From Bryobacterales bacterium (GTDB taxonomy: Bacteria; Acidobacteriota; Terriglobia; Bryobacterales; UBA6623), in contig CBDCFO010000008.1 of assembly GCA_965216215.1 (NCBI GenBank), forward strand, positions 1,750,726 to 1,814,725: a stretch of 64,000 nt of DNA. The letters run 5' to 3'. Shown one piece after another: positions 1-64,000 of this stretch. Position 1 is the stretch's first letter. The number at the start of each line of letters is the position of its first letter. The position numbers and the translations under genes were made by a program. The notes beneath the pieces were generated by a model. The model saw only the letters and a list, made by a program, of their open reading frames with translations. It had not been told where the DNA came from and searched no databases.

Positions 1-1845
1 GTGGAGGGCCTCGCGCAGCGCATCTCCAACGCTGTCGCACTACCGTTCCTGTCCGAGAAACGCATCCTCTCTCTCGACCTTTCGTTGATTGTCGCCGGCA
101 CCAAGTACCGGGGCCAGTTCGAGGAACGACTCAAGACCATCATGAAGGAGCTGATGGAGGATCGAAACTCCATGATCTTCATCGACGAATTGCACACGCT
201 CGTCGGCGCGGGTTCGGCAGAGGGGTCACTGGACGCAGCGAACATCCTCAAACCGGCCCTTTCGCGCGGCGAGATTCAATGCATCGGGGCGACGACCCCG
301 TCGGAGTTTCGCAAGTCGATCGAAAGGGACCGATCCTTGGAGCGGCGCTTCCAGGCAGTCAAGGTCAGCCCTCCCACTGAGCAGGAAGCGGTACACGTGT
401 TGATCGGCATCAAGGAGCGTTACGAGAAGTTCCACGCCGTCGTGTACACCGATGAGGCAGTGGAGGCAGCTGTCTACAGCTCGATCCGGTACATCCCGGA
501 CCGCTTCCTCCCCGACAAGGCGATCGACCTGCTCGACGAGGCCGGAGCGCGCGTCAAACTCCAGCAGACGAAGATCTCGGACGAGAGCGCCGAAATCCAC
601 AAGCGGATCAAGTACATCGTCCATCGCATGGAAAACGCGATCGCCAACCACGAGTTCGAGAAGGCGCGATTCTACTCGGACGAGGAGCGCAAGGAGCGCG
701 AGAACCTGCGCAACCTGCAAAAGAAGCAGGAAATCGACCAAGCGGTGACTGCCACCGTGAGCAAGGACGATATCGAGGAAGTCGTGGCCCGCTGGACCGG
801 CGTGCCGATGACGTCCATCAAGGAAGAAGAACTCGACAAGCTGCTGCGGATCGAGGAGGACCTCCACATGCGCATCGTGAGCCAGGACAGCGCCATCTCG
901 GCGCTCGCCCGCGCCATTCGGCGCTCGCGTGCGGGCCTGAAGCCCGTGAACCGACCGGCTGGCTCGTTCCTCTTTCTCGGCCCCACCGGCGTGGGCAAGA
1001 CCGAAGTGGCCAGGGCGCTGGCCGAGTGCCTGTTCGGAACCGCGAAAGCGTTGATACGGTTTGACATGTCGGAGTTCATGGAGAAGCACTCCGTATCGAA
1101 GCTGATCGGCTCCCCTCCCGGCTACGTCGGCTACGAAGAGGGTGGGCAGCTGACCGAACGCGTGAAGCGCGCGCCGTACTCGATCATCCTGCTAGACGAA
1201 ATCGAGAAGGCCCATCCGGACTTGTTCAGCATTCTCTTGCAAGTCTTCGAAGACGGCCAGCTGACGGACGGGCTGGGCACCGCGGTTGACTTCAAGAACA
1301 CCATCGTGGTGATGACATCGAATATCGGGGCGCGCCACCTTCAGTCCAAGACGCCTATGGGCTTCCAGGGAAAATCGCAGGACTACACCGACGCGAAGGC
1401 CGAGCAAGAAGTCCTGAACGAAGTCAAGCGGACATTCAACCCGGAATTCCTCAACCGGCTGGACGAGACCATTATTTTCCGCTCGCTCACGGACGAGGAC
1501 CTGCGAGCGATCGTGCAACTGCTGGTGGGCCAGATCAACGAAAACCTGATCAGCAAGGGACTTCGGATCCGGCTCCGCGACGATGCCGCGCAGTACATCC
1601 TCGACGAGACCCTCGGCGACCGGAACTACGGAGCGCGGCCGCTGCGGCGAGCGCTGCAACGTTGCATCGAGGATCCTCTCTCCGAGGCGCTGATTCAAGA
1701 CCAGCTACCTCGACCAGCCGAAATCGAGATCTTTCGGGGCCCCGACGGCATGTATTTCCGTCGGGTGGACCTTCCCGAGAGCGAAGACGATGGCGAAAGC
1801 GGTAGCGTGGCGGTCGCCGCTCAGACGCTACTGTTCTCGATCTAG
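1..1845 (+). CDS. clpC: ATP-dependent Clp protease ATP-binding subunit ClpC (5' end outside window)
   Basis: First AAA Walker B IFIDELH; UVR-like middle domain; second AAA module GPTGVGKT, DMSEFMEKHSVSKLIGSPPGYVGY, LLDEIEKAH, YGARPLRR. Confidence 0.9.
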   Translation: MEGLAQRISNAVALPFLSEKRILSLDLSLIVAGTKYRGQFEERLKTIMKELMEDRNSMIFIDELHTLVGAGSAEGSLDAANILKPALSRGEIQCIGATTPSEFRKSIERDRSLERRFQAVKVSPPTEQEAVHVLIGIKERYEKFHAVVYTDEAVEAAVYSSIRYIPDRFLPDKAIDLLDEAGARVKLQQTKISDESAEIHKRIKYIVHRMENAIANHEFEKARFYSDEERKERENLRNLQKKQEIDQAVTATVSKDDIEEVVARWTGVPMTSIKEEELDKLLRIEEDLHMRIVSQDSAISALARAIRRSRAGLKPVNRPAGSFLFLGPTGVGKTEVARALAECLFGTAKALIRFDMSEFMEKHSVSKLIGSPPGYVGYEEGGQLTERVKRAPYSIILLDEIEKAHPDLFSILLQVFEDGQLTDGLGTAVDFKNTIVVMTSNIGARHLQSKTPMGFQGKSQDYTDAKAEQEVLNEVKRTFNPEFLNRLDETIIFRSLTDEDLRAIVQLLVGQINENLISKGLRIRLRDDAAQYILDETLGDRNYGARPLRRALQRCIEDPLSEALIQDQLPRPAEIEIFRGPDGMYFRRVDLPESEDDGESGSVAVAAQTLLFSI

Positions 1846-3377
1846 GCGCTGTCAACACCCTGCATCTTTGGGAACAGATCCTTGAGCGCAGGATAGGCCT
1901 CGCGAAACGTCCGATATCCGTCCTGGTAGACGGATCGCAGCAACGGATCGGGATCTTCTCGGACCTGCTCGACGATCACATTCCGACAGGCTTCTTCGAC
2001 CGATCCGAACTCCCCTGTCCCGACCAGGGCCAAGAGCGCCGCGCCATAGGCCGATCCCTCCTGGGTTTGCAAGGTGGCGATCGGCTTGCCAAAGACGCCG
2101 GCGAGGATCCTCCGCCAGACCGCGGACTTCGCTCCGCCGCCGGACCCCCGCACGGCCGCGACCTCCGCCCCCAAGGACTCGATAATGCCGAGGCAGTCAT
2201 TGAGACTGTAGGCGACGCCCTCAAGAATCGACCGCACGAGGTGGGCCCGAGTATGCTTCGCTGTCAGGCCAACCCACCCGCCCCTGGCGAGAGGGTCCAG
2301 ATGCGGCGTCCGCTCGCCCATCAGGTAGGGAAGCCAGAACAGGCCTTCGGATCCCGGGGGAACTTCAGCCGCTTCGCGCGTCAGGATATCGTAGACGTCG
2401 GAGCCGCGTTCGGCGGCCTCCGCGGTAAGGTAGGTCGCAAGATTGTTGCGAAACCACTGCAAGCTCAGGCCCGCACCCTGCGTGACCCCCATCACGTGCC
2501 ACTTGCCGGGCACGGCGTGGCAAAACGTGTGCACCCGTCCCTCCGGGTCGTAGGCAGCCTCATCCAGATGCGAGAACACGACCCCGGATGTGCCGATCGT
2601 GCAGGAAACCAAGCCGGACTCGACAATCCCATTTCCCACGGCGCTGGCGGCTTGGTCGCCCGCTCCCCCAACCACAGGAGTGCCTTCCGCCAAACCGGTC
2701 TTCTCGGCGGCCACTGCTGACACCTTGCCTGTGAGTTCCGGCGATTCGACCACCTCCGGCAAGATCGAACCGTCGATTCCAAGGTTGTCGATCAATGGCG
2801 TCGCCCAGCGACGGCCGACAACGTCGAACAATGCCGTGCCCGAGGCATCCGAGACCTCGCTGACGTACTCACCGGTCAAGCAGAACCGAATGTAGTCCTT
2901 GGGAAGAAGCATCTTCCTGGTCCGCTCGTAGCTGGCCGGGTCGTGATCCCGAACCCATAGCAGCTTGGGCGCGGTGAACCCCGTCAGCACGGGGTTGGCA
3001 GTCTGCTCCAACACCGTCGCCGCGCCGGCCTTGGCGTTGATCCAGTCAACCTGCTCCTGGCTTCTCTGATCGCACCAGATCAGCGCGGGCCGAATGACAT
3101 CGTCCGAAGCGTCAAGCAAAGTGAGTCCATGCATCTGCCCGGACAGCCCGATGCCTGCGATCTCGTGGCCGCGCACGCCAGCCTTTGCCAACACCTCGCG
3201 AATCGCCTGGCATGCGGCCGACCACCAGTTCTCCGGACGCTGCTCGGCCCAAAGGGGGCGATGCATCAGAATGTCCTCGTGAGCCGCGGTCACTCCGCAG
3301 GCGACTGTTCCATCCGCTGTCACGAGCAGGGCCCGAGAGCCACCGGTGCCGATATCGATACCTAGCCAGTACTGCAT
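1842..3377 (-). CDS. xylB: Xylulokinase (FGGY carbohydrate kinase)
   Basis: MQYWLGIDIGTGG, GLSGQMHG, LIWCDQR, GGAGDQAA, YLMGERTPH. Start set at ATG 3377 behind a GGAGAG RBS; the longer ORF-track start overlaps plsC. Confidence 0.9.
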   Translation of the reverse strand: MQYWLGIDIGTGGSRALLVTADGTVACGVTAAHEDILMHRPLWAEQRPENWWSAACQAIREVLAKAGVRGHEIAGIGLSGQMHGLTLLDASDDVIRPALIWCDQRSQEQVDWINAKAGAATVLEQTANPVLTGFTAPKLLWVRDHDPASYERTRKMLLPKDYIRFCLTGEYVSEVSDASGTALFDVVGRRWATPLIDNLGIDGSILPEVVESPELTGKVSAVAAEKTGLAEGTPVVGGAGDQAASAVGNGIVESGLVSCTIGTSGVVFSHLDEAAYDPEGRVHTFCHAVPGKWHVMGVTQGAGLSLQWFRNNLATYLTAEAAERGSDVYDILTREAAEVPPGSEGLFWLPYLMGERTPHLDPLARGGWVGLTAKHTRAHLVRSILEGVAYSLNDCLGIIESLGAEVAAVRGSGGGAKSAVWRRILAGVFGKPIATLQTQEGSAYGAALLALVGTGEFGSVEEACRNVIVEQVREDPDPLLRSVYQDGYRTFREAYPALKDLFPKMQGVDSA

Positions 3378-3394
3378 GTTGTCTCTCCGTTGTG

Positions 3395-4147
3395 TCAAAG
3401 CGCCAAGGTGCCGCCAGGGTCTGTGGCGAGTTCCTCGATCGCGTGTCGCACGCGTTCTGTCAGCGCACTCGCGCTGATTCGGTTCGCTCCGCCAGTCGGA
3501 ATCGGCTCTCCGATGCGGATCTCCGCGACGCCTGGTCGCAAGTGAAGCGATCCCGGAGGCAGGATCCTGCGGGTGCCGGCAATGGCGACCGGCACGATTG
3601 GCACGCCCGCTTGATTGGCGATATGGGCTGCGCCGGTCTTGAACCGCCGAGTCGCATCGCCCCGGCGACGCCCGCCTTCCGGGAAAATTAAGATGGACCT
3701 GCCCTCGCGCACCTTGTCGGCGGCGTAGGCGATGTTCCGGGCCGCGATCCGTGGATTCGTGCGGTTGACTGGAAGATGTCCTGCGCGCCCCAAGTGCCAG
3801 CCAATGAACGGGATCTTCCAGAGGCCGGAACGGGCCAGGATCCGGAATGGCTGCGGCATGAGCCCAAACATTAGCGGCGTGTCGATCAAGCTGAAGTGGT
3901 TGGACGCGAAGACGTAAGGCTGCCCGGACTCCAGGCGCTCGCTCCCGGAAAGGCGCATTTCGACGAGAAAGACCGCCATCAGCATGCGCCCCCACCTGCG
4001 GGCGATTCTGTGCTGCATTTCGCCTCGGCTGTCGATTAGGGACGACAGGAGCGAGAGCAAGCCCATCACGCTAGTGATCAGCACGAGGAGCGGCACCATC
4101 CAGCAAACCGAGCGGATAGAGCTCAGAATCTCGCGGAACCAGCGCAA
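3395..4147 (-). CDS. plsC: 1-acyl-sn-glycerol-3-phosphate acyltransferase
   Basis: NHxSxxD (NHFSLID), FPEGGR and FKTGA motifs; N-terminal hydrophobic helix. Confidence 0.85.
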   Translation of the reverse strand: MRWFREILSSIRSVCWMVPLLVLITSVMGLLSLLSSLIDSRGEMQHRIARRWGRMLMAVFLVEMRLSGSERLESGQPYVFASNHFSLIDTPLMFGLMPQPFRILARSGLWKIPFIGWHLGRAGHLPVNRTNPRIAARNIAYAADKVREGRSILIFPEGGRRRGDATRRFKTGAAHIANQAGVPIVPVAIAGTRRILPPGSLHLRPGVAEIRIGEPIPTGGANRISASALTERVRHAIEELATDPGGTLAL

Positions 4148-4155
4148 GATCGATT

Positions 4156-5445
4156 TTAGCCGAGCAGGTCGCGGGCTTCTCCGACGAGGAACAGCGATCC
4201 GGTCACGACGATCCAGTCGCCGCTGCCCGAGCCGGCGTTCGCCATTCGGAGCGCAGCCTCGATGCCAGGTGCGGTTTCGATCCGCGAATGGTGATGGCCG
4301 GTAGCTTGCAATAGAATTCCGGGGGTTGCGGAGCGCTGCACTCTCGAGCGCGTCAGGACGACCCGGTCAGCGGCCGGAAACATCCAGCTGGCGATTTCGT
4401 CAACCGCCTTGTCCCGGGACGACCCGTAAATCAGGGTCACCTTGCGCCCATGTGCCTCGTGATCCAGAAACCTTGCCAGCGCTCGGGCGCCGTTCGGGTT
4501 GTGAGCGACGTCCAGCAGGACCCGGGGATCTCGTTTTGCAAATTCGAGCCGTCCCGGCCAGGTCGTCCGGCGCATGCCTGTCTCGATTGATTTCGAGGGA
4601 ATGCCGAGAGCGGTCAAGGCCGCGGTCGCCGTCAGCGCGTTCTCCATTTGGTGCTGGCCAGCGAGTGCCAAATCGATTTGAATCGATTCCGCTCCCTTGA
4701 CCGCAGCGAACCTCCAGCAGCCGCGTTCGCTCTTGGGATCACGGACCTGCCAATCGCTGCCAACATCAATGGTTTCGACGCCTGCGTTGGCACAGCACCG
4801 CAGGAGTACTCCACGCGCCTCCAGTGCCTGCGGTCCGATCACGGCGCGACATCCAGGCTTGACAATCGCCCCCTTCTCCGCGGCAATCCGATCCAAGCCG
4901 CGGCCAAGGTACTGCTCGTGGTCACAGCCGATGCGCGTCAGGACCGCCAGTTCAGGGAAAACGACATTGCTGGCGTCGAGGCGACCGCCGAGGCCTGTCT
5001 CCACAATCCGGTATTCAACCCTCGCCTGCGCAAAAAGCACCAGGCCGACCGCCGAAACCGATTCGAAGAATGTCGGATGGACGCCTCGGCCGTAGCGGGC
5101 CACAATTCGCTCGCTGGCCCGTCGGACCGGCTCGATGGCAGCCGCCAGTGCGTCGTTCGAGACCGGCTCCCCATTCAGCAAGAACCGCTCGTTGATGCGC
5201 GAAAGGTGGGGGGAAGTATACAGGCCGGTCGTGCGACCGGCCGCCCGCAGACCGCTCTCGATCATCGCCGCGGTCGATCCCTTGCCGTTCGTGCCGGCAA
5301 TGTGGATAATGCCGGCTGCCCGCTCGGGGTGGCCTACTTCGGCCATGAGTCTTTGCATTCGGTGCAGGCCGAAACTCTCCTTGCGGATCGATCCCAGCAA
5401 GGAGAACAGATAGTCGATGGAAGGGTTAGCGGGTTCCATCCGCAT
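4156..5445 (-). CDS. folC: Bifunctional folylpolyglutamate synthase/dihydrofolate synthase
   Basis: HIAGTNGKGST, YTSPHL, ETGLGGRLDASNV, WPGRLE, LDVAHNP; directly downstream of accD as in the common accD-folC operon. Confidence 0.93.
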   Translation of the reverse strand: MRMEPANPSIDYLFSLLGSIRKESFGLHRMQRLMAEVGHPERAAGIIHIAGTNGKGSTAAMIESGLRAAGRTTGLYTSPHLSRINERFLLNGEPVSNDALAAAIEPVRRASERIVARYGRGVHPTFFESVSAVGLVLFAQARVEYRIVETGLGGRLDASNVVFPELAVLTRIGCDHEQYLGRGLDRIAAEKGAIVKPGCRAVIGPQALEARGVLLRCCANAGVETIDVGSDWQVRDPKSERGCWRFAAVKGAESIQIDLALAGQHQMENALTATAALTALGIPSKSIETGMRRTTWPGRLEFAKRDPRVLLDVAHNPNGARALARFLDHEAHGRKVTLIYGSSRDKAVDEIASWMFPAADRVVLTRSRVQRSATPGILLQATGHHHSRIETAPGIEAALRMANAGSGSGDWIVVTGSLFLVGEARDLLG

Positions 5446-6279
5446 CTAGCGGGCAGCGCCGTCGAAGAACTCCAAGGCGTTCCCGAGATACTCTTTCAAT
5501 TCCGTGCGTGGGACGACCGCGTCCAGCATGCCGTGCTTGAGGAGGAATTCGGCGCGTTGGAAACCCTTAGGCAGCTTCTGCCGAATGGTCTGCTCGATAA
5601 CGCGGGGCCCGGCGAATCCGATCAAGGCCCCTGGCTCGGCAATGTTGAGGTCGCCCAGCATCGCGAAGCTGGCTGTCACGCCACCTGTCGTCGGATCGGT
5701 CAGCACGCTGATATAAGGCACTCTGGCCTGATCGAGCTTCTTGAGAGCGGCCGAAACCTTGGCCATCTGAACCAGGCTCACCATGCCCTCCATCATACGG
5801 GCGCCGCCCGAGGCGGAGACGATCACAAGAGGCACGCGGGAACCAGCGGAAAGCTCAGCCGCGCGCGTGAGCTTCTCGCCAACAACAGCGCCCATGCTGC
5901 CGCCGATGAAGCGATACTCCATGGCGCAGATGACGATGTCGCGCCCGTTCAGGCGGCCGCGCCCGCAAATGACCGCGTCGTCCAGGCCTGTCTTCTCCTT
6001 CGCGTCCTCAAGACGCTCGGAGTATTCCTTGCGGTCGGCAAACCTAAGGGCGTTCGTGGAGCAGAGATTGCCGCAGACATCCTCCCAGCAGCCTTCATCA
6101 AAGAGCATCTCTAGCCGTTGATAGGCTGTGATCTTGAAGTGGAAGCCGCACTTCCCGCAGACCATGCCTTCCAATTCGAGATCCTTCTTCCAAATCGGGG
6201 TCGCACAGGCATCACACTTGATCCAGAGACCTTCGGTGTGAACTCGCTTGGGTTCGTTCTCTCGGCGGAACCAAGGCAT
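5446..6279 (-). CDS. accD: Acetyl-CoA carboxylase carboxyltransferase beta subunit
   Basis: N-terminal C4 zinc finger, GGSMGAVVGEK, SGGARMMEG, PTTGGVTASFA, IGFAGPRVIEQT. Confidence 0.95.
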   Translation of the reverse strand: MPWFRRENEPKRVHTEGLWIKCDACATPIWKKDLELEGMVCGKCGFHFKITAYQRLEMLFDEGCWEDVCGNLCSTNALRFADRKEYSERLEDAKEKTGLDDAVICGRGRLNGRDIVICAMEYRFIGGSMGAVVGEKLTRAAELSAGSRVPLVIVSASGGARMMEGMVSLVQMAKVSAALKKLDQARVPYISVLTDPTTGGVTASFAMLGDLNIAEPGALIGFAGPRVIEQTIRQKLPKGFQRAEFLLKHGMLDAVVPRTELKEYLGNALEFFDGAAR

Positions 6280-6499
6280 AAATGACGGGCGCCGGCGAAA
6301 CGCGGCGCCTAGGATGATCCGATCATAGCCTTATCCGTCGACCTTCCTCAAACTGGCGGGCCGACGGCATTCCTGCCCACGAGGGCACGGGCCGTGCTCG
6401 GCCCCAGACAGCGCGACGCCGCCCTTGGATCACCAGATGGCATGGAACGAGGCGCGCCGCAAGGGACTCGAAGCTACACTCGATCCCTTGATGCCGACG

Positions 6500-7495
6500 C
6501 TAACGACAAGCTTGGTCGAACAGACCGAGTTGGTCAATGGGAATTGCCGTAAGAGCATCGACATCGGTTTCGGACTGGCCTGGGATGCGGCCGGACAGGC
6601 AGTGCTTGCGGCGGATTCGACCCAATTTCTCACCCAGCCATTCGCGGTACCCGGGCGATACGTACGCACCATGCCTGTAGTGATTCTTGTAGCGCGCCGC
6701 CAAGTGCGGGAACTCCGCTCTGAGAAACGGCATCAGCCGCTCCCTCGCGGCCGGCTGCAGGAATAGGGCATGAGCGTCCCAATACACGGCGTCGGCTCGC
6801 TTCGACGCCCGAGCGACGGCATCCAGCATCTCGGTAGTGTCGGTGATCAGCGGCAGAACCGGGGCCGAGAAGACGCCCGCTTCGATTCCGCGCCAGCGGA
6901 GTTCTCGAACAGCATCGATGCGCTTGAGCGGGTGCGCCGCTCGAGGCTCAAGGGCCCGTGCCAAGGCTGCGTCCATCGTCGTGATCGTGACATTGACATG
7001 AAGGTCGTTGTTCGCCGCGATGCTGCCCAAGAGATCGATGTCGCGCAGGATCAAGTCTGACTTGGTGGTAATTCCAATCCTGTTGCCAGAAACCTCGGCG
7101 AACGCCTCGAGGATGCCCCGCGTGGTCTCGAATCGGCGTTCCGCTGGCTGATATGGGTCGGTGCCGGTACCAACCGCGATCGCGCCTTCGACGCCACGCG
7201 CGAGTTCGCGTCGCAAGATCTCCTTGGCCTGGCTCTTCGAGTAGATCAGCGAGTCGAAGAGCCGTGGATCCTCGATACCCAGATACTTGTGGGTATACGC
7301 GGCGTAGCAGTAATGACAGCCGATCTCGCAGCCGCGATAGGGATTGACCGTCCAGCGGAAAGGCATCCTGCGATTGGCGCAACGATTGAGGATGCTCCTT
7401 GAAGGAAGGCTGCGATATTCCACGCAACGCTTCTTCCCAAGGATCGTGCCACGGGCAGCCATCCCCTCGAGTCCGGATCGATGCTGGTGTGTCAT
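6500..7495 (-). CDS. Radical SAM protein, Rv2578c/SplB-like family (start uncertain, open to 7768)
   Basis: NPYRGCEIGCHYCYA (CxxxCxxC), GTGTDPYQPAE, ITTKSDLILRD. Confidence 0.8.
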   Translation of the reverse strand: MTHQHRSGLEGMAARGTILGKKRCVEYRSLPSRSILNRCANRRMPFRWTVNPYRGCEIGCHYCYAAYTHKYLGIEDPRLFDSLIYSKSQAKEILRRELARGVEGAIAVGTGTDPYQPAERRFETTRGILEAFAEVSGNRIGITTKSDLILRDIDLLGSIAANNDLHVNVTITTMDAALARALEPRAAHPLKRIDAVRELRWRGIEAGVFSAPVLPLITDTTEMLDAVARASKRADAVYWDAHALFLQPAARERLMPFLRAEFPHLAARYKNHYRHGAYVSPGYREWLGEKLGRIRRKHCLSGRIPGQSETDVDALTAIPIDQLGLFDQACR

Positions 7496-8018
7496 GGCTA
7501 TAGTTTCGTATTTTATTCGCTCCTGTGCAAGTGTTTCCGGGGAGTTTTTCCTCAATTCAAGAAGATCTACACGAATTCGAGATCTAGGAGCCGGGCAGGA
7601 AGGGTGGTTGCAGTAGCTCCGGATCACGGTGGCAAGATGCTCTCGCTGCGCTTCCAGCGGCGCGGTGCGGTGCGTCTTGCACCTCTCGTTCACCGCCTTG
7701 ACGGCCGGTGCGAAACGGCTCTCGGCCGTGATCTTGTCCCAATCAGTTGGCTTGCTCCGACCGCTCATACATGGGGCAGGTCGAGGAAGTCCGACGTTGT
7801 GGGCGGATCATGGCGCCTCCCTCCAGCTGGGCGGAAGTCCACATTGCAGGTCTTGGTGGCACGGAGCGTCAAACCATAGCGCCCAAAACGCTTTCCCAGC
7901 CGTGCGCGTCACGCACGCTCCCGGATTGCTAGCATGGAACCCGCAGTTCCGAGCCGGATCGACGACCAACCGGCTAGTTCATAGCGCTCCTATGAACCCT
8001 GCCCGACTCAGGCTTTAG

Positions 8019-9086
8019 GTGATGTTGCCGCGCATGGAAGAAGTGAATCGGGCGGCGCTTGTAGTCCTGCTGGCTGCGGCAAGCGTCTCCGTTAGTGCCG
8101 GTCAGGTCGCGTGGGGCTCAGACATCCTCCGACAGGCGCCGGAATGGTATGCCTCGGTCGAGGCGCGAGCCGTAGCAGACAACGTCATCCAATACCAGTC
8201 GTCGCAAGGAGGTTGGCCCAAGAACACAGATCTGGCAACTCGGCCAACATCTGTTAGGGCGCAAGAGCCGGCCACGATCGACAACGACGCGACGACGAGG
8301 CCGATGCGCTTTCTCGCATTGATGGCACAGGCCGGCGGCGAGGCCAGATACCGCGAGGCGTTCATGCTGGGAATCGACTACCTGCTGTCAGCCCAGTACC
8401 CTAACGGCGGCTGGCCGCAGTACTTCCCACTCCGTGAGGGCTACTACTCCCGGATCACATACAACGACAACGCGATGGTCAACGTGCTGTCGCTTCTGCG
8501 CGATATCGGCGCGGGCAAGGCCCCCTACAGTTTCGTCGACGAGTCCCGCCAAGCCAAGGCTGCTGCCGCGGTAGCTCGAGGGACCGACTTGATCCTGCGC
8601 ACACAGGTAAAGCAGGACGGCAAACTCACCGCCTGGTGCGCCCAGCACGACGAAAACACACTCGATCCCGCGTGGGCGCGCGCCTACGAGCCGCCCTCAC
8701 TCTCCGGCAGCGAAACCGTTGGCATCGTTCGCTTCTTGCTCGCAATTGAGCGCCCTAGCCCAGACATCATTGCAGCCATCGAAGCCGCCGTGGCATGGCT
8801 CGACTCGGTCGGGGTCCGCGGGCTGCGCGTCGAGCAGTCCACCGGCGAGACCAGGGAGCGCGACCGCCGAGCCGTGCCCGACCCAACTGCGCCGGTGCTG
8901 TGGGCGAGGTTCTACGAATTGGGCACGAACCGCCCGATCTTCCTCGGACGCGACAGCGTCGTTCGCTACGACTTCAATGAAATCGAACGCGAACGTCGTC
9001 TTGGCTACGCCTATCTTGGAACCTGGCCGGCCAAGCTTCTCGTCGAGGACTACCCTCGATGGCAAGCAGGGCACAGGCAGCGCTAG
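8019..9086 (+). CDS. pelA: Secreted pectate lyase, polysaccharide lyase family 10
   Basis: Signal peptide; GGWPKN, TIDNDAT, GGWPQYFP, ITYNDNAM, WCAQHD, PAWARAYE, WARFYE. Confidence 0.85.
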   Translation: MMLPRMEEVNRAALVVLLAAASVSVSAGQVAWGSDILRQAPEWYASVEARAVADNVIQYQSSQGGWPKNTDLATRPTSVRAQEPATIDNDATTRPMRFLALMAQAGGEARYREAFMLGIDYLLSAQYPNGGWPQYFPLREGYYSRITYNDNAMVNVLSLLRDIGAGKAPYSFVDESRQAKAAAAVARGTDLILRTQVKQDGKLTAWCAQHDENTLDPAWARAYEPPSLSGSETVGIVRFLLAIERPSPDIIAAIEAAVAWLDSVGVRGLRVEQSTGETRERDRRAVPDPTAPVLWARFYELGTNRPIFLGRDSVVRYDFNEIERERRLGYAYLGTWPAKLLVEDYPRWQAGHRQR

Positions 9087-9588
9087 GCGTATTCCTACAA
9101 GGAATTCGGTTGGAAGGCATCATAGGAGGGGGCCTAGGGCCGCCCGCGTACGGCGTTTCCTGGAAGCGCCAGCCGCGAACCTCTTAGGGTATCCAGTTGC
9201 GTCCCAAGTCGTAACGCCGGATCGGTCGCCGGTTCTCGCAGCACCGGAAGGGAACCGAACCCTAGAGGCGATTCGATGGCAACGATTCCAGCGCAAAGCC
9301 CACGAACAACGGTCTGCCGTACCTGGGCTCCGAGTCGATGCTTCCAGAGGGGTTCTCGCAGCACACTCTTGACACAACCCGAAATGATCAAATTGGCGTC
9401 AGCCGGTCCGGCGACACCGCTCCGATCATGCTTCAATCGATTGTCCTGGAAGGATTCGCTGCGCCACTGCGGGGTTTCGCATTTATTGACGTAACGATGT
9501 CTGAGGCTACCGTTGTGAGGGTCCCGAGCGATCCAAGCGAGGCACGTCCCCGGGAGGATTGCGCCAGCCGATACACCCGATTCAGCGG

Positions 9589-10692
9589 CTAGCCGCGCTG
9601 CTCACGGAGAATGCCAAGCATCCTGCGGAGCGGTTCCGCCGCTCCCCATAGAAGCTGGTCGCCTACTGTGAACGCACCTAGGTACTCGGGTCCCATGCTC
9701 AACTTGCGCATGCGCCCCACGGCAATGTCCAACGTACCCGCCACCGCCGCCGGAGTCAGTTCTCGCAGGGTCGCTTGTTCAGAGTTCTCGACCAGCCGAA
9801 CCCAACAGTTTCCGCTCCGAACGATTGTCCTCAATTCATCAAGAGGAACGTTCCGGGCAAGCTTGATGCAGAGCGCTTGGCTGTGGCAGCGCATCGCGTC
9901 CACTCGGGCGCAAGTCCCATCGATAACCACAGGCGACTCGGACCCCAGCATCTTGGTTGCCTCGACGCTCGCCTTCCACTCCTCCCGCGTCTGCCCGCTG
10001 TCCATCACCCCGTCGATCCAAGGCAGGACGTTGCAGGCTAAGGGAGCGCCGAGCTCGGCCACGGGCAGGCTGTCCGATCCCTGGGCCCGCGTCACCTCCC
10101 GTTCGACTTGCACGCTTGAGAGCACGTCCAGATCAGCGCTGGGAAGGCTCATGTGCCCCATCTGCCGAGCGAGTTCCGTCAGTTTGCGCGCACCTGCACC
10201 GGAGACAGCCTGGTAGGTCGTGGTGTTCACCCATTCGACCAGGCCTTCGCGAAAAAGCCCCACGATCGCCATGAGCAGGAGGCTGACTGTGCAGTTGGCC
10301 CCCACAAAGGTCCGGCAGCCTTCCGCGAGATTCCGGCGGATCCTGTCGCCGTTCACCGGATCCAGTACGAGAGTGGCCTCACCGTCCAGGCGCAGCGCGG
10401 ACGCAGCGTCGATCCAGTAGCCACTCCATCCAGAGGACCTCAGCTGGGGGTACACCAGCGAGGTGTACGCTCCGCCCTGACACGTCAGCACGGCATCGCA
10501 GCGTCCGAGCTGGTCGATGTCTCCAGCGTCCTGGAGCAGTGGCTCGGCAGCTCCGTCAGGCGCGGCCCCCCCTGGGTTCGAGGTACTGAAGAAATGGAGT
10601 TCCAAACTACCCAGATCGCCTTGGGCGCGCATCCTCTCGAGCAGGACGGATCCAACCATCCCGCGCCAACCGACAAAAGCGATCCGTAACAC
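9589..10692 (-). CDS. asd: Aspartate-semialdehyde dehydrogenase, gamma/beta-proteobacterial type
   Basis: FVGWRGMVGSVL, YWIDAASALR, GANCTVSL (catalytic Cys), YQAVSGAGA, RCHSQA, GDQLLWGAAEPLRRML; GTG start at 10692 behind GGAG. Confidence 0.92.
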   Translation of the reverse strand: MLRIAFVGWRGMVGSVLLERMRAQGDLGSLELHFFSTSNPGGAAPDGAAEPLLQDAGDIDQLGRCDAVLTCQGGAYTSLVYPQLRSSGWSGYWIDAASALRLDGEATLVLDPVNGDRIRRNLAEGCRTFVGANCTVSLLLMAIVGLFREGLVEWVNTTTYQAVSGAGARKLTELARQMGHMSLPSADLDVLSSVQVEREVTRAQGSDSLPVAELGAPLACNVLPWIDGVMDSGQTREEWKASVEATKMLGSESPVVIDGTCARVDAMRCHSQALCIKLARNVPLDELRTIVRSGNCWVRLVENSEQATLRELTPAAVAGTLDIAVGRMRKLSMGPEYLGAFTVGDQLLWGAAEPLRRMLGILREQRG

Positions 10693-10747
10693 GCGATTAC
10701 TCCATTGGCGGCCCGACAAGGGCCAACAACCCGCCACGGCGAGTCAG

Positions 10748-10978
10748 CTACTCGAGTGTGGATTCCTGCGCTTCCCAATCTCGCCAAGCGCTGATTTTCA
10801 GCCGGCTGCAGACCCAGCAGAGACCGTCCGAGCGTTTCGTGGCTCCAGCCGTATTGCAGATCCGGCAGGGGAATCGCTCGACCGGCCTGGGCCGAAAGTC
10901 CCGCCCCCGAGCGGCATCAATCACTTTCGGATCGATAATCGGAAGCTCCAAGTTCTGAGTCTTGGTCGTCTTACGCAT
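10748..10978 (-). CDS. Small (76 aa) putative zinc-binding protein
   Basis: CRIC...CWVC pair of CxxC motifs; fills an otherwise empty gap, co-oriented with and just upstream of asd. Confidence 0.6.
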   Translation of the reverse strand: MRKTTKTQNLELPIIDPKVIDAARGRDFRPRPVERFPCRICNTAGATKRSDGLCWVCSRLKISAWRDWEAQESTLE

Positions 10979-11176
10979 CGCTCCGGCCGGTCCGCCAGTA
11001 TCCTTACTATAGGGGGTTTCCGGGGCCCGCGTCCATCGCCGGCACGGGACAGCCGGGAGCTTGCAGCACCGCTGGCTCTCGACTGCGGCAGCCGTGGCTT
11101 CGGTATCGATTCCTGTTGCCCAAGACAGCGTCCTACGCGGGAGCTAGAATGAATTTCGACGCCATACAATGGGGCA

Positions 11177-12373
11177 GTGTACCGGTCTCTGCTTGCAGCA
11201 TTGCTAGTGACATTCGCAGCTGGAGGAAGCGCCCAAGTGCGTGAATTCACGATTCGCCTGGAAGACTCAACGCTTGTCGATCTGAAGGCGAGGCTGGAGC
11301 GAACGCGGCTGCCTGGCCAAATCCCGGGGAGCGATTGGGAGTACGGATCCAACCGGGCATACATGGAGGAGCTTCTCGGGTACTGGCGTGCCGAGTACGA
11401 CTGGCGCCAGCACGAAGCCAAGTTGAACGAACTTCCAAACTTCAAGACCGAGATCGAGGGCATTGACCTGCACTTTGTCCACGTCAGGTCGAAACACGAG
11501 GACGCAATGCCGCTGGTGATCACCCACGGCTGGCCGGGCTCGGTCTACGAGTTCATGGACGTGATCGGCCCGCTGACCGATCCAGAGGCACACGGCGGTC
11601 ACGCGGAGGATGCCTTCCACGTCGTGCTGCCATCGATGCCCGGATACGGGTTCTCCAGCCCTGCCCTCGAAAGAGGCATGAGCGTAGACCGAGTTGCCGC
11701 GGTTGTGGCTCAACTAATGGAACGTCTCGGGTACGAGCGATACTCCGCCCAAGGCGGGGACTGGGGCTCCTCTGTCTCCGCATGGCTGGCCAGGGACCAT
11801 CCTGAGCGGCTCATCGGGATCCATCTCAACATGATCGGTGGAGGCCCGCCCCGGGGGATGGAGGATCCCGAGGAAGGCATTCCCGAATGGGAACTCAGGC
11901 GCTACAAGGAGCGGGCAGCTTGGTGGCAGGGGGAGAACGCGTACGGCAACATCCAAGGAACCAAGCCGTTGACTCTGGCGTACGGCTTGAACGACTCGCC
12001 AGCCGGCCTCGCGGCCTGGGTCGTTGAGAAGTTCCGCGCTTGGAGCGACTGCGGGGGCAACATCGAGAGTTGCTTCTCAAAAGATCAGCTGCTGACGAAC
12101 ATCATGCTGTACTGGGCAACCGAGACCATGCCGTCGGCGGTTCGCCTGTATTACGAGTCCCGTCGCAAGGGGCGCCGGGCCGGTCGCGTCGAAGTGCCTA
12201 CAGCTGTTGCGGTCTTCCCCGGAGAGATCTTTTTCTCACCGCGCAAGTGGGTCGAGACCCGCTACAACGTCGTTCAATGGACTGAGATGCCGCGGGGAGG
12301 GCATTTCGCGGCTATGGAGGAGCCGTCTCTATACGTAGCGGACGTCGCGAAGTTCTTCAGAAGCCTGCGATAA
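11177..12373 (+). CDS. Epoxide hydrolase (EHN + alpha/beta hydrolase) with signal peptide
   Basis: HGWPGS oxyanion motif, PSMPGYGFS, GGDWG nucleophile elbow, GGHFAAME. Confidence 0.88.
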   Translation: MYRSLLAALLVTFAAGGSAQVREFTIRLEDSTLVDLKARLERTRLPGQIPGSDWEYGSNRAYMEELLGYWRAEYDWRQHEAKLNELPNFKTEIEGIDLHFVHVRSKHEDAMPLVITHGWPGSVYEFMDVIGPLTDPEAHGGHAEDAFHVVLPSMPGYGFSSPALERGMSVDRVAAVVAQLMERLGYERYSAQGGDWGSSVSAWLARDHPERLIGIHLNMIGGGPPRGMEDPEEGIPEWELRRYKERAAWWQGENAYGNIQGTKPLTLAYGLNDSPAGLAAWVVEKFRAWSDCGGNIESCFSKDQLLTNIMLYWATETMPSAVRLYYESRRKGRRAGRVEVPTAVAVFPGEIFFSPRKWVETRYNVVQWTEMPRGGHFAAMEEPSLYVADVAKFFRSLR

Positions 12374-12421
12374 CCAATCCGGCAGGCAGCCAGTCCCCGC
12401 CAAGCGCCGCTCGCACGGTGT

Positions 12422-13768
12422 TCACTCGCCGTCCACGAAGTCTGCGAGCCTCGCCTGTATCTCGTCTTCCGGGAGCCAGCGGCCACGCACCATCACCCCC
12501 GCCCTGCGGGCCATGTTCGCCACGTCGTCGAGTGGACTGGCCTCCAGCAGGATGAGGTCTGCTCGCATGCCAATCGCCACTTGACCGAACTCCTCGCTTC
12601 CAAAGTGGTCAGCCGCGTTGCGAGTTGCGGATGCAAGGATCTCAAAGGGAGTCATGCCAGCCGATGCCATGATTGCCATCTCGCGATGGATCGAGAAACC
12701 AGGGACATTGAAAACCTGGGGAGCATCGGTGCCGAAAACGATTCGCACTCCGGCGTCTCGCAGTGCCCGAAGCACGCTCTTCCGTATCTCGATGACACGC
12801 CTGCCTGACTCGGGATTCAAGCGCCCGCGCCGGCTCGCCTGCGATTCGATCCATCCATTCACGGTCTCGCGTGGAAGATACTTCAGCTCCTCAAGCTCGG
12901 TGTATTCCTCGACCGGTACGTCGGCGTTGAATGTCTCCCACAATGCCATCGTGGGCACGACCGAGGCCCCCGCCAATTTCGTGGCCGCGGCCAAGGCGGG
13001 GATCTTTCGCTCGTCGGCGTGAAGACCCAACTCGCGGGAACGGGTCGACGGGTCAGCTTGCTCTATCGGCGAATCGTCGGCTTCGAGGGCCTCCAAGTAG
13101 TTGTCCAAGTGGTCGATGCTGCCCTGACCTGACGCCAAGGCATTCAGCAGGCCCACTGCGTTGGGGACATGCCCGCCGAACGGAATGCCCACCTGGCTTG
13201 CCTCGTCGGCAATTGCGTCATAGACATCAGCGCTGAGGCCCTCGAGGATTTTGAGCAGGTCGAAGCCGGCGTTCTTCTGCTCTCGAACCCGGGTGCGCGC
13301 CACCTCAATCGTCAGATCCGGCGTACCACGGAAGGCGGGGCCGGCCGCGTAAATGGTCGGACCCAATCGGTTGCCAGCCTCGATCTCCTGGCGCAGCTCA
13401 AGATGGAACGGACTGCCGAGCATGCCGCGCACCGTCGTAACACCGTTCGAGAGGAAGAGGTACAAAACGCGGTCCACCTCCTCAGGGGCTGTGTCTGGGC
13501 CCGGCAGGTGCCCGTGCATCTCGGCGAAGCCAGGCAGCAGGAACTTGCCTTGCCCGTCGATGACCAGGGAGCCCCGCGGAGCGCCGACTTCGCTGGAAGG
13601 GCCGATTCGGGCAATCCGCCCCTCCGAGACGATGACGGTCTGCGAATCCAGGACCCTCTCGTTGTCCATGGGTAGGACACTGACGTTTTCGAAGGCAACC
13701 GTACCCTCGGGAGCAACCTGGCAACCAAGCGCCAGAATGGCCGCCATGTATCCGATAACGTGTCTCAT
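12422..13768 (-). CDS. Amidohydrolase family protein, probable lipoprotein
   Basis: LPGFAEMHGH metal motif, GVTTVRGM, FGTDAP, ADLILL; N-terminal LALGC lipobox. Confidence 0.82.
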   Translation of the reverse strand: MRHVIGYMAAILALGCQVAPEGTVAFENVSVLPMDNERVLDSQTVIVSEGRIARIGPSSEVGAPRGSLVIDGQGKFLLPGFAEMHGHLPGPDTAPEEVDRVLYLFLSNGVTTVRGMLGSPFHLELRQEIEAGNRLGPTIYAAGPAFRGTPDLTIEVARTRVREQKNAGFDLLKILEGLSADVYDAIADEASQVGIPFGGHVPNAVGLLNALASGQGSIDHLDNYLEALEADDSPIEQADPSTRSRELGLHADERKIPALAAATKLAGASVVPTMALWETFNADVPVEEYTELEELKYLPRETVNGWIESQASRRGRLNPESGRRVIEIRKSVLRALRDAGVRIVFGTDAPQVFNVPGFSIHREMAIMASAGMTPFEILASATRNAADHFGSEEFGQVAIGMRADLILLEASPLDDVANMARRAGVMVRGRWLPEDEIQARLADFVDGE

Positions 13769-14190
13769 GCAGTACCTTGGCCTTGCTCGCGCGGGAAGCG
13801 CGGGAGCATTGCGATTGTAGCGCCGAAGGCCCCCAAGGCGAAGAGCTTGGTATCGGGCAGCCTCTGCGGCCCGACTGTCGGATCGGGGAATCAGGGATTC
13901 CGGACCCTACGTCGGAAGCTTGCTGACGCAAGGTCCGCTGCCTTCGAAGCGCTGCGCCTCTCGCCTTCCGGTTGATATCGGTCGGAGGCCGGGATGGAGC
14001 GTCAATACATCATCGAAGCCTGCTCCCCAATTGCGCTGGCCTCAGGCCAGCGAGGGAGCGGGGCGCGGGGCTGCGAAACCGCTCGCAACCACGCAATGAG
14101 GATTCGCTAGCATGGTTTCTTGGCTCGGCGGCGGCCGCCACCATGTCCGAGGGTCGGAACCTCGGCTTCAACTGTAGGCGCTAGATCTAC

Positions 14191-14571
14191 ATGAAACTCC
14201 TGCTTGCAGTTGCGCTTGGGGGCGCCTTCGGCGCATTGGCCCGGTTTCTGTCCACCGCCTGGTTCACACGCTCGCTGGGCTCGGCATTCCCGTACGGAAC
14301 GCTGTTTGTCAACGTAGCGGGATCCTTCGTTTTGGCCGTTATCGTCGAGTTCCTCGCCACCAAGTTCAGCGCCAGCACCGAGTTGCGGGCGTTCCTTGCG
14401 GTTGGCTTGCTGGGCTCTTTCACGACCTTCTCCAGCTTCTCGCTAGACGTTGCCGTGCTCTACGAGCGCGGTAATCTGCTGGCCGCGGGAGGCTACCTCG
14501 GGGCCAGCGTCACGCTTTCGATTCTTGCGCTGTTCTCAGGCCTGTGGATCGCAAGGGTTCTCTTGGTTTGA
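14191..14571 (+). CDS. crcB: Fluoride efflux channel FluC/CrcB
   Basis: GGAFGALARF, FPYGTLFVNVAGSF, GLLGSFTTFSSF; four hydrophobic helices. Confidence 0.95.
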   Translation: MKLLLAVALGGAFGALARFLSTAWFTRSLGSAFPYGTLFVNVAGSFVLAVIVEFLATKFSASTELRAFLAVGLLGSFTTFSSFSLDVAVLYERGNLLAAGGYLGASVTLSILALFSGLWIARVLLV

Positions 14572-14762
14572 GCGTCGAGCCCGTTGCTCCCGCCCTCCCG
14601 CCTGCGGTTCCGGGCGCCGAGGGGAAGGAATTTGCCATACGAGCAGCCGGACACAGCCCGGAGGCGTAAGGCGCGCAAGGCCGTGCCGGGAGACTCCCTG
14701 TCTCCGCAACGAGTGCCCCGAAACCGAAGAACCTCCGCCACGCTTTCCGAGACTCGCGGATC

Positions 14763-15242
14763 TCAATCTTCCGGTTCTTGGAAATTGTCGACCATATAGC
14801 TGTAGTAGGGTCCTCGCAGGAAGCCGAGGAAAATTTCGTTGACGAGCTTGAGCCCCTTGCTCACGGCGTAGTCCCAGTCGCCATCGAGGCTCTCGAGCGC
14901 GACGGACACATCGCCTTTGCGGTTCCTGCTGCGAACCTTGATCCGCTCCGGATCGATTCGGCGGTAAGTCGGAAGATCGGCGGATGTGCGCCCCCTCAGG
15001 AACTTCCGCAGATCCTTGTAGAGCGTCGAACCCAGCTCTAGATTCGGTAGCAGGCCGCGAAACTCCAGTGTCTTGCGTCGCGGGTCAAATACGAGTCGTG
15101 TCGGCTGCCCGCGCAGCCATACAAAGGAGCAGTCCAGCCTTCCGCGAATGCGGATGGATTCGAAAGACTGGAAGACCCCCCTGTCAGCACGGCTTCGAAG
15201 GAGGGCATCGACGGCGTCCGCGGGAGCGCACGAATCCCTCAT
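14763..15242 (-). CDS. Hypothetical protein (159 aa) translationally coupled to the ThDP enzyme
   Basis: Its ATG (15242-15240) overlaps the upstream TGA (TGATG); globular composition; no family recognised. Confidence 0.65.
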   Translation of the reverse strand: MRDSCAPADAVDALLRSRADRGVFQSFESIRIRGRLDCSFVWLRGQPTRLVFDPRRKTLEFRGLLPNLELGSTLYKDLRKFLRGRTSADLPTYRRIDPERIKVRSRNRKGDVSVALESLDGDWDYAVSKGLKLVNEIFLGFLRGPYYSYMVDNFQEPED

Positions 15243-17188
15243 CAGTGGTAGTACGCCATGCATCCAGGCTCGACTTTCTGCAGGAGTCCGGGCGAGTAGT
15301 CGCGCGCGCTCCAAAACTCCTTGATAGCCTGGCAATTGATGACGGTCGAGACACCCTCGGCTGCCGCAATCTCGTAGCTGCGCTGAAGCGCGGGCGCGAA
15401 ATCCTCCGCCTTGGTCACGTACTCGCCCCGCGCTCCGAGTGCCTCGCCGATCTTCTCGTAGCGCAGGTTCTCCTGAAAGAGGTACATGTGCTGGGCGCGC
15501 GCCGCGCCGCTACGACCCCCGCTCTCACCGCTGCGCCACACACCCCAAGCATTGTTGTTGTAGACCACGATCACCGCAGGAATGCGGTACTTACTGAGCG
15601 TCTCGACTTCCATGCCGGAATAAGCGAAGCCCGCGTCGCCAGTGACGGCAAGAACTGGCGCACCCTTGTAAGGCGCCTGCGGGCCGATTCCCTGCTGAAC
15701 TGCCGCGCCCACGCCAACCGTGTATCCGATGTCCGGCCCGATGGCACCGTATTGGTAGGCGCCATTGCAAATCTGGCCGGGTCGGAAGGCACGCATCCTG
15801 CGGCGGGTGTAGCGCGCGATGCCATAGCCGCCCGAGACGACCGTAGTCTGCTCCCTAGGCACCTTGCCGTTGTAGAGCAAGTCGCCGATTCCCTTCGCGA
15901 TCACTGCCGGATGGACGCAAGACGCTTGCTCGCTGTACTTGAGCCCCAAGCGATAGTGCTCGTCGTTTTCGGCCTCAAAGGCCGCTCGCGCAGCCGCGAG
16001 CTCGTCCCGCCATGCCGGGCGCTTCTTCGGGGGCAAGGCTTCCGCCAGCGCCTCCAAGGCCGCTCGCTCGCAGCTCACGATACCCAGTTCGATCGGAAGA
16101 TTGCGTCCAATGTCAGCAGCGTCCGGATCAATTCGAATATAAGGTACGTCAGGGTCAAAGGAGTATTCGCCGATAGACGGCATACAGTACTGGCCCACCA
16201 GCACGACAAGATCGGCGCTCAGAAGCGCCCCCGGCGCGGTGTTGGCCGAAAGGGGATGATCGTCCGCAAAGTGCCCGCGGCTGGGACCCGACTCCACGAC
16301 AGCGATGTCAGCCTTCTCTGCGGCAGTCTTCAGCGCGTTCCAGGCCTTGCTGTAGAACACTCCCGTGCTGGCAACTATGATCGGCCGCTCCGCCCTCGCG
16401 ATGAGGGCAACAGCCCTGGCAATCTCCTTGGCCGAAGGATGCGGCCTCGAGTCAGTGCGGTATTTCGACTTGTCATGGAAGTACCGCAAGTCCTCCGCGC
16501 TCTCGAACCGCCTGCGCGCGACTTCGCCGGGGAAATCAAGATGCACCGGGCGGGGGACTCCGCTCTTGAGCTGCCGGAAAGCATAGCCTGCGTACTCATG
16601 AACCCGCTCCGGGTTGATGAGCCGCTTTCCATACTTCTTCATGCCGATCGTCGTGGGCTGCTGGTAGACGCGTTGGATCCCTTGCTCGGTGTCCTCCAGC
16701 GCGAGCGTCATGTTGCTCGCGAGCACCAACAGCGGCGAACGCGCCGCGTTGGCCGCACCGATGTTCATGATCATGTTCGTGAAACCCGGGCCCTCTGTCC
16801 CAGACGCCGCAACAATCTCGCCAGTGACACGAGCGAAGCCATCGGCTGCCGAACACATCATCCCTTCGGTGCGGCCGCCGTAACACGGTATGCCCTCCGA
16901 AGCGATCGCATTGATCACGGAGTAGTTCCCGGGGGCGCAAAACAGCGCGGCAAGTCCCTCCCCTTTACATGCCCTGGCGAAGACCTGGGCGCCCGTCATG
17001 GGGAAGTCAGCGGGATTGGGTGCCTCTGCCAGGCTGGCCGGCACTTCGTCCGGGACCCTGATGTTCGAGTCGTGGAGTTCCGTGGTGGACGCCTTCGCAC
17101 CGGCAGCCACGGCGGCGGCGACCGCGCCCCGGGTCACGAACTTGCGCCGCGAGACCGCGCTCGCGTTGTCGTCTCGATCACTTGCCAT
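15242..17188 (-). CDS. Thiamine-diphosphate-dependent enzyme (2-hydroxyacyl-CoA lyase/oxalyl-CoA decarboxylase/ALS superfamily) with Tat-like leader
   Basis: ThDP motif [15 protein letters not shown]...VYNNNAWG; conserved Glu region [14 protein letters not shown]; GPGFTN; N-terminal SRRKFV plus Ala-rich helix. Confidence 0.85.
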
Positions 17189-17222
17189 CGTCAGTCTCCC
17201 TTAGATATCTTCGGCCGCGAGG

Positions 17223-17684
17223 CTAAGGCGTATCAGCCCGCAACCGCTCGGGGCCGATACTGCGCACAAACAGCACCAACTTCCAGATCGCCGTCTCGTC
17301 CAGCTGCTTGCCGAATGCCGGCATTTCATGTCCCGCACCATCCCGGATTGAGACAAAAATTTCGCCGTCCGAAATCCCATAGCGCCACTCGGCGGGATCA
17401 CGCAAGCTAGGTGCCTCGAAGTCGGGATTCGCTTGGGCCCGCCCGTCTGCGCCGTGGCAGTACTGGCACAGCCGCAGGTAGGTCTTCCGCGCATCCCGGA
17501 CGGCATCCGCGGTGTGCGGAACGGGGTTCTTTAGCTCGCGCGCCTTCCCGGCCCGGTCTGGCCCGTCCGCCGCGAGCGCCCAGCAGGCCCCAAGGGACGC
17601 AACCACGACCATTCGCGAGCCCCTCCGCGCGGCTTGGAGGATCCGGGACGCAACGGTTCCGGTTGCTAGCGAACTGGGGCACAT
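17223..17684 (-). CDS. Exported monoheme cytochrome c (start uncertain)
   Basis: CQYCHG heme motif, LKNPVP, SDGEIF, distal EMPAF; signal peptide ending WALAA. Confidence 0.8.
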   Translation of the reverse strand: MCPSSLATGTVASRILQAARRGSRMVVVASLGACWALAADGPDRAGKARELKNPVPHTADAVRDARKTYLRLCQYCHGADGRAQANPDFEAPSLRDPAEWRYGISDGEIFVSIRDGAGHEMPAFGKQLDETAIWKLVLFVRSIGPERLRADTP

Positions 17685-17794
17685 GCGCCGTCTGCCTGAC
17701 CTAAGACCGGGCTCGGCGACGATTCCGTCTCGCGAGGCCGGCACAGACAGGATAGACCAGCAACGCCAGGGCTGCCAAACCACCGAATGCCCCA

Positions 17795-17836
17795 AACAAA
17801 CAAAAAGAAGCCGAACACGGTCTCGCGTTCGGCTTC
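17795..17836 (-). terminator. Rho-independent terminator
   Basis: Perfect 10-bp stem GAAGCCGAAC/GTTCGGCTTC (17807-17816 and 17827-17836) followed on the minus strand by TTTTTGTTTGTTT. Confidence 0.85.
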
Positions 17837-17932
17837 GGCTATTGACCTAAAAGGTGCCGGAGGGGCTTTCAGGGGTCTTTGGTTGAGGATTGTTTTCTTA
17901 CGTTGGTGGGGTGTTTATTCCCCCCCGGCACT
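17800..17932 (-). ncRNA. Candidate stand-alone small RNA (~130 nt)
   Basis: Bounded by a consensus promoter and an intrinsic terminator; closing stem GUGCCGG/CCGGCAC, hairpin GGGG-AAUAAACA-CCCC, A/C-rich unpaired core; no usable ORF. Confidence 0.6.
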
Positions 17933-17937
17933 CATAT

Positions 17938-17966
17938 ACAATACTAGACACCATAGTCTTTGGCAA
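17938..17966 (-). promoter_or_regulatory. sigma70-type promoter with AT-rich UP-like tract upstream
   Basis: TTGCCA (17966-17961), 17-nt spacer, TATTGT (17943-17938); AT-rich tract 17967-18000 in a GC-rich genome. Confidence 0.75.
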
Positions 17967-18098
17967 GCAAAATCTACAAATTTCTGTATATTTTTTCTTG
18001 CAAGCGTCTAAGAGTCACGTTAACTCATTGTGTTTCAATCACTTGCGATCGGAAAAATGGAGTCATTAACAACACCGTCTGAATTCGTAATATGGAAT

Positions 18099-18877
18099 TC
18101 AGCCCATTGCAAGGGCCACTGGACGAATCGGAGAGCCCGTCCCGCCTTGGATCCGCAACGGAGCGGCTGCAAAGATGAACTCGCTCGCGCAAGACGCTGC
18201 GAGCGCTTCGAGATTCAGTGCCTCGATGATATGGATCCCGCTCTCCACGAGCAGATGCACATGCACTGGCATGGACGGCGCTGGCATGAATTCAAAGGCG
18301 ATCGTGTCCGAGCCGCCCGCGAGCACGTTCCTGGAACTCAGCCAGCCGACCGCCTCGCGGTTGATCCCGGGACAGTGCAGGTCATTGATGAACCGCCGCG
18401 GCTGCTGCCAGTAGAGTGCCCAGCCGGTGCGTACGAGGACGACATCACCTGCCCTCGCCTCGACGCCGGCCCGCTCGGGGCGCGCTGCAAGCACTCCGCG
18501 TCCACCACGAAGTCCGCGGGCAGCACGTCAAATCCCTCGCTGGCCGCAACGTCAAGCAGAACTCCGCGTCGGAAGATGGGATCGATCGTGTCGGCATGAT
18601 GCTCGCCGACGCCCGAAGCGTACGACTGGCAGCCGCCGGCATCGGCGCCGCCGAAGAGCTTGCCTCGGAACGAAATATGCGTGCCAACGTGACCGCCGAG
18701 AGCGATCGACTCAGCGGCAGCGCTCGATCCCCGGAACGAGTGATCGCCGTGGGCCTTGGTCAAGCCGTAGAGGAACGGCGGGTGACTGGGATGATGCGGC
18801 ATGCCGACGAAATAGGGCTGTGCCAAGTCAATTGTCCGGGCCTCTTCGACATGGCGCAGGAAGTCTTCGATGCCCAT
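18099..18877 (-). pseudogene. Cyclase/kynurenine formamidase family gene, frameshifted
   Basis: N-half (DLAQPY, HVGTH, RRGVLLDVA) and C-half (GDVVLVRTGW, GSDT, GIHIIEALNL, GGTGSPIRP) lie in different frames, switching near 18475-18485; the DAxxH part of HxGTHxDAxxH is missing. Confidence 0.75.
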
Positions 18878-19014
18878 TGCAGGGCATTCTAACCGGTTCC
18901 GGGTCATCGGGGGTCGAGCGCCGGGTCCTCGGGAGGTTGTGATATTCTCGAAACAGTTCGACGGCGTGTAGGCGGCTCGGCTTCGAAACGTAAGTGCCGA
19001 CCACCGCATCATCC

Positions 19015-19755
19015 ATGAATTGCAGTTTCAGCGGCCTCCCGGTCCCAACGGATAAGCTGTTCGTCCTCTACTACCCGCCAGCGGCGGCCCACGAAACGTG
19101 GGACCGTTCGTTCTTCGCTGCGGCGCGCGCGCGCGAGGCGCTGGCGGCGATCGTAGACGAACTCGAGCACTTCTTCCGCCGGTACGTGATCACCGGAAAG
19201 CTAGCCGCCGGCATTGCGGCTTGCTTGCTCGGCATTGCCCTCGGCGCGTACTGGGGAATCTCCGCATGGTCGGATTGGGACGCAATGGGCTCCGCGAGCC
19301 GCTACGGCCTGCCACTGCTTGCGCTTGCCAGCCTGCTTTTCGGACGCTCACGAGTGCGGGCATTCCTGCATCGCTGGAAAGTGTGGCGGGACGAATGCCG
19401 GGAGACGGTCGACAACGAACTCGCCGCGATGCGGCGCGTGATGGAAGGCATACCGACGGATCCGGACGCCGAGGAGGCCGCGGCCATCATGCGCCGCGAG
19501 TGCCCGGACATGGTATCGGCAATTGCGTTTTACGGAACGAACTTCAACGCCTTCACCTACATGGACTTCATCTTGAGCCCGAAGCTGAAGCACCCTTCAG
19601 AGCGCAAGGACCTGCCCGCGCAACACAGCCCGTACCGTGATGCCTACTACGTGGGAGACGTCGTCTACGACAACTGGCGCATGTTCAACAAGGACCACAG
19701 GACCCTTGCCGATCCGCGCTTCGTAGGCAGCCGCGGCCGCCGGGGCGTGATCTAG
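19015..19755 (+). CDS. Hypothetical membrane protein (two TM segments)
   Basis: 246-aa ORF divergent from the cyclase gene; hydrophobic hairpin; host-like codon usage. Confidence 0.6.
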   Translation: MNCSFSGLPVPTDKLFVLYYPPAAAHETWDRSFFAAARAREALAAIVDELEHFFRRYVITGKLAAGIAACLLGIALGAYWGISAWSDWDAMGSASRYGLPLLALASLLFGRSRVRAFLHRWKVWRDECRETVDNELAAMRRVMEGIPTDPDAEEAAAIMRRECPDMVSAIAFYGTNFNAFTYMDFILSPKLKHPSERKDLPAQHSPYRDAYYVGDVVYDNWRMFNKDHRTLADPRFVGSRGRRGVI

Positions 19756-20918
19756 CGGATCGCTTCGCGCAGCGATACCAATGGGTGCTCGCGATCACGA
19801 AGCGGAAAGTCAAGCACGCTGCGCTTCAGCTGCGAGCCGTACACACCCTGGGTCATCTCGACCGTCCAACGCCCGGCCCGCTCGCTGCATGCCGGCTCCC
19901 TGCCCGTCTCGATCGAATCGAGCAAGTCCTCCACCATCAGTGCATTCGCAGTCAGGTGGCGATGATCGCCGAAGCTGCGGTGCTCAGGTTCGATTCGCTC
20001 CCAAGCAACATCCCCGGACGGCACCCATGCAGGGGTCCGCAGGACAAAGGCCCTCGCCTCCCGACTGTAGATCTCGTTGGGCAGAAAGATCCTGCCTTTG
20101 GCACCGTAGATATCGGTGCCGAAGCGCCAGGGATGGGTAGCGCTGGACTGCTTCGAACCGAAGAAACCATGGCGCCCCTCGCCGAACGAGAACATTGCAG
20201 CCATTTGGCGACCGGCGATCGGGCCTATCGGCTCGCTGGGAGTACCTAGGTGGCCGGGGCCAAGCTCCTCACCCTCGGACGTGATGTGGGCGAAGACCCA
20301 CTCCGGATCGCCAAGCACCGCACGCATCATGTCGAAGATATGCGAGCCCAGGACTACCAGGTCCTCACCTCCGGCACGCCGGTCCTCCTTGCCTCGCCCG
20401 CGGACTTCATGGATTTCGCCGATCTCGCCGGCGTCGATCATCTGCAGCGCCTTGAGCGTGAACGGTGACGTCCGCATTTGGTGGGCCACTTGCACTTTGA
20501 CGCCCGCTCTGCGGATCGCATCGACCATCAGATCAGCCTCCGGCAGGGTCATCGCAAATGGCTTCTCGACGTACATGTGGCAGCCCGCTTTCGCCGCGGC
20601 CGCTACCATGTCCAGCCGTTGGTCCGGGTGGCGGGGACAGATACTGACGATGTCAGGCTTCTCCGTCGCGAGCAGTTCGTGGTAGTCGGCGTAAGCCCGC
20701 GCCGCCCGCGTGCGTTCCTTGGCCTCGGCTCGACCCTCCTCGTCAGGATCGGCGACAGCCACGACCTCCGCCTGAGGGAAGGCAGCCCAGACATCGCCGA
20801 TTCCATGGCCGAAATTGCCGCGCCCGGTATGGCCTATCACTCCCACCCGGTACCGCGGCGCGGCGCGAGAAGGGAGTGCCACGGCTGCGGAGGCCAGCAG
20901 AAAGCGCCTGCGTCGCAT
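19752..20918 (-). CDS. Gfo/Idh/MocA family oxidoreductase with Tat signal
   Basis: MRRRRFLL twin-arginine leader; GVIGHTGRG Rossmann motif; HMYVEKPFA. Confidence 0.88.
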   Translation of the reverse strand: MRRRRFLLASAAVALPSRAAPRYRVGVIGHTGRGNFGHGIGDVWAAFPQAEVVAVADPDEEGRAEAKERTRAARAYADYHELLATEKPDIVSICPRHPDQRLDMVAAAAKAGCHMYVEKPFAMTLPEADLMVDAIRRAGVKVQVAHQMRTSPFTLKALQMIDAGEIGEIHEVRGRGKEDRRAGGEDLVVLGSHIFDMMRAVLGDPEWVFAHITSEGEELGPGHLGTPSEPIGPIAGRQMAAMFSFGEGRHGFFGSKQSSATHPWRFGTDIYGAKGRIFLPNEIYSREARAFVLRTPAWVPSGDVAWERIEPEHRSFGDHRHLTANALMVEDLLDSIETGREPACSERAGRWTVEMTQGVYGSQLKRSVLDFPLRDREHPLVSLREAIR

Positions 20919-20959
20919 CTCTGACTTATGCTCGCCGCCGGCCTGCGAGGCTCATCGGA

Positions 20960-21403
20960 TCACTCGGAGGGATGGACCACGTCCTGGCCCCCGGCCTTCC
21001 AGCCCTCGATCCCACCGAACTGGATCTCGGCGTCGTAGCCGTTGTCTCGAAGTATGGCCGCCGCACGGGAGGCCCTTCCGCCGCGCCGTCAATACGCAAC
21101 GATCGGCTTGTCCCTGGGCACCTCCGCCAAGCGTGCTTCCAACGCATCGATCGGAATATGCGTGTAGCCCTCAATCGCGCCGTCTTGAACGAGCTCTTCA
21201 GGCGTGCGCACGTCCAAGAGGAAGATGTCCTCGCCCGCGGCCAAGCGAGCGGCGACGCCCTCCACATCGAGCTCTGTCGGCTCCGCCGGCGCGATGACTG
21301 CGGCCTCTGGCTCGGCAACGCTGCCTTCTTCGGGCGCGTCCGAGCAACCGAGCGATCCGCAGGCGACAGCCAGGGAAATGCCCATCCAAGGAATTGGTCT
21401 CAT
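20960..21403 (-). CDS. Rhodanese-like lipoprotein, probable selenoprotein (in-frame TGA at 21091-21089 = Sec at the catalytic position), 147 aa
   Basis: LLDVRTPEE...THIP...DKPIVAY-TGA-RRGGRASRAAAILRDNGY...GGIEGWKAGG; the frame stays open to TGA 20962-20960; lipobox SLGC. Confidence 0.8.
21056..21074 (-). promoter_or_regulatory. Candidate bacterial SECIS hairpin
   Basis: GGCC-U-CC-[CGUGC]-GG-C-GGCC, 15-33 nt after the UGA, with a G near the start of the loop; hand-folded only. Confidence 0.3.
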
Positions 21404-21416
21404 ACATTGCCTCCTG

Positions 21417-22310
21417 CTAGGCGTTCCAACCGAGGGTCGACGCTTCCGGAATTCTCCGGATCAGGTCCGAGAGTTCAATCTGGTTTTCTGCTCCGATCGT
21501 GAAGCAATCGATGCAGTCGAGCGCCATGGCGTGCTGCAGGGCCTCGCTGACCCGGTCCCGCATGACACCCTCTCCCAGGATCTTCATGCCGATCACGCCC
21601 TTGCCCGCAGCCTTGATCTTGCAGAGTTCTTCCACGACGGTCGCAGGATCGGCATCCATGCGAGCGCCGATCGGGTTGATCCTCGCCAGATCAACATCAA
21701 TGAACTCCTGGCGATGCACTTGCCTCAGGGCCGGGAGAGAGTGGCAAGAAATCCCGCGTGACCTGACGATCCCCTTCTGCTTGTACTCGTCAACCACTTC
21801 CATCGCGCCCTGCCGCTGGACAGGCCAGTCTTCTTCACGCACGGCGTGTAGCAACAGCAAGTCGATGTAGTCCGTGCCCAGCTCCCGGCGGAAGCGATCA
21901 ATATCCTCGCGCATCCCCTTGGCTGTCTTGGATACCGACTTGGTCATGATGACAACCCGTTCCCGGGGAATGTGCTGCAGCGCGCTCTTCAGATGGGGGT
22001 GGCTGCCGTACATGTCCGCCGTGTCCCAGAAGGTCAAGCCATTGTCGAAGCCGTACCGATAGAGATCCGTAAGCCCGCCAACACCGAGCTTGCGCGTCTG
22101 GTTGGAGGCGCCTCGGAAGCCCTTGGTCCCTGTCCCCATGGCAAGCCTCGATACCGGCAACTTGTCCGGACCCAGCGTCACGGCATCGTAGGCGAACCGG
22201 CGAGCGGGATTCTCGGTATATCCGTCCGAAGCTCCGAACAGCTGCTGCTGGACGGCTGCAATCGATGTCCCTGCGAGCAGGGTGTGGCGGATGAAATCGC
22301 GTCGCTTCAT
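21417..22310 (-). CDS. Aldo/keto reductase with Tat signal
   Basis: MKRRDFIR leader; SRLAMGT, FWDTADMYG, LGTDYIDLLLLH, GVIGMKILG. Confidence 0.88.
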   Translation of the reverse strand: MKRRDFIRHTLLAGTSIAAVQQQLFGASDGYTENPARRFAYDAVTLGPDKLPVSRLAMGTGTKGFRGASNQTRKLGVGGLTDLYRYGFDNGLTFWDTADMYGSHPHLKSALQHIPRERVVIMTKSVSKTAKGMREDIDRFRRELGTDYIDLLLLHAVREEDWPVQRQGAMEVVDEYKQKGIVRSRGISCHSLPALRQVHRQEFIDVDLARINPIGARMDADPATVVEELCKIKAAGKGVIGMKILGEGVMRDRVSEALQHAMALDCIDCFTIGAENQIELSDLIRRIPEASTLGWNA

Positions 22311-22387
22311 AGTGCGAAATCCGTAGTCAGCCTACCACAGTGGTGCGCTCAGTGAGGCCTTGCCGAGCCCCTTGTTCCACCTATGCG

Positions 22388-23083
22388 CTAGGGGCGGAGG
22401 TCGAACGCTGCAAGTAAGGCGCGATCTCGGGCGCGTGCCGCGCGGGGGAATCCCATTGGGTTGTATTCGTCCCGGAACACCACCTCGAACTCGGCACATT
22501 CCCGCCGCAAAGCCTCTTCGGTCGGAAACTCGAGCAACTCGGTCCGGATCCATCGCTCGACCAGGGAAGTGTCCAGACCGAAGCCGGAGAGGTACTCGTC
22601 GCGCCGTCTCGCCATCAGCCAGACCGCAGGCAGCAGGTATCCGCGGAACGGCCGGCGGCCCAAGGCAAACTCCCCGAGCATGCGGTCGCTCATACGCTGT
22701 AGCCGCAGCTGATTGAGTTCAGCAGGAGTGCACATGTCGAATTCCTGACGGCCGCAGTAGCGGGCGTCGTGCCAGACATGGCAAGCGCGACAGGCATCCG
22801 GCCGCGACCCATAGACCTGGCACTCGCCGCCAGCCAAGTACACGCACGGCCCGAGGTCCAGCAGACTGTTCAGGTCCGCATCAGGAGACAGGCGTCCCGC
22901 TGCCGACTCGACCGCTTCCGCAAGCTCAGGAGCGTCCTGGACTAGCGCGAGCGCCTCCGGGGATGAAATGATCACCGTCATGCGCTCGCAGCACGCAGAG
23001 CACCCAGGCGCGCAAGTCGGGCGCCCGATCGTGGCCTCCCACGATCGCAGGAGCTGGCCAATCGCAACGTCGATCGCGCTCAA
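22388..23083 (-). CDS. YkgJ-family cysteine-cluster (putative Fe-S/Zn) protein
   Basis: CAPGCSACC, CVYL...CQVYGSRPDACR. Confidence 0.75.
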   Translation of the reverse strand: MSAIDVAIGQLLRSWEATIGRPTCAPGCSACCERMTVIISSPEALALVQDAPELAEAVESAAGRLSPDADLNSLLDLGPCVYLAGGECQVYGSRPDACRACHVWHDARYCGRQEFDMCTPAELNQLRLQRMSDRMLGEFALGRRPFRGYLLPAVWLMARRRDEYLSGFGLDTSLVERWIRTELLEFPTEEALRRECAEFEVVFRDEYNPMGFPRAARARDRALLAAFDLRP

Positions 23084-23544
23084 CGGGCAGGCGAGACCTT
23101 GAGATTGCGGTAGTGCGCGACAGTCGAGCCCTCAAGCCAGAGTGCCACCTTCCCGGTCGCCCCGGCTCCGGACTTCACGTCGTTCACGATCAGTGTCGGC
23201 TGGTCAGCCCCGTTGACATAGAGCCGCGCTTTCTCGCCATCCACGACAATCTTGACCGGAATCCATTCACCCGGCACGATGTCGGCGTAAGTCTCGTACT
23301 TGCTGGGAGTCTCGCTGCGAAAGCGGTACCAGGTCCAATCCGGGTGCGAGATGTATTGCACCGTATGGTTGCGTCGCTCCTGGTCGTCGGCCCGGCCGTT
23401 GGTGGGCCTTAGATAGAAGCAATCGTAGTTCTTGTGGTCGTCCTGCAACCGCCAAGCGATTCCGACGAACCCGCGGGCGCCCTGCTGCGTCCCGGGAGCG
23501 GGCTGGCCGGAAACCTCGACTTCAATCGTGCCGTTGCCGAACTC
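23080..23544 (-). pseudogene. DUF1080-like (3-keto-disaccharide hydrolase-like) gene, 3' part
   Basis: FGNGTIEVEV...GFVGIAWR...FYLRPTNGRADDQERRNH; joins the 5' part in frame once the 12-kb insertion is removed. Confidence 0.85.
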
Positions 23545-23610
23545 AGAGGTGGTCCGGGGATTTGGACCACACGCTAAGGTGGACTTCGTCAAGGTTGAAA
23601 GGAGTCAACG

Positions 23611-23892
23611 ATGGCGAAGAGACGGACGTTCACGGCGGCGTTCAAGGCGAGGGTGGCGAAGGAAGCGTTGCGCGGGGACCGAACCGTGCAGCAGATCGCA
23701 GCCAAGCACGAACTGCATCCGAACCAGGTGAGCCAATGGAAGCGCACGGCCAGCGAGAGACTGGCCGAATTGTTCGAGCGGGCTGCCGGGCCCGGTCAGG
23801 ATGAGCGGGAGGCGGAGGTCCGCAAGCTGCACGAGAAGATCGGGCAGTTGGTGGTCGAACGGGATTTTTTGAAGCGCGCGTGGGAACGCTGA
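23611..23892 (+). CDS. IS3-family transposase OrfA (HTH)
   Basis: RRTFTAAFKARVAKEAL...HPNQVSQWK; GGAG RBS; slippery heptamer T TTT TTG at 23865-23871. Confidence 0.9.
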   Translation: MAKRRTFTAAFKARVAKEALRGDRTVQQIAAKHELHPNQVSQWKRTASERLAELFERAAGPGQDEREAEVRKLHEKIGQLVVERDFLKRAWER

Positions 23893-24734
23893 GCCGGACC
23901 ACGCGCAAGAGCTTGGTGCAGAGAGACCACCCGCAGGCGAGTCTGCGCCTGCAATGCCGGTTGCTGGGGGTGTGTCGGTCCGGGCTGTACTACCAGCCGC
24001 GGGAGGCGGATCCGGACCAGCTGGCGCTGATGCGGCGGATGGACGAGTTGTACACGGCGCATCCGTTTTACGGGACGCGGCAGATGAGCCGGCATCTGCA
24101 ACGGGAAGGCTATCCGGCCGGCCGGGACAAGGTGCGGCGGCTGATGCGCAAGATGGGCTTGGAGGCGGTCTACTGCAAGCCGCGCACGAGCCAGCCGGAT
24201 CCGGAGCACCGTGTCTATCCGTACCTGCTGCGGAACCTGGCGATCGAGCGGCCGCACCAGGCGTGGTGCGCAGACATCACCTACATTCCGATGCAGCGGG
24301 GATTCCTGTACCTGGTGGCGGTGATGGACTGGTTCAGCCGGGCGGTGCTGAGTTGGGCACTGTCGAACACACTGGACACGGAGTTCTGCCTGCTGGCGGT
24401 CGAGGAGGCGCTGGAGGGGTTCGGTCCGCCGGAGATCTTCAACACCGACCAGGGCAGCCAGTTCACGTCGCGGGCGTTCACGGGCTGTCTGGAAGCGGCC
24501 GGCGTGCGGGTGTCGCTGGATGGACGGGGCCGCTGGATGGACAACGTGTTCATCGAGCGGCTGTGGCGGTCGCTGAAGTACGAGGCGGTGTACTTGCAGG
24601 AGATGCCGGACGGGTTCGCGGCGCGCGCGGTCATCGGGGACTGGCTGGCGTTCTACAACCGGACCCGGCCGCATTCGGCGCTGGCGGGGAGGACGCCGTG
24701 GGAAATGCTGCCAGCGGGCAGCAGGCCGCGATGA
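23880..24734 (+). CDS. IS3-family transposase OrfB (DDE), -1 frame to OrfA
   Basis: WCADITY, FNTDQGSQF, DNVFIERLWRSLKYE, YNRTRPHSAL. Confidence 0.92.
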   Translation: MGTLSRTTRKSLVQRDHPQASLRLQCRLLGVCRSGLYYQPREADPDQLALMRRMDELYTAHPFYGTRQMSRHLQREGYPAGRDKVRRLMRKMGLEAVYCKPRTSQPDPEHRVYPYLLRNLAIERPHQAWCADITYIPMQRGFLYLVAVMDWFSRAVLSWALSNTLDTEFCLLAVEEALEGFGPPEIFNTDQGSQFTSRAFTGCLEAAGVRVSLDGRGRWMDNVFIERLWRSLKYEAVYLQEMPDGFAARAVIGDWLAFYNRTRPHSALAGRTPWEMLPAGSRPR

Positions 24735-25104
24735 GAGTGCGTGTGCGGGGTGCTGGCTGGGCCGGACGCCAACCGGCGGGCCGGAGAGGTCGGGCCGGAC
24801 GGGACCGCCTCGTTGTTCGGCACGCGGACGGCCCGCTGGTGCGCATGCCTCCGCTCGCGCTGGCGGAGAGAGTGCCGAGTGGACGCGAGATCGGCATGCA
24901 ACCAAAGGAGTTATGCGTGTCCGGGCGGCTCGGTTGCGGGCTCCATGCAACTGCATTCCAGCAATTGCGCCGACCCGCGCATGCAGGCCCCCCGCTGTTT
25001 GCTGGAACACCCGGACAAGCGCCACGGGTGTACGGCCGGAGACGTGGTAACGTTACCTGTTGCAGTGGCATCGGCCGCGGAGCGAGGAGGCGGAAGGAGA
25101 CGGC

Positions 25105-25442
25105 ATGGCCTTGCCGAACGCAGAGAAGCAACGGCGCTAGCGGGAGGGAGACCGGCCGGTCCGCTACCGCCGCCCGCAGGACCGGCGTTCGAATGCCCGG
25201 CGCGGGAGGGAGACCGGCCGGTCCGCTACCGCCGCCCGCAGGACCGGCGTTCGAATCCGCAACGCTGGCGCGACGCGGTGGCGGCCTTGGTGCAGTTGCA
25301 GGAGCACTATGGGGAGTGGCTGGAGAGCCTGCCGGAGAGTCTGCACGGGACGCCGCTGGGGGCGAAGCTGCGGGTGCTTAGCGAGGTGGAGCTCGACGAG
25401 TTGCAAGCCGTCGAGCCGCCGCTGGGCTACGGGCGGGACTGA
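25105..25442 (+). pseudogene. Passenger gene 1 (small basic/helical protein), inactivated
   Basis: GGAG RBS + MALPNAEKQRR, then TAG at 25138-25140; a 62-bp tandem duplication shifts the frame; intact-looking C-half RWRDAVAALVQLQ...EPPLGYGRD. Confidence 0.6.
25140..25256. repeat. 55-bp direct repeat x2, period 62 bp
   Basis: GCGGGAGGGAGACCGGCCGGTCCGCTACCGCCGCCCGCAGGACCGGCGTTCGAAT at 25140-25194 and 25202-25256. Confidence 0.95.
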
Positions 25443-25445
25443 GCG

Positions 25446-25694
25446 ATGAGGCTGCAGGCGGGCAGTGGGGGCTGGTTTGCCGCCGGCGAGGGGTGCGAGC
25501 GGGCGCTGCGGAGATTGAGCGATCCGGCGTTCAAGGTGTTGGCGTACGTGTGCCTGCGGGCCGAGCGGGCCAGCGGGTGGCTGGAGTTCGAGAGCAGCGG
25601 CTTGGCGCGGGAGTTGGGCAGGAGCCGTGCGAGCCTGGGACGCTGCCTGCGCGAGCTGGTCAGCCAGGGGATCTGCGAACTGGAGGCGGCCCCC
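25446..25694 (+). pseudogene. Passenger gene 2 (HTH-like protein), 5' part, interrupted by IS21
   Basis: LARELGRSRASLGRCLRELVSQGIC helix-turn-helix-like segment; continues in frame at 31210 after removing IS21 (ELEAAP|NQHRG). Confidence 0.75.
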
Positions 25695-26028
25695 TGTCCA
25701 GCGACAACTATTCTTGCCGGTGGCGACAACTAGAATTGCCGGTTGTGCTCCGTAAGTTGGAGGGCGGCAGAGGGAGCCCGAAGGGCGACCAATGCAGCCC
25801 TCGGATAGTAGCAGAGGGAGGGGGTAGCAGGGGGAAGCGCAGCCTCCCCCTCTCTGGGAGAGCAAGGCAGTCGGCAGTGCGAGAGGGGCCAGGGGGCGAG
25901 CCCCCTGGCCCGGAATTCGGCGCCGTTGGTCGGCTGCTTTTTTGGCGATCGTGTGACCGCCATAGCGGGGAAAGCGCGCGCGCTGTGGAACCGCCCCGGC
26001 TGGAGGCATTGCTGGAAGCGCTGCACGG

Positions 26029-26799
26029 CTACCTCTTCTCGCTTGCCTCGCCCTGGCGCCGGCGCGCTTGCTCGGCCCGGTAGCTGGCAATATCGAGTTC
26101 CAGAATCACCGAGTGGTGCACCACCCGGTCGACCGCCGCCGCCGCGGTCATCTTGTCAGGGAAAATGCTCTGCCATTGCGAGAAGACCAGATTGCTCGTC
26201 AGCATCACGCTGCGGCGCTCGTAGCGTTGCGCCAGCAGTTCGAAGAGCACTTCCATCTCGGCACGGTCCTGCCGGACGTAGCCGATGTCGTCGAGCAGCA
26301 GGCACTCGAAGCGGTCGAGGCGGTCGAGCTCGCGGCTCAGCCGTAGTTCGCGCTTGGCCCCGGCCAGGCGCTCGGTCAGCGCGCGCGCCGGGGCGAACAG
26401 CGTCGAGTGGCCACGCTGCACCAGTTCGGCACCCAGCGCCGCCATCAGATGGGTCTTGCCCGCGCCCGGATTGCCGAAGACACACACATTGACGGCGTCG
26501 GCCAGGAAATCCCCCTCGCACAGCACTGGCAGGCGGCCCCTCACGCCTTTGGGAAGACGCAGCAAGTCCAGCGTTTCCAGCGTCTTGCCCCGCGGCAGCC
26601 GGGCTTCCTTGGCCAGTCGCGCCACGCGCCGGTCGGCCCGCTCGACCGTCTCGACCGCGGCCAGTTCCGCCAGGTAGCGCAACGGGTCCCAGGCCTGCTT
26701 GCGGGCCTGTTCCGCCAGCCGTTCGCAATGCGCCGCGAACGACGGCAGGCGCAACTCCTTCAGGCGTCCTGGCAGCGCTGCCAGCTCCGGCCCCTTCAC
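26029..26799 (-). CDS. istB: IS21 helper ATPase IstB
   Basis: Walker A GNPGAGKT, Walker B LLLDDIGY, LTSNL, AAVDRVVHH. Confidence 0.93.
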   Translation of the reverse strand: MKGPELAALPGRLKELRLPSFAAHCERLAEQARKQAWDPLRYLAELAAVETVERADRRVARLAKEARLPRGKTLETLDLLRLPKGVRGRLPVLCEGDFLADAVNVCVFGNPGAGKTHLMAALGAELVQRGHSTLFAPARALTERLAGAKRELRLSRELDRLDRFECLLLDDIGYVRQDRAEMEVLFELLAQRYERRSVMLTSNLVFSQWQSIFPDKMTAAAAVDRVVHHSVILELDIASYRAEQARRRQGEASEKR

Positions 26800-27837
26800 G
26801 ACAGCCCCCGCGTGTCCGCCAGCAACTCGTCGTAGACGTCCAGGTCTGGTTCCGCGATGCGCACCTCCGGCGCCTCCGGCCGCGGCGGTGCCGCGGCCGC
26901 CCGGACGCGCTCGAACGACGGCCGCTCGCCAGCCTCCAGGCAGCCCTGCAGGGCCGCCTCCACACGGGTCTCCAGCGTCGTCGCCGCCAAGTGCAGGATG
27001 CGCACGTACTCGAGATCCGCGTGCCCCTGCGAGCGCCCCTCGCAGAGCTTGTCATAGGCCCGCCGGAAGGCCTCTGACGGAAACATCTCCTCGCGGTAGC
27101 GGTATTGCGCGAAGGCCCCCGGCTTGCGCAACAGCGCGTGCGCCACGTGCCGGTAGTCCACCCGGCCCGGCTGCTTGCCCAGCGCCCGGTCGTGGCGCGC
27201 CACCAGTTTCCCGCCGTAGTGCAATTCGACGCGATCGGTGTACAGCCGCGCCGTCAGCTGCTCCCCGATCAGCCGCGACGGCACCGAGTACGCCTTGCTC
27301 GCCACCCGCACCACGCTCCCGCGCGTCACCGTGCGCCGCTCTTCCCGGTACACCGGCAGCCGCCGCGGCGGCAGCGGCCGCAACGCCGCCTGCTCCGCCG
27401 CCAGCCGCTCCCCGCGCCGGCTGTTGCGCTGCCCGGCGATCTCGTCCAGCAACCGCGCGTAGCGCTCCACGGAACTGAAATCGCGTGTCCCGCTCAGGCG
27501 CAGCCGCTGGTCCACCGCGGTCTTGAAATGCCCGTGCGCCGCTTCCACGTCCCCGTTCTCGTGCGCGTTGCCCGGATAGTTCCGGCTCGCCGCCAGCCCG
27601 TAATGCGCCAGGAACTCCTCGTACGCCCGGTTGAACGCCCGCCCGCCGGACTGGCGCAACTCGTGCGTCGCCGCCGACAGATTATCGGTCCGGTGCTCCC
27701 GCGGCACCCCGCCCAGCTCCCACAGGCTCTCCTGCAGTCCGCCGACCAGCGCCTCGAACGTTTCCGAGCTCGCGATCGCCACGCTCTCCCAGTTCGAGTA
27801 CGGCAGCACGAAACGGTATACCAGGTGCTTGTACCGC
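26796..27837 (-). pseudogene. istA: IS21 transposase IstA, 3' part
   Basis: HLVYRFVLPYSNWE, RTDNL, ENGDVE; joins the 5' part in frame across the TSD (GERY|KHLVY). Confidence 0.9.
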
Positions 27838-27854
27838 CTAGCGACCGGACACAC

Positions 27855-27884
27855 TTGACACTGGCGCGGTGTTCTGTGTAGAAC
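27855..27884 (+). promoter_or_regulatory. Probable transposase promoter inside the IS4 left end
   Basis: TTGACA (27855-27860), 18-nt spacer, TAGAAC (27879-27884), just upstream of the GTG start. Confidence 0.5.
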
Positions 27885-27891
27885 GGGGGTA

Positions 27892-30201
27892 GTGCGGGTA
27901 GGGCTGCGCATTTTCCGTCCGCAGACGATCGCTTGGCTGCGAGAGGCATTACAGCTGGGCCAGCTGTCGCGGGCGGCCCTGGGTCGCGGGGTATGCGAGC
28001 GGGAGGACTGGCGCAACCCCAAGGGCGAGTATTGCACGGCCTCGGCGCGCAAGGTGCTGCCCGAGCTGGCCGGCCAGCTGGACCTGCCGCTGCCGCCGGC
28101 CCAGCCGGGTCCGCCCGCCTGCCGCCCGCGGTCCAGCCCGGACCCGCCCGTGCCGTCGACCGGCTTCACCGGCTCGCTGGCGGAACTCGGCGAGGTCCGC
28201 GTGCGTCTGGCCACCTCCGAGGCGGAGCGGCGGCTGTGCGCCGGACTGCTCGACCAGCACCATCCGCTGGGCCCGGGCCGGGCCCCCGGCTGTCGGCTGA
28301 GCTATCTGCTGGCAGCCGATTGCGGGCCGCTGGGCGTGCTCTCGTTCGTGGCGGCAGCGTTCCGGCTGGGGCCGCGCGATGCCTTCCTGGAGTGGGACGA
28401 CCGCACGCGCGGAGCGCACATCGAGCGGATCCTCAGCAACGACCGCTTTGTGCTGGTCCCGGGCGTGCAGGTCCCGAACCTGGCCTCGCACGTACTGGGG
28501 AAGACGATCAAGAGACTGGCCCGGGACTGGGAGCAGGCGCACGGAGTGCGGCCCTGGTTGGTGGAGACCTGCGTGCAAAGTTCGCGACCGGGCACGAGTT
28601 ACAAGGCGGCCGGCTGGCAGTGCGTGGGACCGACGCAGGGGCGGCCGCCGGGAGCGGGCGAGGCGGTGGAGACGAAGGCGGTCTGGCTGCTGGGTTTGGA
28701 TGCGAACTGGCAGCAGCAGCTGTGCCGGAAGCCGGAGCAGAAGCTGGGGCAGTACCCGGAGTTGGTGCTGGACGAGGAGGCGAACTGGGCACGGCGGGAG
28801 TACCTGCGTTCGGACCTGCCGGACGGGCGGCTGCGGCAGCGGCTGGAGCGGCTGGGGCAGAGCTGGGAGCGGCATCCGGGGGAGGATCTGCCGGCAATCT
28901 TCCCGCACCAGGGGGAGCTGCGGGCGGCGACGCGCCTTTTGCACAATGACAAGGTGCAGGATCGGGATATCTTGCAGCCGCACCGGGAGGCGTTGCTGGA
29001 GCGGGTGCAGGTGGAGTCGACAGTGTTGCTGGTACAGGACACGACGACGCTGAACTACACGAACCTGCAGGGTTGCACGAGCGGGTTGGGGCCGTTGCAG
29101 GACCGCGCGAGCAGTTCCCGGGGGCTGTTCGTGCACGCGACGGTGGGGTTCACGGAAGGCGGGCGTCCGCTGGGGGTGAGCGGGCTGGAGCGGTGGGCGC
29201 GGCCGGAGCAGGAGCCGGACCCGGAGGCGGAGCAGGAGCAGGAGAAGGAGAGCCGGCGCTGGTTGCGGGGGTTCGAGCAGGGTCAGGAGTTGGGGCGGGA
29301 GAGTCCGCAGGCGCGGGTCGTGGTGGTGGGGGACCGCGAGAGCGACATGTTCGAATTGTTCGAGCGGCAGGCGGAGCGGACGGAGGAAGCCGGGTTGCTG
29401 GTGCGGGTGCACTTGGGGCGGCAGCGCAAGGTGCGGGCGTGGGACGCGGCGTTCCGCTCGGAGATGATCCGGCCGATCGAGGCGCAGCCGGACTTCGAAG
29501 AGGCGGTGGTGACGGGCCGCAAGGTGGAGATCGAGTCGCAAGGGGGGCAGCGGGCGCGGCAGAAGCGGACGGCGGTGACGGAGATCCGGATCGGGCGGGT
29601 GGAGTTGCTGCCGCCGAAGGGGCGGGCCGGAGCGGTGGCGCCGGTGCCGGTGTGGCTGGTGCGGGTGCTGGAGCCGGACCCGCCGGCGGGGGAGGAGGCG
29701 TTGGAGTGGCTGCTGCTGTCGAGTGAGGGGGGGCGGACAGCGCAGTGGGCGGAGCGCATCGTGAGCTGGTACGAGCGGCGCTGGGGGATCGAGGAGTATT
29801 TCCGGCTGCTCAAGACGGGGACGCGGATCGAGGACCGGCGGTTGCGGGACGCGGAGGCGCTGGGCAAGTGCCTGGTGTTCGACGCGATCACGGCCTGGCG
29901 GGTGTTCAGCCTGGACCGCTACGCCCGGGACGCGCCGGACACGCCGGCGGAGGAGGTGCTCACGGCGGACGAGATGGCCGTGATCGAGGGCGTGACGGAG
30001 ACGGAGCGGTTGCGGCCGCCGCGGGAGCGGGGCCAGCCGGTGGGACCGGGCATTCGCAGTTGGGTCGTGCTGCTGGCGCGCATGCGGGGCTGGCGTCCGA
30101 AGAAGCACCGGGAACTGCCGGGGAACGAGGTGCTGTGGAAGGCGTACCAGCAACTGCAAACGATGGTGCGCTATCGGCAGGCGCTGCGAGGACCGCCGTA
30201 G
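27892..30201 (+). CDS. DUF4338 (DruA-like) domain fused to an IS4/Tn5-type DDE transposase, 769 aa
   Basis: N-part QHHPLG...LSNDRFVLVPGVQVPNLASHVLG...VETCV...YKAAGW...GPTQGR; C-part QDTTTL, VGDRESD, YERRWGIEEYFRLLK (YREK). Confidence 0.85.
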   Translation: MRVGLRIFRPQTIAWLREALQLGQLSRAALGRGVCEREDWRNPKGEYCTASARKVLPELAGQLDLPLPPAQPGPPACRPRSSPDPPVPSTGFTGSLAELGEVRVRLATSEAERRLCAGLLDQHHPLGPGRAPGCRLSYLLAADCGPLGVLSFVAAAFRLGPRDAFLEWDDRTRGAHIERILSNDRFVLVPGVQVPNLASHVLGKTIKRLARDWEQAHGVRPWLVETCVQSSRPGTSYKAAGWQCVGPTQGRPPGAGEAVETKAVWLLGLDANWQQQLCRKPEQKLGQYPELVLDEEANWARREYLRSDLPDGRLRQRLERLGQSWERHPGEDLPAIFPHQGELRAATRLLHNDKVQDRDILQPHREALLERVQVESTVLLVQDTTTLNYTNLQGCTSGLGPLQDRASSSRGLFVHATVGFTEGGRPLGVSGLERWARPEQEPDPEAEQEQEKESRRWLRGFEQGQELGRESPQARVVVVGDRESDMFELFERQAERTEEAGLLVRVHLGRQRKVRAWDAAFRSEMIRPIEAQPDFEEAVVTGRKVEIESQGGQRARQKRTAVTEIRIGRVELLPPKGRAGAVAPVPVWLVRVLEPDPPAGEEALEWLLLSSEGGRTAQWAERIVSWYERRWGIEEYFRLLKTGTRIEDRRLRDAEALGKCLVFDAITAWRVFSLDRYARDAPDTPAEEVLTADEMAVIEGVTETERLRPPRERGQPVGPGIRSWVVLLARMRGWRPKKHRELPGNEVLWKAYQQLQTMVRYRQALRGPP

Positions 30202-30648
30202 CAGCCCGCGCCGGGGCGGGCGGGGAGTGTCTGGTGGAACGGCATCCGCCGGTTCTCCGCAGGGGGCCGTCAGGGGGGAGTGCAGAACTCTCCCATGGAG
30301 GCACTGTCGTGGGCAGGGAAGCTTCTCGCCAGGGCTTGATGCGTGCCGCGTGTCGGGAACACCTTGGCGCAGCTCGAAGTCTGCCCGCTGTTCCCCAGTG
30401 ATCCGTTTTCCCAACCAATGCGTGACGGCCGAATGGGACCCATTCGCAACGCAATGACCGGAATGGCAACGCTGGCCGTGCAGCCCCAACCCGGTTCCGC
30501 CCGATGCGTGCGTCTGTCGTGCTGCGCTGGTCTCCCTCGTCTCGCCCCCCAGTATGCGGGCGGCCCATCCGGCACCATCAAGACCGAATGTGAGCATCAA
30601 TCCACGATTGCCTCGAAACTTCCAGCATCAACTATGTCCGGTCGCTAG

Positions 30649-31109
30649 TTGTACCGCTCGCCCCGGATCGTCACCCCCAGCGCGCCCATGTCGGTGAAGT
30701 CCGACTGGCACTGCGCCCCCGGCTCCCGCTCCTGCTCGAAATAGACTTCCCGGTCCGGACCCTGCCGCACGCGCCAGGCCCGGAATCGCCGCTGCAACGT
30801 CCGCAACTGCCCGGACTGCAATTGCCCCGGATGGCGCCGCTGCAGCTCCTCGAACACCACCTTCGCCTGCAGCCCCGGGTCCGCTCGCAGCAGGGCCTCC
30901 GCCTCTGGCCACAGCGCTTCCAACGGATCCTCCCGCGTCCGCCAGTGCCGCGCTGGACTGGGGTCGCTCGGAAGCTTCCCGCTATCGCGCCATTTGCGAG
31001 CCGTGCGCTCGCTCATGCCCGCTTTCGCCGCCGCCGTTGCCAGCGGCTTGTTCCTTCTTAGTTCCTTCATCAGTAGCCTCACTTGTTGGTTTTTGATCAA
31101 CGCCTCCAC
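30649..31109 (-). pseudogene. istA: IS21 transposase IstA, 5' part
   Basis: AAAKAGMSERTARKW HTH, WRTREDPL, LRTLQRR, QSDFT. Confidence 0.9.
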
Positions 31110-31203
31110 CCTCCCTGGGAAGGGTCGAGTCTAGCCGCCAACTACGAGGCTCACCCGGAACTTTTAATTGTCGTTACCCGGAATTTCTAATTGTCGCTGG
31201 ACA

Positions 31204-31743
31204 GCCCCCAACCAGCATCGCGGTTCGCGCTTGCGGGTGCGGGAGGAGTACTGGCCCTACGAGGGCCGGACGGAGGCGGCGGCGCGGACCGCGGCAGGTG
31301 CGGCCGGGGAGGTGGGTGCGTATGTCGAGCGGGTGCGGGAGATGTGCAGCAAGCCCGCCTGCGTGCAAGCTGGATTCGGGCCCGCCGACGAGCGTCTGGC
31401 GGCGGACTGGCAGCGAGCCGGGGTGAGTCTCGAAACGGTGCGGCGGGCGATCCTGCTGGGCAGCGTACGGCAGTTGACGAGCATGATCGACCGGCCTGGG
31501 AGCGAGCCGGTCCGCAGCCTGCGCTATTTCGCCGGTCTGGTGGAGGAAGTGCGCCAGGAGAGGCTGTCCGCTGGTTGCTGGAAGCACTTGGAGATCTCAC
31601 TCGAGCGCTGCGAACGGTACTGGCGGTCGCGGACCGAGCAAGTTGCGGGGCGTGCCTGTTCAGATTTGGACCAAGCAGCCCCTCTCGGAGGGGGCGAGAT
31701 CCCCTCAGCGGTCAAGCAAGAGCAAGACGAGCAGACGGGATGA
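31204..31743 (+). pseudogene. Passenger gene 2, 3' part
   Basis: PNQHRGSRLRVREEYWPY...VRRAILLGS...RSLRYFAGLVEEV; in frame with the 5' part. Confidence 0.75.
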
Positions 31744-31766
31744 TGATGATCTCCAATTGAGGTACA

Positions 31767-33777
31767 GTAGAGTCGGGGAGCGACGCGCGCACCTTAGCAA
31801 AGAGGCAGTAGCCGTTTGGGAGTAGTCCTACGGCTTTCGCCATGTGTAGGTGCCTCACTGGCCCTCTCGCCTAGCCACGTTTCCGCGCCCCGCTCGTCAA
31901 ACCGGACGTGCGGCTTTCCCGCATCCGGCTTTCAGTGCAGATCATGCCTTCGCCCACGGAAGGCTCTTGGTCGTCTGCGTCAGGCGCACGAGGCCGTACT
32001 CACCGTACAGCCGGGCGTCCGGGAACAGCACGTATTGCCCGGACTTCACCTTGTGTTTCCGACAGAGCCACTGGCGCAGCCGCCGGACCGCGTGGCGGTC
32101 AATCGCGTTGTACGCCGGACTCACCTGGCCCAGATGGAAGTAGTTCGCCCATCCGGTTAGGCACCGGTTCAGGCGTTCTACCATTTCCTCCCGGGTCAGT
32201 TGCCCGCTCCTCGGCGATGTCCGCTCGCTGATCTTGCGGCAGATGCTCTGGACGCTAGCCTTGCTTGGGCGGGTGCCGATATACGGTCCTTTCCCGCTGG
32301 GCCTGTAGTTGCGTCCTATGCGGTATCCGAGGAACTCGAACGGCTCCTCCGGGCACCGCAGGCATCGGGTCTTCCGTTCGTTGACCGGCAGTTTCAGCTT
32401 CCGCATCAGCCGCTGGACTTCCTCGAGCATTGCTGCTGCCGGAGCCCTGCCGAGCACGCAGAAGTCATCCGCATAGTTCACGATCTCCGCTCGGAAGCGC
32501 TCGGCGTGTCCCCGCACCTTCCAGCCCAGGATGAAGCGCCGCATGTAGAGGTTGCTGAGCAGAGGCGAGATCGGAGCCCCTTGCGGGGTCCCTTTCCGTG
32601 CCTGCCTCGCCCGGTTCGTGCGGTGTTTGCCGCCCTTGCCGTCATCCTCCTCCACGGCCATCTCCAGCCACGCCTTGACTAACCCCAGCAAGCGCCCGTC
32701 GCTCACGCGTCGGGCCACGCTCCGGAGCAGTTCGGCGTGCGGGATCTCTCCGAAGTAATTCGACAGATCGCCGTCAACCACTTCATTGCATCCCTTCCTC
32801 AGCAGGCTGTGGACGCGGCTCACCGCGTCGTTCGCGCTGCGTCCCGGCCGGTAGGCGTGCTGCTCCGGTTGCAGGTCCGCTTCGATGATCGGTGCCAGCA
32901 CCAGCAGGGCTGCCGTCTGCGCTACCCGGTCCCGGATGCAAGGTATGCCCAAGGGCCGGAACTTGCCGGGCTGCTTCTTCGGGATCAGCACCTGTCGCAC
33001 CGGTTGCGGTGCGTAGGTGCCGTCCTGCAGCTCCCTTGCCAGTTCCCCGAGCCACGCTTCCGCCCCTCGCTCCTCGATGTCGACGAAGCTCTCCCGGTCC
33101 ACTCCAGCACTGCCGCCGTTCCGGCGGACCTGCGCCAAAGCCTCCCGCAGGATATCCTCCCGCCACATCTTGTCGCTCAGCGCATGGAACCGTCGCCCCG
33201 GTTCTTCCTTCGCTTTCGCATGTAGCACGGTCTGGAGTTTCCGAACCCTAGCTGGCCCTGTTAGACGTTCGTCAGTGGCCATGCCTTGCCTCCTTTCCGT
33301 ACCTCTCTGCACTCAAGGCCCCTTCCCTCCACGGGCATTACCCCGCCTCTGCGGTAGTACGGGCCTATCCGCCACCCTGCCCGGCCCGGCCTGCCCCTCG
33401 CGGGGCTCCGGTTGATGCGTGCTGCATCACCGGCAGGGCTTCCCGTGTTGCTGCTTCCTTCCTCTTCCATGCGTGCCAGCGCCATTACCCCGGCGGGCGC
33501 GGGTCGGTGCCTGTGACGCTCTCTTCCCAACCCGCCGTCGGCCTTCCCCCTAATCACGAAAGGGTCGGCTCCCGCGTTAAATGTTTCGAGGCCTGCTCGG
33601 CGTTCACTCGCGTTCTAGCCCGCATGCTCGCTGAGCCGCCCAAGGCGGCCCTTTGACACCAGAGTGCTTCAGCCCATTTCGTTACCTCCATGAACCGCCC
33701 TGGCTGCTACCAGCCGGAGCATCAGTTGCTGGACGGGATTCGCACCCGCTGAATGGAAGCGCCTTTCCACGGCGCAC
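31767..33777 (-). mobile_element. Group II intron (2,011 nt) with RT/maturase
   Basis: 5' end GUGCG (33777); domain V AAGCCGGAUGCGGGAAAGCCGCACGUCCGGUUU; domain VI ending CCCCGACUCUAC (31767). Confidence 0.93.
31942..33282 (-). CDS. ltrA: Group II intron reverse transcriptase/maturase (no endonuclease domain)
   Basis: RPLGIPCIRDR, GTPQGAPISPLLSNLYM, YADD, FEFLGY, domain X LTGWANYF; ATG 33282 behind AGGAGG. Confidence 0.93.
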   Translation of the reverse strand: MATDERLTGPARVRKLQTVLHAKAKEEPGRRFHALSDKMWREDILREALAQVRRNGGSAGVDRESFVDIEERGAEAWLGELARELQDGTYAPQPVRQVLIPKKQPGKFRPLGIPCIRDRVAQTAALLVLAPIIEADLQPEQHAYRPGRSANDAVSRVHSLLRKGCNEVVDGDLSNYFGEIPHAELLRSVARRVSDGRLLGLVKAWLEMAVEEDDGKGGKHRTNRARQARKGTPQGAPISPLLSNLYMRRFILGWKVRGHAERFRAEIVNYADDFCVLGRAPAAAMLEEVQRLMRKLKLPVNERKTRCLRCPEEPFEFLGYRIGRNYRPSGKGPYIGTRPSKASVQSICRKISERTSPRSGQLTREEMVERLNRCLTGWANYFHLGQVSPAYNAIDRHAVRRLRQWLCRKHKVKSGQYVLFPDARLYGEYGLVRLTQTTKSLPWAKA

Positions 33778-33886
33778 GCAGTTCTCAATTTGGCCTTTTT
33801 CTATCTCGCGAGCCGCTGAGGGGCCGGTAGCAAGGGACCAGTTTCTGGGGGCTTAACTTTGCGGACACCGCTTTCAAACATAAAAT

Positions 33887-35215
33887 GTGCCCTCCGTTTC
33901 CAATTCCCGGGTGCTCGATTCCCTTCTGGACCGCTTCCAACAAGCCGCCTCCGCCCTGCCCGACCCCCGGACCGGCTCCAACAAGCGCTACGCCGTCTCC
34001 GATGCCGCTGTCTGCGCCCTCTCCACGTTCTTCTTCCAGTCCCCCTCCTTCCTCGACTTCCAGCGCCGCATGCACGAGGAGTCCGCCCGCTCCAACTGCC
34101 ACTCCCTCTTCGGCGTCAGCAAGATTCCGAGTGACAATCAGATTCGGAATCTGCTCGACGGTCTCGACCCCTCCCTGTTCGCCGACCTGTTCCCCCTCTG
34201 CCTCGACACCGTCCGCGACCAAGGGGGCCTCGACGGGATCCAGTTCCATGGCTCGGACTCCATCCATTGCGAGCAGTGCTCCACCCGCCATGTCGGCAAG
34301 CACAAAACCAAGCAGTTCTTCCACACCATGCTCTCGGCCACTGTCGTCGCCGACGGCCACAACCGCGTCCTCCCGCTCATGCCGCTGTTCGTCCAGCCCC
34401 AGCACGACCCCGCCGCCAACCGGCCCGACCTGACCGAAGACCAGCGCAAGCAGGATTGCGAGCGCAACGCTGCCAAGCGCTGGCTGCCCGCCCACAGCCC
34501 CGCTCTGCGCCCCTACCGGCCGGTCCTGCTCGGCGACGATCTGTACTGCTGCCAGCCCCTCTGCAAACTCGTCGCCGACCTCGGCGCGGACTTCCTCTTC
34601 ATCTGTAAGCCCAGCAGCCACAAGACGTTATACAAACAGCTCCCCAACCGCCGCATCTGGTCCACTGGCTGGATCCGCACCCGCAACCACCGCCAGCAGA
34701 TCGAGTCCCATCGCTACCAGTGGAGAAACAACGTGCCGCTGCGCGCCGGCGACGACGCCCTGAAGGGCACCTGGATCGACTTCGAGATCGGCCGCAACGG
34801 CGAGCGCACCTACCACAATTCGTGCTTCACCCGCCTCAAGGTCACCGCTGACAACGTGGCCGCGATCGCCCGGGCGGGCCGCGCCAGATGGAAAATCGAG
34901 AACGAGCAGTTCAACTGCTTGGCGCGGCAGGGCTACAACCTCAAGCACAACTGCGGGCACGGCCGCCAGGGCCTGGCCAATCTGCTCGCCACGCTGAACC
35001 TGTTCGCCTTCGCGCTGCATGCGGTCCTGGACTGCGTGTCCGACCTGTGGCGGCAATGTCGGGCGCGCGTCGGCACCCGGCGCAAGTTCTTCGCGACCCT
35101 GGGCTTCCTCACGGAGTGGTTCTGCTTCCGCAGTTGGACCGCCCTGTTCGAGACCGTGTTGAGGAAGCGCCCGCCACCGCCCGCTCCCGGGGCGGCCGCG
35201 TGCGCCCCCGCATGA
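33887..35215 (+). CDS. ISNCY-like DDE transposase
   Basis: LPDPRTGSNKRY, IPSDNQIRNLLD, LDG, GDDLY, GRARWKIENE; may carry a short in-frame deletion before the first Asp. Confidence 0.8.
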   Translation: MPSVSNSRVLDSLLDRFQQAASALPDPRTGSNKRYAVSDAAVCALSTFFFQSPSFLDFQRRMHEESARSNCHSLFGVSKIPSDNQIRNLLDGLDPSLFADLFPLCLDTVRDQGGLDGIQFHGSDSIHCEQCSTRHVGKHKTKQFFHTMLSATVVADGHNRVLPLMPLFVQPQHDPAANRPDLTEDQRKQDCERNAAKRWLPAHSPALRPYRPVLLGDDLYCCQPLCKLVADLGADFLFICKPSSHKTLYKQLPNRRIWSTGWIRTRNHRQQIESHRYQWRNNVPLRAGDDALKGTWIDFEIGRNGERTYHNSCFTRLKVTADNVAAIARAGRARWKIENEQFNCLARQGYNLKHNCGHGRQGLANLLATLNLFAFALHAVLDCVSDLWRQCRARVGTRRKFFATLGFLTEWFCFRSWTALFETVLRKRPPPPAPGAAACAPA

Positions 35216-35538
35216 CGCAACCTGCCCGCCATCCTGCCAGCGACAGGCTCCTCTTCCAGTGGCCCTCAGTGGGGGTGCGTTGCGGCCAGTCCATGACCGC
35301 GTCATTGCCGCTGCCAGACGCCTCGACCCCCCGGATACCGAGTCAACAGCCGTCCGATCACCCCGCAACGGGTTCCAACGGCGCACACAAACGCTCGCAG
35401 ATTCCACCCCACACGAGTCAGACCCCCATTCTGAGAATCGCTGATTGAGGTATACTCACCTTGGTCGGTAGGTCAGAGCAGTAGCGGAGTCCACTTTAAA
35501 TTCACCGACCAGTGGTCTAAACACATCGGACCACCTCA

Positions 35539-35853
35539 CTCCACTCCCTCAATAACCGCAAGATGGTTCGTGCGCAGGCTCTCGAAGGTCCCCGGCCCGC
35601 GGACCTGCTCGCCCCGGGCGCTCATTTCCTCGATCATCTTGCGACGCTTGGCGGCAGCCGCTTGCAAGACCTCCGGATCAGCAGCTAGCTTGAGACCCTG
35701 ATGGCCATCCAGGGTATCGGGAGTGGCCTCCACGTTCACCAGTTCCAGGCCATCCGCAGAATCCAAAGCGAACTCCTGACCGGACGCCGCCAACGCGGCG
35801 ACCGCTAGTCCAACGGCTACCTTCGCAACTGGCCTGATGCACCAAGTGCTCAT
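35539..35853 (-). pseudogene. DUF1080-like gene, 5' part (signal peptide)
   Basis: Signal peptide, then ...NHLAVIEGVE; the ORF stops at the TGA supplied by the IS3 IR. Confidence 0.85.
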
Positions 35854-35881
35854 GGCGAGGCCCTCGCTTACAAGCCGCGGA

Positions 35882-36424
35882 CTAGTTGCTCCAGGGCGGA
35901 ACGACGCCGTTGACGCGACCGTATGCGATCAACTGGCCCAGGTGCTCGCTGAGATGCGTGAGCGCCATCGTGAGCGCGCCACGCGTGGTCGTGTCGCGAC
36001 CGAACAGCTTCATCGGCTTTTCCGCGTCATCCGCACCGAACTTCCCCATCGCGCTTTGGAGGTGATCGAACGACATCTTCACTTTCGAAATGACTTCCTG
36101 CTTGTCCGTCGTCGACTTCTCGAGCCCGCGCAAATCAAGCCCTTCGGGCGGCATCGTACCCAGCGCACGCGAGACAAAGTAGTTGGCACCCGCTACATGC
36201 AGCAACACCTCGCTCACCGAGCGGACACCTTCGCCGGGCCGGTAGGTGTACTTGTCAGCGGGCATCGCTTCAGCCAAGCCCGCGAACTTTTCAGCCGAGG
36301 CGCTCGAGACCGCTTGCGCCTCCTTCACAAATGCGTGTCCGTCGGCGCACAACAGCGGCGCTACGGCAACAGCCAGCACGCACAGCAATGCCGTACGTCG
36401 GATGGTTTCAAGCATGGGATTCAC
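35882..36424 (-). CDS. DinB family protein, exported
   Basis: AEAMPADKYTYRP, RSVSEVLLH, HLSEHLGQLIAYGR, PPWS. Confidence 0.85.
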   Translation of the reverse strand: MNPMLETIRRTALLCVLAVAVAPLLCADGHAFVKEAQAVSSASAEKFAGLAEAMPADKYTYRPGEGVRSVSEVLLHVAGANYFVSRALGTMPPEGLDLRGLEKSTTDKQEVISKVKMSFDHLQSAMGKFGADDAEKPMKLFGRDTTTRGALTMALTHLSEHLGQLIAYGRVNGVVPPWSN

Positions 36425-36565
36425 TCCTTAGGTCACTTCGCATTAACGGAACGGGCCCTGAATTGGCCCCTCCTTCTCAGGAATCTGCAGACGAGGCACT
36501 ACCCCGCTGCTCTTGGAATAGGCAGTCCCCTTACCATCTAGGTTACGGGGGAAGCCGGCTGAAAC

Positions 36566-36787
36566 TCAACCAAGTCCCAAATCCGCTGCCGATTCCAGGA
36601 TGGACCCGCAGTCCGTGCACACCAAGCTGCCGCAATGGGGGCAACTCGCAGACCGCACGCCACCCTTCCAGCAGACCGGGCAATACTGGTCCGGATCGGT
36701 GGGCGATGCCGGAGCGCGGTCGCATTCCGGATCCAGCAACAACTGGCAATCGCCGCATCGAATGCGCTGGGATCCCGGCTCGGTCAT
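36566..36787 (-). CDS. Small cysteine-rich putative zinc-finger protein (start uncertain)
   Basis: CGDC, CPVC, CPHC and CTDC in about 73 aa. Confidence 0.55.
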   Translation of the reverse strand: MTEPGSQRIRCGDCQLLLDPECDRAPASPTDPDQYCPVCWKGGVRSASCPHCGSLVCTDCGSILESAADLGLG

Positions 36788-36926
36788 TCCACGCACCAGC
36801 GGACAATCTCCAGTCTAGCCACACGCCTGCCCGCATTGGCTTGGCACTGTGGACCTAAACTAGGTGTGGCTGTCTGAACGCACGGCTCTGCCGGCCACGG
36901 GCCGCGGCCCATGTGGTCCGGGAGAG

Positions 36927-37980
36927 ATGCAAGGTATGCAATCCGGTCGGGTACGAGTCAACCAACTTACGACGCGCCTGTTCGCCATGCTTGTGGCTAG
37001 CTGCTGCGCTAATTGTGCCGTATCTCCTGCGCCGCCAGCGCAGGAAGAAATCTACTACTCCCGCAACGGCGTCGAGTTGCTAGCCGGAATCGAACCCGAC
37101 TCGCCAGTCAGTGACATCCTCGAATTCGACACCCCAGATTCTCGAAACGCACCGTAGCTACGTGCGGATTCGAACGACCGGCGAGCTCGAGGGCTGGCTC
37201 CCCCGGGCATTGCTCCTGGGCCATCTCGACCGGCGAGCCTTGCGGCTACTAACCCGCCAGTGCGAGAGGATTCCCGGCCAGGGGCTCTTCCGATCCCGCG
37301 ACACGCTCAACGTCCATGTGGAACCGTATCGCTGGTCTCCGACCTTCTATCAGCTAGAGAAAGACGAGGCCTTCGAGGTGCTCGACCGGATGCTGGTCGA
37401 CCGGTTGCCCGCGTCCGCGGCCACGTCGAGGCAGCCCCCCGCGCCGACCGGCCAGGACCATTGGTATCTGGTGCGTGTTCCGGACATCGATCAAGCTGGC
37501 TGGCTGATCGGCAACATGGCCTATGCCGACATCCCCCTCGAAGTCGCAAGGCTGGCACAGGGGCGAGCCATCAATGCTTACTTCGCGATCGGCAGTGTCG
37601 ATGACGAGTCCCTGGGAACGAGCATGCCTACCTGGCTCTGGGTTCAGGCGGACCACGGGAACCAAGCCCATGACTTCGACCGGCTCATGGTGTTCCGGTG
37701 GAACAACCGCCTCGACCGCTATTCGATCATCCGGCAGGACTTCAACCTAACGGGCTACCTGCCAATCGAGACGATCCCCGACTTCGAGACGGAACACGGC
37801 ACCGGCACAGGCTTCCGGGTATTGGTTGACTCGGAGGGCAAGTTGCATGAACGCACGTACGCTTACATCAACAACCGGGTTTATTTCTTTGCCGAGGAAC
37901 CGGTCACGGGCGTGCCTCTCCGTATTCCGCCCGGTGGCTTCGGAGGAATTTACCGGAGACCCTCTATCCCCCGCTACTGA
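36927..37980 (+). pseudogene. Exported SH3-like domain protein, frameshifted near 37131-37136 (or sequence error)
   Basis: Signal/lipoprotein N-half ends ILEFDTP; the next frame continues QILETHRSYVRIRT...EGW (SH3-like) and runs to 37980. Confidence 0.65.
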
Positions 37981-38091
37981 AGCTGTCGCTCTAGGGCCAC
38001 GATCCCTGCTGACGGCTCTCGACAGTTCCGGTGGATAGCTGTAAGTAGTATCTGGTCAATGACTTACTGTGTCAGTTGATATAGTGGAGCG

Positions 38092-39126
38092 ATGCCGGGG
38101 CGATTCCTGCGCGCATGCGCTCGCAAGCCAACGGACTGCACTCCGGTTTGGTTCATGCGGCAGGCGGGACGCTACATGGCGGACTACCGCTTGCTGCGAA
38201 AGAGCCACTCGATCCTGGAGATCTGCAAGACGCCGCGCCTTGCCGCGGAGGTCACCCAGCAGCCGATCGAAGCCCTGGATGTTGACGCTGCGATCATATT
38301 CGCCGATCTGCTGCTGCCGCTCGAGCCTATGGGACTCGGTATCGAGTTCGTGGCCGGGGACGGTCCTAGGATCAACCATCCGGTCCGCCTGCCAGCTGAT
38401 GTCCGCAGGCTTGCAACGAACCGCGTGGCAGAACTTGGCTACGTGGCGGAATCCATCGCGCTGGCACGGAAGAACCTAGGCGGCCGGGTGCCGGTGATCG
38501 GCTTCGTGGGAGCGCCATTCACATTGGCGAGCTACATGATCGAGGGCGGCAGCTCTCGTCACTACGCCCACACGAAACGCCTGATGTGGTCAGAGCCGGA
38601 AGCTTGGCAGGACTTGATGGAGCGGCTTGTCAACGTACTCGCCCCGTTCGCCGCCTCGCAGGTTGCAGGAGGCGCAGCAGCCATCCAAATGTTCGACAGC
38701 TGGGTTGGCGCGCTGGCTCCTTCCGACTACCAGCGCTATGTCTTGCCCCACTCCCGGGAACTGGTTCGCCGCATTCGTTCCGAGGGAGCTCCGGTCATCC
38801 ATTTCGGAACGGGCAACGGCGCGTTTCTCGAGACGTTCAGCAAGGCGGGTGGCGACGTGCTCGGACTAGACTGGCGAGTCGAGCTCGGCCCGGCATGGGA
38901 GCGCGTGGGACACAACGTGGCCGTGCAAGGCAACCTCGATCCGATCGCCCTGCTAGCGCCGGCACCGGAACTGGAGGCCAAGGTGCGTTCCATCCTAGAC
39001 GGCGCGGCGGGAAGGCCGGGCCATATCTTCAACCTTGGGCACGGGATCATTCCCGAGACGCCGGTCGAGAGCGTTCGCGCTGTCGTGCGCATGGTCCGGG
39101 ACTACGCCGCCGAGCCACGGCCATGA
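38092..39126 (+). CDS. hemE: Uroporphyrinogen decarboxylase
   Basis: WFMRQAGRY, DAAIIFADLL, QMFDSW, VQGNLDP, HIFNLGHGI. Confidence 0.96.
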   Translation: MPGRFLRACARKPTDCTPVWFMRQAGRYMADYRLLRKSHSILEICKTPRLAAEVTQQPIEALDVDAAIIFADLLLPLEPMGLGIEFVAGDGPRINHPVRLPADVRRLATNRVAELGYVAESIALARKNLGGRVPVIGFVGAPFTLASYMIEGGSSRHYAHTKRLMWSEPEAWQDLMERLVNVLAPFAASQVAGGAAAIQMFDSWVGALAPSDYQRYVLPHSRELVRRIRSEGAPVIHFGTGNGAFLETFSKAGGDVLGLDWRVELGPAWERVGHNVAVQGNLDPIALLAPAPELEAKVRSILDGAAGRPGHIFNLGHGIIPETPVESVRAVVRMVRDYAAEPRP

Positions 39127-40478
39127 GACAGGTTGCCATCGTCGGTGGCGGCATTTCGGGCCTGTCGGCTGCGTACTACCTCGGACGCAAGGGAATCCCT
39201 TGCAAGCTATTCGAGGAACGCTCCCGACTGGGCGGCACAATCCTGACAGAGCAGTTGGACGGATGCCTGGTCGAAGCTGGCCCCGACAGCTGGCTGGCCG
39301 AGAAGGCTTGGATGCTGGATTTCGCCCGGGACCTCGGCCTAGCGGACCAAGTCATCGGATCCAAGGACTGGAAACGGCGGACATTCGTGGTCCGCAACGG
39401 CGCGCTCGCACCCCTGCCGGAGAGCATGCGGCTGCTCGCGCCTTCCAAACCGTGGCAGATTGCGACAACCCCGCTGCTCGGACTGCCGGCCAAAGTGCGT
39501 TTTGCGCTGGAATGGTTCCGTCGCCCGGCCCAGCATGGCGACCGCTCCGTTGCGGACTTCGTTCGCGACCACTTCGGTGACGAAGCAGTCGAGTACCTCG
39601 CCCAGCCGATGCTCGCGGGAGTTTACGGCTCGCCACCCGAGCGGCTATCAGCGAACCAGGTCATTCCCCGATTCGTCGACTACGAGCGCAGTCACGGAAG
39701 CATTCTAAGGGGCATGGTCGCCAATCGGCACCGCAATCCGCCAAGCCCCCTTTTCCTTACCCTGCGCCACGGGATGGGCTCCCTGATCAGCGCCCTCGAA
39801 CAGGCGGTCTCAGTGACGTGCGAAGTCATTCATCATCGCGTCCAGTCCCTGGAGCGATCCACAAACGGCTGGCAAGTCCGCTGCGCGGGCCAGTCGGTCG
39901 GTGCCGAGGCGGTTGTGGTGGCGACGCCAGCTCACGAAGCGGGCCGATTGATGGGCGCCGCTGACGTGGACCTAGCCCGGTCGCTTAACGCAATTAGCTA
40001 CACCTCGTCGGTCGTCGCGGGCCTCGTCTATCCCGCAGAAGGATTCGGACGCCCGCTGGACGGCTTCGGGTTCGTGGTCCCTCGCAAGGAACAAGCTTCC
40101 CTGGCCGCCTGCACGTGGGTTAGCACCAAATTCTCGGACCGGGTGCCCGAGGACAAGATCCTCCTCCGTGCGTTCCTGGCAGGGAGTGCCGCCACCGATG
40201 CCCTGCAAGCCAATCAGGACACGATCCTCTCGGCCGCCGATTCCGAGTTGCGGAAGTGGATGGGATTCCGGCCCGCTCCGACCGCAGGCCGAGTGTATCG
40301 ATGGCAGCGCTCGATGCCGCAATACGCCGTTGGGCATGCCACGCTGGTGCGCCAATTGGAAGACCGTGCCCGCGATGTGCCCGGATTGCACCTAGCAGGG
40401 AACGGATATAGCGGGCTGGGAATTCCGGACTGCGTGCAGCGCAGCAGGCGAATCGCTGATGCAATTGCCGCAAATTGA
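39123..40478 (+). CDS. hemG: Protoporphyrinogen/coproporphyrinogen oxidase (HemY-type)
   Basis: IVGGGISGLSAAY, EAGPDSW, GFGFVVP, MPQY, GLGIPDCV; ATGA overlap with hemE. Confidence 0.92.
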   Translation: MRQVAIVGGGISGLSAAYYLGRKGIPCKLFEERSRLGGTILTEQLDGCLVEAGPDSWLAEKAWMLDFARDLGLADQVIGSKDWKRRTFVVRNGALAPLPESMRLLAPSKPWQIATTPLLGLPAKVRFALEWFRRPAQHGDRSVADFVRDHFGDEAVEYLAQPMLAGVYGSPPERLSANQVIPRFVDYERSHGSILRGMVANRHRNPPSPLFLTLRHGMGSLISALEQAVSVTCEVIHHRVQSLERSTNGWQVRCAGQSVGAEAVVVATPAHEAGRLMGAADVDLARSLNAISYTSSVVAGLVYPAEGFGRPLDGFGFVVPRKEQASLAACTWVSTKFSDRVPEDKILLRAFLAGSAATDALQANQDTILSAADSELRKWMGFRPAPTAGRVYRWQRSMPQYAVGHATLVRQLEDRARDVPGLHLAGNGYSGLGIPDCVQRSRRIADAIAAN

Positions 40479-40501
40479 CGACTGGCGATCGCCAGTCACG
40501 T

Positions 40502-41824
40502 TCAATCCGCCATGCGCTTCACGGCCATGATGGTCATGTCGTCGCCCTGAGCGGCGTCGCCGCAAAACTCGCTGACCTCGGCCAGGAGGGCATCCAGCAG
40601 TTCGCGAGGAGGCAAGCCAGCATGCGTCTCCGCCGACGACCGCAGCCGGGCGTCGCCAAATTCGTCGAGCCGGGGGTTCATGGCCTCGCTAAATCCGTCG
40701 CTGTACACCAGGAGCGTCTGACCCGGCATGAATTCCACCTCGCCGCGCTCGTAGGGAAACCCTTCCATCACTCCCAAGACAGGGCCGCCGGTTTCGAGCA
40801 GTACCGGTCCGCCGCTTCCGCCTAGCATGATCGGCGGGTTGTGTCCGGCGTTGCAGTACTCCAGGCGATGCGCTTCGGTGTCCAGCACGGCGTAGAACAT
40901 GGTCACGAACTTGTCCGAGTCGGTGCTCGCATACAGCATGTCATTGGACTGCGACACGCACGCGCCGGCGTCGGGGGCGAGCCGCCCTTGGCTGCGAATG
41001 GTCGCTTGCACATTGGACATGAGCATCGCGGCCGTGATCCCCTTGCCCGAGACGTCGGCTAGGCATAGCCCTAGCCGACCGTCACCGAAATCAAGGAAAT
41101 CGAAGTAGTCACCGCCAACGCGCTTGGCGGGCTCGGAGACCCCCACGACATCATAGCCGGGGACATGAGGCGATTCCTTGGGAAGCAGCTTCTTCTGGAT
41201 CTCCCGGGCAAGCCGCAGCTCCTCTTCCAAGAGTTCGAGTGCCTTGCGCTGCTCCATCAGGCGCGCGTTCTCCAGGATCTGAGCAGACTGCGAGGCGATG
41301 ATGCTGAGCAATCGCTGGTCTCCCGCGCTGAACCCGACACCGCCGGTCTTGTTGAACACATTCACTACGCCGATCAAACGGCCCTTGAGTTTCATCGGCA
41401 CGCACAGCAACGAGTGGATCCCGCCACGATCGGACGGGGCTCGGAAACGCTTCTCCGTGTCGAAATCGTTGACGATCAGCGGCTTTTGATGTCTCAGCAT
41501 CCAGCCTGTGATCTGGTCGCCGAGCCGCATCGGAATCGCGCCGGTGACCTTGTCGACCTTCCGGATCATCGTTCGAAGCGCCGAGCCTTGCTCGAGCGTG
41601 TCGAACAGGAGCACTGCGCCTTGCTCGACCTTGAGATGCTTGACGCACTTCTGGACGATGAGGTCGACAGTGGCGTCCAAAGAAGAGGTCGAAGAGACGG
41701 CGGTCGACACCTCATTGAGAATCGATAGCTCCTCGACGGCGAGCTTTAGCCGCGAGTTTTCTGCGAGCAGCTGCTCGACTCGCTTCCTGTCGTGAATTGA
41801 GCTGTCGGTGTTCAGGCTATCCAT
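40502..41824 (-). CDS. GAF + PP2C/SpoIIE phosphatase (RsbU-like)
   Basis: GAF domain, then VGGDYFD, ADVSGKG, YSDG, DDMT. Confidence 0.88.
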   Translation of the reverse strand: MDSLNTDSSIHDRKRVEQLLAENSRLKLAVEELSILNEVSTAVSSTSSLDATVDLIVQKCVKHLKVEQGAVLLFDTLEQGSALRTMIRKVDKVTGAIPMRLGDQITGWMLRHQKPLIVNDFDTEKRFRAPSDRGGIHSLLCVPMKLKGRLIGVVNVFNKTGGVGFSAGDQRLLSIIASQSAQILENARLMEQRKALELLEEELRLAREIQKKLLPKESPHVPGYDVVGVSEPAKRVGGDYFDFLDFGDGRLGLCLADVSGKGITAAMLMSNVQATIRSQGRLAPDAGACVSQSNDMLYASTDSDKFVTMFYAVLDTEAHRLEYCNAGHNPPIMLGGSGGPVLLETGGPVLGVMEGFPYERGEVEFMPGQTLLVYSDGFSEAMNPRLDEFGDARLRSSAETHAGLPPRELLDALLAEVSEFCGDAAQGDDMTIMAVKRMAD

Positions 41825-41845
41825 GCCGCTTGCTTGTCCCAAACC

Positions 41846-42259
41846 TCAATCCGCGGTGGTGCGTTCGACGAGTTCGAGCAATACTCCCCCGGCACTGGCC
41901 GGATGAACGAATACATAACGATACCCTTCCGCGCCGATTCGGATCTTGTCGACCACCAACCGCCGGCCCGAACGGCGCACGGCCTCGGCGGCGGCCTCGA
42001 TGTCCTCAACCTGCAACGCGAGATGGTGCATGCCCTCGCCGCGACGCTCGAGGAAACGGGCAATCACGGAATCGCCCGAGGTTGGTTCCAGCAGTTCGAT
42101 GCGGCCGCCACCGGCCGGCAGCATAGCTGCTTCCACATGCTCCGGCTCGACCCGGGCGCGGTGCACCGGCTCGACCCCTAGCACGTCGTGGTAGAACTCC
42201 AGTGCCCGGTCGATCGAGCGCACGGCAATGCCAATGTGGTCAATGGTCATCGATTCCAT
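41846..42259 (-). CDS. mce: Methylmalonyl-CoA epimerase
   Basis: IDHIGIAV, IELLEP, GEGMHHLA, FVHP, GGVLLELVE. Confidence 0.9.
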   Translation of the reverse strand: MESMTIDHIGIAVRSIDRALEFYHDVLGVEPVHRARVEPEHVEAAMLPAGGGRIELLEPTSGDSVIARFLERRGEGMHHLALQVEDIEAAAEAVRRSGRRLVVDKIRIGAEGYRYVFVHPASAGGVLLELVERTTAD

Positions 42260-43173
42260 TGTTGCTGCAAACGCTCCAGAATCTGCTGGGCATAGGCATA
42301 CGGGTTCAACGATCCCGTGGCTACCGCCTCGGCGGCATCGTCTAGGTCTAGACCCGATCCAAGACCCGCAGCCAGCATTCCCTGAAACTCGCCTCCGATA
42401 CGGCTCAGCAGGAGCCGCTTCCAGTAGTCGACGTCAGGACGCCGCGATTCGGCGGTTCGCAGTTCAGCTAGCAACTCGCCGACCCCCTCGCAACGGATGG
42501 CGGCTGTGCGCAAAACAGGCGGCTTGGCGCGGCCATGGGGGGTTAGCGAAATCATTGCAAGAAGCTGTCGCTCCAACTCGTCGGCCCCCGGCTGGTCGGC
42601 CTTGTTGATGACGAACAGATCGGCGATCTCCATAATGCCAGCCTTGGCGGCCTGGATGTCATCGCCAGTCGCGGGAGTCAGGACTACGGCGACTGTCCCG
42701 GCCACTTGCATGACATCAACCTCGCTCTGCCCCACGCCCGCCGTTTCGATCAGCACGGCATCGTGCCCAGACGATTCAAGGAGCGTCAACGCTTCGCTTA
42801 CTGCGGGAGCGAGACCTCCAAGCTCCCCTCTCGAGGCCATCGAGCGAATGAACACGCCGGAATCGGCGTGATGCCGCTGCATGCGCACCCGGTCCCCTAG
42901 CACTGCACCGCCACTGAAAGGGCTGCTTGGATCGACAGCCAGGATCGCGACCCTAGCCCCCTCGTGGCGCAGCTCCGCCGCGATGCAGTCGACGAGCGTG
43001 CTCTTGCCCACGCCAGGGGCGCCGGTGATGCCAATCCGCAGGACTCCGCCTCCCGGCCGATGCAAGTCGACGAGCAGGGCGCCAGCCTCGGGCAAGCGAT
43101 TCTCGATCAGGGTCAGCCCGCGCGCCAATGCCCGAGGATCGCCGCTACGGATCCGCTCCGCGAGAACGCTCAT
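42247..43173 (-). CDS. meaB: Methylmalonyl-CoA mutase-associated GTPase
   Basis: GITGAPGVGKSTL, AVDPSSPFSGGAVLGDRVRM, FIRSMASRG, ETAGVGQSE, NKAD. Confidence 0.93.
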   Translation of the reverse strand: MSVLAERIRSGDPRALARGLTLIENRLPEAGALLVDLHRPGGGVLRIGITGAPGVGKSTLVDCIAAELRHEGARVAILAVDPSSPFSGGAVLGDRVRMQRHHADSGVFIRSMASRGELGGLAPAVSEALTLLESSGHDAVLIETAGVGQSEVDVMQVAGTVAVVLTPATGDDIQAAKAGIMEIADLFVINKADQPGADELERQLLAMISLTPHGRAKPPVLRTAAIRCEGVGELLAELRTAESRRPDVDYWKRLLLSRIGGEFQGMLAAGLGSGLDLDDAAEAVATGSLNPYAYAQQILERLQQQWNR

Positions 43174-43361
43174 TGAATGACTCCCCCCGGCTTGATGCGA
43201 CGGGGCATCGCCGGACGGGGCGGCCGGAAAGCTAGTGCAAGTGGCCACGGGGGTTTCATGCTGCCGGAACTCCCGATTGTAGGCCCCGCAGCACGAAGCG
43301 GTCGGACATGCCGATCGTCGGCTTCGGCTGGAACCGCGGCGGTACACTGAGAAAAGCTCGA

Positions 43362-46300
43362 GTGCAGAGGAAGGCATCCAAGGTAAGTGCAGTAGTCGCC
43401 GAAAAGCCATCGGTCGCCCGCGACATTGCCAAGGCACTGGGCGCAAGCGAACGCGCGAATGGATATTTCTCTGGCGACGGCTTGATCATTACCTGGGCAA
43501 TCGGCCATTTGGTGCAATTGGCCGAGCCGCATCAAATCAATCCCGCGTGGAAAGCTTGGCGGCGTTCCGCGCTTCCCATCCTGCCTCAGGAATGGCCGTT
43601 GGTCGTTGACGAGGGCCGCAGCGACCAGTTCGAAGTCGTCAAGAGGATTCTCACGAGTTCCCGCGTCGGGCGCGTGGTCTGCGCAACAGATGCAGGGCGG
43701 GAGGGTGAACTCATCTTCCGTCAGCTCTACGAGGCGGCAGGCTGCACGAAACCCGTGGATCGCCTGTGGATCTCGTCCTTGACGCCCGCGGCGATTCGCG
43801 ACGGCTTCTCGCAACTCCGTCCTTCGCGGGAGTTTGACAATCTCGGAGACGCCGCCCGCGCCAGGAGCCGCGCCGACTGGCTGGTCGGAATGAATCTCAC
43901 GCGGGCATACACCCTGGATCACAGTCCGCGCGAAATGGGCAGTTCCGAGGTGCTTTCTGTCGGCCGGGTCCAGACACCGACGCTGGCAATGCTCGTGGAA
44001 AGGGAGATCGCGATTCGCGACTTCGTTCCGGAGGACTACATCGAGGTCCTGGCTGACTTCGACGCCGGCGAGAACCGCGTCTATCGCGGGACGTACTTCA
44101 AGATCGAGAAAGGCAAGCGCCAGACGCGCCTCTCGGCCGACGGCAAGCAAGCTGCGGCAATCCTCGATCGCGCCAGGCTCGGGCAAGCGGACATAGAATC
44201 CGTGAGGAAAACTCCCAAGCGCCTGTCGCCGCCTTTGCTGTACGACCTCACGGAATTGCAGCGGCACGCCAACCGGCTGTACGGCTTCAGCGCTAGCCGG
44301 ACCTTGGAACTGGCGCAGCTGCTGTACGAGAAGCATAAGGCGATCACGTACCCCCGAACGGACAGTCGGCACCTCTCGTCCGCAATCGCGAGCCAGCTGC
44401 CGGGAATCGCCGGGCGTGTCGCCCGAGAGTTCGACAGCAGCCTCGTGGCCGAAGGGACCGGCACGCGACCGCTCGGCCAGCGCTACATCGATGACTCGAA
44501 AGTTACGGACCACCACGCGATCATCCCGACTGGTGCGGGCGGTTCTGCCGTGGACCGCAATGCGCCGGAGGCGAAGATTCTCGACCTAGTGAACCGCCGA
44601 TTGCTGCAGGCGTGGCATGGCGACCACAAGTTCTCGTCCACTACGGTGATCACGCGGATCGTCCACAAGGCCGACGCCGACCAGTACTTGTCTATCGGCA
44701 CCGCAGTCGATGACCCGGGCTGGAAGGTCCTGGACGTACCGTCGGCCCGCATGGGCCGCTCGGTCGAGGAGCCGAGACTGCCGGGGAGCTTGGCAACAGG
44801 TCAGCGAGTCGCCCTGCTCAAGGCCGAGGCCATCAAGAAGCAAACCCGACCACCGCCGCGATTCACCGAGGGGACGCTGCTGACAGCGATGGAATCGGCA
44901 GGCAAGACGCTCGATAGCAAGCAGCTCTCGGACGCGATGAAGGAACGCGGGATCGGAACGCCCGCCACACGTGCCTCGATTATCGAAACACTGCTCAAGC
45001 GAGGGTATATAACCCGGGACAAGAAGCAGTTGAGCGCAACATCCAAGGGCATACAGCTCTTGGAGATCGTCCACCCCAAGGTCCGGAGCCCGGAGATGAC
45101 CGGCGAATGGGAATCGAAGCTGCGTGCGATCGAACGCGGCCGGGGCGGCTTTGAAGCGTTCATGCAGGGGATCGAGGATTTCGTTCGCGAGGTCGTTGGT
45201 ACCGGCGAGGGCGGCGTGTCGGCCTCCCCCGTGCAAGCAGCGAAACGCAGGGCCGCCGCCGATGAGTCGGAATTCACCTCCGAGCTACCGCCCGTCGAAG
45301 TCCTAGAATCGGAGCCGTCCCGGCGCCCTGCGGCGCCGCCAGAGCAACAGAAAGCGGCCACGGACAGTCCCCCGACCCGTCGCAGGGAATCGGCGGAAGC
45401 GATCGGATCCGCCTCCGAGGCCCGGCAAGACATGACGAATGGGCGGCTGCGATCTCTCGTGTCGCGAACGCCCGCGCAGGCGGCGCCCGTCGCAGTCCGC
45501 GCAGGCCCGGCGGCACCTCCCCGGATTCCGCCCGAGGCTCTGGGTGAGCTCCTGCGAAGTCGATTCGGCCACGACAGTTTCCGGCCCCATCAGGAAGACG
45601 TCTGCCGCCAAGTTACCGCCGGCCGGGACGTCCTGGTCGTGATGCCCACCGGAGCCGGCAAGTCGCTGTGCTACCAGCTCCCGGGAATCGCGCGCGGCGC
45701 GACGACCCTCGTGATCAGTCCGCTGATCGCGTTGATGGAAGACCAGACAGAGAAGCTAAGGCAGCAGGGGTTCAAGGCGGAGCGCATCCACTCCGGCCGG
45801 GATCGACTGGAATCTCGCCGGGTCTGCAAGGAATACCTCGAAGGCGAGCTTGACTTCCTGTACATTGCGCCGGAACGGCTCGCAGTGCCGGGCTTCCCGG
45901 AATTTCTGGCCCGCCGGACGCCGGGTCTGGTCGCTATTGACGAAGCGCACTGCATCTCGATGTGGGGCCACGACTTTCGACCGGAATACCGGCGTTTGCG
46001 CGAGCGCATTCCGACGCTACGGCCGGCCCCCGTGATTGCTCTGACGGCAACGGCCACGCCGCTCGTCCAGCGGGACATCGTGCAGCAGCTCGGCCTGGTT
46101 GATTGCGACCGCTCCATCCACGGCTTCCGGCGCGACAATCTGGAGATCGAGCTCGTTGAGCTCCCCCCGTCGTTGCGCCCGCCGGCGCTAGTGCGCCTGC
46201 TGCGGGATGAGGCCCGCCGGCCGGCGATCGTTTACGCGCCGACGCGCAAGGCGTCCGAGGAGCAAGCCGAAGCCTTGCAGGGCGGACTGCGCGCCGCCGC

Positions 46301-47597
46301 ATACCACGCCGGCATGGAAGGAGAGCAGCGCGACCGGGTCCAGACCGCGTTCCTCTCCGGCGATCTCGACATCATCGTCGCGACAATCGCCTTCGGCATG
46401 GGCATTGACAAGCCCAACGTCCGCAGCGTCGTCCACACTGGCCTGCCGGGATCGATCGAGAGCTACTACCAGGAAATCGGCCGCGCGGGGCGTGACGGCC
46501 TGCCCTCGAAGGCGATCCTGCTGCACTCGTGGGCGGACCGCAAGACTCACGAGTTCTTCCTCGACCGGGACTACCCCGAACCGGCGGTGCTCATGGGCCT
46601 CTTCAGCGCCCTGAAGGCCAAATCGGTCCCGATGGCGGAACTCCGGGATGGATTCAGGGGCGAGCCGCAGAAGTTCGAGACCGCGATCGAGAAGCTTTGG
46701 ATTCATGGCGGCGTGCAGATTGACGAGAACGATAACGTCTCTCCCGGGGACGCCGTTTGGCACGAGAAGTACATCCGGCAGCGGGACCACAAGATCGAGC
46801 AGCTCGACCTCGTGACAAACTTCACGCGATCCCAACAATGCCGCATGCTCGACCTCGTGCGGCACTTCGGCGACCTCGAGGACTCGCTCAAGCCGTGCGA
46901 GCACTGCGATATCTGCGATGCGGAAGGCTGCGCCGTCAAGACCTTCCGGTCGGCCACAACGCAAGAAACCAAGGTCGTCGACTCGGTGCTGTGGTCGTTG
47001 CGGGACCATGACGGCCAGTCCGTCGGGAAGCTGTTCCGGGATTGGGCCGAGCCTGTCAAGCTCCAGCGCACCGCCTACGAGCGGTTGATCGACGCGTTGG
47101 TGCGAGCGGATCTCGCACGCATTGAGAATGATTCGTTCGTCAACAGGGAGGGTCAGCTCATCGAGTTCCGGAGACTCGCACTGACGGCCGAGGGCCGCCA
47201 GACATCGAATCCCGCCCGCTTGGTCAAACTGCCCGCCGAGGGCGCCGGCCTGGCGCGCGGCCCGAATCTCAAGCGCGCAAAGAGTCAGTCCCGGAAACGC
47301 AAGCCCTCCCAGCGAAACGGGAAGCCGACTGGGAAGCAATTGCGGCTGGACGAGGTGCCCGCCCGAGACGGGGCAGATGAACTGCTCATGGCAGGACTGC
47401 GGGCATGGCGCAAGACCGAGGCACAGAGACAGGCAGTGCCCGCGTTCCGGATCTTTCCTAACCGGACATTGGAAGCCCTCGTGGAAGCAAAGCCGGCTAA
47501 TGAAGCCGAGCTGCTCACGGTGTCGGGCATCGGACCGGCCGTCGCGAAAAAATACGGAGCTAAACTTCTCCAGGTCATCCGAACCGCGAGCGATTGA
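43362..47597 (+). CDS. Fusion: DNA topoisomerase III - linker - RecQ helicase - RQC - HRDC (about 1,410 aa; start uncertain)
   Basis: AEKPS, ATDAGREGE, GRVQTPTL, catalytic ITYPRTDS; then MPTGAGKSLCYQ, DEAH, GHDFRP, TATA, GMGIDK, QEIGRAGRDG, Zn-Cys cluster, HRDC; no internal stop. Confidence 0.92.
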   Translation: MQRKASKVSAVVAEKPSVARDIAKALGASERANGYFSGDGLIITWAIGHLVQLAEPHQINPAWKAWRRSALPILPQEWPLVVDEGRSDQFEVVKRILTSSRVGRVVCATDAGREGELIFRQLYEAAGCTKPVDRLWISSLTPAAIRDGFSQLRPSREFDNLGDAARARSRADWLVGMNLTRAYTLDHSPREMGSSEVLSVGRVQTPTLAMLVEREIAIRDFVPEDYIEVLADFDAGENRVYRGTYFKIEKGKRQTRLSADGKQAAAILDRARLGQADIESVRKTPKRLSPPLLYDLTELQRHANRLYGFSASRTLELAQLLYEKHKAITYPRTDSRHLSSAIASQLPGIAGRVAREFDSSLVAEGTGTRPLGQRYIDDSKVTDHHAIIPTGAGGSAVDRNAPEAKILDLVNRRLLQAWHGDHKFSSTTVITRIVHKADADQYLSIGTAVDDPGWKVLDVPSARMGRSVEEPRLPGSLATGQRVALLKAEAIKKQTRPPPRFTEGTLLTAMESAGKTLDSKQLSDAMKERGIGTPATRASIIETLLKRGYITRDKKQLSATSKGIQLLEIVHPKVRSPEMTGEWESKLRAIERGRGGFEAFMQGIEDFVREVVGTGEGGVSASPVQAAKRRAAADESEFTSELPPVEVLESEPSRRPAAPPEQQKAATDSPPTRRRESAEAIGSASEARQDMTNGRLRSLVSRTPAQAAPVAVRAGPAAPPRIPPEALGELLRSRFGHDSFRPHQEDVCRQVTAGRDVLVVMPTGAGKSLCYQLPGIARGATTLVISPLIALMEDQTEKLRQQGFKAERIHSGRDRLESRRVCKEYLEGELDFLYIAPERLAVPGFPEFLARRTPGLVAIDEAHCISMWGHDFRPEYRRLRERIPTLRPAPVIALTATATPLVQRDIVQQLGLVDCDRSIHGFRRDNLEIELVELPPSLRPPALVRLLRDEARRPAIVYAPTRKASEEQAEALQGGLRAAAYHAGMEGEQRDRVQTAFLSGDLDIIVATIAFGMGIDKPNVRSVVHTGLPGSIESYYQEIGRAGRDGLPSKAILLHSWADRKTHEFFLDRDYPEPAVLMGLFSALKAKSVPMAELRDGFRGEPQKFETAIEKLWIHGGVQIDENDNVSPGDAVWHEKYIRQRDHKIEQLDLVTNFTRSQQCRMLDLVRHFGDLEDSLKPCEHCDICDAEGCAVKTFRSATTQETKVVDSVLWSLRDHDGQSVGKLFRDWAEPVKLQRTAYERLIDALVRADLARIENDSFVNREGQLIEFRRLALTAEGRQTSNPARLVKLPAEGAGLARGPNLKRAKSQSRKRKPSQRNGKPTGKQLRLDEVPARDGADELLMAGLRAWRKTEAQRQAVPAFRIFPNRTLEALVEAKPANEAELLTVSGIGPAVAKKYGAKLLQVIRTASD

Positions 47598-47727
47598 CCG
47601 CTCGCCCGCGTCGACGGCGAACGTCGCGGCCCGTCCGGCCTACAATTGATATCGAAACCGAGACGGACCGGCCTCAAGGAGCCTGCGCCTGCTGGCGACG
47701 ACTCGCACGGACCCGGACAGACCACCG

Positions 47728-48345
47728 ATGCCCACCCATTGCACTTGCGGGAGCCCATTGCCGGAGGGGGCATCCTTCTGCCCGAATTGCGGGCGGCCCC
47801 TGGCTCCCGGCATCGGCGAGCCGGCTGCTCCGCCGCAAGAGCCCGTCAAAGAGGAACCGCCTGTGCAGAACTGGCGGCGCTCGGAAGCTTTCTTGAAGGC
47901 CTCGCTGATCCCAGCTCTATGCGCAATCTTCCTGCGGGTTGTCCTTGTCGCGCCGACCCCCCTGTCCATGCTGTTCTCGTACTTGATTCCGGCATGCGCG
48001 GGATACGCGGCGGTTCGGATTTTTGAGAAGCGGTACATCAGTTTGCCGAAGATCTCGATGGGCGGTGCGTTGGGCTTGCTCACCGGGATGCAATGCGCGC
48101 TCGCTTTCTTGATCCTGAACTCGATGGTGATCATGTCCCAAGGCAAGGAAGTGCTCCTGGCACCTCTGCGCGACCATCCCGAAATGAGTTCCATGGCGCC
48201 GCAAGTCGCGGAAGCGCTAGAGCATCCCGGGACATTTGTGACGGCCGTCGCAATCGCGTTCTTCGTTGACGCAGCGCTCGTCGCAGGCTCGGCGGCGGCC
48301 GGTGGGGCGGTCGCGGTAAAGGTGGCTCGCAGCCGTCCTCGATAG
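47728..48345 (+). CDS. Zinc-ribbon-domain membrane protein
   Basis: CTCG...FCPNCG N-terminus followed by about four TM helices. Confidence 0.75.
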   Translation: MPTHCTCGSPLPEGASFCPNCGRPLAPGIGEPAAPPQEPVKEEPPVQNWRRSEAFLKASLIPALCAIFLRVVLVAPTPLSMLFSYLIPACAGYAAVRIFEKRYISLPKISMGGALGLLTGMQCALAFLILNSMVIMSQGKEVLLAPLRDHPEMSSMAPQVAEALEHPGTFVTAVAIAFFVDAALVAGSAAAGGAVAVKVARSRPR

Positions 48346-48414
48346 CTGGCACCCGCGCCAGCAACCTAGCTCGGTGGGCCCGGCTCCAGCCGCCTACTGG
48401 GGTATACTTGCGCC

Positions 48415-49350
48415 GTGGAGTCAGCTAGGGCTTCGGAGACCTACACGAGATCCGAAATCCGGCGGATTCTCGGCATTGACGAGGGCCGGCTGCGTTCATG
48501 GGAGCGCAGTGGGCTAACCGAGATTCAGGACAGCTACAATTTCTCGGACCTGATCTCTCTCAGGACCCTGAAAAACTTGCGGGAGAACAACACCTCTCCG
48601 AAACGTATACGTGAAGCGCTCCAGCAGCTTCGACTCCGCTTGGAGGATGTCGAGCGCCCCCTGGAAGAACTGAAGATCGTCTCCGACGGCCGCAACATCG
48701 CAGTCGAACTGCCCGGAGAAAAGATGGAGGCGATCACCGGCCAGATGCTGTTCGACTTCGAGGCAGACAGGTTGAGCTCTGTGTCGACCCTTGACCCGCA
48801 GAGTGATTCGGGGCTCGCGGTGAGCGGTGAGACATGGTTCCAACACGCGCTCGACCTCGAGGCCTCGGGGGCTCCACCAGACGAGGTCATGGAGGTCTAT
48901 GAAAAGGTCTTGCTCAAAGATCCACGGGCTGCGGGAGCCTGGGTCAACCTGGGCACATTGCAATACCGCCAAGGCTGGCTGGAGCGCGCGGAGTTGAGCT
49001 ATCGGGAGGCGGTGCATGCATTTCCGGAATACGCGCTCGCACACTTCAACCTAGGCAACGTGTACGACGACCTAGGGCGGCTCGATGAGGCTGTGGAACA
49101 CTACGAAACAGCCCTTCGATACAAACCCGATTACGCTGATGCGCATTTCAACCTGGCCCTCTTGCAGGAGCGACGCAAGCACTTTCTCGTCGCAATCAAG
49201 CACTTGCAGGCCTACCTGGAGATTGATTCGTCGAGTCCGTGGTCGAAGATTGCGCGAAGGCGGCGGAATGACCTGCTGCATGCGGCGAATCCTGATGAAG
49301 CATCGGCAGACGAGTCCCTGCGCAAGCCATCGAAGGACGCGCGAGAATAG
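48415..49350 (+). CDS. MerR-like HTH + tetratricopeptide repeat protein
   Basis: YTRSEIRRILGIDEGRLRSWERSGL...YNFSDL; TPRs AWVNLG, AHFNLG, AHFNLA. Confidence 0.8.
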   Translation: MESARASETYTRSEIRRILGIDEGRLRSWERSGLTEIQDSYNFSDLISLRTLKNLRENNTSPKRIREALQQLRLRLEDVERPLEELKIVSDGRNIAVELPGEKMEAITGQMLFDFEADRLSSVSTLDPQSDSGLAVSGETWFQHALDLEASGAPPDEVMEVYEKVLLKDPRAAGAWVNLGTLQYRQGWLERAELSYREAVHAFPEYALAHFNLGNVYDDLGRLDEAVEHYETALRYKPDYADAHFNLALLQERRKHFLVAIKHLQAYLEIDSSSPWSKIARRRRNDLLHAANPDEASADESLRKPSKDARE

Positions 49351-49395
49351 CTCGGGCCGGGAAAGCCCGGTGGGCCATTCGATACTATCGAGGAC

Positions 49396-50100
49396 ATGGC
49401 GCAAGCGCTGGCCGGAGTTCGCACGCTGACCTTCGATATGTTCGGCACTGTGCTGGACCTGTCAGGCAGCCTCGTCCCCGCGCTCCGCAAGTTCTTCGGC
49501 GAATCCGACGCGGACATTGACCCGGACCAGTTCTGGGCCGAATGGCGCGCAAGGCAGCGCCTGGAGCAGCACCAGGACACGATTCTGATGCTCGGCCACC
49601 GTGGCTACCTTGATTCCGCCCGCCGGGCCCTGCGACACACGCTGCGACGGCACGGCCTGCAACGTGACGCGGGAGCCGTGCGGGAGCTGCTCCGGACATT
49701 CGAGCAACTGAACGCGTTCGACGACGCTCAAGAGGGTCTGTTGCGCCTGGCCCAGCACTACCGGCTCGTGGCGCTTTCTAACGGCGACCGCTCACTGGTG
49801 GAGCATCTGGCCACGAATCATGTCGAAGCGCGATTCGACCGGTGCATCTCCGTCGATCGCGTGGGTCGGTTCAAGCCGCATCCGTCGGTGTACCGCATGG
49901 CCGCGGCCGAATTGGAATGCGAGCCGGGCGAGATCCTGATGGTCGCGGCGCATGCCTTCGACATCCTGGGGGCTCGAGCCTGCGGCTACCGTGGTGCGTA
50001 TGTGAACCGGTACGGCTTGCCGTACGAGGACTCGCATCTGCTTCCGGATCTGGAAGTGAGAGACTTCCGGGAGTTGGCCGACCGCCTGTTGGCCTGCTGA
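49396..50100 (+). CDS. Haloacid dehalogenase type II
   Basis: FDMFGTVLD, LSNG, FKPHPSVY, VAAHAFDILGA. Confidence 0.88.
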   Translation: MAQALAGVRTLTFDMFGTVLDLSGSLVPALRKFFGESDADIDPDQFWAEWRARQRLEQHQDTILMLGHRGYLDSARRALRHTLRRHGLQRDAGAVRELLRTFEQLNAFDDAQEGLLRLAQHYRLVALSNGDRSLVEHLATNHVEARFDRCISVDRVGRFKPHPSVYRMAAAELECEPGEILMVAAHAFDILGARACGYRGAYVNRYGLPYEDSHLLPDLEVRDFRELADRLLAC

Positions 50101-50229
50101 CTGGCGGGCTCCGGCATGCTACCGCTCCGGCAACTAGCCGCTTCCCGGGTTCAGTGTGACCTCGCTGCGATCACCCTCCCCGACTTGATCGGAGCAGGAG
50201 GAGCGGCAAGCGCGTCAGAGCGCGCCGCC

Positions 50230-50736
50230 TCAACCAGCTGAGTCAACGGCGTCGATTCGCGTCGCCGCGGTGTCCTCCAGAAGCGCCCGCACGAGAGAAG
50301 CCCCCTGCTCGCATTCGACTTGCACGACAGCACCCTCGTCGGGCAGGTCCGGCACGGGCGCATGGCGGCGAGAACGGACTAGGCCGGCTTCCTTCAACAG
50401 CATGACGAAGATGCCGAAGACCGCTCCGGCCATCGTGGTTTCGAATGTCACCACAGCGGTCGCCCAGCCCGAAACGATCGGCATCCCGCCTGTAACCAGG
50501 GGATAGTCCTGTTGAATCCAGAACATCAGCGCAGTCGCCCCGGATCCAACAGCAACCGCGGAGAGCACGGCGCCCACGGACATCCGGCTGCGCCGCGGCA
50601 GCAAGGGCGGCTCCGTCTCGAGCGGCCGGCGAGAATACAGTTCGAGAGCGCGGCGCGGCACGCCCCCTCGCTGTAGCAGCCGGATCGCAGCGGCCACGTC
50701 TTCAGTGCGTTTGTACTCAGCGTGCAGATATTCCAT
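50230..50736 (-). CDS. DUF3341 / ActD-like membrane subunit
   Basis: YPLVTGGMPI, VTFETT, two TM helices; last gene of the act-like operon. Confidence 0.75.
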   Translation of the reverse strand: MEYLHAEYKRTEDVAAAIRLLQRGGVPRRALELYSRRPLETEPPLLPRRSRMSVGAVLSAVAVGSGATALMFWIQQDYPLVTGGMPIVSGWATAVVTFETTMAGAVFGIFVMLLKEAGLVRSRRHAPVPDLPDEGAVVQVECEQGASLVRALLEDTAATRIDAVDSAG

Positions 50737-52036
50737 CGTCGTATTCCCAGATGGCAATGATTGGAAAAGCCTTGACGAAAAGCAGGTAAAGCAACGCCAT
50801 TGCAGCAAACGTCCCAGCGGTGATCGACAGCTCGACCCAGCTCGGGGCGTAGTCCCCCCACGCGGCAGGCAGGTACGGCGTTGAGAGAGTGGGGACCACG
50901 ATCAGGAACCGCTCGATCCACATGCCGATGAGGACGGCAAAGCTGCTGATGGCAATCGTGGAAATGCTGCGCAGCCTTGAGATCCCGAGCAGCACGAACG
51001 GGATTGCGAAATTGCAGGCGACCATCGTCCAGAACAGAAACCCGTAAAGTCCGTGCTCGCGTATGTTGAAGACCCGAATCTCGCCCGGCAGGTTCCCGTA
51101 CCAAGTGGTGAGGTGCTCGGAGAAAGTGAAATACAGCCAGACCAGGCTCATCAGGATCAGCAGCTTCCCGAGATTCACGAAGTGGATCTCCCGAAGGTAT
51201 TCCTCCAGGCGCATCAGCTTGCGCAGGGCCGCCATCACGAGCACAAGGGCAGCAATCCCGCTGAAGATAGCGCCGACAACGAAATACGGCGCAAAGATCG
51301 TATTGTGCCAAGTGGGCGCGACCGACATCGAGAAGTCGTAGGCTACAACCGAATGCACCGAGACGGCGATTGCCAGGATCACTATCGACATGAGTTTCAT
51401 CGCCCGCTCGAGCGCTTGCCATTGCCGGTCCGCACCTGTCCAGCCCAAAGACAGGAGCCGGTAGACCCTGCGCTTGAATCCGGCACTGCGGCACGCCATC
51501 TCGGCTAGATCAGGGATCAGCGGAAGGTAGAGGTAAATCAAGCTGCCGGAGAGATAAGTCAGAATCGCTGTCAGATCCCAGAACAGCGGAGAACGGAAGT
51601 TCGGCCAGAGTAACCTCTCGTTCGGGTAGGGGAACATCCAGTAGAAGAGCCACACACGGCCGATATGGATCAGCGGAAACATGCCGCCGATCATCAGGCA
51701 GAACACGGTAATCGCTTCCGCAGCTCGCGTTACCGGCTTGCGCCAATTCGCTCCCGTGAGCCGCAGGATTGCCGAGATCAGCGTTCCGGCATGGGAAATC
51801 CCGATCCAGAAGACGAAATTGATAATGTAGAAGCCCCAATAGGTGGGCCTGCGGATCCCCGTGTGGCCGAACCCCCCAAAGATCTGATAGCACCAAGCCA
51901 CGAAAGCCCAAGCCACAATGGCACCGCAAACCGCCACCGCCGCGATATAGGTCCCGCTCGCGCCGGACATGCGAGCAAGGATGTCGTCTCGCACGCGCGC
52001 GGCGCTCTTCGGCTCAGATTTGGCTAGAGATTCCAT
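50717..52036 (-). CDS. NrfD/PsrC-family quinol-binding subunit (ActC-like)
   Basis: WGFYIINFVFWIGISHAGTLISA, HIGRVW, FRSPLFWD, SVHSVV, WHNTIFAPYFVVGAIFSG. Confidence 0.9.
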   Translation of the reverse strand: MESLAKSEPKSAARVRDDILARMSGASGTYIAAVAVCGAIVAWAFVAWCYQIFGGFGHTGIRRPTYWGFYIINFVFWIGISHAGTLISAILRLTGANWRKPVTRAAEAITVFCLMIGGMFPLIHIGRVWLFYWMFPYPNERLLWPNFRSPLFWDLTAILTYLSGSLIYLYLPLIPDLAEMACRSAGFKRRVYRLLSLGWTGADRQWQALERAMKLMSIVILAIAVSVHSVVAYDFSMSVAPTWHNTIFAPYFVVGAIFSGIAALVLVMAALRKLMRLEEYLREIHFVNLGKLLILMSLVWLYFTFSEHLTTWYGNLPGEIRVFNIREHGLYGFLFWTMVACNFAIPFVLLGISRLRSISTIAISSFAVLIGMWIERFLIVVPTLSTPYLPAAWGDYAPSWVELSITAGTFAAMALLYLLFVKAFPIIAIWEYDDGISAR

Positions 52037-52136
52037 TCACTCCTCGGTTGCCCTGCGTCGCGATGCATGTCGGGGAAAGCGAGCCTCCAGTCGAGTCCCC
52101 GGTGATGTCTGGTCGTCCGATGGTCACAGCAAGAGG

Positions 52137-52865
52137 CTAATCGGCCTTCGACAGGTAGAACACACGAGGCTTCGTTCCCAGTTCCGACAGCAGCTGCTCC
52201 GAGCGACCGCTCGCAATCATCTTCGAAACTCGACTGTCTGGATCGCTCTTGTCGCCGAAGACCATCGCCTCGGCCGGACACGATTGAACACAAGCCGGCT
52301 GCACCTCTCCGTCGACGAGTTTCCGATCCTCCGCGGCGGCATCAAGCTTCGCACGCTTGATCCTCTGGACGCAAAAGGTGCATTTCTCTACAACCCCCGC
52401 CGGCCGTATGGAAACGTCGGGGTTGAGCTGCAAGTCCAGCGGCCCGTCCCATTCGGGGGCGAACCAGTTGAAGAACCGAACGGTGTAGGGGCAGTTGTTG
52501 GCGCAGTAGCGCGTTCCGATGCACCGGTTGTAAATCTGGACATTGAGCCCCTCGGCGTTCTGGTAGGTCGCGAACACAGGGCAAACGGGTTCGCACGGAG
52601 CGTCGTCGCACTGCTGGCAAAGAACCGGCCGGTACTTGACCTTGATGTTCGGGAATTCCCCTTCGTAGTAACGGTCAATGCGAATCCACTGCTTGGACCG
52701 TCCCATGGCCGCCTGTTCCGGCCCTGCGGTGGGGATGTTGTTCTCCGACGAGCAGGCCACCACGCAGGCTTCGCAGCCAGTGCAGCGGTCCAGGTCGATT
52801 GACATCGCCCACTGGGGCACAGCCGGGGGGGGGGCCTCAACGTGGTTCTCGGTATTCTCGGCCAT
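52137..52865 (-). CDS. 4Fe-4S dicluster subunit (ActB2/QrcC-like)
   Basis: CTGCEACVVAC, CQQCDDAPCEPVCP, CIGTRYCANNCPY, KCTFC; ATG 52865 behind AGGAGG. Confidence 0.9.
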   Translation of the reverse strand: MAENTENHVEAPPPAVPQWAMSIDLDRCTGCEACVVACSSENNIPTAGPEQAAMGRSKQWIRIDRYYEGEFPNIKVKYRPVLCQQCDDAPCEPVCPVFATYQNAEGLNVQIYNRCIGTRYCANNCPYTVRFFNWFAPEWDGPLDLQLNPDVSIRPAGVVEKCTFCVQRIKRAKLDAAAEDRKLVDGEVQPACVQSCPAEAMVFGDKSDPDSRVSKMIASGRSEQLLSELGTKPRVFYLSKAD

Positions 52866-52879
52866 CGCTACTCCTCCTG

Positions 52880-55042
52880 TCACACCCTGTGCGGTGGGGC
52901 GTCACGGTCCTGTCGTGAGAATTGGATCAACCCCCCATCCCCGCTTGCCTTCTCAAGGGTTACCGGTGTCGGCCCCAGCGCGGAGGCCCCCGTCTCCCGA
53001 TCGCGAAGGTCGCCGACAACGGTCATCGGGTTCGCCCCCAGCCCGGATGCGTAGCGCCCGTAGTGCTGGTGCCCGTGGCCCAGAGCCATCGAGACAACGC
53101 CCGGAATGGCCGCCGGATTGATGTAGACGGGAGCTTCCAGCGAGCCATGCTGGGATTCGATTCGGACCATGTCTCCGTTGCTGACACCGAGCTCGCCCGC
53201 CGTGCCCGGGTCCATTTCTGCGGGCATTCCCCACATCGCACTCGAAGTAGGATCGGGCAGTTCCTGCAGCCAGGGGCGGTTCGCGCCGCTTCCGTCGCCG
53301 AACTGCGCCGACGGATAAGCCTGGAACACCAGCTGGTCCGGCCTCGAATCGGTCGCAAAAACTCCCAGTCGCGGTGTCGGCGCCGGCTCTCTAGCCGGGC
53401 GCTCCCCTTGCCATCCCCCTCGACGGAGGCTCTCGCCGACGAAGCCCTGCGGGTCGGGATCGGCCGAGCCCGATTCCAACGCAGAGTGCAACTGCGTCAG
53501 GCTCGATTCAACGGTAAACTCCTCATAAGGCTTGCCGACGGCGCCGGCCAGTGCGGCCAGCACGGCTTCGGTCGGGCGGGATTCGTGCAAGGGCGCCACG
53601 AATGCAGCCGCCGCCGCAACCGACGGCAGGGGTGAGGCGTCAGGGACGGCTAGGACGGATCGCTCCAATGGATCGTGATCCGGCAGGATCAGGTCGGCAA
53701 GGGCCGAAGAGTCATCCAGGAAGGGCGAAAAGCTGATCACGGTCCCGGCAGCGGCCAATGCAGCCGCGCTATGCGGGGCGGTGTAGGCCGGATTGACTCT
53801 GTCCAGGAAGACCAATTCCGCTTCCGCCAGACGCTCGACCCAGTCGCTGGAAGCGGGCCTCCCGGTTTCGAGGCCCGTGCCCGAGTCTGACGCGGGCACT
53901 ACACCACCGACCTTGCCGACTCTTCCCAGCAATACGTTCAGTGCGCTGGCCGCCGTCACCGCATCAGCCGAATTCTGGCGTACGATCGACGCCCCTGCCA
54001 CCACGAGCGGGCTGGAGGCAGCCGCGAGATCAGCCGCCACTTCGCGCATCGCTCCGTAGGGAATTCCCGAGGCAGCCTGTATCCAATCCAGGTCGGTGTC
54101 CGCAAACGTCGAAACGACGCTAGCCGGTACCTCTTCCAAAGTCGACAGTAGGTTCTCTGCTACGAGGGCGCGGCCGATGCCGAGCGCTAGAGCCAACTCT
54201 CCGCCAGGCTGCACTGGGAGCCACCGGTCGGCGTTCCAGGCGGTCAGGGAAAACCGTGATTCTGCATGGACCAAACGCCCGCGCAGCTCGCGCCGGCCCT
54301 GCCGCATGTGGCCATAGCGGCGCGTGTACAGGACCGGAGAAACCCATCCACCCAAGAAATCAGCACCGATGGACAGCACCATGGTGGCGTCCTGGATTTC
54401 GTAGACAGGAAGCCCATGCCAGCCGAAGGCCCGGCTGGCCCCCTCGAGTTCCGCAGCGAAATCTCCGAATCCGATTGACCGGGCCGGAGGAGCCCCTAGG
54501 GATCCAAGAAAGCGCGCCGTATTCGCGGCTCTCGAACCGACGCGTGGTGGTGACAAGAAGAGTATCCGGCTGGGGTCGGAGGAAGCAACGCGGGCCAAGA
54601 CTTCGGAAACCTCGCCCAGTGCAGCATCCCAGGAAATCGGTTCGAACTTTCCCGACCCGCGCTCGCCGGCACGCTTGAGCGGCTGGCTCAAGCGGTCTGG
54701 GTTGTACAGCGACTGCAGCGCGGAATGGCCGCGGGCGCACAGCCGCCCGCCGCTAACCGGGTCTTCCGGGTTCCCCTCGATCTTCTTGATCGCTGCAATC
54801 CTCTGACGAAGCCGCTCTCCGTCGACTTCGATTTCCCGCTCGGAAGCCATCACCCTGGCGACCGTGCCGCACGCGGCCCCGCATTCCAGGCAAACGCTCG
54901 CGTGCCACTCCTCAACTCCGGGGAGGATTTCGTCCTCAGGAACCAGCAGGGGGATGATTTCCTCGGCCTGCTTGCCGCATGCACCGGACATCACGCCGCC
55001 AGAAGCGGTGCCGACCAGTTTGAAGAAATTACGACGGTCCAT
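52880..55042 (-). CDS. Molybdopterin-oxidoreductase-like subunit (ActB1/QrcB-like) with Tat signal
   Basis: MDRRNFFK; CLECGAACG...LCARG; YNPDRL; PWLQELPDP; GHQHYGRYA. Confidence 0.88.
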   Translation of the reverse strand: MDRRNFFKLVGTASGGVMSGACGKQAEEIIPLLVPEDEILPGVEEWHASVCLECGAACGTVARVMASEREIEVDGERLRQRIAAIKKIEGNPEDPVSGGRLCARGHSALQSLYNPDRLSQPLKRAGERGSGKFEPISWDAALGEVSEVLARVASSDPSRILFLSPPRVGSRAANTARFLGSLGAPPARSIGFGDFAAELEGASRAFGWHGLPVYEIQDATMVLSIGADFLGGWVSPVLYTRRYGHMRQGRRELRGRLVHAESRFSLTAWNADRWLPVQPGGELALALGIGRALVAENLLSTLEEVPASVVSTFADTDLDWIQAASGIPYGAMREVAADLAAASSPLVVAGASIVRQNSADAVTAASALNVLLGRVGKVGGVVPASDSGTGLETGRPASSDWVERLAEAELVFLDRVNPAYTAPHSAAALAAAGTVISFSPFLDDSSALADLILPDHDPLERSVLAVPDASPLPSVAAAAAFVAPLHESRPTEAVLAALAGAVGKPYEEFTVESSLTQLHSALESGSADPDPQGFVGESLRRGGWQGERPAREPAPTPRLGVFATDSRPDQLVFQAYPSAQFGDGSGANRPWLQELPDPTSSAMWGMPAEMDPGTAGELGVSNGDMVRIESQHGSLEAPVYINPAAIPGVVSMALGHGHQHYGRYASGLGANPMTVVGDLRDRETGASALGPTPVTLEKASGDGGLIQFSRQDRDAPPHRV

Positions 55043-55125
55043 CCTCAGGGCCCCTCTGACCGGGCAAATGGAGCGCCCACCTGCCTCTTGCTGCCGGTGG
55101 TCATCGTAGGCCTCTCCGACACTCC

Positions 55126-55632
55126 CTAGAAATGGCAGGCCAGGCAGTCATCGCTGGCGCCATTCTGCCGGTGGCAAGTCACGCAGGTGCCCATGGTATG
55201 ACGCACGGCTTCGACCGCAACCGTCATGGAGGCCACATCGCCGTGGCACTTCGAGCAAGCGATCTCGGCGCGGGCGTGCGGCGCGTGGCGGAATTGAACC
55301 GCCGCCTGCTCGTCGAAACCATACACCCGTACCCAAGGCACCTCGTGCTTCCGTTGCCAGTATTCCGTGAGGCGGACGACTTCGGGCAAGTCCTGTCCGA
55401 TGAACTGATGGCAGAGCATGCACTTGCGAATCGAGGGAATCACGGCGGCGTCTCGCGAGACGGCTCCAGCATGGCAGTCGACGCACTGCATGCTGGCCTT
55501 CTCGATATGCGCCTTGTGCGAGAACCCGACAGGCTGTTGAGCCGCTGCTGAGGCAGCGAGAAGAGTGAGCAGGGTTGCTAGCATGAGCCGGCCAAGGACG
55601 CTGGCGGTTGAAAAACGACTAGGATACCCCAC
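55126..55632 (-). CDS. Pentaheme cytochrome c3-family subunit (ActA/QrcA-like)
   Basis: Five CxxCH (CVDCH, CMLCH, CSKCH, CVTCH, CLACH); FSHKAH and FRHAPH axial His motifs. Confidence 0.9.
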   Translation of the reverse strand: MGYPSRFSTASVLGRLMLATLLTLLAASAAAQQPVGFSHKAHIEKASMQCVDCHAGAVSRDAAVIPSIRKCMLCHQFIGQDLPEVVRLTEYWQRKHEVPWVRVYGFDEQAAVQFRHAPHARAEIACSKCHGDVASMTVAVEAVRHTMGTCVTCHRQNGASDDCLACHF

Positions 55633-55670
55633 CTCAGCGGCCGGGTCGGCCGTGGCACTTGGAGCCCTTT

Positions 55671-56285
55671 CTAGTTACCGCTGGCGCCCGCCTCTGGAGA
55701 GGGCTCCAGAGCAGATTGCATCAAGTCCGCGCAAGGAGGCGAATGATCGATCGTAAGCGCCGCCTTCCGGCCTGCCTCCGACATCTTCTTCCAGGTGCGT
55801 TGCAGGATGTTGACGATGCTGTCCCGGTCCTGTTCCTCGGCAAACGTCTCGAAATAGTGCTCCAAGAAGACCAGGCACGCCACATCCTCGAGGCGCTGCG
55901 CCCAAGGGTCCGCCTTGAATCGCTCCTTGCGGATCACAGACTGGACCCGAGCCACAGTCTCGCCGTCGTATCCGCATTCGCGCATGATCGTGCCCGCAAC
56001 GTCGGCATGGTATCGGCCCAAGTCCCGTCGCCATTGGAGGTAGGCGGTTCTCCCTTTGGGATAGGAATCCCGCGGGATCTCCCAGCGACGGATATGCTGA
56101 GCGCGGACCGCCAGACGTAACTCGACAGGAGCCTCCGGATCCAGCCGCTCCAACCATTCAGACATGCGTTGGGCGTATGCGAGTGCCTTGGGCGAGCCAT
56201 CCGGCTCAAGGCCGGGATCCTCTGCGTTCGCTGCGTCGAATCGCGCGAGGCAGGTGCGCAACCGGGCGGCTTCGAACTCCGTCAC
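55671..56285 (-). CDS. DUF4202 family protein
   Basis: FDAANAEDP, RAQHIRRWEIPR, QRLEDVACLVFL, TWKKMS. Confidence 0.85.
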   Translation of the reverse strand: MTEFEAARLRTCLARFDAANAEDPGLEPDGSPKALAYAQRMSEWLERLDPEAPVELRLAVRAQHIRRWEIPRDSYPKGRTAYLQWRRDLGRYHADVAGTIMRECGYDGETVARVQSVIRKERFKADPWAQRLEDVACLVFLEHYFETFAEEQDRDSIVNILQRTWKKMSEAGRKAALTIDHSPPCADLMQSALEPSPEAGASGN

Positions 56286-56995
56286 TTCCCCGTCTCCGCA
56301 GCGTGGTTGGCAGACAAGACAGCGGCGACCGCCACTGCGGCTGTCTCGGAGCGAAGGATCGTGCGACCAAGATCGACGGTCTTGAGGCCTCTCCCGCTGG
56401 CCATGCTGGCCTCCTCATCGGTCCATCCACCCTCGGGGCCGATCAGGAACACGGACGAGCCGCGACAGGCATCCGCGACGGGAGACCCGCCTGGATGCGC
56501 CAGGAGACCGGCTCCGGTGGGACAGTCGCGGACTGCCTGCTCGAAAGGAGTCGGCGATGCCAAAGTCGGTGCGGCGATCCGCCGCGATTGCTGTGCTGCC
56601 TCAAACGCTATGCGGTGCCAGCGGGAGGCTCTCTTGGACGCGGTGGAGACTAGCTTTGTGTCGCTGCGCGCCGCGATGACGGGAATGATGGAACGGACGC
56701 CGAGTTCGGTCAGTTTCTCAATCGCCCACTCGAAGCGTGGAAACCTGACTATGGCGAGGGCCGCGTCGATGCAGGGGACCGGCCCGGGGGCCGGCAGGGG
56801 CTCCTCGATGCGAAACCGGACCTCGGCGGGCGAGCACGACTCTGTCACTGCCAAGTAGGCCCGCACCTGGTCGGAAATCTCGACCTGCTCACCTTGTTGC
56901 AACCGGACTACGCTGGCAAGGTGGCGCGCGGAGCTTCCACGCGCCAGGGCTGTACCGTCCTCGATCAAGTCTACAAAGACACGGCGCAATGCCAT
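56282..56995 (-). CDS. rsmE: 16S rRNA m3U1498 methyltransferase
   Basis: HLASVVRL, IEKLTELGV, EAAQQSRR, IGPEGGW, ILRSETAA. Confidence 0.92.
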   Translation of the reverse strand: MALRRVFVDLIEDGTALARGSSARHLASVVRLQQGEQVEISDQVRAYLAVTESCSPAEVRFRIEEPLPAPGPVPCIDAALAIVRFPRFEWAIEKLTELGVRSIIPVIAARSDTKLVSTASKRASRWHRIAFEAAQQSRRIAAPTLASPTPFEQAVRDCPTGAGLLAHPGGSPVADACRGSSVFLIGPEGGWTDEEASMASGRGLKTVDLGRTILRSETAAVAVAAVLSANHAAETGK

Positions 56996-57130
56996 TGTCC
57001 ATCCAGAATAGCCCGCAAGGCCGCGCCGCAGTCGACGAGAATCCCAACCGAGGGTTTCCCAGTCGTAGGTGAGAGCGGTGATAAGGGTAGGAGCTTGCGG
57101 CACGGATCCGGCATCCCAAACCGAAAAGGT

Positions 57131-57526
57131 TCAGCGGTTCTCAAGCACCTTGAAGCCATGCCCGGCCAGCAGCTTGGCATCTGAAGTCACGAGATGCAGA
57201 TCGAGCACGGCAGCAGTGGCGGCTAGGAATCGGTCGGCCGGATCCCGGTGCGGGACCTCGATTCGATCCAATGCGCGGACAATTTCTCCTGTCAGTGGCG
57301 CCTCACGGATTGGTGCGGATCGCTGCGCTGCATCAATCCAACTCCAGAGGCTGCCGCGTAGCACGACTCTCCCTTTCTCGGCCAGGACCGCAAGCTCCCA
57401 CAGCGAGATCGATGACAGCCATAGTTCTGAATTGCCGTGCCGGAGCAACTCCCTGACTCGCCGGTCAAGCTTGGATGGGTCCAAGACACTCCATAGCCAA
57501 ATGTGTGTGTCGAGGAGCAACCTCAT
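57131..57526 (-). CDS. vapC: PIN-domain (VapC-like) toxin
   Basis: LLLDTHIWLW, SSISLWE, HRDPADRFL, LVTSD. Confidence 0.9.
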   Translation of the reverse strand: MRLLLDTHIWLWSVLDPSKLDRRVRELLRHGNSELWLSSISLWELAVLAEKGRVVLRGSLWSWIDAAQRSAPIREAPLTGEIVRALDRIEVPHRDPADRFLAATAAVLDLHLVTSDAKLLAGHGFKVLENR

Positions 57527-57765
57527 TCGCGTTCCGCGTCCCAATCGACCAACTCGCTGGTTGGAACGGTGATGTCGCCCATTATCCGCGCAGTACCGGC
57601 CATCGAGCCTAGCCAGTCTCCAGACCGCTCAGGTGGTCCTGGCGGAACAACATCCGCAATTGGCTTGCCGAACCGCGTCACGCGAATCGGCTGGCCGGTC
57701 GTGCGGACCTGCTTCAATACCGCGAGGCAAGTCGCCTTGAACTTGGAGATGGATATTGATTCCAC
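57523..57765 (-). CDS. Phd/YefM family antitoxin
   Basis: ISISKFKATCLAVLKQV, IRVTRFGKPIADVVP; overlaps the toxin start. Confidence 0.9.
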   Translation of the reverse strand: MESISISKFKATCLAVLKQVRTTGQPIRVTRFGKPIADVVPPGPPERSGDWLGSMAGTARIMGDITVPTSELVDWDAERE

Positions 57766-57771
57766 GACCTG

Positions 57772-57800
57772 AAGCTAACATAGTCAATAACAATAGTCAA
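57772..57800 (-). promoter_or_regulatory. TA promoter overlapped by a direct repeat; likely leaderless mRNA
   Basis: TTGACT (57800-57795), 17-nt spacer, TAGCTT (57777-57772); GTG start 6 nt further; ATAGTCAA at 57780-57787 and 57793-57800. Confidence 0.6.
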
Positions 57801-58196
57801 AATGCTGCCGCTTCAGGCTTGAGGCGATCCGAAAGCGTCCAATTGTCAAGCGCTGAACGAAACGTGCCGGCGCGTGCTGCCCCGGTCCGGGCGTATCGTA
57901 TCCGCGATGATCCGCGAGTGGAGCTGCAGCGTCCGAGTCCGGAGTACAGCCAGTGCCTGTGGGAAGCGGGACTTGGGGTCGCCTCAAGAGCGGACCGCAG
58001 AGCGCGGTAGTGTCATCGCCTCGAGCAAACGATGCGGAAGGCAGCTTATGGGCGGCCTGAAGTACTATCGCAAACCCGGACGAATCAAGGGCTGTCGCGG
58101 TTTGCGGGATCTTCATGAACAATCCCGGCCAGAGAATGCTGCCACCGTGGAAACTTACCCTGTCGGCCGCGCGCCAAGGCACATCGATAATGGAAG

Positions 58197-59432
58197 TTGG
58201 CACCCCAAAGGAGCGGGACCGACCTGGCCGAGGCACGCGCCCGCCACGATTGGACAGATATGGAGCGGATCGTCAGGGATCGATTGCGCCCGCGTTTCGA
58301 CACTCTGGCGCGGTGCCAATCGACAGCCGAACTGGTGGCTTGCCCGCACTACCAGGAGCTCAAGCCTCTCGCCGACCGTGTTCTCGACTCGATCGAAACG
58401 GGTGAGTTCGCCACGGCAGGAAAACCGGCCCAGCCGGCATACCGGGTCGTGGCTTGGAACCTCGAACGGGGGATCGAGTACGAAGGCCAGTTGGCCGCAC
58501 TTCGCAGCCACCCCTATCTCTCATCCGCAGACATCTTTCTGGTCACCGAGACCGACGTTGGCATGGCACGCTCGGCTAACCGCAACGTCGCCCGCGATCT
58601 TGCCTGCGAACTCGGGCTGGACTACGCCTTCGCGCCGTGCTACCTGAACCTGTCCAAGGGGGCGGGCATCGAGAGCGAAGTAACCGGCAACAACGATCTT
58701 GGCCTCCACGGAAACGCTATCCTCAGCCGCTACCCGATTCGCAATCCCCGGTCCATTGCTCTTGGAAACGGCAAGGACAAGATGCGCGGACGCGAGAAAC
58801 GGCTTGGGCAGCAGACCGCCATTGTCGCCGAGATCGAGTTTCCCGACTTTGAAATCACAGTCTGCTCCGTGCACCTGGACGCCCAATCAAGCCAAGGCCA
58901 TCGCCGCAATCAAATGGCAGCGGTACTTGAGGGGCTGCCTCCCTCCGGGCCCACGCTGATCGGCGGCGACTGGAACACCACAACGTTCAACTCTTCAAGC
59001 GCGGCGTCCGCCATCGCGGGCTACTGGGTACGCGTCATGCTCGGCGCTCGAAACACGATTCGAAACCACTTCTTGCGGCCCTACACATTCTTCGAGCGGG
59101 ACCTGTTCCGCCTGCTCGACCAGCGCGGATTCGATTGGCGCGGACCGAACAAGCTCGACGAAAGAACGACTTCATACAATGTCGACGACGCCAAGACCCA
59201 CAAGAACCTTCTAGAGTGGGTGCCCGCCTGGTGTTTCGACTTCATCCGCTGGGCCTTGCGGGAATTCGACGGAAAATGCCCGCTTAAGATTGACTGGTTT
59301 GCAGCGCGAGAACTGCAAACTGACGCGCCGGTGGTGCTGCACGAGTTCCGCGAGGGCCGCGAACCGCCGTTGTCCGATCATGACGCGATCGGCGTGGACC
59401 TACTGCCAACGGCGCGGTCCCGACTGTCGTGA
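58197..59432 (+). CDS. Endonuclease/exonuclease/phosphatase family protein
   Basis: VVAWNLERG, TETDVGM, GNAILSRYP, SVHLD, GGDWN, SDHDAI. Confidence 0.85.
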   Translation: MAPQRSGTDLAEARARHDWTDMERIVRDRLRPRFDTLARCQSTAELVACPHYQELKPLADRVLDSIETGEFATAGKPAQPAYRVVAWNLERGIEYEGQLAALRSHPYLSSADIFLVTETDVGMARSANRNVARDLACELGLDYAFAPCYLNLSKGAGIESEVTGNNDLGLHGNAILSRYPIRNPRSIALGNGKDKMRGREKRLGQQTAIVAEIEFPDFEITVCSVHLDAQSSQGHRRNQMAAVLEGLPPSGPTLIGGDWNTTTFNSSSAASAIAGYWVRVMLGARNTIRNHFLRPYTFFERDLFRLLDQRGFDWRGPNKLDERTTSYNVDDAKTHKNLLEWVPAWCFDFIRWALREFDGKCPLKIDWFAARELQTDAPVVLHEFREGREPPLSDHDAIGVDLLPTARSRLS

Positions 59433-59511
59433 AGAACGGGCGCTGAGGCGGAGCCGGGACTGATCGAAACGCTCTCGGCGAGTCCCAAACATATAATCAG
59501 GAGAGCATTCG

Positions 59512-60135
59512 ATGCCTGTGCTGGAGGCCAAGGACATAGGGTTGGTACCAAACCTGCTGGCTAGGGAGGACTACCGGATCATGTCCGACCTTATCGAGGA
59601 ACACTCGAGCGTGCTCGACCTTGGCTGTGGCGAGGGTGATCTGCTTGCATGGCTGGAGCAGCGCAAGAGTGTTCAAGGCCGGGGCGTTGAGATCGCCCCG
59701 GAGAAAGTCAGGCGCTGCGTGGAGCTCGGGCTCTCGGTGTACCAAGGCGACATCAACAAGGGCTTGGCCGACTACCCGGATTCCTGCTTCGACTACGTGA
59801 TCCTGAGCCAGACGCTGCAGGTCGTGCGGAAACCTCTTGAGCTGTTGCGAGAGCTGCGGCGCGTCGGGCGCCGGGTGATTGTGGCGTTTCCCAACTTCGG
59901 CCATTGGTCCGTGCGGCTTTCCCTGCTCTGTAAGGGGAGAGCTCCGACGACAGGGCATCTGCCGTACGACTGGTACGACTCCCCAAACATCCGCGTCCTG
60001 ACGATCCTGGACTTTGAAGAACTGCTGCAAAGAGAGGGAATGCGCGCCGAGAATGCCTACTTCCTGCGACAGGGCAAACGTGTCAAGCGTTGGCGCAACA
60101 TGCGGGCCGAGTCAGCCGTTTACCTCCTCAAGTAA
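59512..60135 (+). CDS. metW: Methionine biosynthesis protein MetW (SAM-dependent methyltransferase-like)
   Basis: VLDLGCGEG, FDYVILSQTLQ, FPNFGHW, WYDSPNI. Confidence 0.88.
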   Translation: MPVLEAKDIGLVPNLLAREDYRIMSDLIEEHSSVLDLGCGEGDLLAWLEQRKSVQGRGVEIAPEKVRRCVELGLSVYQGDINKGLADYPDSCFDYVILSQTLQVVRKPLELLRELRRVGRRVIVAFPNFGHWSVRLSLLCKGRAPTTGHLPYDWYDSPNIRVLTILDFEELLQREGMRAENAYFLRQGKRVKRWRNMRAESAVYLLK

Positions 60136-61159
60136 TGGCCTGCGAATCCGCCAGCAACTCGGCCACCGCCTGCAAGACGGACGCTGGCTCGACGGATAGT
60201 ATGCAGCGGGGCTCATCGAACGCGTAGCACCGATCGCCGGGACAGGGCTTGCAGTCCCAAGGCGTCTCGATCACGCGGTGCGCCGTCTTCCATGGATGCC
60301 AGACCGCCGAGTCAGAAGATCCGAAGACGACCGCGCACGGAACTGCGAACGCAGCGGCTACGTGTGCAGGTCCCGAATCGTTGCCGACAAATAGCCGTGC
60401 CCCCGCAAGCAACGATTTCAAGGCGGCAAGGGAAAGCCCCGCTCGAATCTCGAAGCCCGAAAGCCGCTCGGAGAGGTCCGTGTCGCCGGGACCCGCTACG
60501 AAGACCGGGTCCAAGCAGTGGAGTTTCTTGATTTCCGTGGCGACGGCGCGAAAATGCTCCGTCGCCCACCGTTTTGTGGAGTAGGCGGCGCCAACGTGAA
60601 GAACGGCGTAGCCAGACCGGTCCGAAGCGGGCTCGGCATCTAGCCGGGCAGGCGGAATTGCGCCCTCTCCCACACCCAGATGGATCATCGCCGCTGCATG
60701 GTGCTCTGCAGTATGCACCTTCGATGCAGGCGGCCGGCGCAAGACTTCCTGGGCGCGCGGAATCCGCTCGTTGTAGGCCCACGAATGCCGAAAATGAGCG
60801 AAGCCTGCACGCCAGCGCGCTCCCGAGAGAGCAGTTAGCCATGCGGCGGTGGATCCGCCGTGCATGTCCAAGCAAAGACTGGGTCTCAGAGCACGGATCC
60901 GTCGCAGCAGGCGGGCCTTTGCCAACGCCCCAGCGGGTGAGCTGACCTCTAGAACCCCGTCGATATCCGGATTGCCAGCAAGTACATCGGCGAACTTCCG
61001 ATCCATCGCAACATGAATAGTGGCACCCGGGATCGCCCGGCGCAGCATCGCGAAGGAGGGCGTCGCCAGCACTGTGTCTCCGAGTGACCGCAGGCGCACC
61101 AAGACGATCGAGGGCGCCGGGCCCAGCCGGGCAAGAACAGGCTCGCCTCCGGCCGGCAT
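60128..61159 (-). CDS. Glycosyltransferase family 9 (heptosyltransferase-like)
   Basis: RLRSLGDTVL, KRWATEHF, GNDSGPAHVAAA. Confidence 0.88.
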   Translation of the reverse strand: MPAGGEPVLARLGPAPSIVLVRLRSLGDTVLATPSFAMLRRAIPGATIHVAMDRKFADVLAGNPDIDGVLEVSSPAGALAKARLLRRIRALRPSLCLDMHGGSTAAWLTALSGARWRAGFAHFRHSWAYNERIPRAQEVLRRPPASKVHTAEHHAAAMIHLGVGEGAIPPARLDAEPASDRSGYAVLHVGAAYSTKRWATEHFRAVATEIKKLHCLDPVFVAGPGDTDLSERLSGFEIRAGLSLAALKSLLAGARLFVGNDSGPAHVAAAFAVPCAVVFGSSDSAVWHPWKTAHRVIETPWDCKPCPGDRCYAFDEPRCILSVEPASVLQAVAELLADSQAIT

Positions 61160-61810
61160 CTACGCCGCACGCGACTCGGCCACGATATCCAGGAACCCCC
61201 GTGCCGCCGTCTCGATACGCTCGAACTCGCAGTCGACCAGCCAGTGCTTGTTCACCAGCTCGGAACCGACCGCAACAGCGCTAGCTCCGGCCTCGAAGAA
61301 CGCTAAGGCGTTCGTCAGATTCACTCCGCCCGTCGGGACCAGCGGCACTTGCGGCAAGGGCGCCTGCAGCGCCCTGATATAGCTCGGGCCCCCGAGCGCA
61401 CTGACCGGAAAGACCTTGACCAGCGTCGCTCCCGCGTTCCAGGCCGTCATGATCTCGGTCGGCGTCAGAGCACCCGGAACCACGCACTTCGAGTAGCGGT
61501 TGCAGATCTCGATGGTCTGGACGTCAAGGGAAGGCGTCACGCAGAACTCGGCACCGGCCAGCATGCAGTGGCGGGCAGTCGTAGCGTCCAGCACGGTGCC
61601 TGCACCCAGAATCATGCTGTCGCCGAACTCGTCACACGCCTTCTCGAGAATCTTCAGTGCTCCCGGTACGGTCATCGTGACCTCCAGCACCGGGATGCCC
61701 GCGCCGTGGATCACCTCGATCGCTTTCAGTGCGTGGCTCGCGGTATCGGTGCGGACGATCGGAATGATGCCCGAATTCAGGATGGTGTTCAAGACGTCTT
61801 GCTTCGCCAT
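61160..61810 (-). CDS. eda: KDPG/KHG aldolase
   Basis: LEVTMT, GAGTVL, PGALTPTEI, VKVFP, PTGGV, AVGS. Confidence 0.92.
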   Translation of the reverse strand: MAKQDVLNTILNSGIIPIVRTDTASHALKAIEVIHGAGIPVLEVTMTVPGALKILEKACDEFGDSMILGAGTVLDATTARHCMLAGAEFCVTPSLDVQTIEICNRYSKCVVPGALTPTEIMTAWNAGATLVKVFPVSALGGPSYIRALQAPLPQVPLVPTGGVNLTNALAFFEAGASAVAVGSELVNKHWLVDCEFERIETAARGFLDIVAESRAA

Positions 61811-62387
61811 GGCGCGCGAGAACCTCAGCCGATACAGTAACAGAGCGGCGGGCTGACGCCGCTTCGGTCCCTGCCAGGGTCAAGAATCCCGGCAGCCAGC
61901 CAGCCGAGTGCGGCTGTCTCGGAACGCTGGACCAAGCAGTTCCCCGCCCCGCACTGGCAGGCCATTCCCGGCCAGGTGACCGCTCGACAGGCTGGATTGC
62001 GGAAACGGTGGAGGCAGGCGTCCCGCTCGATCCCTGAACCGGTAGACAGGCAAACGTCATCTGGACGGGATAGTGATCGTCACAGGAGCTGACAGCTCCG
62101 ACAAGCCCTCGCGCACCGCAGACGCGGCGGCAAGGCCGATAAGGCAGGTGATCCCGAGAATCTCGTGCTGTCCATCGCGGGTGCTGTCGTCCAGGCGCAG
62201 GGCCCTGGGGTAAGCCACCAGTGCGTCCCGATCAGTGCCAAGGTGCCGAAGCCATCGATGCGGTGTCAGGATTCCTCGCCGACGGCTCTTTCCGGGACGC
62301 CTTGCGGATGGCCTGTGAGCGCCATCCGATGCCCCTGACACCTGCCCTCAGGTCCTCTGCAGCGCGAAGGCACCGCTACACTGGGGC

Positions 62388-63602
62388 ATGGCCTCGCAAG
62401 AGTTGGCCCTGTCCGGCGGAGAGCCGATTCGCAAAGCCGGCTACCCGGATTGGCCTAGGCTCGGCCCGGGCGACCTGGACCGGATTCGCGAAGTTCTTGA
62501 GAGCAACTACTGGGGCGGCGAAAACCCGTCCGTGCGGTCGTTCGCGGAGCTCTTCGCGCAATTCCACGACGCAAGATTCGGCATCGCAGTCTCCAGTGGA
62601 TCGATGGCGCTCGAACTGGCTTTGCACTCAGCCGGTATTGGGAAAGGCGACGAAGTGATCGTTCCCGCTCACAGTTTCATCGCCACCGCTACCGCCGTGA
62701 GCCGGGTCGGGGCGGAACCGGTATTCGTGGATGTCGATGGCGACAGCTTCAACATTGACTCCGCCCAAGCGGCGGAAGCGATTTGTGACAAGACCCGGGC
62801 AATCATTCCCGTGCATTTCGGGGGCGTCATGGCGGAGATGGACCGCCTTGCAGACATTGCCTCGTCGAACGGGCTGATGCTCCTGGAAGACGCGGCGCAC
62901 GCGCACGGTGCCGAATGGTACGGAACACGAGCGGGCGGGCTGGGCAGGGCTGGGATCTTTAGCTTTCAGAACTCGAAGGCAATGACGGCCGGAGAGGGTG
63001 GCATCGTCATCACGAGCGACGAGAGCCTGGCGGAAACCGCACACTCGATCACGAATGCGGGAAGGCACCCGGAGGGCGGTTGGTTCGAACACTTCGAGCT
63101 CGGCACTAACCTTCGGATGACCGCGCCACAAGCGGCGGTGCTGCTGGCACAGCTGGAGCGCCTCCCGCACGAGATTCAATTGCGAGCAACCAATTTCGCG
63201 CGATTCGAGGAGGAGCTTGGCGAAGTCGAAGGGATCGCCCTGCAGAAAGCTCCAGCCGGGGCGACGGCGCAGACCCGCTACATCTTGCCGGGACGGATCA
63301 TGGAGAAGCAGTTCGGCGGCGATCGCGATCGTTTCGTCGAAGCATTGCAGGCGGAGGGCGTGCCTGTGCGGCCGTTCTATCCCCACCCGCTGTATGCGAA
63401 TCCAGTGTTCGGGGAGTGGCCTCACCGCAAGCTGCAGTGCCCCGTCGCCGAGCAATTGACCCGGGATTCGTTCTGGATTCCAATGCGGGTCTTCATGGCA
63501 TCGGAAAGCGATGCCGCAGACGCAGGCAGGGCGATCGCCAAAGTGCATCAGGCGCTCAAGCCGAGCCGTCGCAGTTCCACGAACGGATTGCCGGCTGCGT
63601 AG
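62388..63602 (+). CDS. DegT/DnrJ/EryC1/StrS family aminotransferase
   Basis: GDEVIVP, PVHFGG, LEDAAHAHG, FSFQNSKAMTAGEGG. Confidence 0.9.
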   Translation: MASQELALSGGEPIRKAGYPDWPRLGPGDLDRIREVLESNYWGGENPSVRSFAELFAQFHDARFGIAVSSGSMALELALHSAGIGKGDEVIVPAHSFIATATAVSRVGAEPVFVDVDGDSFNIDSAQAAEAICDKTRAIIPVHFGGVMAEMDRLADIASSNGLMLLEDAAHAHGAEWYGTRAGGLGRAGIFSFQNSKAMTAGEGGIVITSDESLAETAHSITNAGRHPEGGWFEHFELGTNLRMTAPQAAVLLAQLERLPHEIQLRATNFARFEEELGEVEGIALQKAPAGATAQTRYILPGRIMEKQFGGDRDRFVEALQAEGVPVRPFYPHPLYANPVFGEWPHRKLQCPVAEQLTRDSFWIPMRVFMASESDAADAGRAIAKVHQALKPSRRSSTNGLPAA

Positions 63603-63879
63603 GGACTGCGGCCCGCAACGTCAGGTTCCGGTCGAATCGCACGCGGTCAGACGGCCTCATGGACGGGCAAGATTCCGTGCGCAGGGCTCGAAACGACCAG
63701 CATCCTACGGCTTCTCATCGCGCAAACCGCAGTCCGCACCGCTGGGATTTCCAGCAGACGCGGCTGGAGCGCCCTTCGACGAGCCAGACAACTCAGCGAG
63801 CAACAACGCGACCGCCGGCAACGCAGTGCCCGTGGATGCTTCCTCCCACGGGCCGTCGTCAGGAGATCACCTGCCGACG

Positions 63880-64000
63880 TCACTGAACGCCAAGGCAGTA
63901 CAGATACTCGGCGGTGCGGATGAAGATCCGGTTCCCCGCTTCGGCGGGCGATGCAAGGGTGTAGTCATCGAGTCGATTAACGGCCAGGATTTCGAATTCG
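63880..64000 (-). CDS. C-terminus of a PQQ-like beta-propeller protein (runs off window)
   Basis: EFEILAVNRLDDYTLASPAEAGNRIFIRTAEYLYCLG-stop, typical of the BamB/PQQ-like repeat tail. Confidence 0.7.
   Translation of the reverse strand, partial: EFEILAVNRLDDYTLASPAEAGNRIFIRTAEYLYCLGVQ

Follow-up and report, generated by a model that had tools for sequence, protein, structure and literature searches.

Can a single bacterial gene carry both a topoisomerase III (Topo III) and a RecQ helicase, and if so, are the two enzymes coupled or simply made together? The question is raised by a locus in a Bryobacterales bacterium, a soil-type member of the Acidobacteria (GenBank assembly GCA_965216215.1). 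The locus lies in a 64,000-nucleotide stretch of contig CBDCFO010000008.1, which is referred to here as the window.

Identification of the fusion gene

The gene occupies positions 43362..47597 (+) of the window and encodes, in the order Topo III, linker, RecQ and HRDC, a protein of 1411 amino acids plus stop. It is one open reading frame, as the first-pass annotation had claimed, with no stop codon or frameshift anywhere inside. An interruption of the linker by a stop codon or frameshift was one of the findings that, by that annotation, would overturn it; there is none, and 126 homologues with linkers of 16 to 201 amino acids all stay in frame.

Read from the first ATG, the frame would be 43308..47597 (+), giving 1429 amino acids. 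The in-frame ATG at 43308 adds 18 amino acids relative to the GTG at 43362, and this extension is unsupported by homologues. With the GTG start, both length and N-terminus agree with P0002 (1412 amino acids) and P0003 (1411 amino acids), the two closest homologues, which share the N-terminus MQ(G/K)KAS.VSAVVAEKPS. Residue numbering throughout follows the 1411-amino acid version starting at GTG 43362.

Domain architecture

The N-terminal half consists of a TOPRIM domain at residues 10–139 (43389..43778, +; Pfam Toprim, 8.5e-10) and a type IA topoisomerase toroid at residues 158–612 (43833..45197, +). The Pfam Topoisom_bac domain covers residues 158–601 of the toroid (4.6e-106), and the AlphaFold pLDDT of the toroid is mostly above 90. 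This half can be aligned over its full length with E. coli Topo III (1D6M, E 4.6e-87). It passes two curated models, NF005829 'DNA topoisomerase 3' with 645.9 bits (cut-off 597) and TIGR01056 topB with 566.8 bits (cut-off 515.75), in agreement with the earlier description of a full type IA Topo III. It belongs to the NF005829 (PRK07726-type) subfamily and has neither Zn-ribbon repeats nor a separate DNA-binding tail at its C-terminus.

The catalytic tyrosine is Tyr330 (44349..44351, +), in the motif ITYPRTDS, which aligns with Tyr328 of E. coli Topo III. Its codon begins at nucleotide 44349, the position already given for it in the first-pass annotation. The YPRT core is retained in every motif variant listed among the 126 fused homologues, two sequences having Gly for Asp (YPRTGS). 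Residues 512–528 (44895..44945, +) align with residues 502–519 of E. coli Topo III, the decatenation loop of that enzyme, with a single one-residue gap. This putative decatenation loop is conserved in the fused family.

The TOPRIM domain carries Glu14-Lys15 (AEKPS) and the acidic motif T-D110-A-G112-R-E114-G-E. The motif is DxG: the second Asp of the canonical DxD(xE) is replaced by Gly112, and two of the three acidic residues are kept. AEKP is found in 115 and TDAGREGE in 124 of the 126 fused homologues, and DAGREGE also occurs in nearly all of the closest stand-alone Topo III representatives. Because the motif is this widely held, DxG appears to be a trait of the subfamily and not a lesion. 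A Pro after the catalytic Tyr, and a Glu followed by Lys in TOPRIM, discriminate Topo III from Topo I (PMC10969213). Both are present here (Y330-P331 and E14-K15) and both are conserved across the fused family.

The helicase core, comprised of two RecA-like domains, is found at residues 726–1060 (45537..46541, +). It contains the Pfam domains DEAD (741–899, 2.9e-27) and Helicase_C (942–1046, 3.7e-24) and aligns with E. coli RecQ (1OYW, E 1.4e-95). Its motifs include Walker A (TGAGK767S), DEAH at 860–863, the aromatic-rich loop CISMWGHDFRPEY and motif VI (QEIGRAGRDG); DEAH is kept in 126/126 fused homologues. The Zn-binding subdomain follows at residues 1061–1190 (46542..46931, +; Pfam RecQ_Zn_bind 1129–1185, 5.1e-07), with a four-Cys site formed by Cys1160, Cys1179, Cys1182 and Cys1185. 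Within it lies a clade-specific insertion of ~65 amino acids (about residues 1074–1130), helical or winged-helix-like and confident in the AlphaFold model. In the alignment this insertion corresponds to a gap between residues 345 and 362 of E. coli RecQ, and its spacing is equal in stand-alone RecQ proteins of the same clade.

An RQC winged-helix domain is predicted at about residues 1195–1296 (46944..47249, +) from AlphaFold and Foldseek. The Pfam RQC model has no match in the 1411-amino acid protein, and the predicted winged helix is visible at the fold level only, as helices and a beta-hairpin at model positions 581–655 with pLDDT >90. Foldseek aligns the whole catalytic core of E. coli RecQ (1OYW; TM 0.70 normalised to target, 593 columns), and some of the best fold matches are BLM structures, over about 725 columns with HRDC included. 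A second linker, strongly basic and disordered, spans residues 1297–1338 (47250..47375, +; pLDDT <50 at 1311–1334); it carries a net positive charge in every one of the 126 homologues, with a median of +9. The protein ends in an HRDC domain at residues 1339–1411 (47376..47594, +; Pfam HRDC 1343–1406, 1.4e-19), which is a helical bundle in the AlphaFold model.

This half had previously been called a full RecQ. The Zn, winged-helix and HRDC domains are indeed all found, but 'RecQ-family' is the better description. The family model TIGR00614 recQ_fam is passed (390.4, cut-off 219.8), whereas the E. coli-type RecQ equivalogs fail (TIGR01389, 500.7 versus 640.2 bits; NF008279, 400.6 versus 1015 bits), and the Zn-subdomain insertion is extra relative to the E. 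coli protein. Judged by its sequence, the helicase half belongs to a distinct clade within the RecQ family and is not classed as the RecQ orthologue.

The two modules are joined by a linker of 113 amino acids at residues 613–725 (45198..45536, +), which is predicted to be disordered (pLDDT <50 for 616–716). A Pro/Ala/Ser-rich linker of ~100 residues had been noted before; the composition (A21, P16, R13, E12, S12) shows it to be rich in Arg and Glu too. Column conservation is 0.00–0.12 over the bins that are fully linker (residues 621–720). The length varies from 16 to 201 amino acids across the 126 fused homologues (median 90), always in frame, and no motif is conserved among them. There is one 3-nucleotide indel relative to the closest relative, L001. 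Neither a protease site nor an intein-like element was seen in the fusion protein.

In the AlphaFold models the Topo and RecQ bodies have a pLDDT of around 90, as against <50 for the linker. The pTM falls from 0.75 for the RecQ half alone to 0.55 for Topo, linker and RecQ core together, as expected if the orientation of the modules is not fixed, and the model contains no confident fixed Topo-RecQ interface. With neither a conserved linker motif nor a predicted interface, the coupling would therefore rest on proximity alone.

Conservation and genomic context

The Topo-to-RecQ architecture is present in the best 120 database homologues (49–100% identity). Among the best 150 clusters formed at 50% identity, 57 have it. 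The hosts are Bryobacterales, Thermoanaerobaculia, Bdellovibrionota, Myxococcota, Oligoflexia and one Planctomycetaceae MAG. The fused annotations that the first-pass annotation had mentioned for Acidobacteria and myxobacteria exist, and they extend to the Bdellovibrionota, the Oligoflexia and the Planctomycetaceae MAG. The fusion and its domain order are kept across phyla to about 36–45% identity. No published description or study of a Topo III-RecQ fusion was found in literature searches.

The catalytic motifs of both halves are near-invariant among 126 fused sequences. Comparison with L001 gives dN/dS values of 0.08 (Topo), 0.11 (RecQ), 0.12 (HRDC) and 0.79 (linker), and both halves are under purifying selection. 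Pairwise identities of the Topo and RecQ halves are correlated (r = 0.87) and similar (means 65% and 63%), which fits with co-inheritance as one gene.

Synteny around the fusion gene is conserved across about 30 Bryobacterales genomes, in which the neighbours are metabolic and regulatory. The neighbours in loci of four other phyla are unrelated housekeeping genes, and no partner gene is conserved across phyla at the fusion loci. As far as sequence can tell, the Bryobacterales gene is a real chromosomal housekeeping gene for Topo III and RecQ on one chain. In one Bryobacterales genome (L030) the syntenic, orthologous locus carries a RecQ without Topo III, and the fusion is therefore dispensable in at least one lineage. 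The same RecQ clade also includes fusions to Ser/Thr kinases (with or without Sel1), so close relatives have a RecQ that works without a covalent Topo III. Fused and stand-alone RecQ proteins are intermixed in a crude NJ tree.

The nearest stand-alone Topo III clusters are 41–60% identical over the topoisomerase region and have DAGREGE and YPRTD in common with the fusion, but they carry Toprim_Crpt or zinc-ribbon C-terminal repeats where the fusion has RecQ. The nearest stand-alone RecQ proteins (Myxococcota, Oligoflexales and one from Bryobacterales) are 43–59% identical and, like the fusion, have HRDC and the insertion in the Zn subdomain. At their N-termini they have short extensions, a zinc ribbon or Ser/Thr kinase modules where the fusion has Topo III.

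Comparison with known systems

The same two enzyme families are found in E. coli RecQ and TopB, which act with SSB. The Topo half aligns with TopB throughout, at the catalytic Tyr and in the segment of the decatenation loop as well, and E. coli RecQ is the closest to the helicase core. By analogy the chemistry would be expected to be alike, the helicase making single-stranded DNA and the type IA enzyme passing strands. The E. coli enzymes are separate proteins whereas the Bryobacterales enzyme is covalently tethered; we know of no stable RecQ-Topo III complex demonstrated in E. coli. The fusion differs from TopB in its DxG TOPRIM, its subfamily and its lack of a C-terminal tail or Zn-ribbon repeats, and from E. 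coli RecQ in the Zn-subdomain insertion and the failed equivalog cut-off.

In the Sgs1-Top3-Rmi1 and BLM-TOP3A-RMI1-RMI2 complexes a RecQ helicase with RQC and HRDC domains is likewise physically coupled to Topo III. There the coupling is made non-covalently by the OB-fold subunit RMI1 and a disordered N-terminal part of RecQ, whereas that of the fusion is covalent. No RMI1-like OB-fold domain was detected in the fusion protein or the ten flanking proteins scanned. The Topo half is bacterial-type, its similarity to TOP3A being only about 1e-18.

Proposed function and alternatives

Type IA topoisomerases require single-stranded DNA. We consider it likely that the protein is a tethered helicase-topoisomerase, in which a Topo III and a RecQ-family 3'-5' helicase, both predicted to be competent, are coupled through a flexible tether. 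The RecQ winged helix and HRDC would recognise DNA that is branched or partly unwound, for which converging forks, hemicatenanes and double Holliday junctions are examples, and the ATP-driven RecQ motor would unwind or branch-migrate this DNA to expose single strands. The tether would hold Topo III within a few nanometres; Tyr330 would cleave one single strand, the other strand would be passed and the gate resealed. Such strand passage would remove interlinks singly from replication or recombination intermediates. The tether would give a 1:1 stoichiometry and a high local concentration, and may stand in for the protein-protein adaptors of other systems; eukaryotes use the Sgs1/BLM N-terminus together with RMI1, and E. 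coli uses SSB. The RecQ module would sit where other type IA enzymes have a variable C-terminal DNA-binding domain.

Work by Harmon in 1999 is reported to have found that E. coli RecQ stimulates catenation and decatenation by Topo III. Bennett and Wang reportedly engineered, in 2001, a Top3-Sgs1(deltaN) fusion whose N-to-C order is the same as that of the Bryobacterales fusion. Converging forks are resolved by E. coli RecQ and Topo III (Suski & Marians 2008, as cited in PMC2647321). We infer the activities of both halves, their coupling and their substrates, and a 'covalent dissolvasome' function may reasonably be inferred.

The two enzymes might instead be merely co-expressed, acting independently on one chain or after post-translational cleavage, with the fusion ensuring equal dosage. 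The unconserved, nearly neutral linker of highly variable length would suit this explanation, as would the lack of a confidently predicted interface, the RecQ alone at the L030 locus, the kinase-RecQ variants and the mixing of fused and stand-alone RecQ proteins in the crude tree. It is nevertheless rather unlikely: the fusion and its order persist across phyla in spite of the sequence divergence, the frame survives many linker indels, both halves co-evolve at equal rates and no cleavage element is seen. RecQ and Topo III are moreover a known functional pair, for which proximity is expected to matter. That the whole frame is an artefact, a misjoined contig or a hidden frameshift joining two adjacent genes, is next to impossible. 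A metagenome assembly is the probable source of the window and the gene appears split in the relative L028, but that split is a run of N's with flanking poly-C/poly-G within the linker, that is, an assembly gap. Well over 100 independent assemblies, complete chromosomes among them, contain the same continuous reading frame, and codon-level selection is seen across the whole of it.

To our knowledge, reverse gyrase is the only well-known natural single-chain fusion of a helicase and a type IA topoisomerase. A mesophilic analogue, in which the helicase would drive Topo III to a directional change in supercoiling, for example to positive supercoils, would use the same two ingredients on one chain, an SF2 helicase and a type IA topoisomerase, and the topoisomerase region of reverse gyrase gives a weak local match (TIGR01054; 1GKU). 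The TIGR01054 score is 112.8 bits against a cut-off of 471.7, and the domain order is reversed, as the first-pass annotation had stated: Pfam places Topo before the helicase, whereas reverse gyrase has its helicase-like module N-terminal and its topoisomerase C-terminal. Identity with reverse gyrase was rejected on these two grounds. The helicase half is a true RecQ-family module with Zn, winged-helix and HRDC domains, in contrast to the latch-bearing, non-unwinding module of reverse gyrase, which has none of these. The flexible tether of 16–201 amino acids and the pTM of 0.55 speak against the tight inter-domain packing of reverse gyrase, which is confined to thermophiles, while the hosts here are Bryobacterales and other non-thermophilic lineages. 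An analogue of this kind is accordingly improbable. Less probable still is a component of anti-phage or DNA-modification-dependent defence with a DpdF-like helicase. The PADLOC model PDLC02865, labelled DpdF, matches residues 3–1292 with 1476 bits and so has the same fused architecture. PADLOC models are without a curated cut-off and depend on system context, and the match shows only that a model of fused architecture bears the DpdF label. The curated NCBI DpdF model NF041063 scores 188.9 bits against a cut-off of 550, and 0/19 neighbouring proteins scanned are a Dpd component or recognisable defence gene. The failed model and the lack of Dpd neighbours led us to reject a Dpd defence helicase, against which the housekeeping neighbours in four other phyla and the stable chromosomal synteny across Bryobacterales also argue.

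The tethered helicase-topoisomerase might go beyond proximity. A bolder and doubtful proposal is that in mesophilic bacteria the protein works by itself as a type IA unlinking machine coupled to ATP, in which RecQ translocation gates or directs strand passage by Topo III. If this were true, decatenation or dissolution would be processive and directional, or there might even be ATP-dependent supercoiling, without SSB or an RMI1-type cofactor. The kinase fusions would then mark this RecQ clade as a modular hub that recruits effectors to branched DNA, and the fusion would be a second, independent evolutionary coupling of helicase and topoisomerase beside reverse gyrase.

Domain architecture of the fusion protein

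The fusion gene (window 43362–47597, forward strand) encodes Topo III, a linker, RecQ and HRDC on one chain, in a reading frame that extends uninterrupted from 43308 up to the stop codon at 47595–47597. The GTG at 43362, which the first-pass annotation took as the start, gives a protein of 1411 amino acids and agrees with P0002 (1412 aa) and P0003 (1411 aa), its two nearest homologues, which begin MQ(G/K)KAS.VSAVVAEKPS. Translation from the ATG at 43308 would lengthen the protein by 18 residues, an extension backed by none of the homologues.

The Pfam domains are, from the N-terminus, Toprim (aa 10–139), Topoisom_bac (aa 158–601, 4.6e-106), DEAD (aa 741–899), Helicase_C (aa 942–1046), RecQ_Zn_bind (aa 1129–1185) and HRDC (aa 1343–1406). 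The N-terminal half scores above the NCBIfam cut-offs for DNA topoisomerase 3 (NF005829, 645.9 vs 597; TIGR01056, 566.8 vs 515.75). The C-terminal half scores above the NCBIfam cut-off for the RecQ family (TIGR00614, 390.4 vs 219.8) and below that for the E. coli-type RecQ equivalog (TIGR01389, 500.7 vs 640.2).

The Topo half can be aligned over its whole length with E. coli Topo III (1D6M, E 4.6e-87). In this alignment Tyr330 lies opposite E. coli Tyr328, and codon 330 starts at nucleotide 44349, exactly where the catalytic tyrosine had been placed from the sequence alone. A segment of equal length lies opposite what we take to be the decatenation loop of E. coli Topo III. The nearest solved structure to the helicase core is E. 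coli RecQ (1OYW, E 1.4e-95), with which the RecQ zinc motif lines up only once about 65 additional residues have been passed.

Motif conservation and selection

Conservation was assessed in an alignment of 126 sequences of the fused family. The TOPRIM Glu-Lys (AEKP) is kept in 115 of these, TDAGREGE in 124 and DEAH in all 126. Also near-invariant are [IL][TS]YPRTDS, DHHAI and the decatenation-loop segment in the Topo half, and the Walker A motif TGAGKS, the aromatic-rich loop, QEIGRAGRDG and the four zinc cysteines in the RecQ half. A 2024 review gives as markers of Topo III a lysine next to the TOPRIM glutamate and a proline next to the catalytic tyrosine (PMC10969213), and both are present in the fusion protein.

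The TOPRIM acidic motif (D-A-G-R-E, aa 110–114, window 43689–43703) has DxG where the canonical form is DxD(xE). An inactivated TOPRIM was considered and rejected, since DAGREGE likewise occurs in nearly all of the closest stand-alone Topo III clusters; DxG is thus taken as a signature of the subfamily and not a lesion, with two of the three acidic residues retained. It represents a subfamily-wide departure from the textbook magnesium-binding triad.

The linker (aa 613–725) is essentially without column conservation in the family alignment and contains no conserved motif. Across the family it is 16–201 residues long (median 90), and rich in P, A, G, S and R; in 74% of the sequences it is mildly basic. 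The spacer between RQC and HRDC is basic in every member, with a median of +9. The linker DNA is 67% identical between the window and L001 (OZ242259.1), the locus of the closest relative among species-representative genomes (85% identity), with one 3-nt indel. The dN/dS ratio for this pair (Nei-Gojobori) is lowest in Topo (0.08), slightly higher in the RecQ core plus RQC (0.11) and in HRDC (0.12), and reaches 0.79 in the linker. Over 7750 pairs the identities of the Topo and RecQ halves, with means of 65% and 63%, are correlated (r = 0.87). By these comparisons both enzymes are under strong purifying selection and are inherited jointly, and the linker is constrained in its reading frame only, not in its sequence.

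Structure models

Residues 620–1411 were modelled with AlphaFold on an alignment of 45 members of the family; the mean pLDDT is 80 and the pTM 0.75. Linker residues 620–715 and the basic pre-HRDC spacer (1311–1334) are disordered in this model and the remainder is confident, including a helical HRDC and a helix-plus-beta-hairpin winged helix C-terminal to the zinc site. In Foldseek the model matches the whole E. coli RecQ catalytic core with a TM of 0.70 (target-normalised) over 593 columns, and BLM including its HRDC over about 725 columns. The winged helix of the first-pass annotation is thus supported at the level of fold by AlphaFold and Foldseek; the Pfam RQC model gives no match.

The insertion of about 65 residues in the zinc subdomain (aa ~1074–1130, window 46581–46751) lies between the second RecA domain and the cysteine cluster. 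It is helical or winged-helix-like and confidently modelled, is not in E. coli RecQ, and is common to the fused and stand-alone RecQ proteins of this clade.

In a model of residues 1–1195 both bodies have a pLDDT of about 90 and residues 616–716 fall below 50. The pTM of this model is 0.55, close to the expectation when just one of two rigid bodies superposes. The drop in pTM from 0.75 to 0.55, taken with the range of linker lengths, tentatively points to a flexible tether rather than to the kind of fixed interface that reverse gyrase has.

Distribution of the fusion

The best 120 matches in a collection of 5.8 billion proteins all have the same architecture, at 49–100% identity. Their source names are 'DNA topoisomerase 3', from Bryobacterales, Bryobacteraceae, Thermoanaerobaculia and Acidobacteriota MAGs. 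Full-length fused ORFs are present in many species-representative genomes of Bryobacterales, complete chromosomes such as OZ242259.1, OZ241997.1 and OZ242039.1 among these. They are also found in Bdellovibrionales and Bdellovibrio (L023, L024, L035), Myxococcota (L036), Oligoflexus (L039) and one Planctomycetaceae MAG (L034). An exhaustive HMMER scan covered 1.84 billion cluster representatives, and among the best 150 clusters at 50% identity 57 are fused, with Topo ahead of RecQ in every one.

A natural split gene was considered at L028, a locus in a Bryobacterales MAG where topo and recQ ORFs overlap in the linker. It was rejected as a scaffold gap, with 10 N's between long poly-C and poly-G runs in the linker-coding region (L028 ~11950–12000). 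The G+C-rich, low-complexity linker appears hard for short-read assembly and able to mimic a split gene. Since the same fusion recurs across homologues and genomes, and the sole apparent split is a scaffold gap, an assembly artefact is excluded as the source of the fused ORF. The homologues also make it very probable that the window belongs to a genome of Bryobacterales (Acidobacteriota).

In neighbour-joining trees the fused sequences stand mostly apart from a large group of stand-alone Topo III for the Topo half, and are intermixed with stand-alone sequences for the RecQ half. These trees are star-like, unsupported and contaminated with fragments, so that neither a single nor a multiple origin of the fusion is drawn from them.

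Other N-terminal partners of the RecQ clade

The syntenic locus in one Bryobacterales chromosome (L030 9776–12046, OZ245359.1) encodes a 756-residue RecQ in which an N-terminal zinc ribbon replaces Topo III. This ribbon, MDARCSCGFPVPQGANFCSNCG, is closely similar to the N-terminus of the zinc-ribbon membrane protein encoded downstream of the fusion gene in the window, MPTHCTCGSPLPEGASFCPNCG, a likeness which hints that a rearrangement took out Topo III.

Two further proteins, P0167 (1037 aa) and P0162 (1400 aa), carry an N-terminal Ser/Thr kinase with a RecQ of the same clade and are without a topoisomerase; P0162 contains nine Sel1 repeats as well. Their RecQ regions are 64–66% identical to the RecQ half of the window protein. 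In P0061 (L027 8861–13384) a Ser/Thr kinase (residues 1–298) replaces TOPRIM, and behind it come a truncated type IA toroid, a RecQ of this same clade and HRDC; the topoisomerase part is probably catalytically dead, as TOPRIM is missing. The Bryobacterales genome that encodes P0061 has a normal fusion too (L003), making P0061 a second paralogue.

The nearest stand-alone Topo III proteins have C-terminal repeats of the Toprim_Crpt or zinc-ribbon type, which places the RecQ of the fusion where type IA enzymes have their variable C-terminal DNA-binding domain. These sequences show a RecQ clade that tolerates various N-terminal modules and can lose its attached Topo III. Such a clade seems to act as a hub for fusions at the N-terminus.

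Genomic context

Upstream of the fusion gene and divergent from it are genes for a MeaB-type GTPase, a glyoxalase, a GAF-SpoIIE phosphatase and uroporphyrinogen decarboxylase. On its own strand the fusion gene is followed by genes for the zinc-ribbon membrane protein (window 47728–48345), a MerR-TPR protein and a HAD hydrolase. About 30 Bryobacterales loci keep this order; the neighbours are metabolic or regulatory and are conserved within Bryobacterales only. In Bdellovibrionota, Oligoflexia and Myxococcota the fusion gene is flanked by housekeeping genes unrelated to these, and a search for a recurrent partner (SSB, RMI1-like or nuclease) found none. The 64-kb window contains no second Topo III/topB or RecQ gene, and the sequence surrounding the fusion gene yielded no convincing promoter or terminator.

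The MeaB-type GTPase ORF as mechanically called (42247–43446, reverse strand) extends into the fusion gene at its 5' end. The Pfam domain of the GTPase begins only at residue 106 and its homologues are mostly ~306–390 residues long. The true start is probably near 43170, which would put about 190 nt between the two divergent genes.

Elsewhere in the window there is a cluster of mobile elements (23880–35215), with a G+C content of 0.69–0.72 at 24–30 kb compared with about 0.62 elsewhere. It includes an IS3-type integrase (23880–24734, forward), an IS21 IstB ATPase (26029–26799, reverse) and a DDE transposase (33887–35215, forward). A group II intron on the reverse strand is matched by Rfam (RF02003, 33608–33751; RF00029, 31767–31933), and these matches enclose an RT/maturase ORF (31942–33312). 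An 882-residue ORF (27949–30600, reverse) has no Pfam match.

Proposed function and alternatives

The partnership of RecQ and Topo III is conserved from bacteria to humans, and loss of BLM causes Bloom syndrome. The physical and kinetic coupling of helicase and topoisomerase is still debated, and we know of no stable bacterial RecQ-Topo III complex.

The best-supported reading of the architecture, intact motifs, selection, co-inheritance and tether properties established here is that the protein is a tethered helicase-topoisomerase; we infer both activities and their coupling. Branched DNA would be targeted by the RQC and HRDC, single strands would be exposed by the ATP-driven 3'-5' motor, and the tethered Topo III would then cut via Tyr330 and pass strands. 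A requirement for single-stranded DNA is general to type IA enzymes. The outcome would be the unlinking of late replication intermediates, hemicatenanes or double Holliday junctions. This scheme is proposed by analogy with the established biochemistry of separate E. coli RecQ and Topo III, of Sgs1-Top3-Rmi1 and of BLM-TOP3A-RMI. The separate E. coli enzymes were reportedly studied by Harmon et al. in 1999, and Bennett and Wang are said to have engineered a Top3-Sgs1(deltaN) fusion with the same domain order in 2001. The biochemistry of E. coli RecQ and Topo III was also described by Suski and Marians in 2008, as cited in PMC2647321.

The two halves could instead be independent enzymes that share a chain or are cleaved apart. 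This is plausible, and the neutral linker and the L030 variant without Topo III would both fit it, but it is disfavoured by the deep conservation of the fusion, in which order and frame are both preserved. Supercoiling of the reverse gyrase type appears unlikely. The protein falls outside that family by its score on the curated reverse gyrase model (112.8 vs 471.7) and by its Topo-then-RecQ order, the opposite of that in reverse gyrase. The host lineages are non-thermophilic and the tether is flexible.

A role as a component of Dpd-type defence is suggested by the PADLOC model PDLC02865 'DpdF' (1499 positions), which matches residues 3–1292 with 1476 bits. A match of this extent means that the PDLC02865 model itself has the full Topo III-RecQ architecture. 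On the DpdF model curated by NCBI the protein scores 189 against a cut-off of 550, and no dpd or other defence genes were found at the window locus or the other loci inspected; the defence role is rejected. The 'DpdF' label of PDLC02865 looks over-inclusive and could yield false defence-system calls.

Significance

The fusion family is uncharacterised, yet abundant in databases as 'DNA topoisomerase 3'. Full-text literature searches, whose coverage was incomplete and which do not prove absence, returned no paper describing a Topo III-RecQ fusion that occurs naturally. It is unmentioned in a phylogenomic topoisomerase review from 2009 (PMC2647321), in the 2024 review of type IA diversity (PMC10969213) and in a 2022 survey of microbial type IA C-terminal domains (PMC9369019). 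A statement in a 2020 reverse gyrase paper is that hyperthermophiles 'uniquely' fused such units (PMC7245102); as far as that statement goes, the natural Topo III-RecQ fusion corrects the view of reverse gyrase as the unique natural fusion. The appeal of the fusion is to specialists, and current understanding is not overturned by it.

As a single chain, the fusion is genetic ('Rosetta-stone') evidence for joint action of RecQ and Topo III in bacteria. If the two activities are coupled as proposed, tethering alone would have been evolutionarily sufficient for coupling, in parallel with the engineered Top3-Sgs1. The fusion offers a bacterial model in one polypeptide, free of adaptors, in which dissolution and decatenation could be studied structurally and at the level of single molecules.
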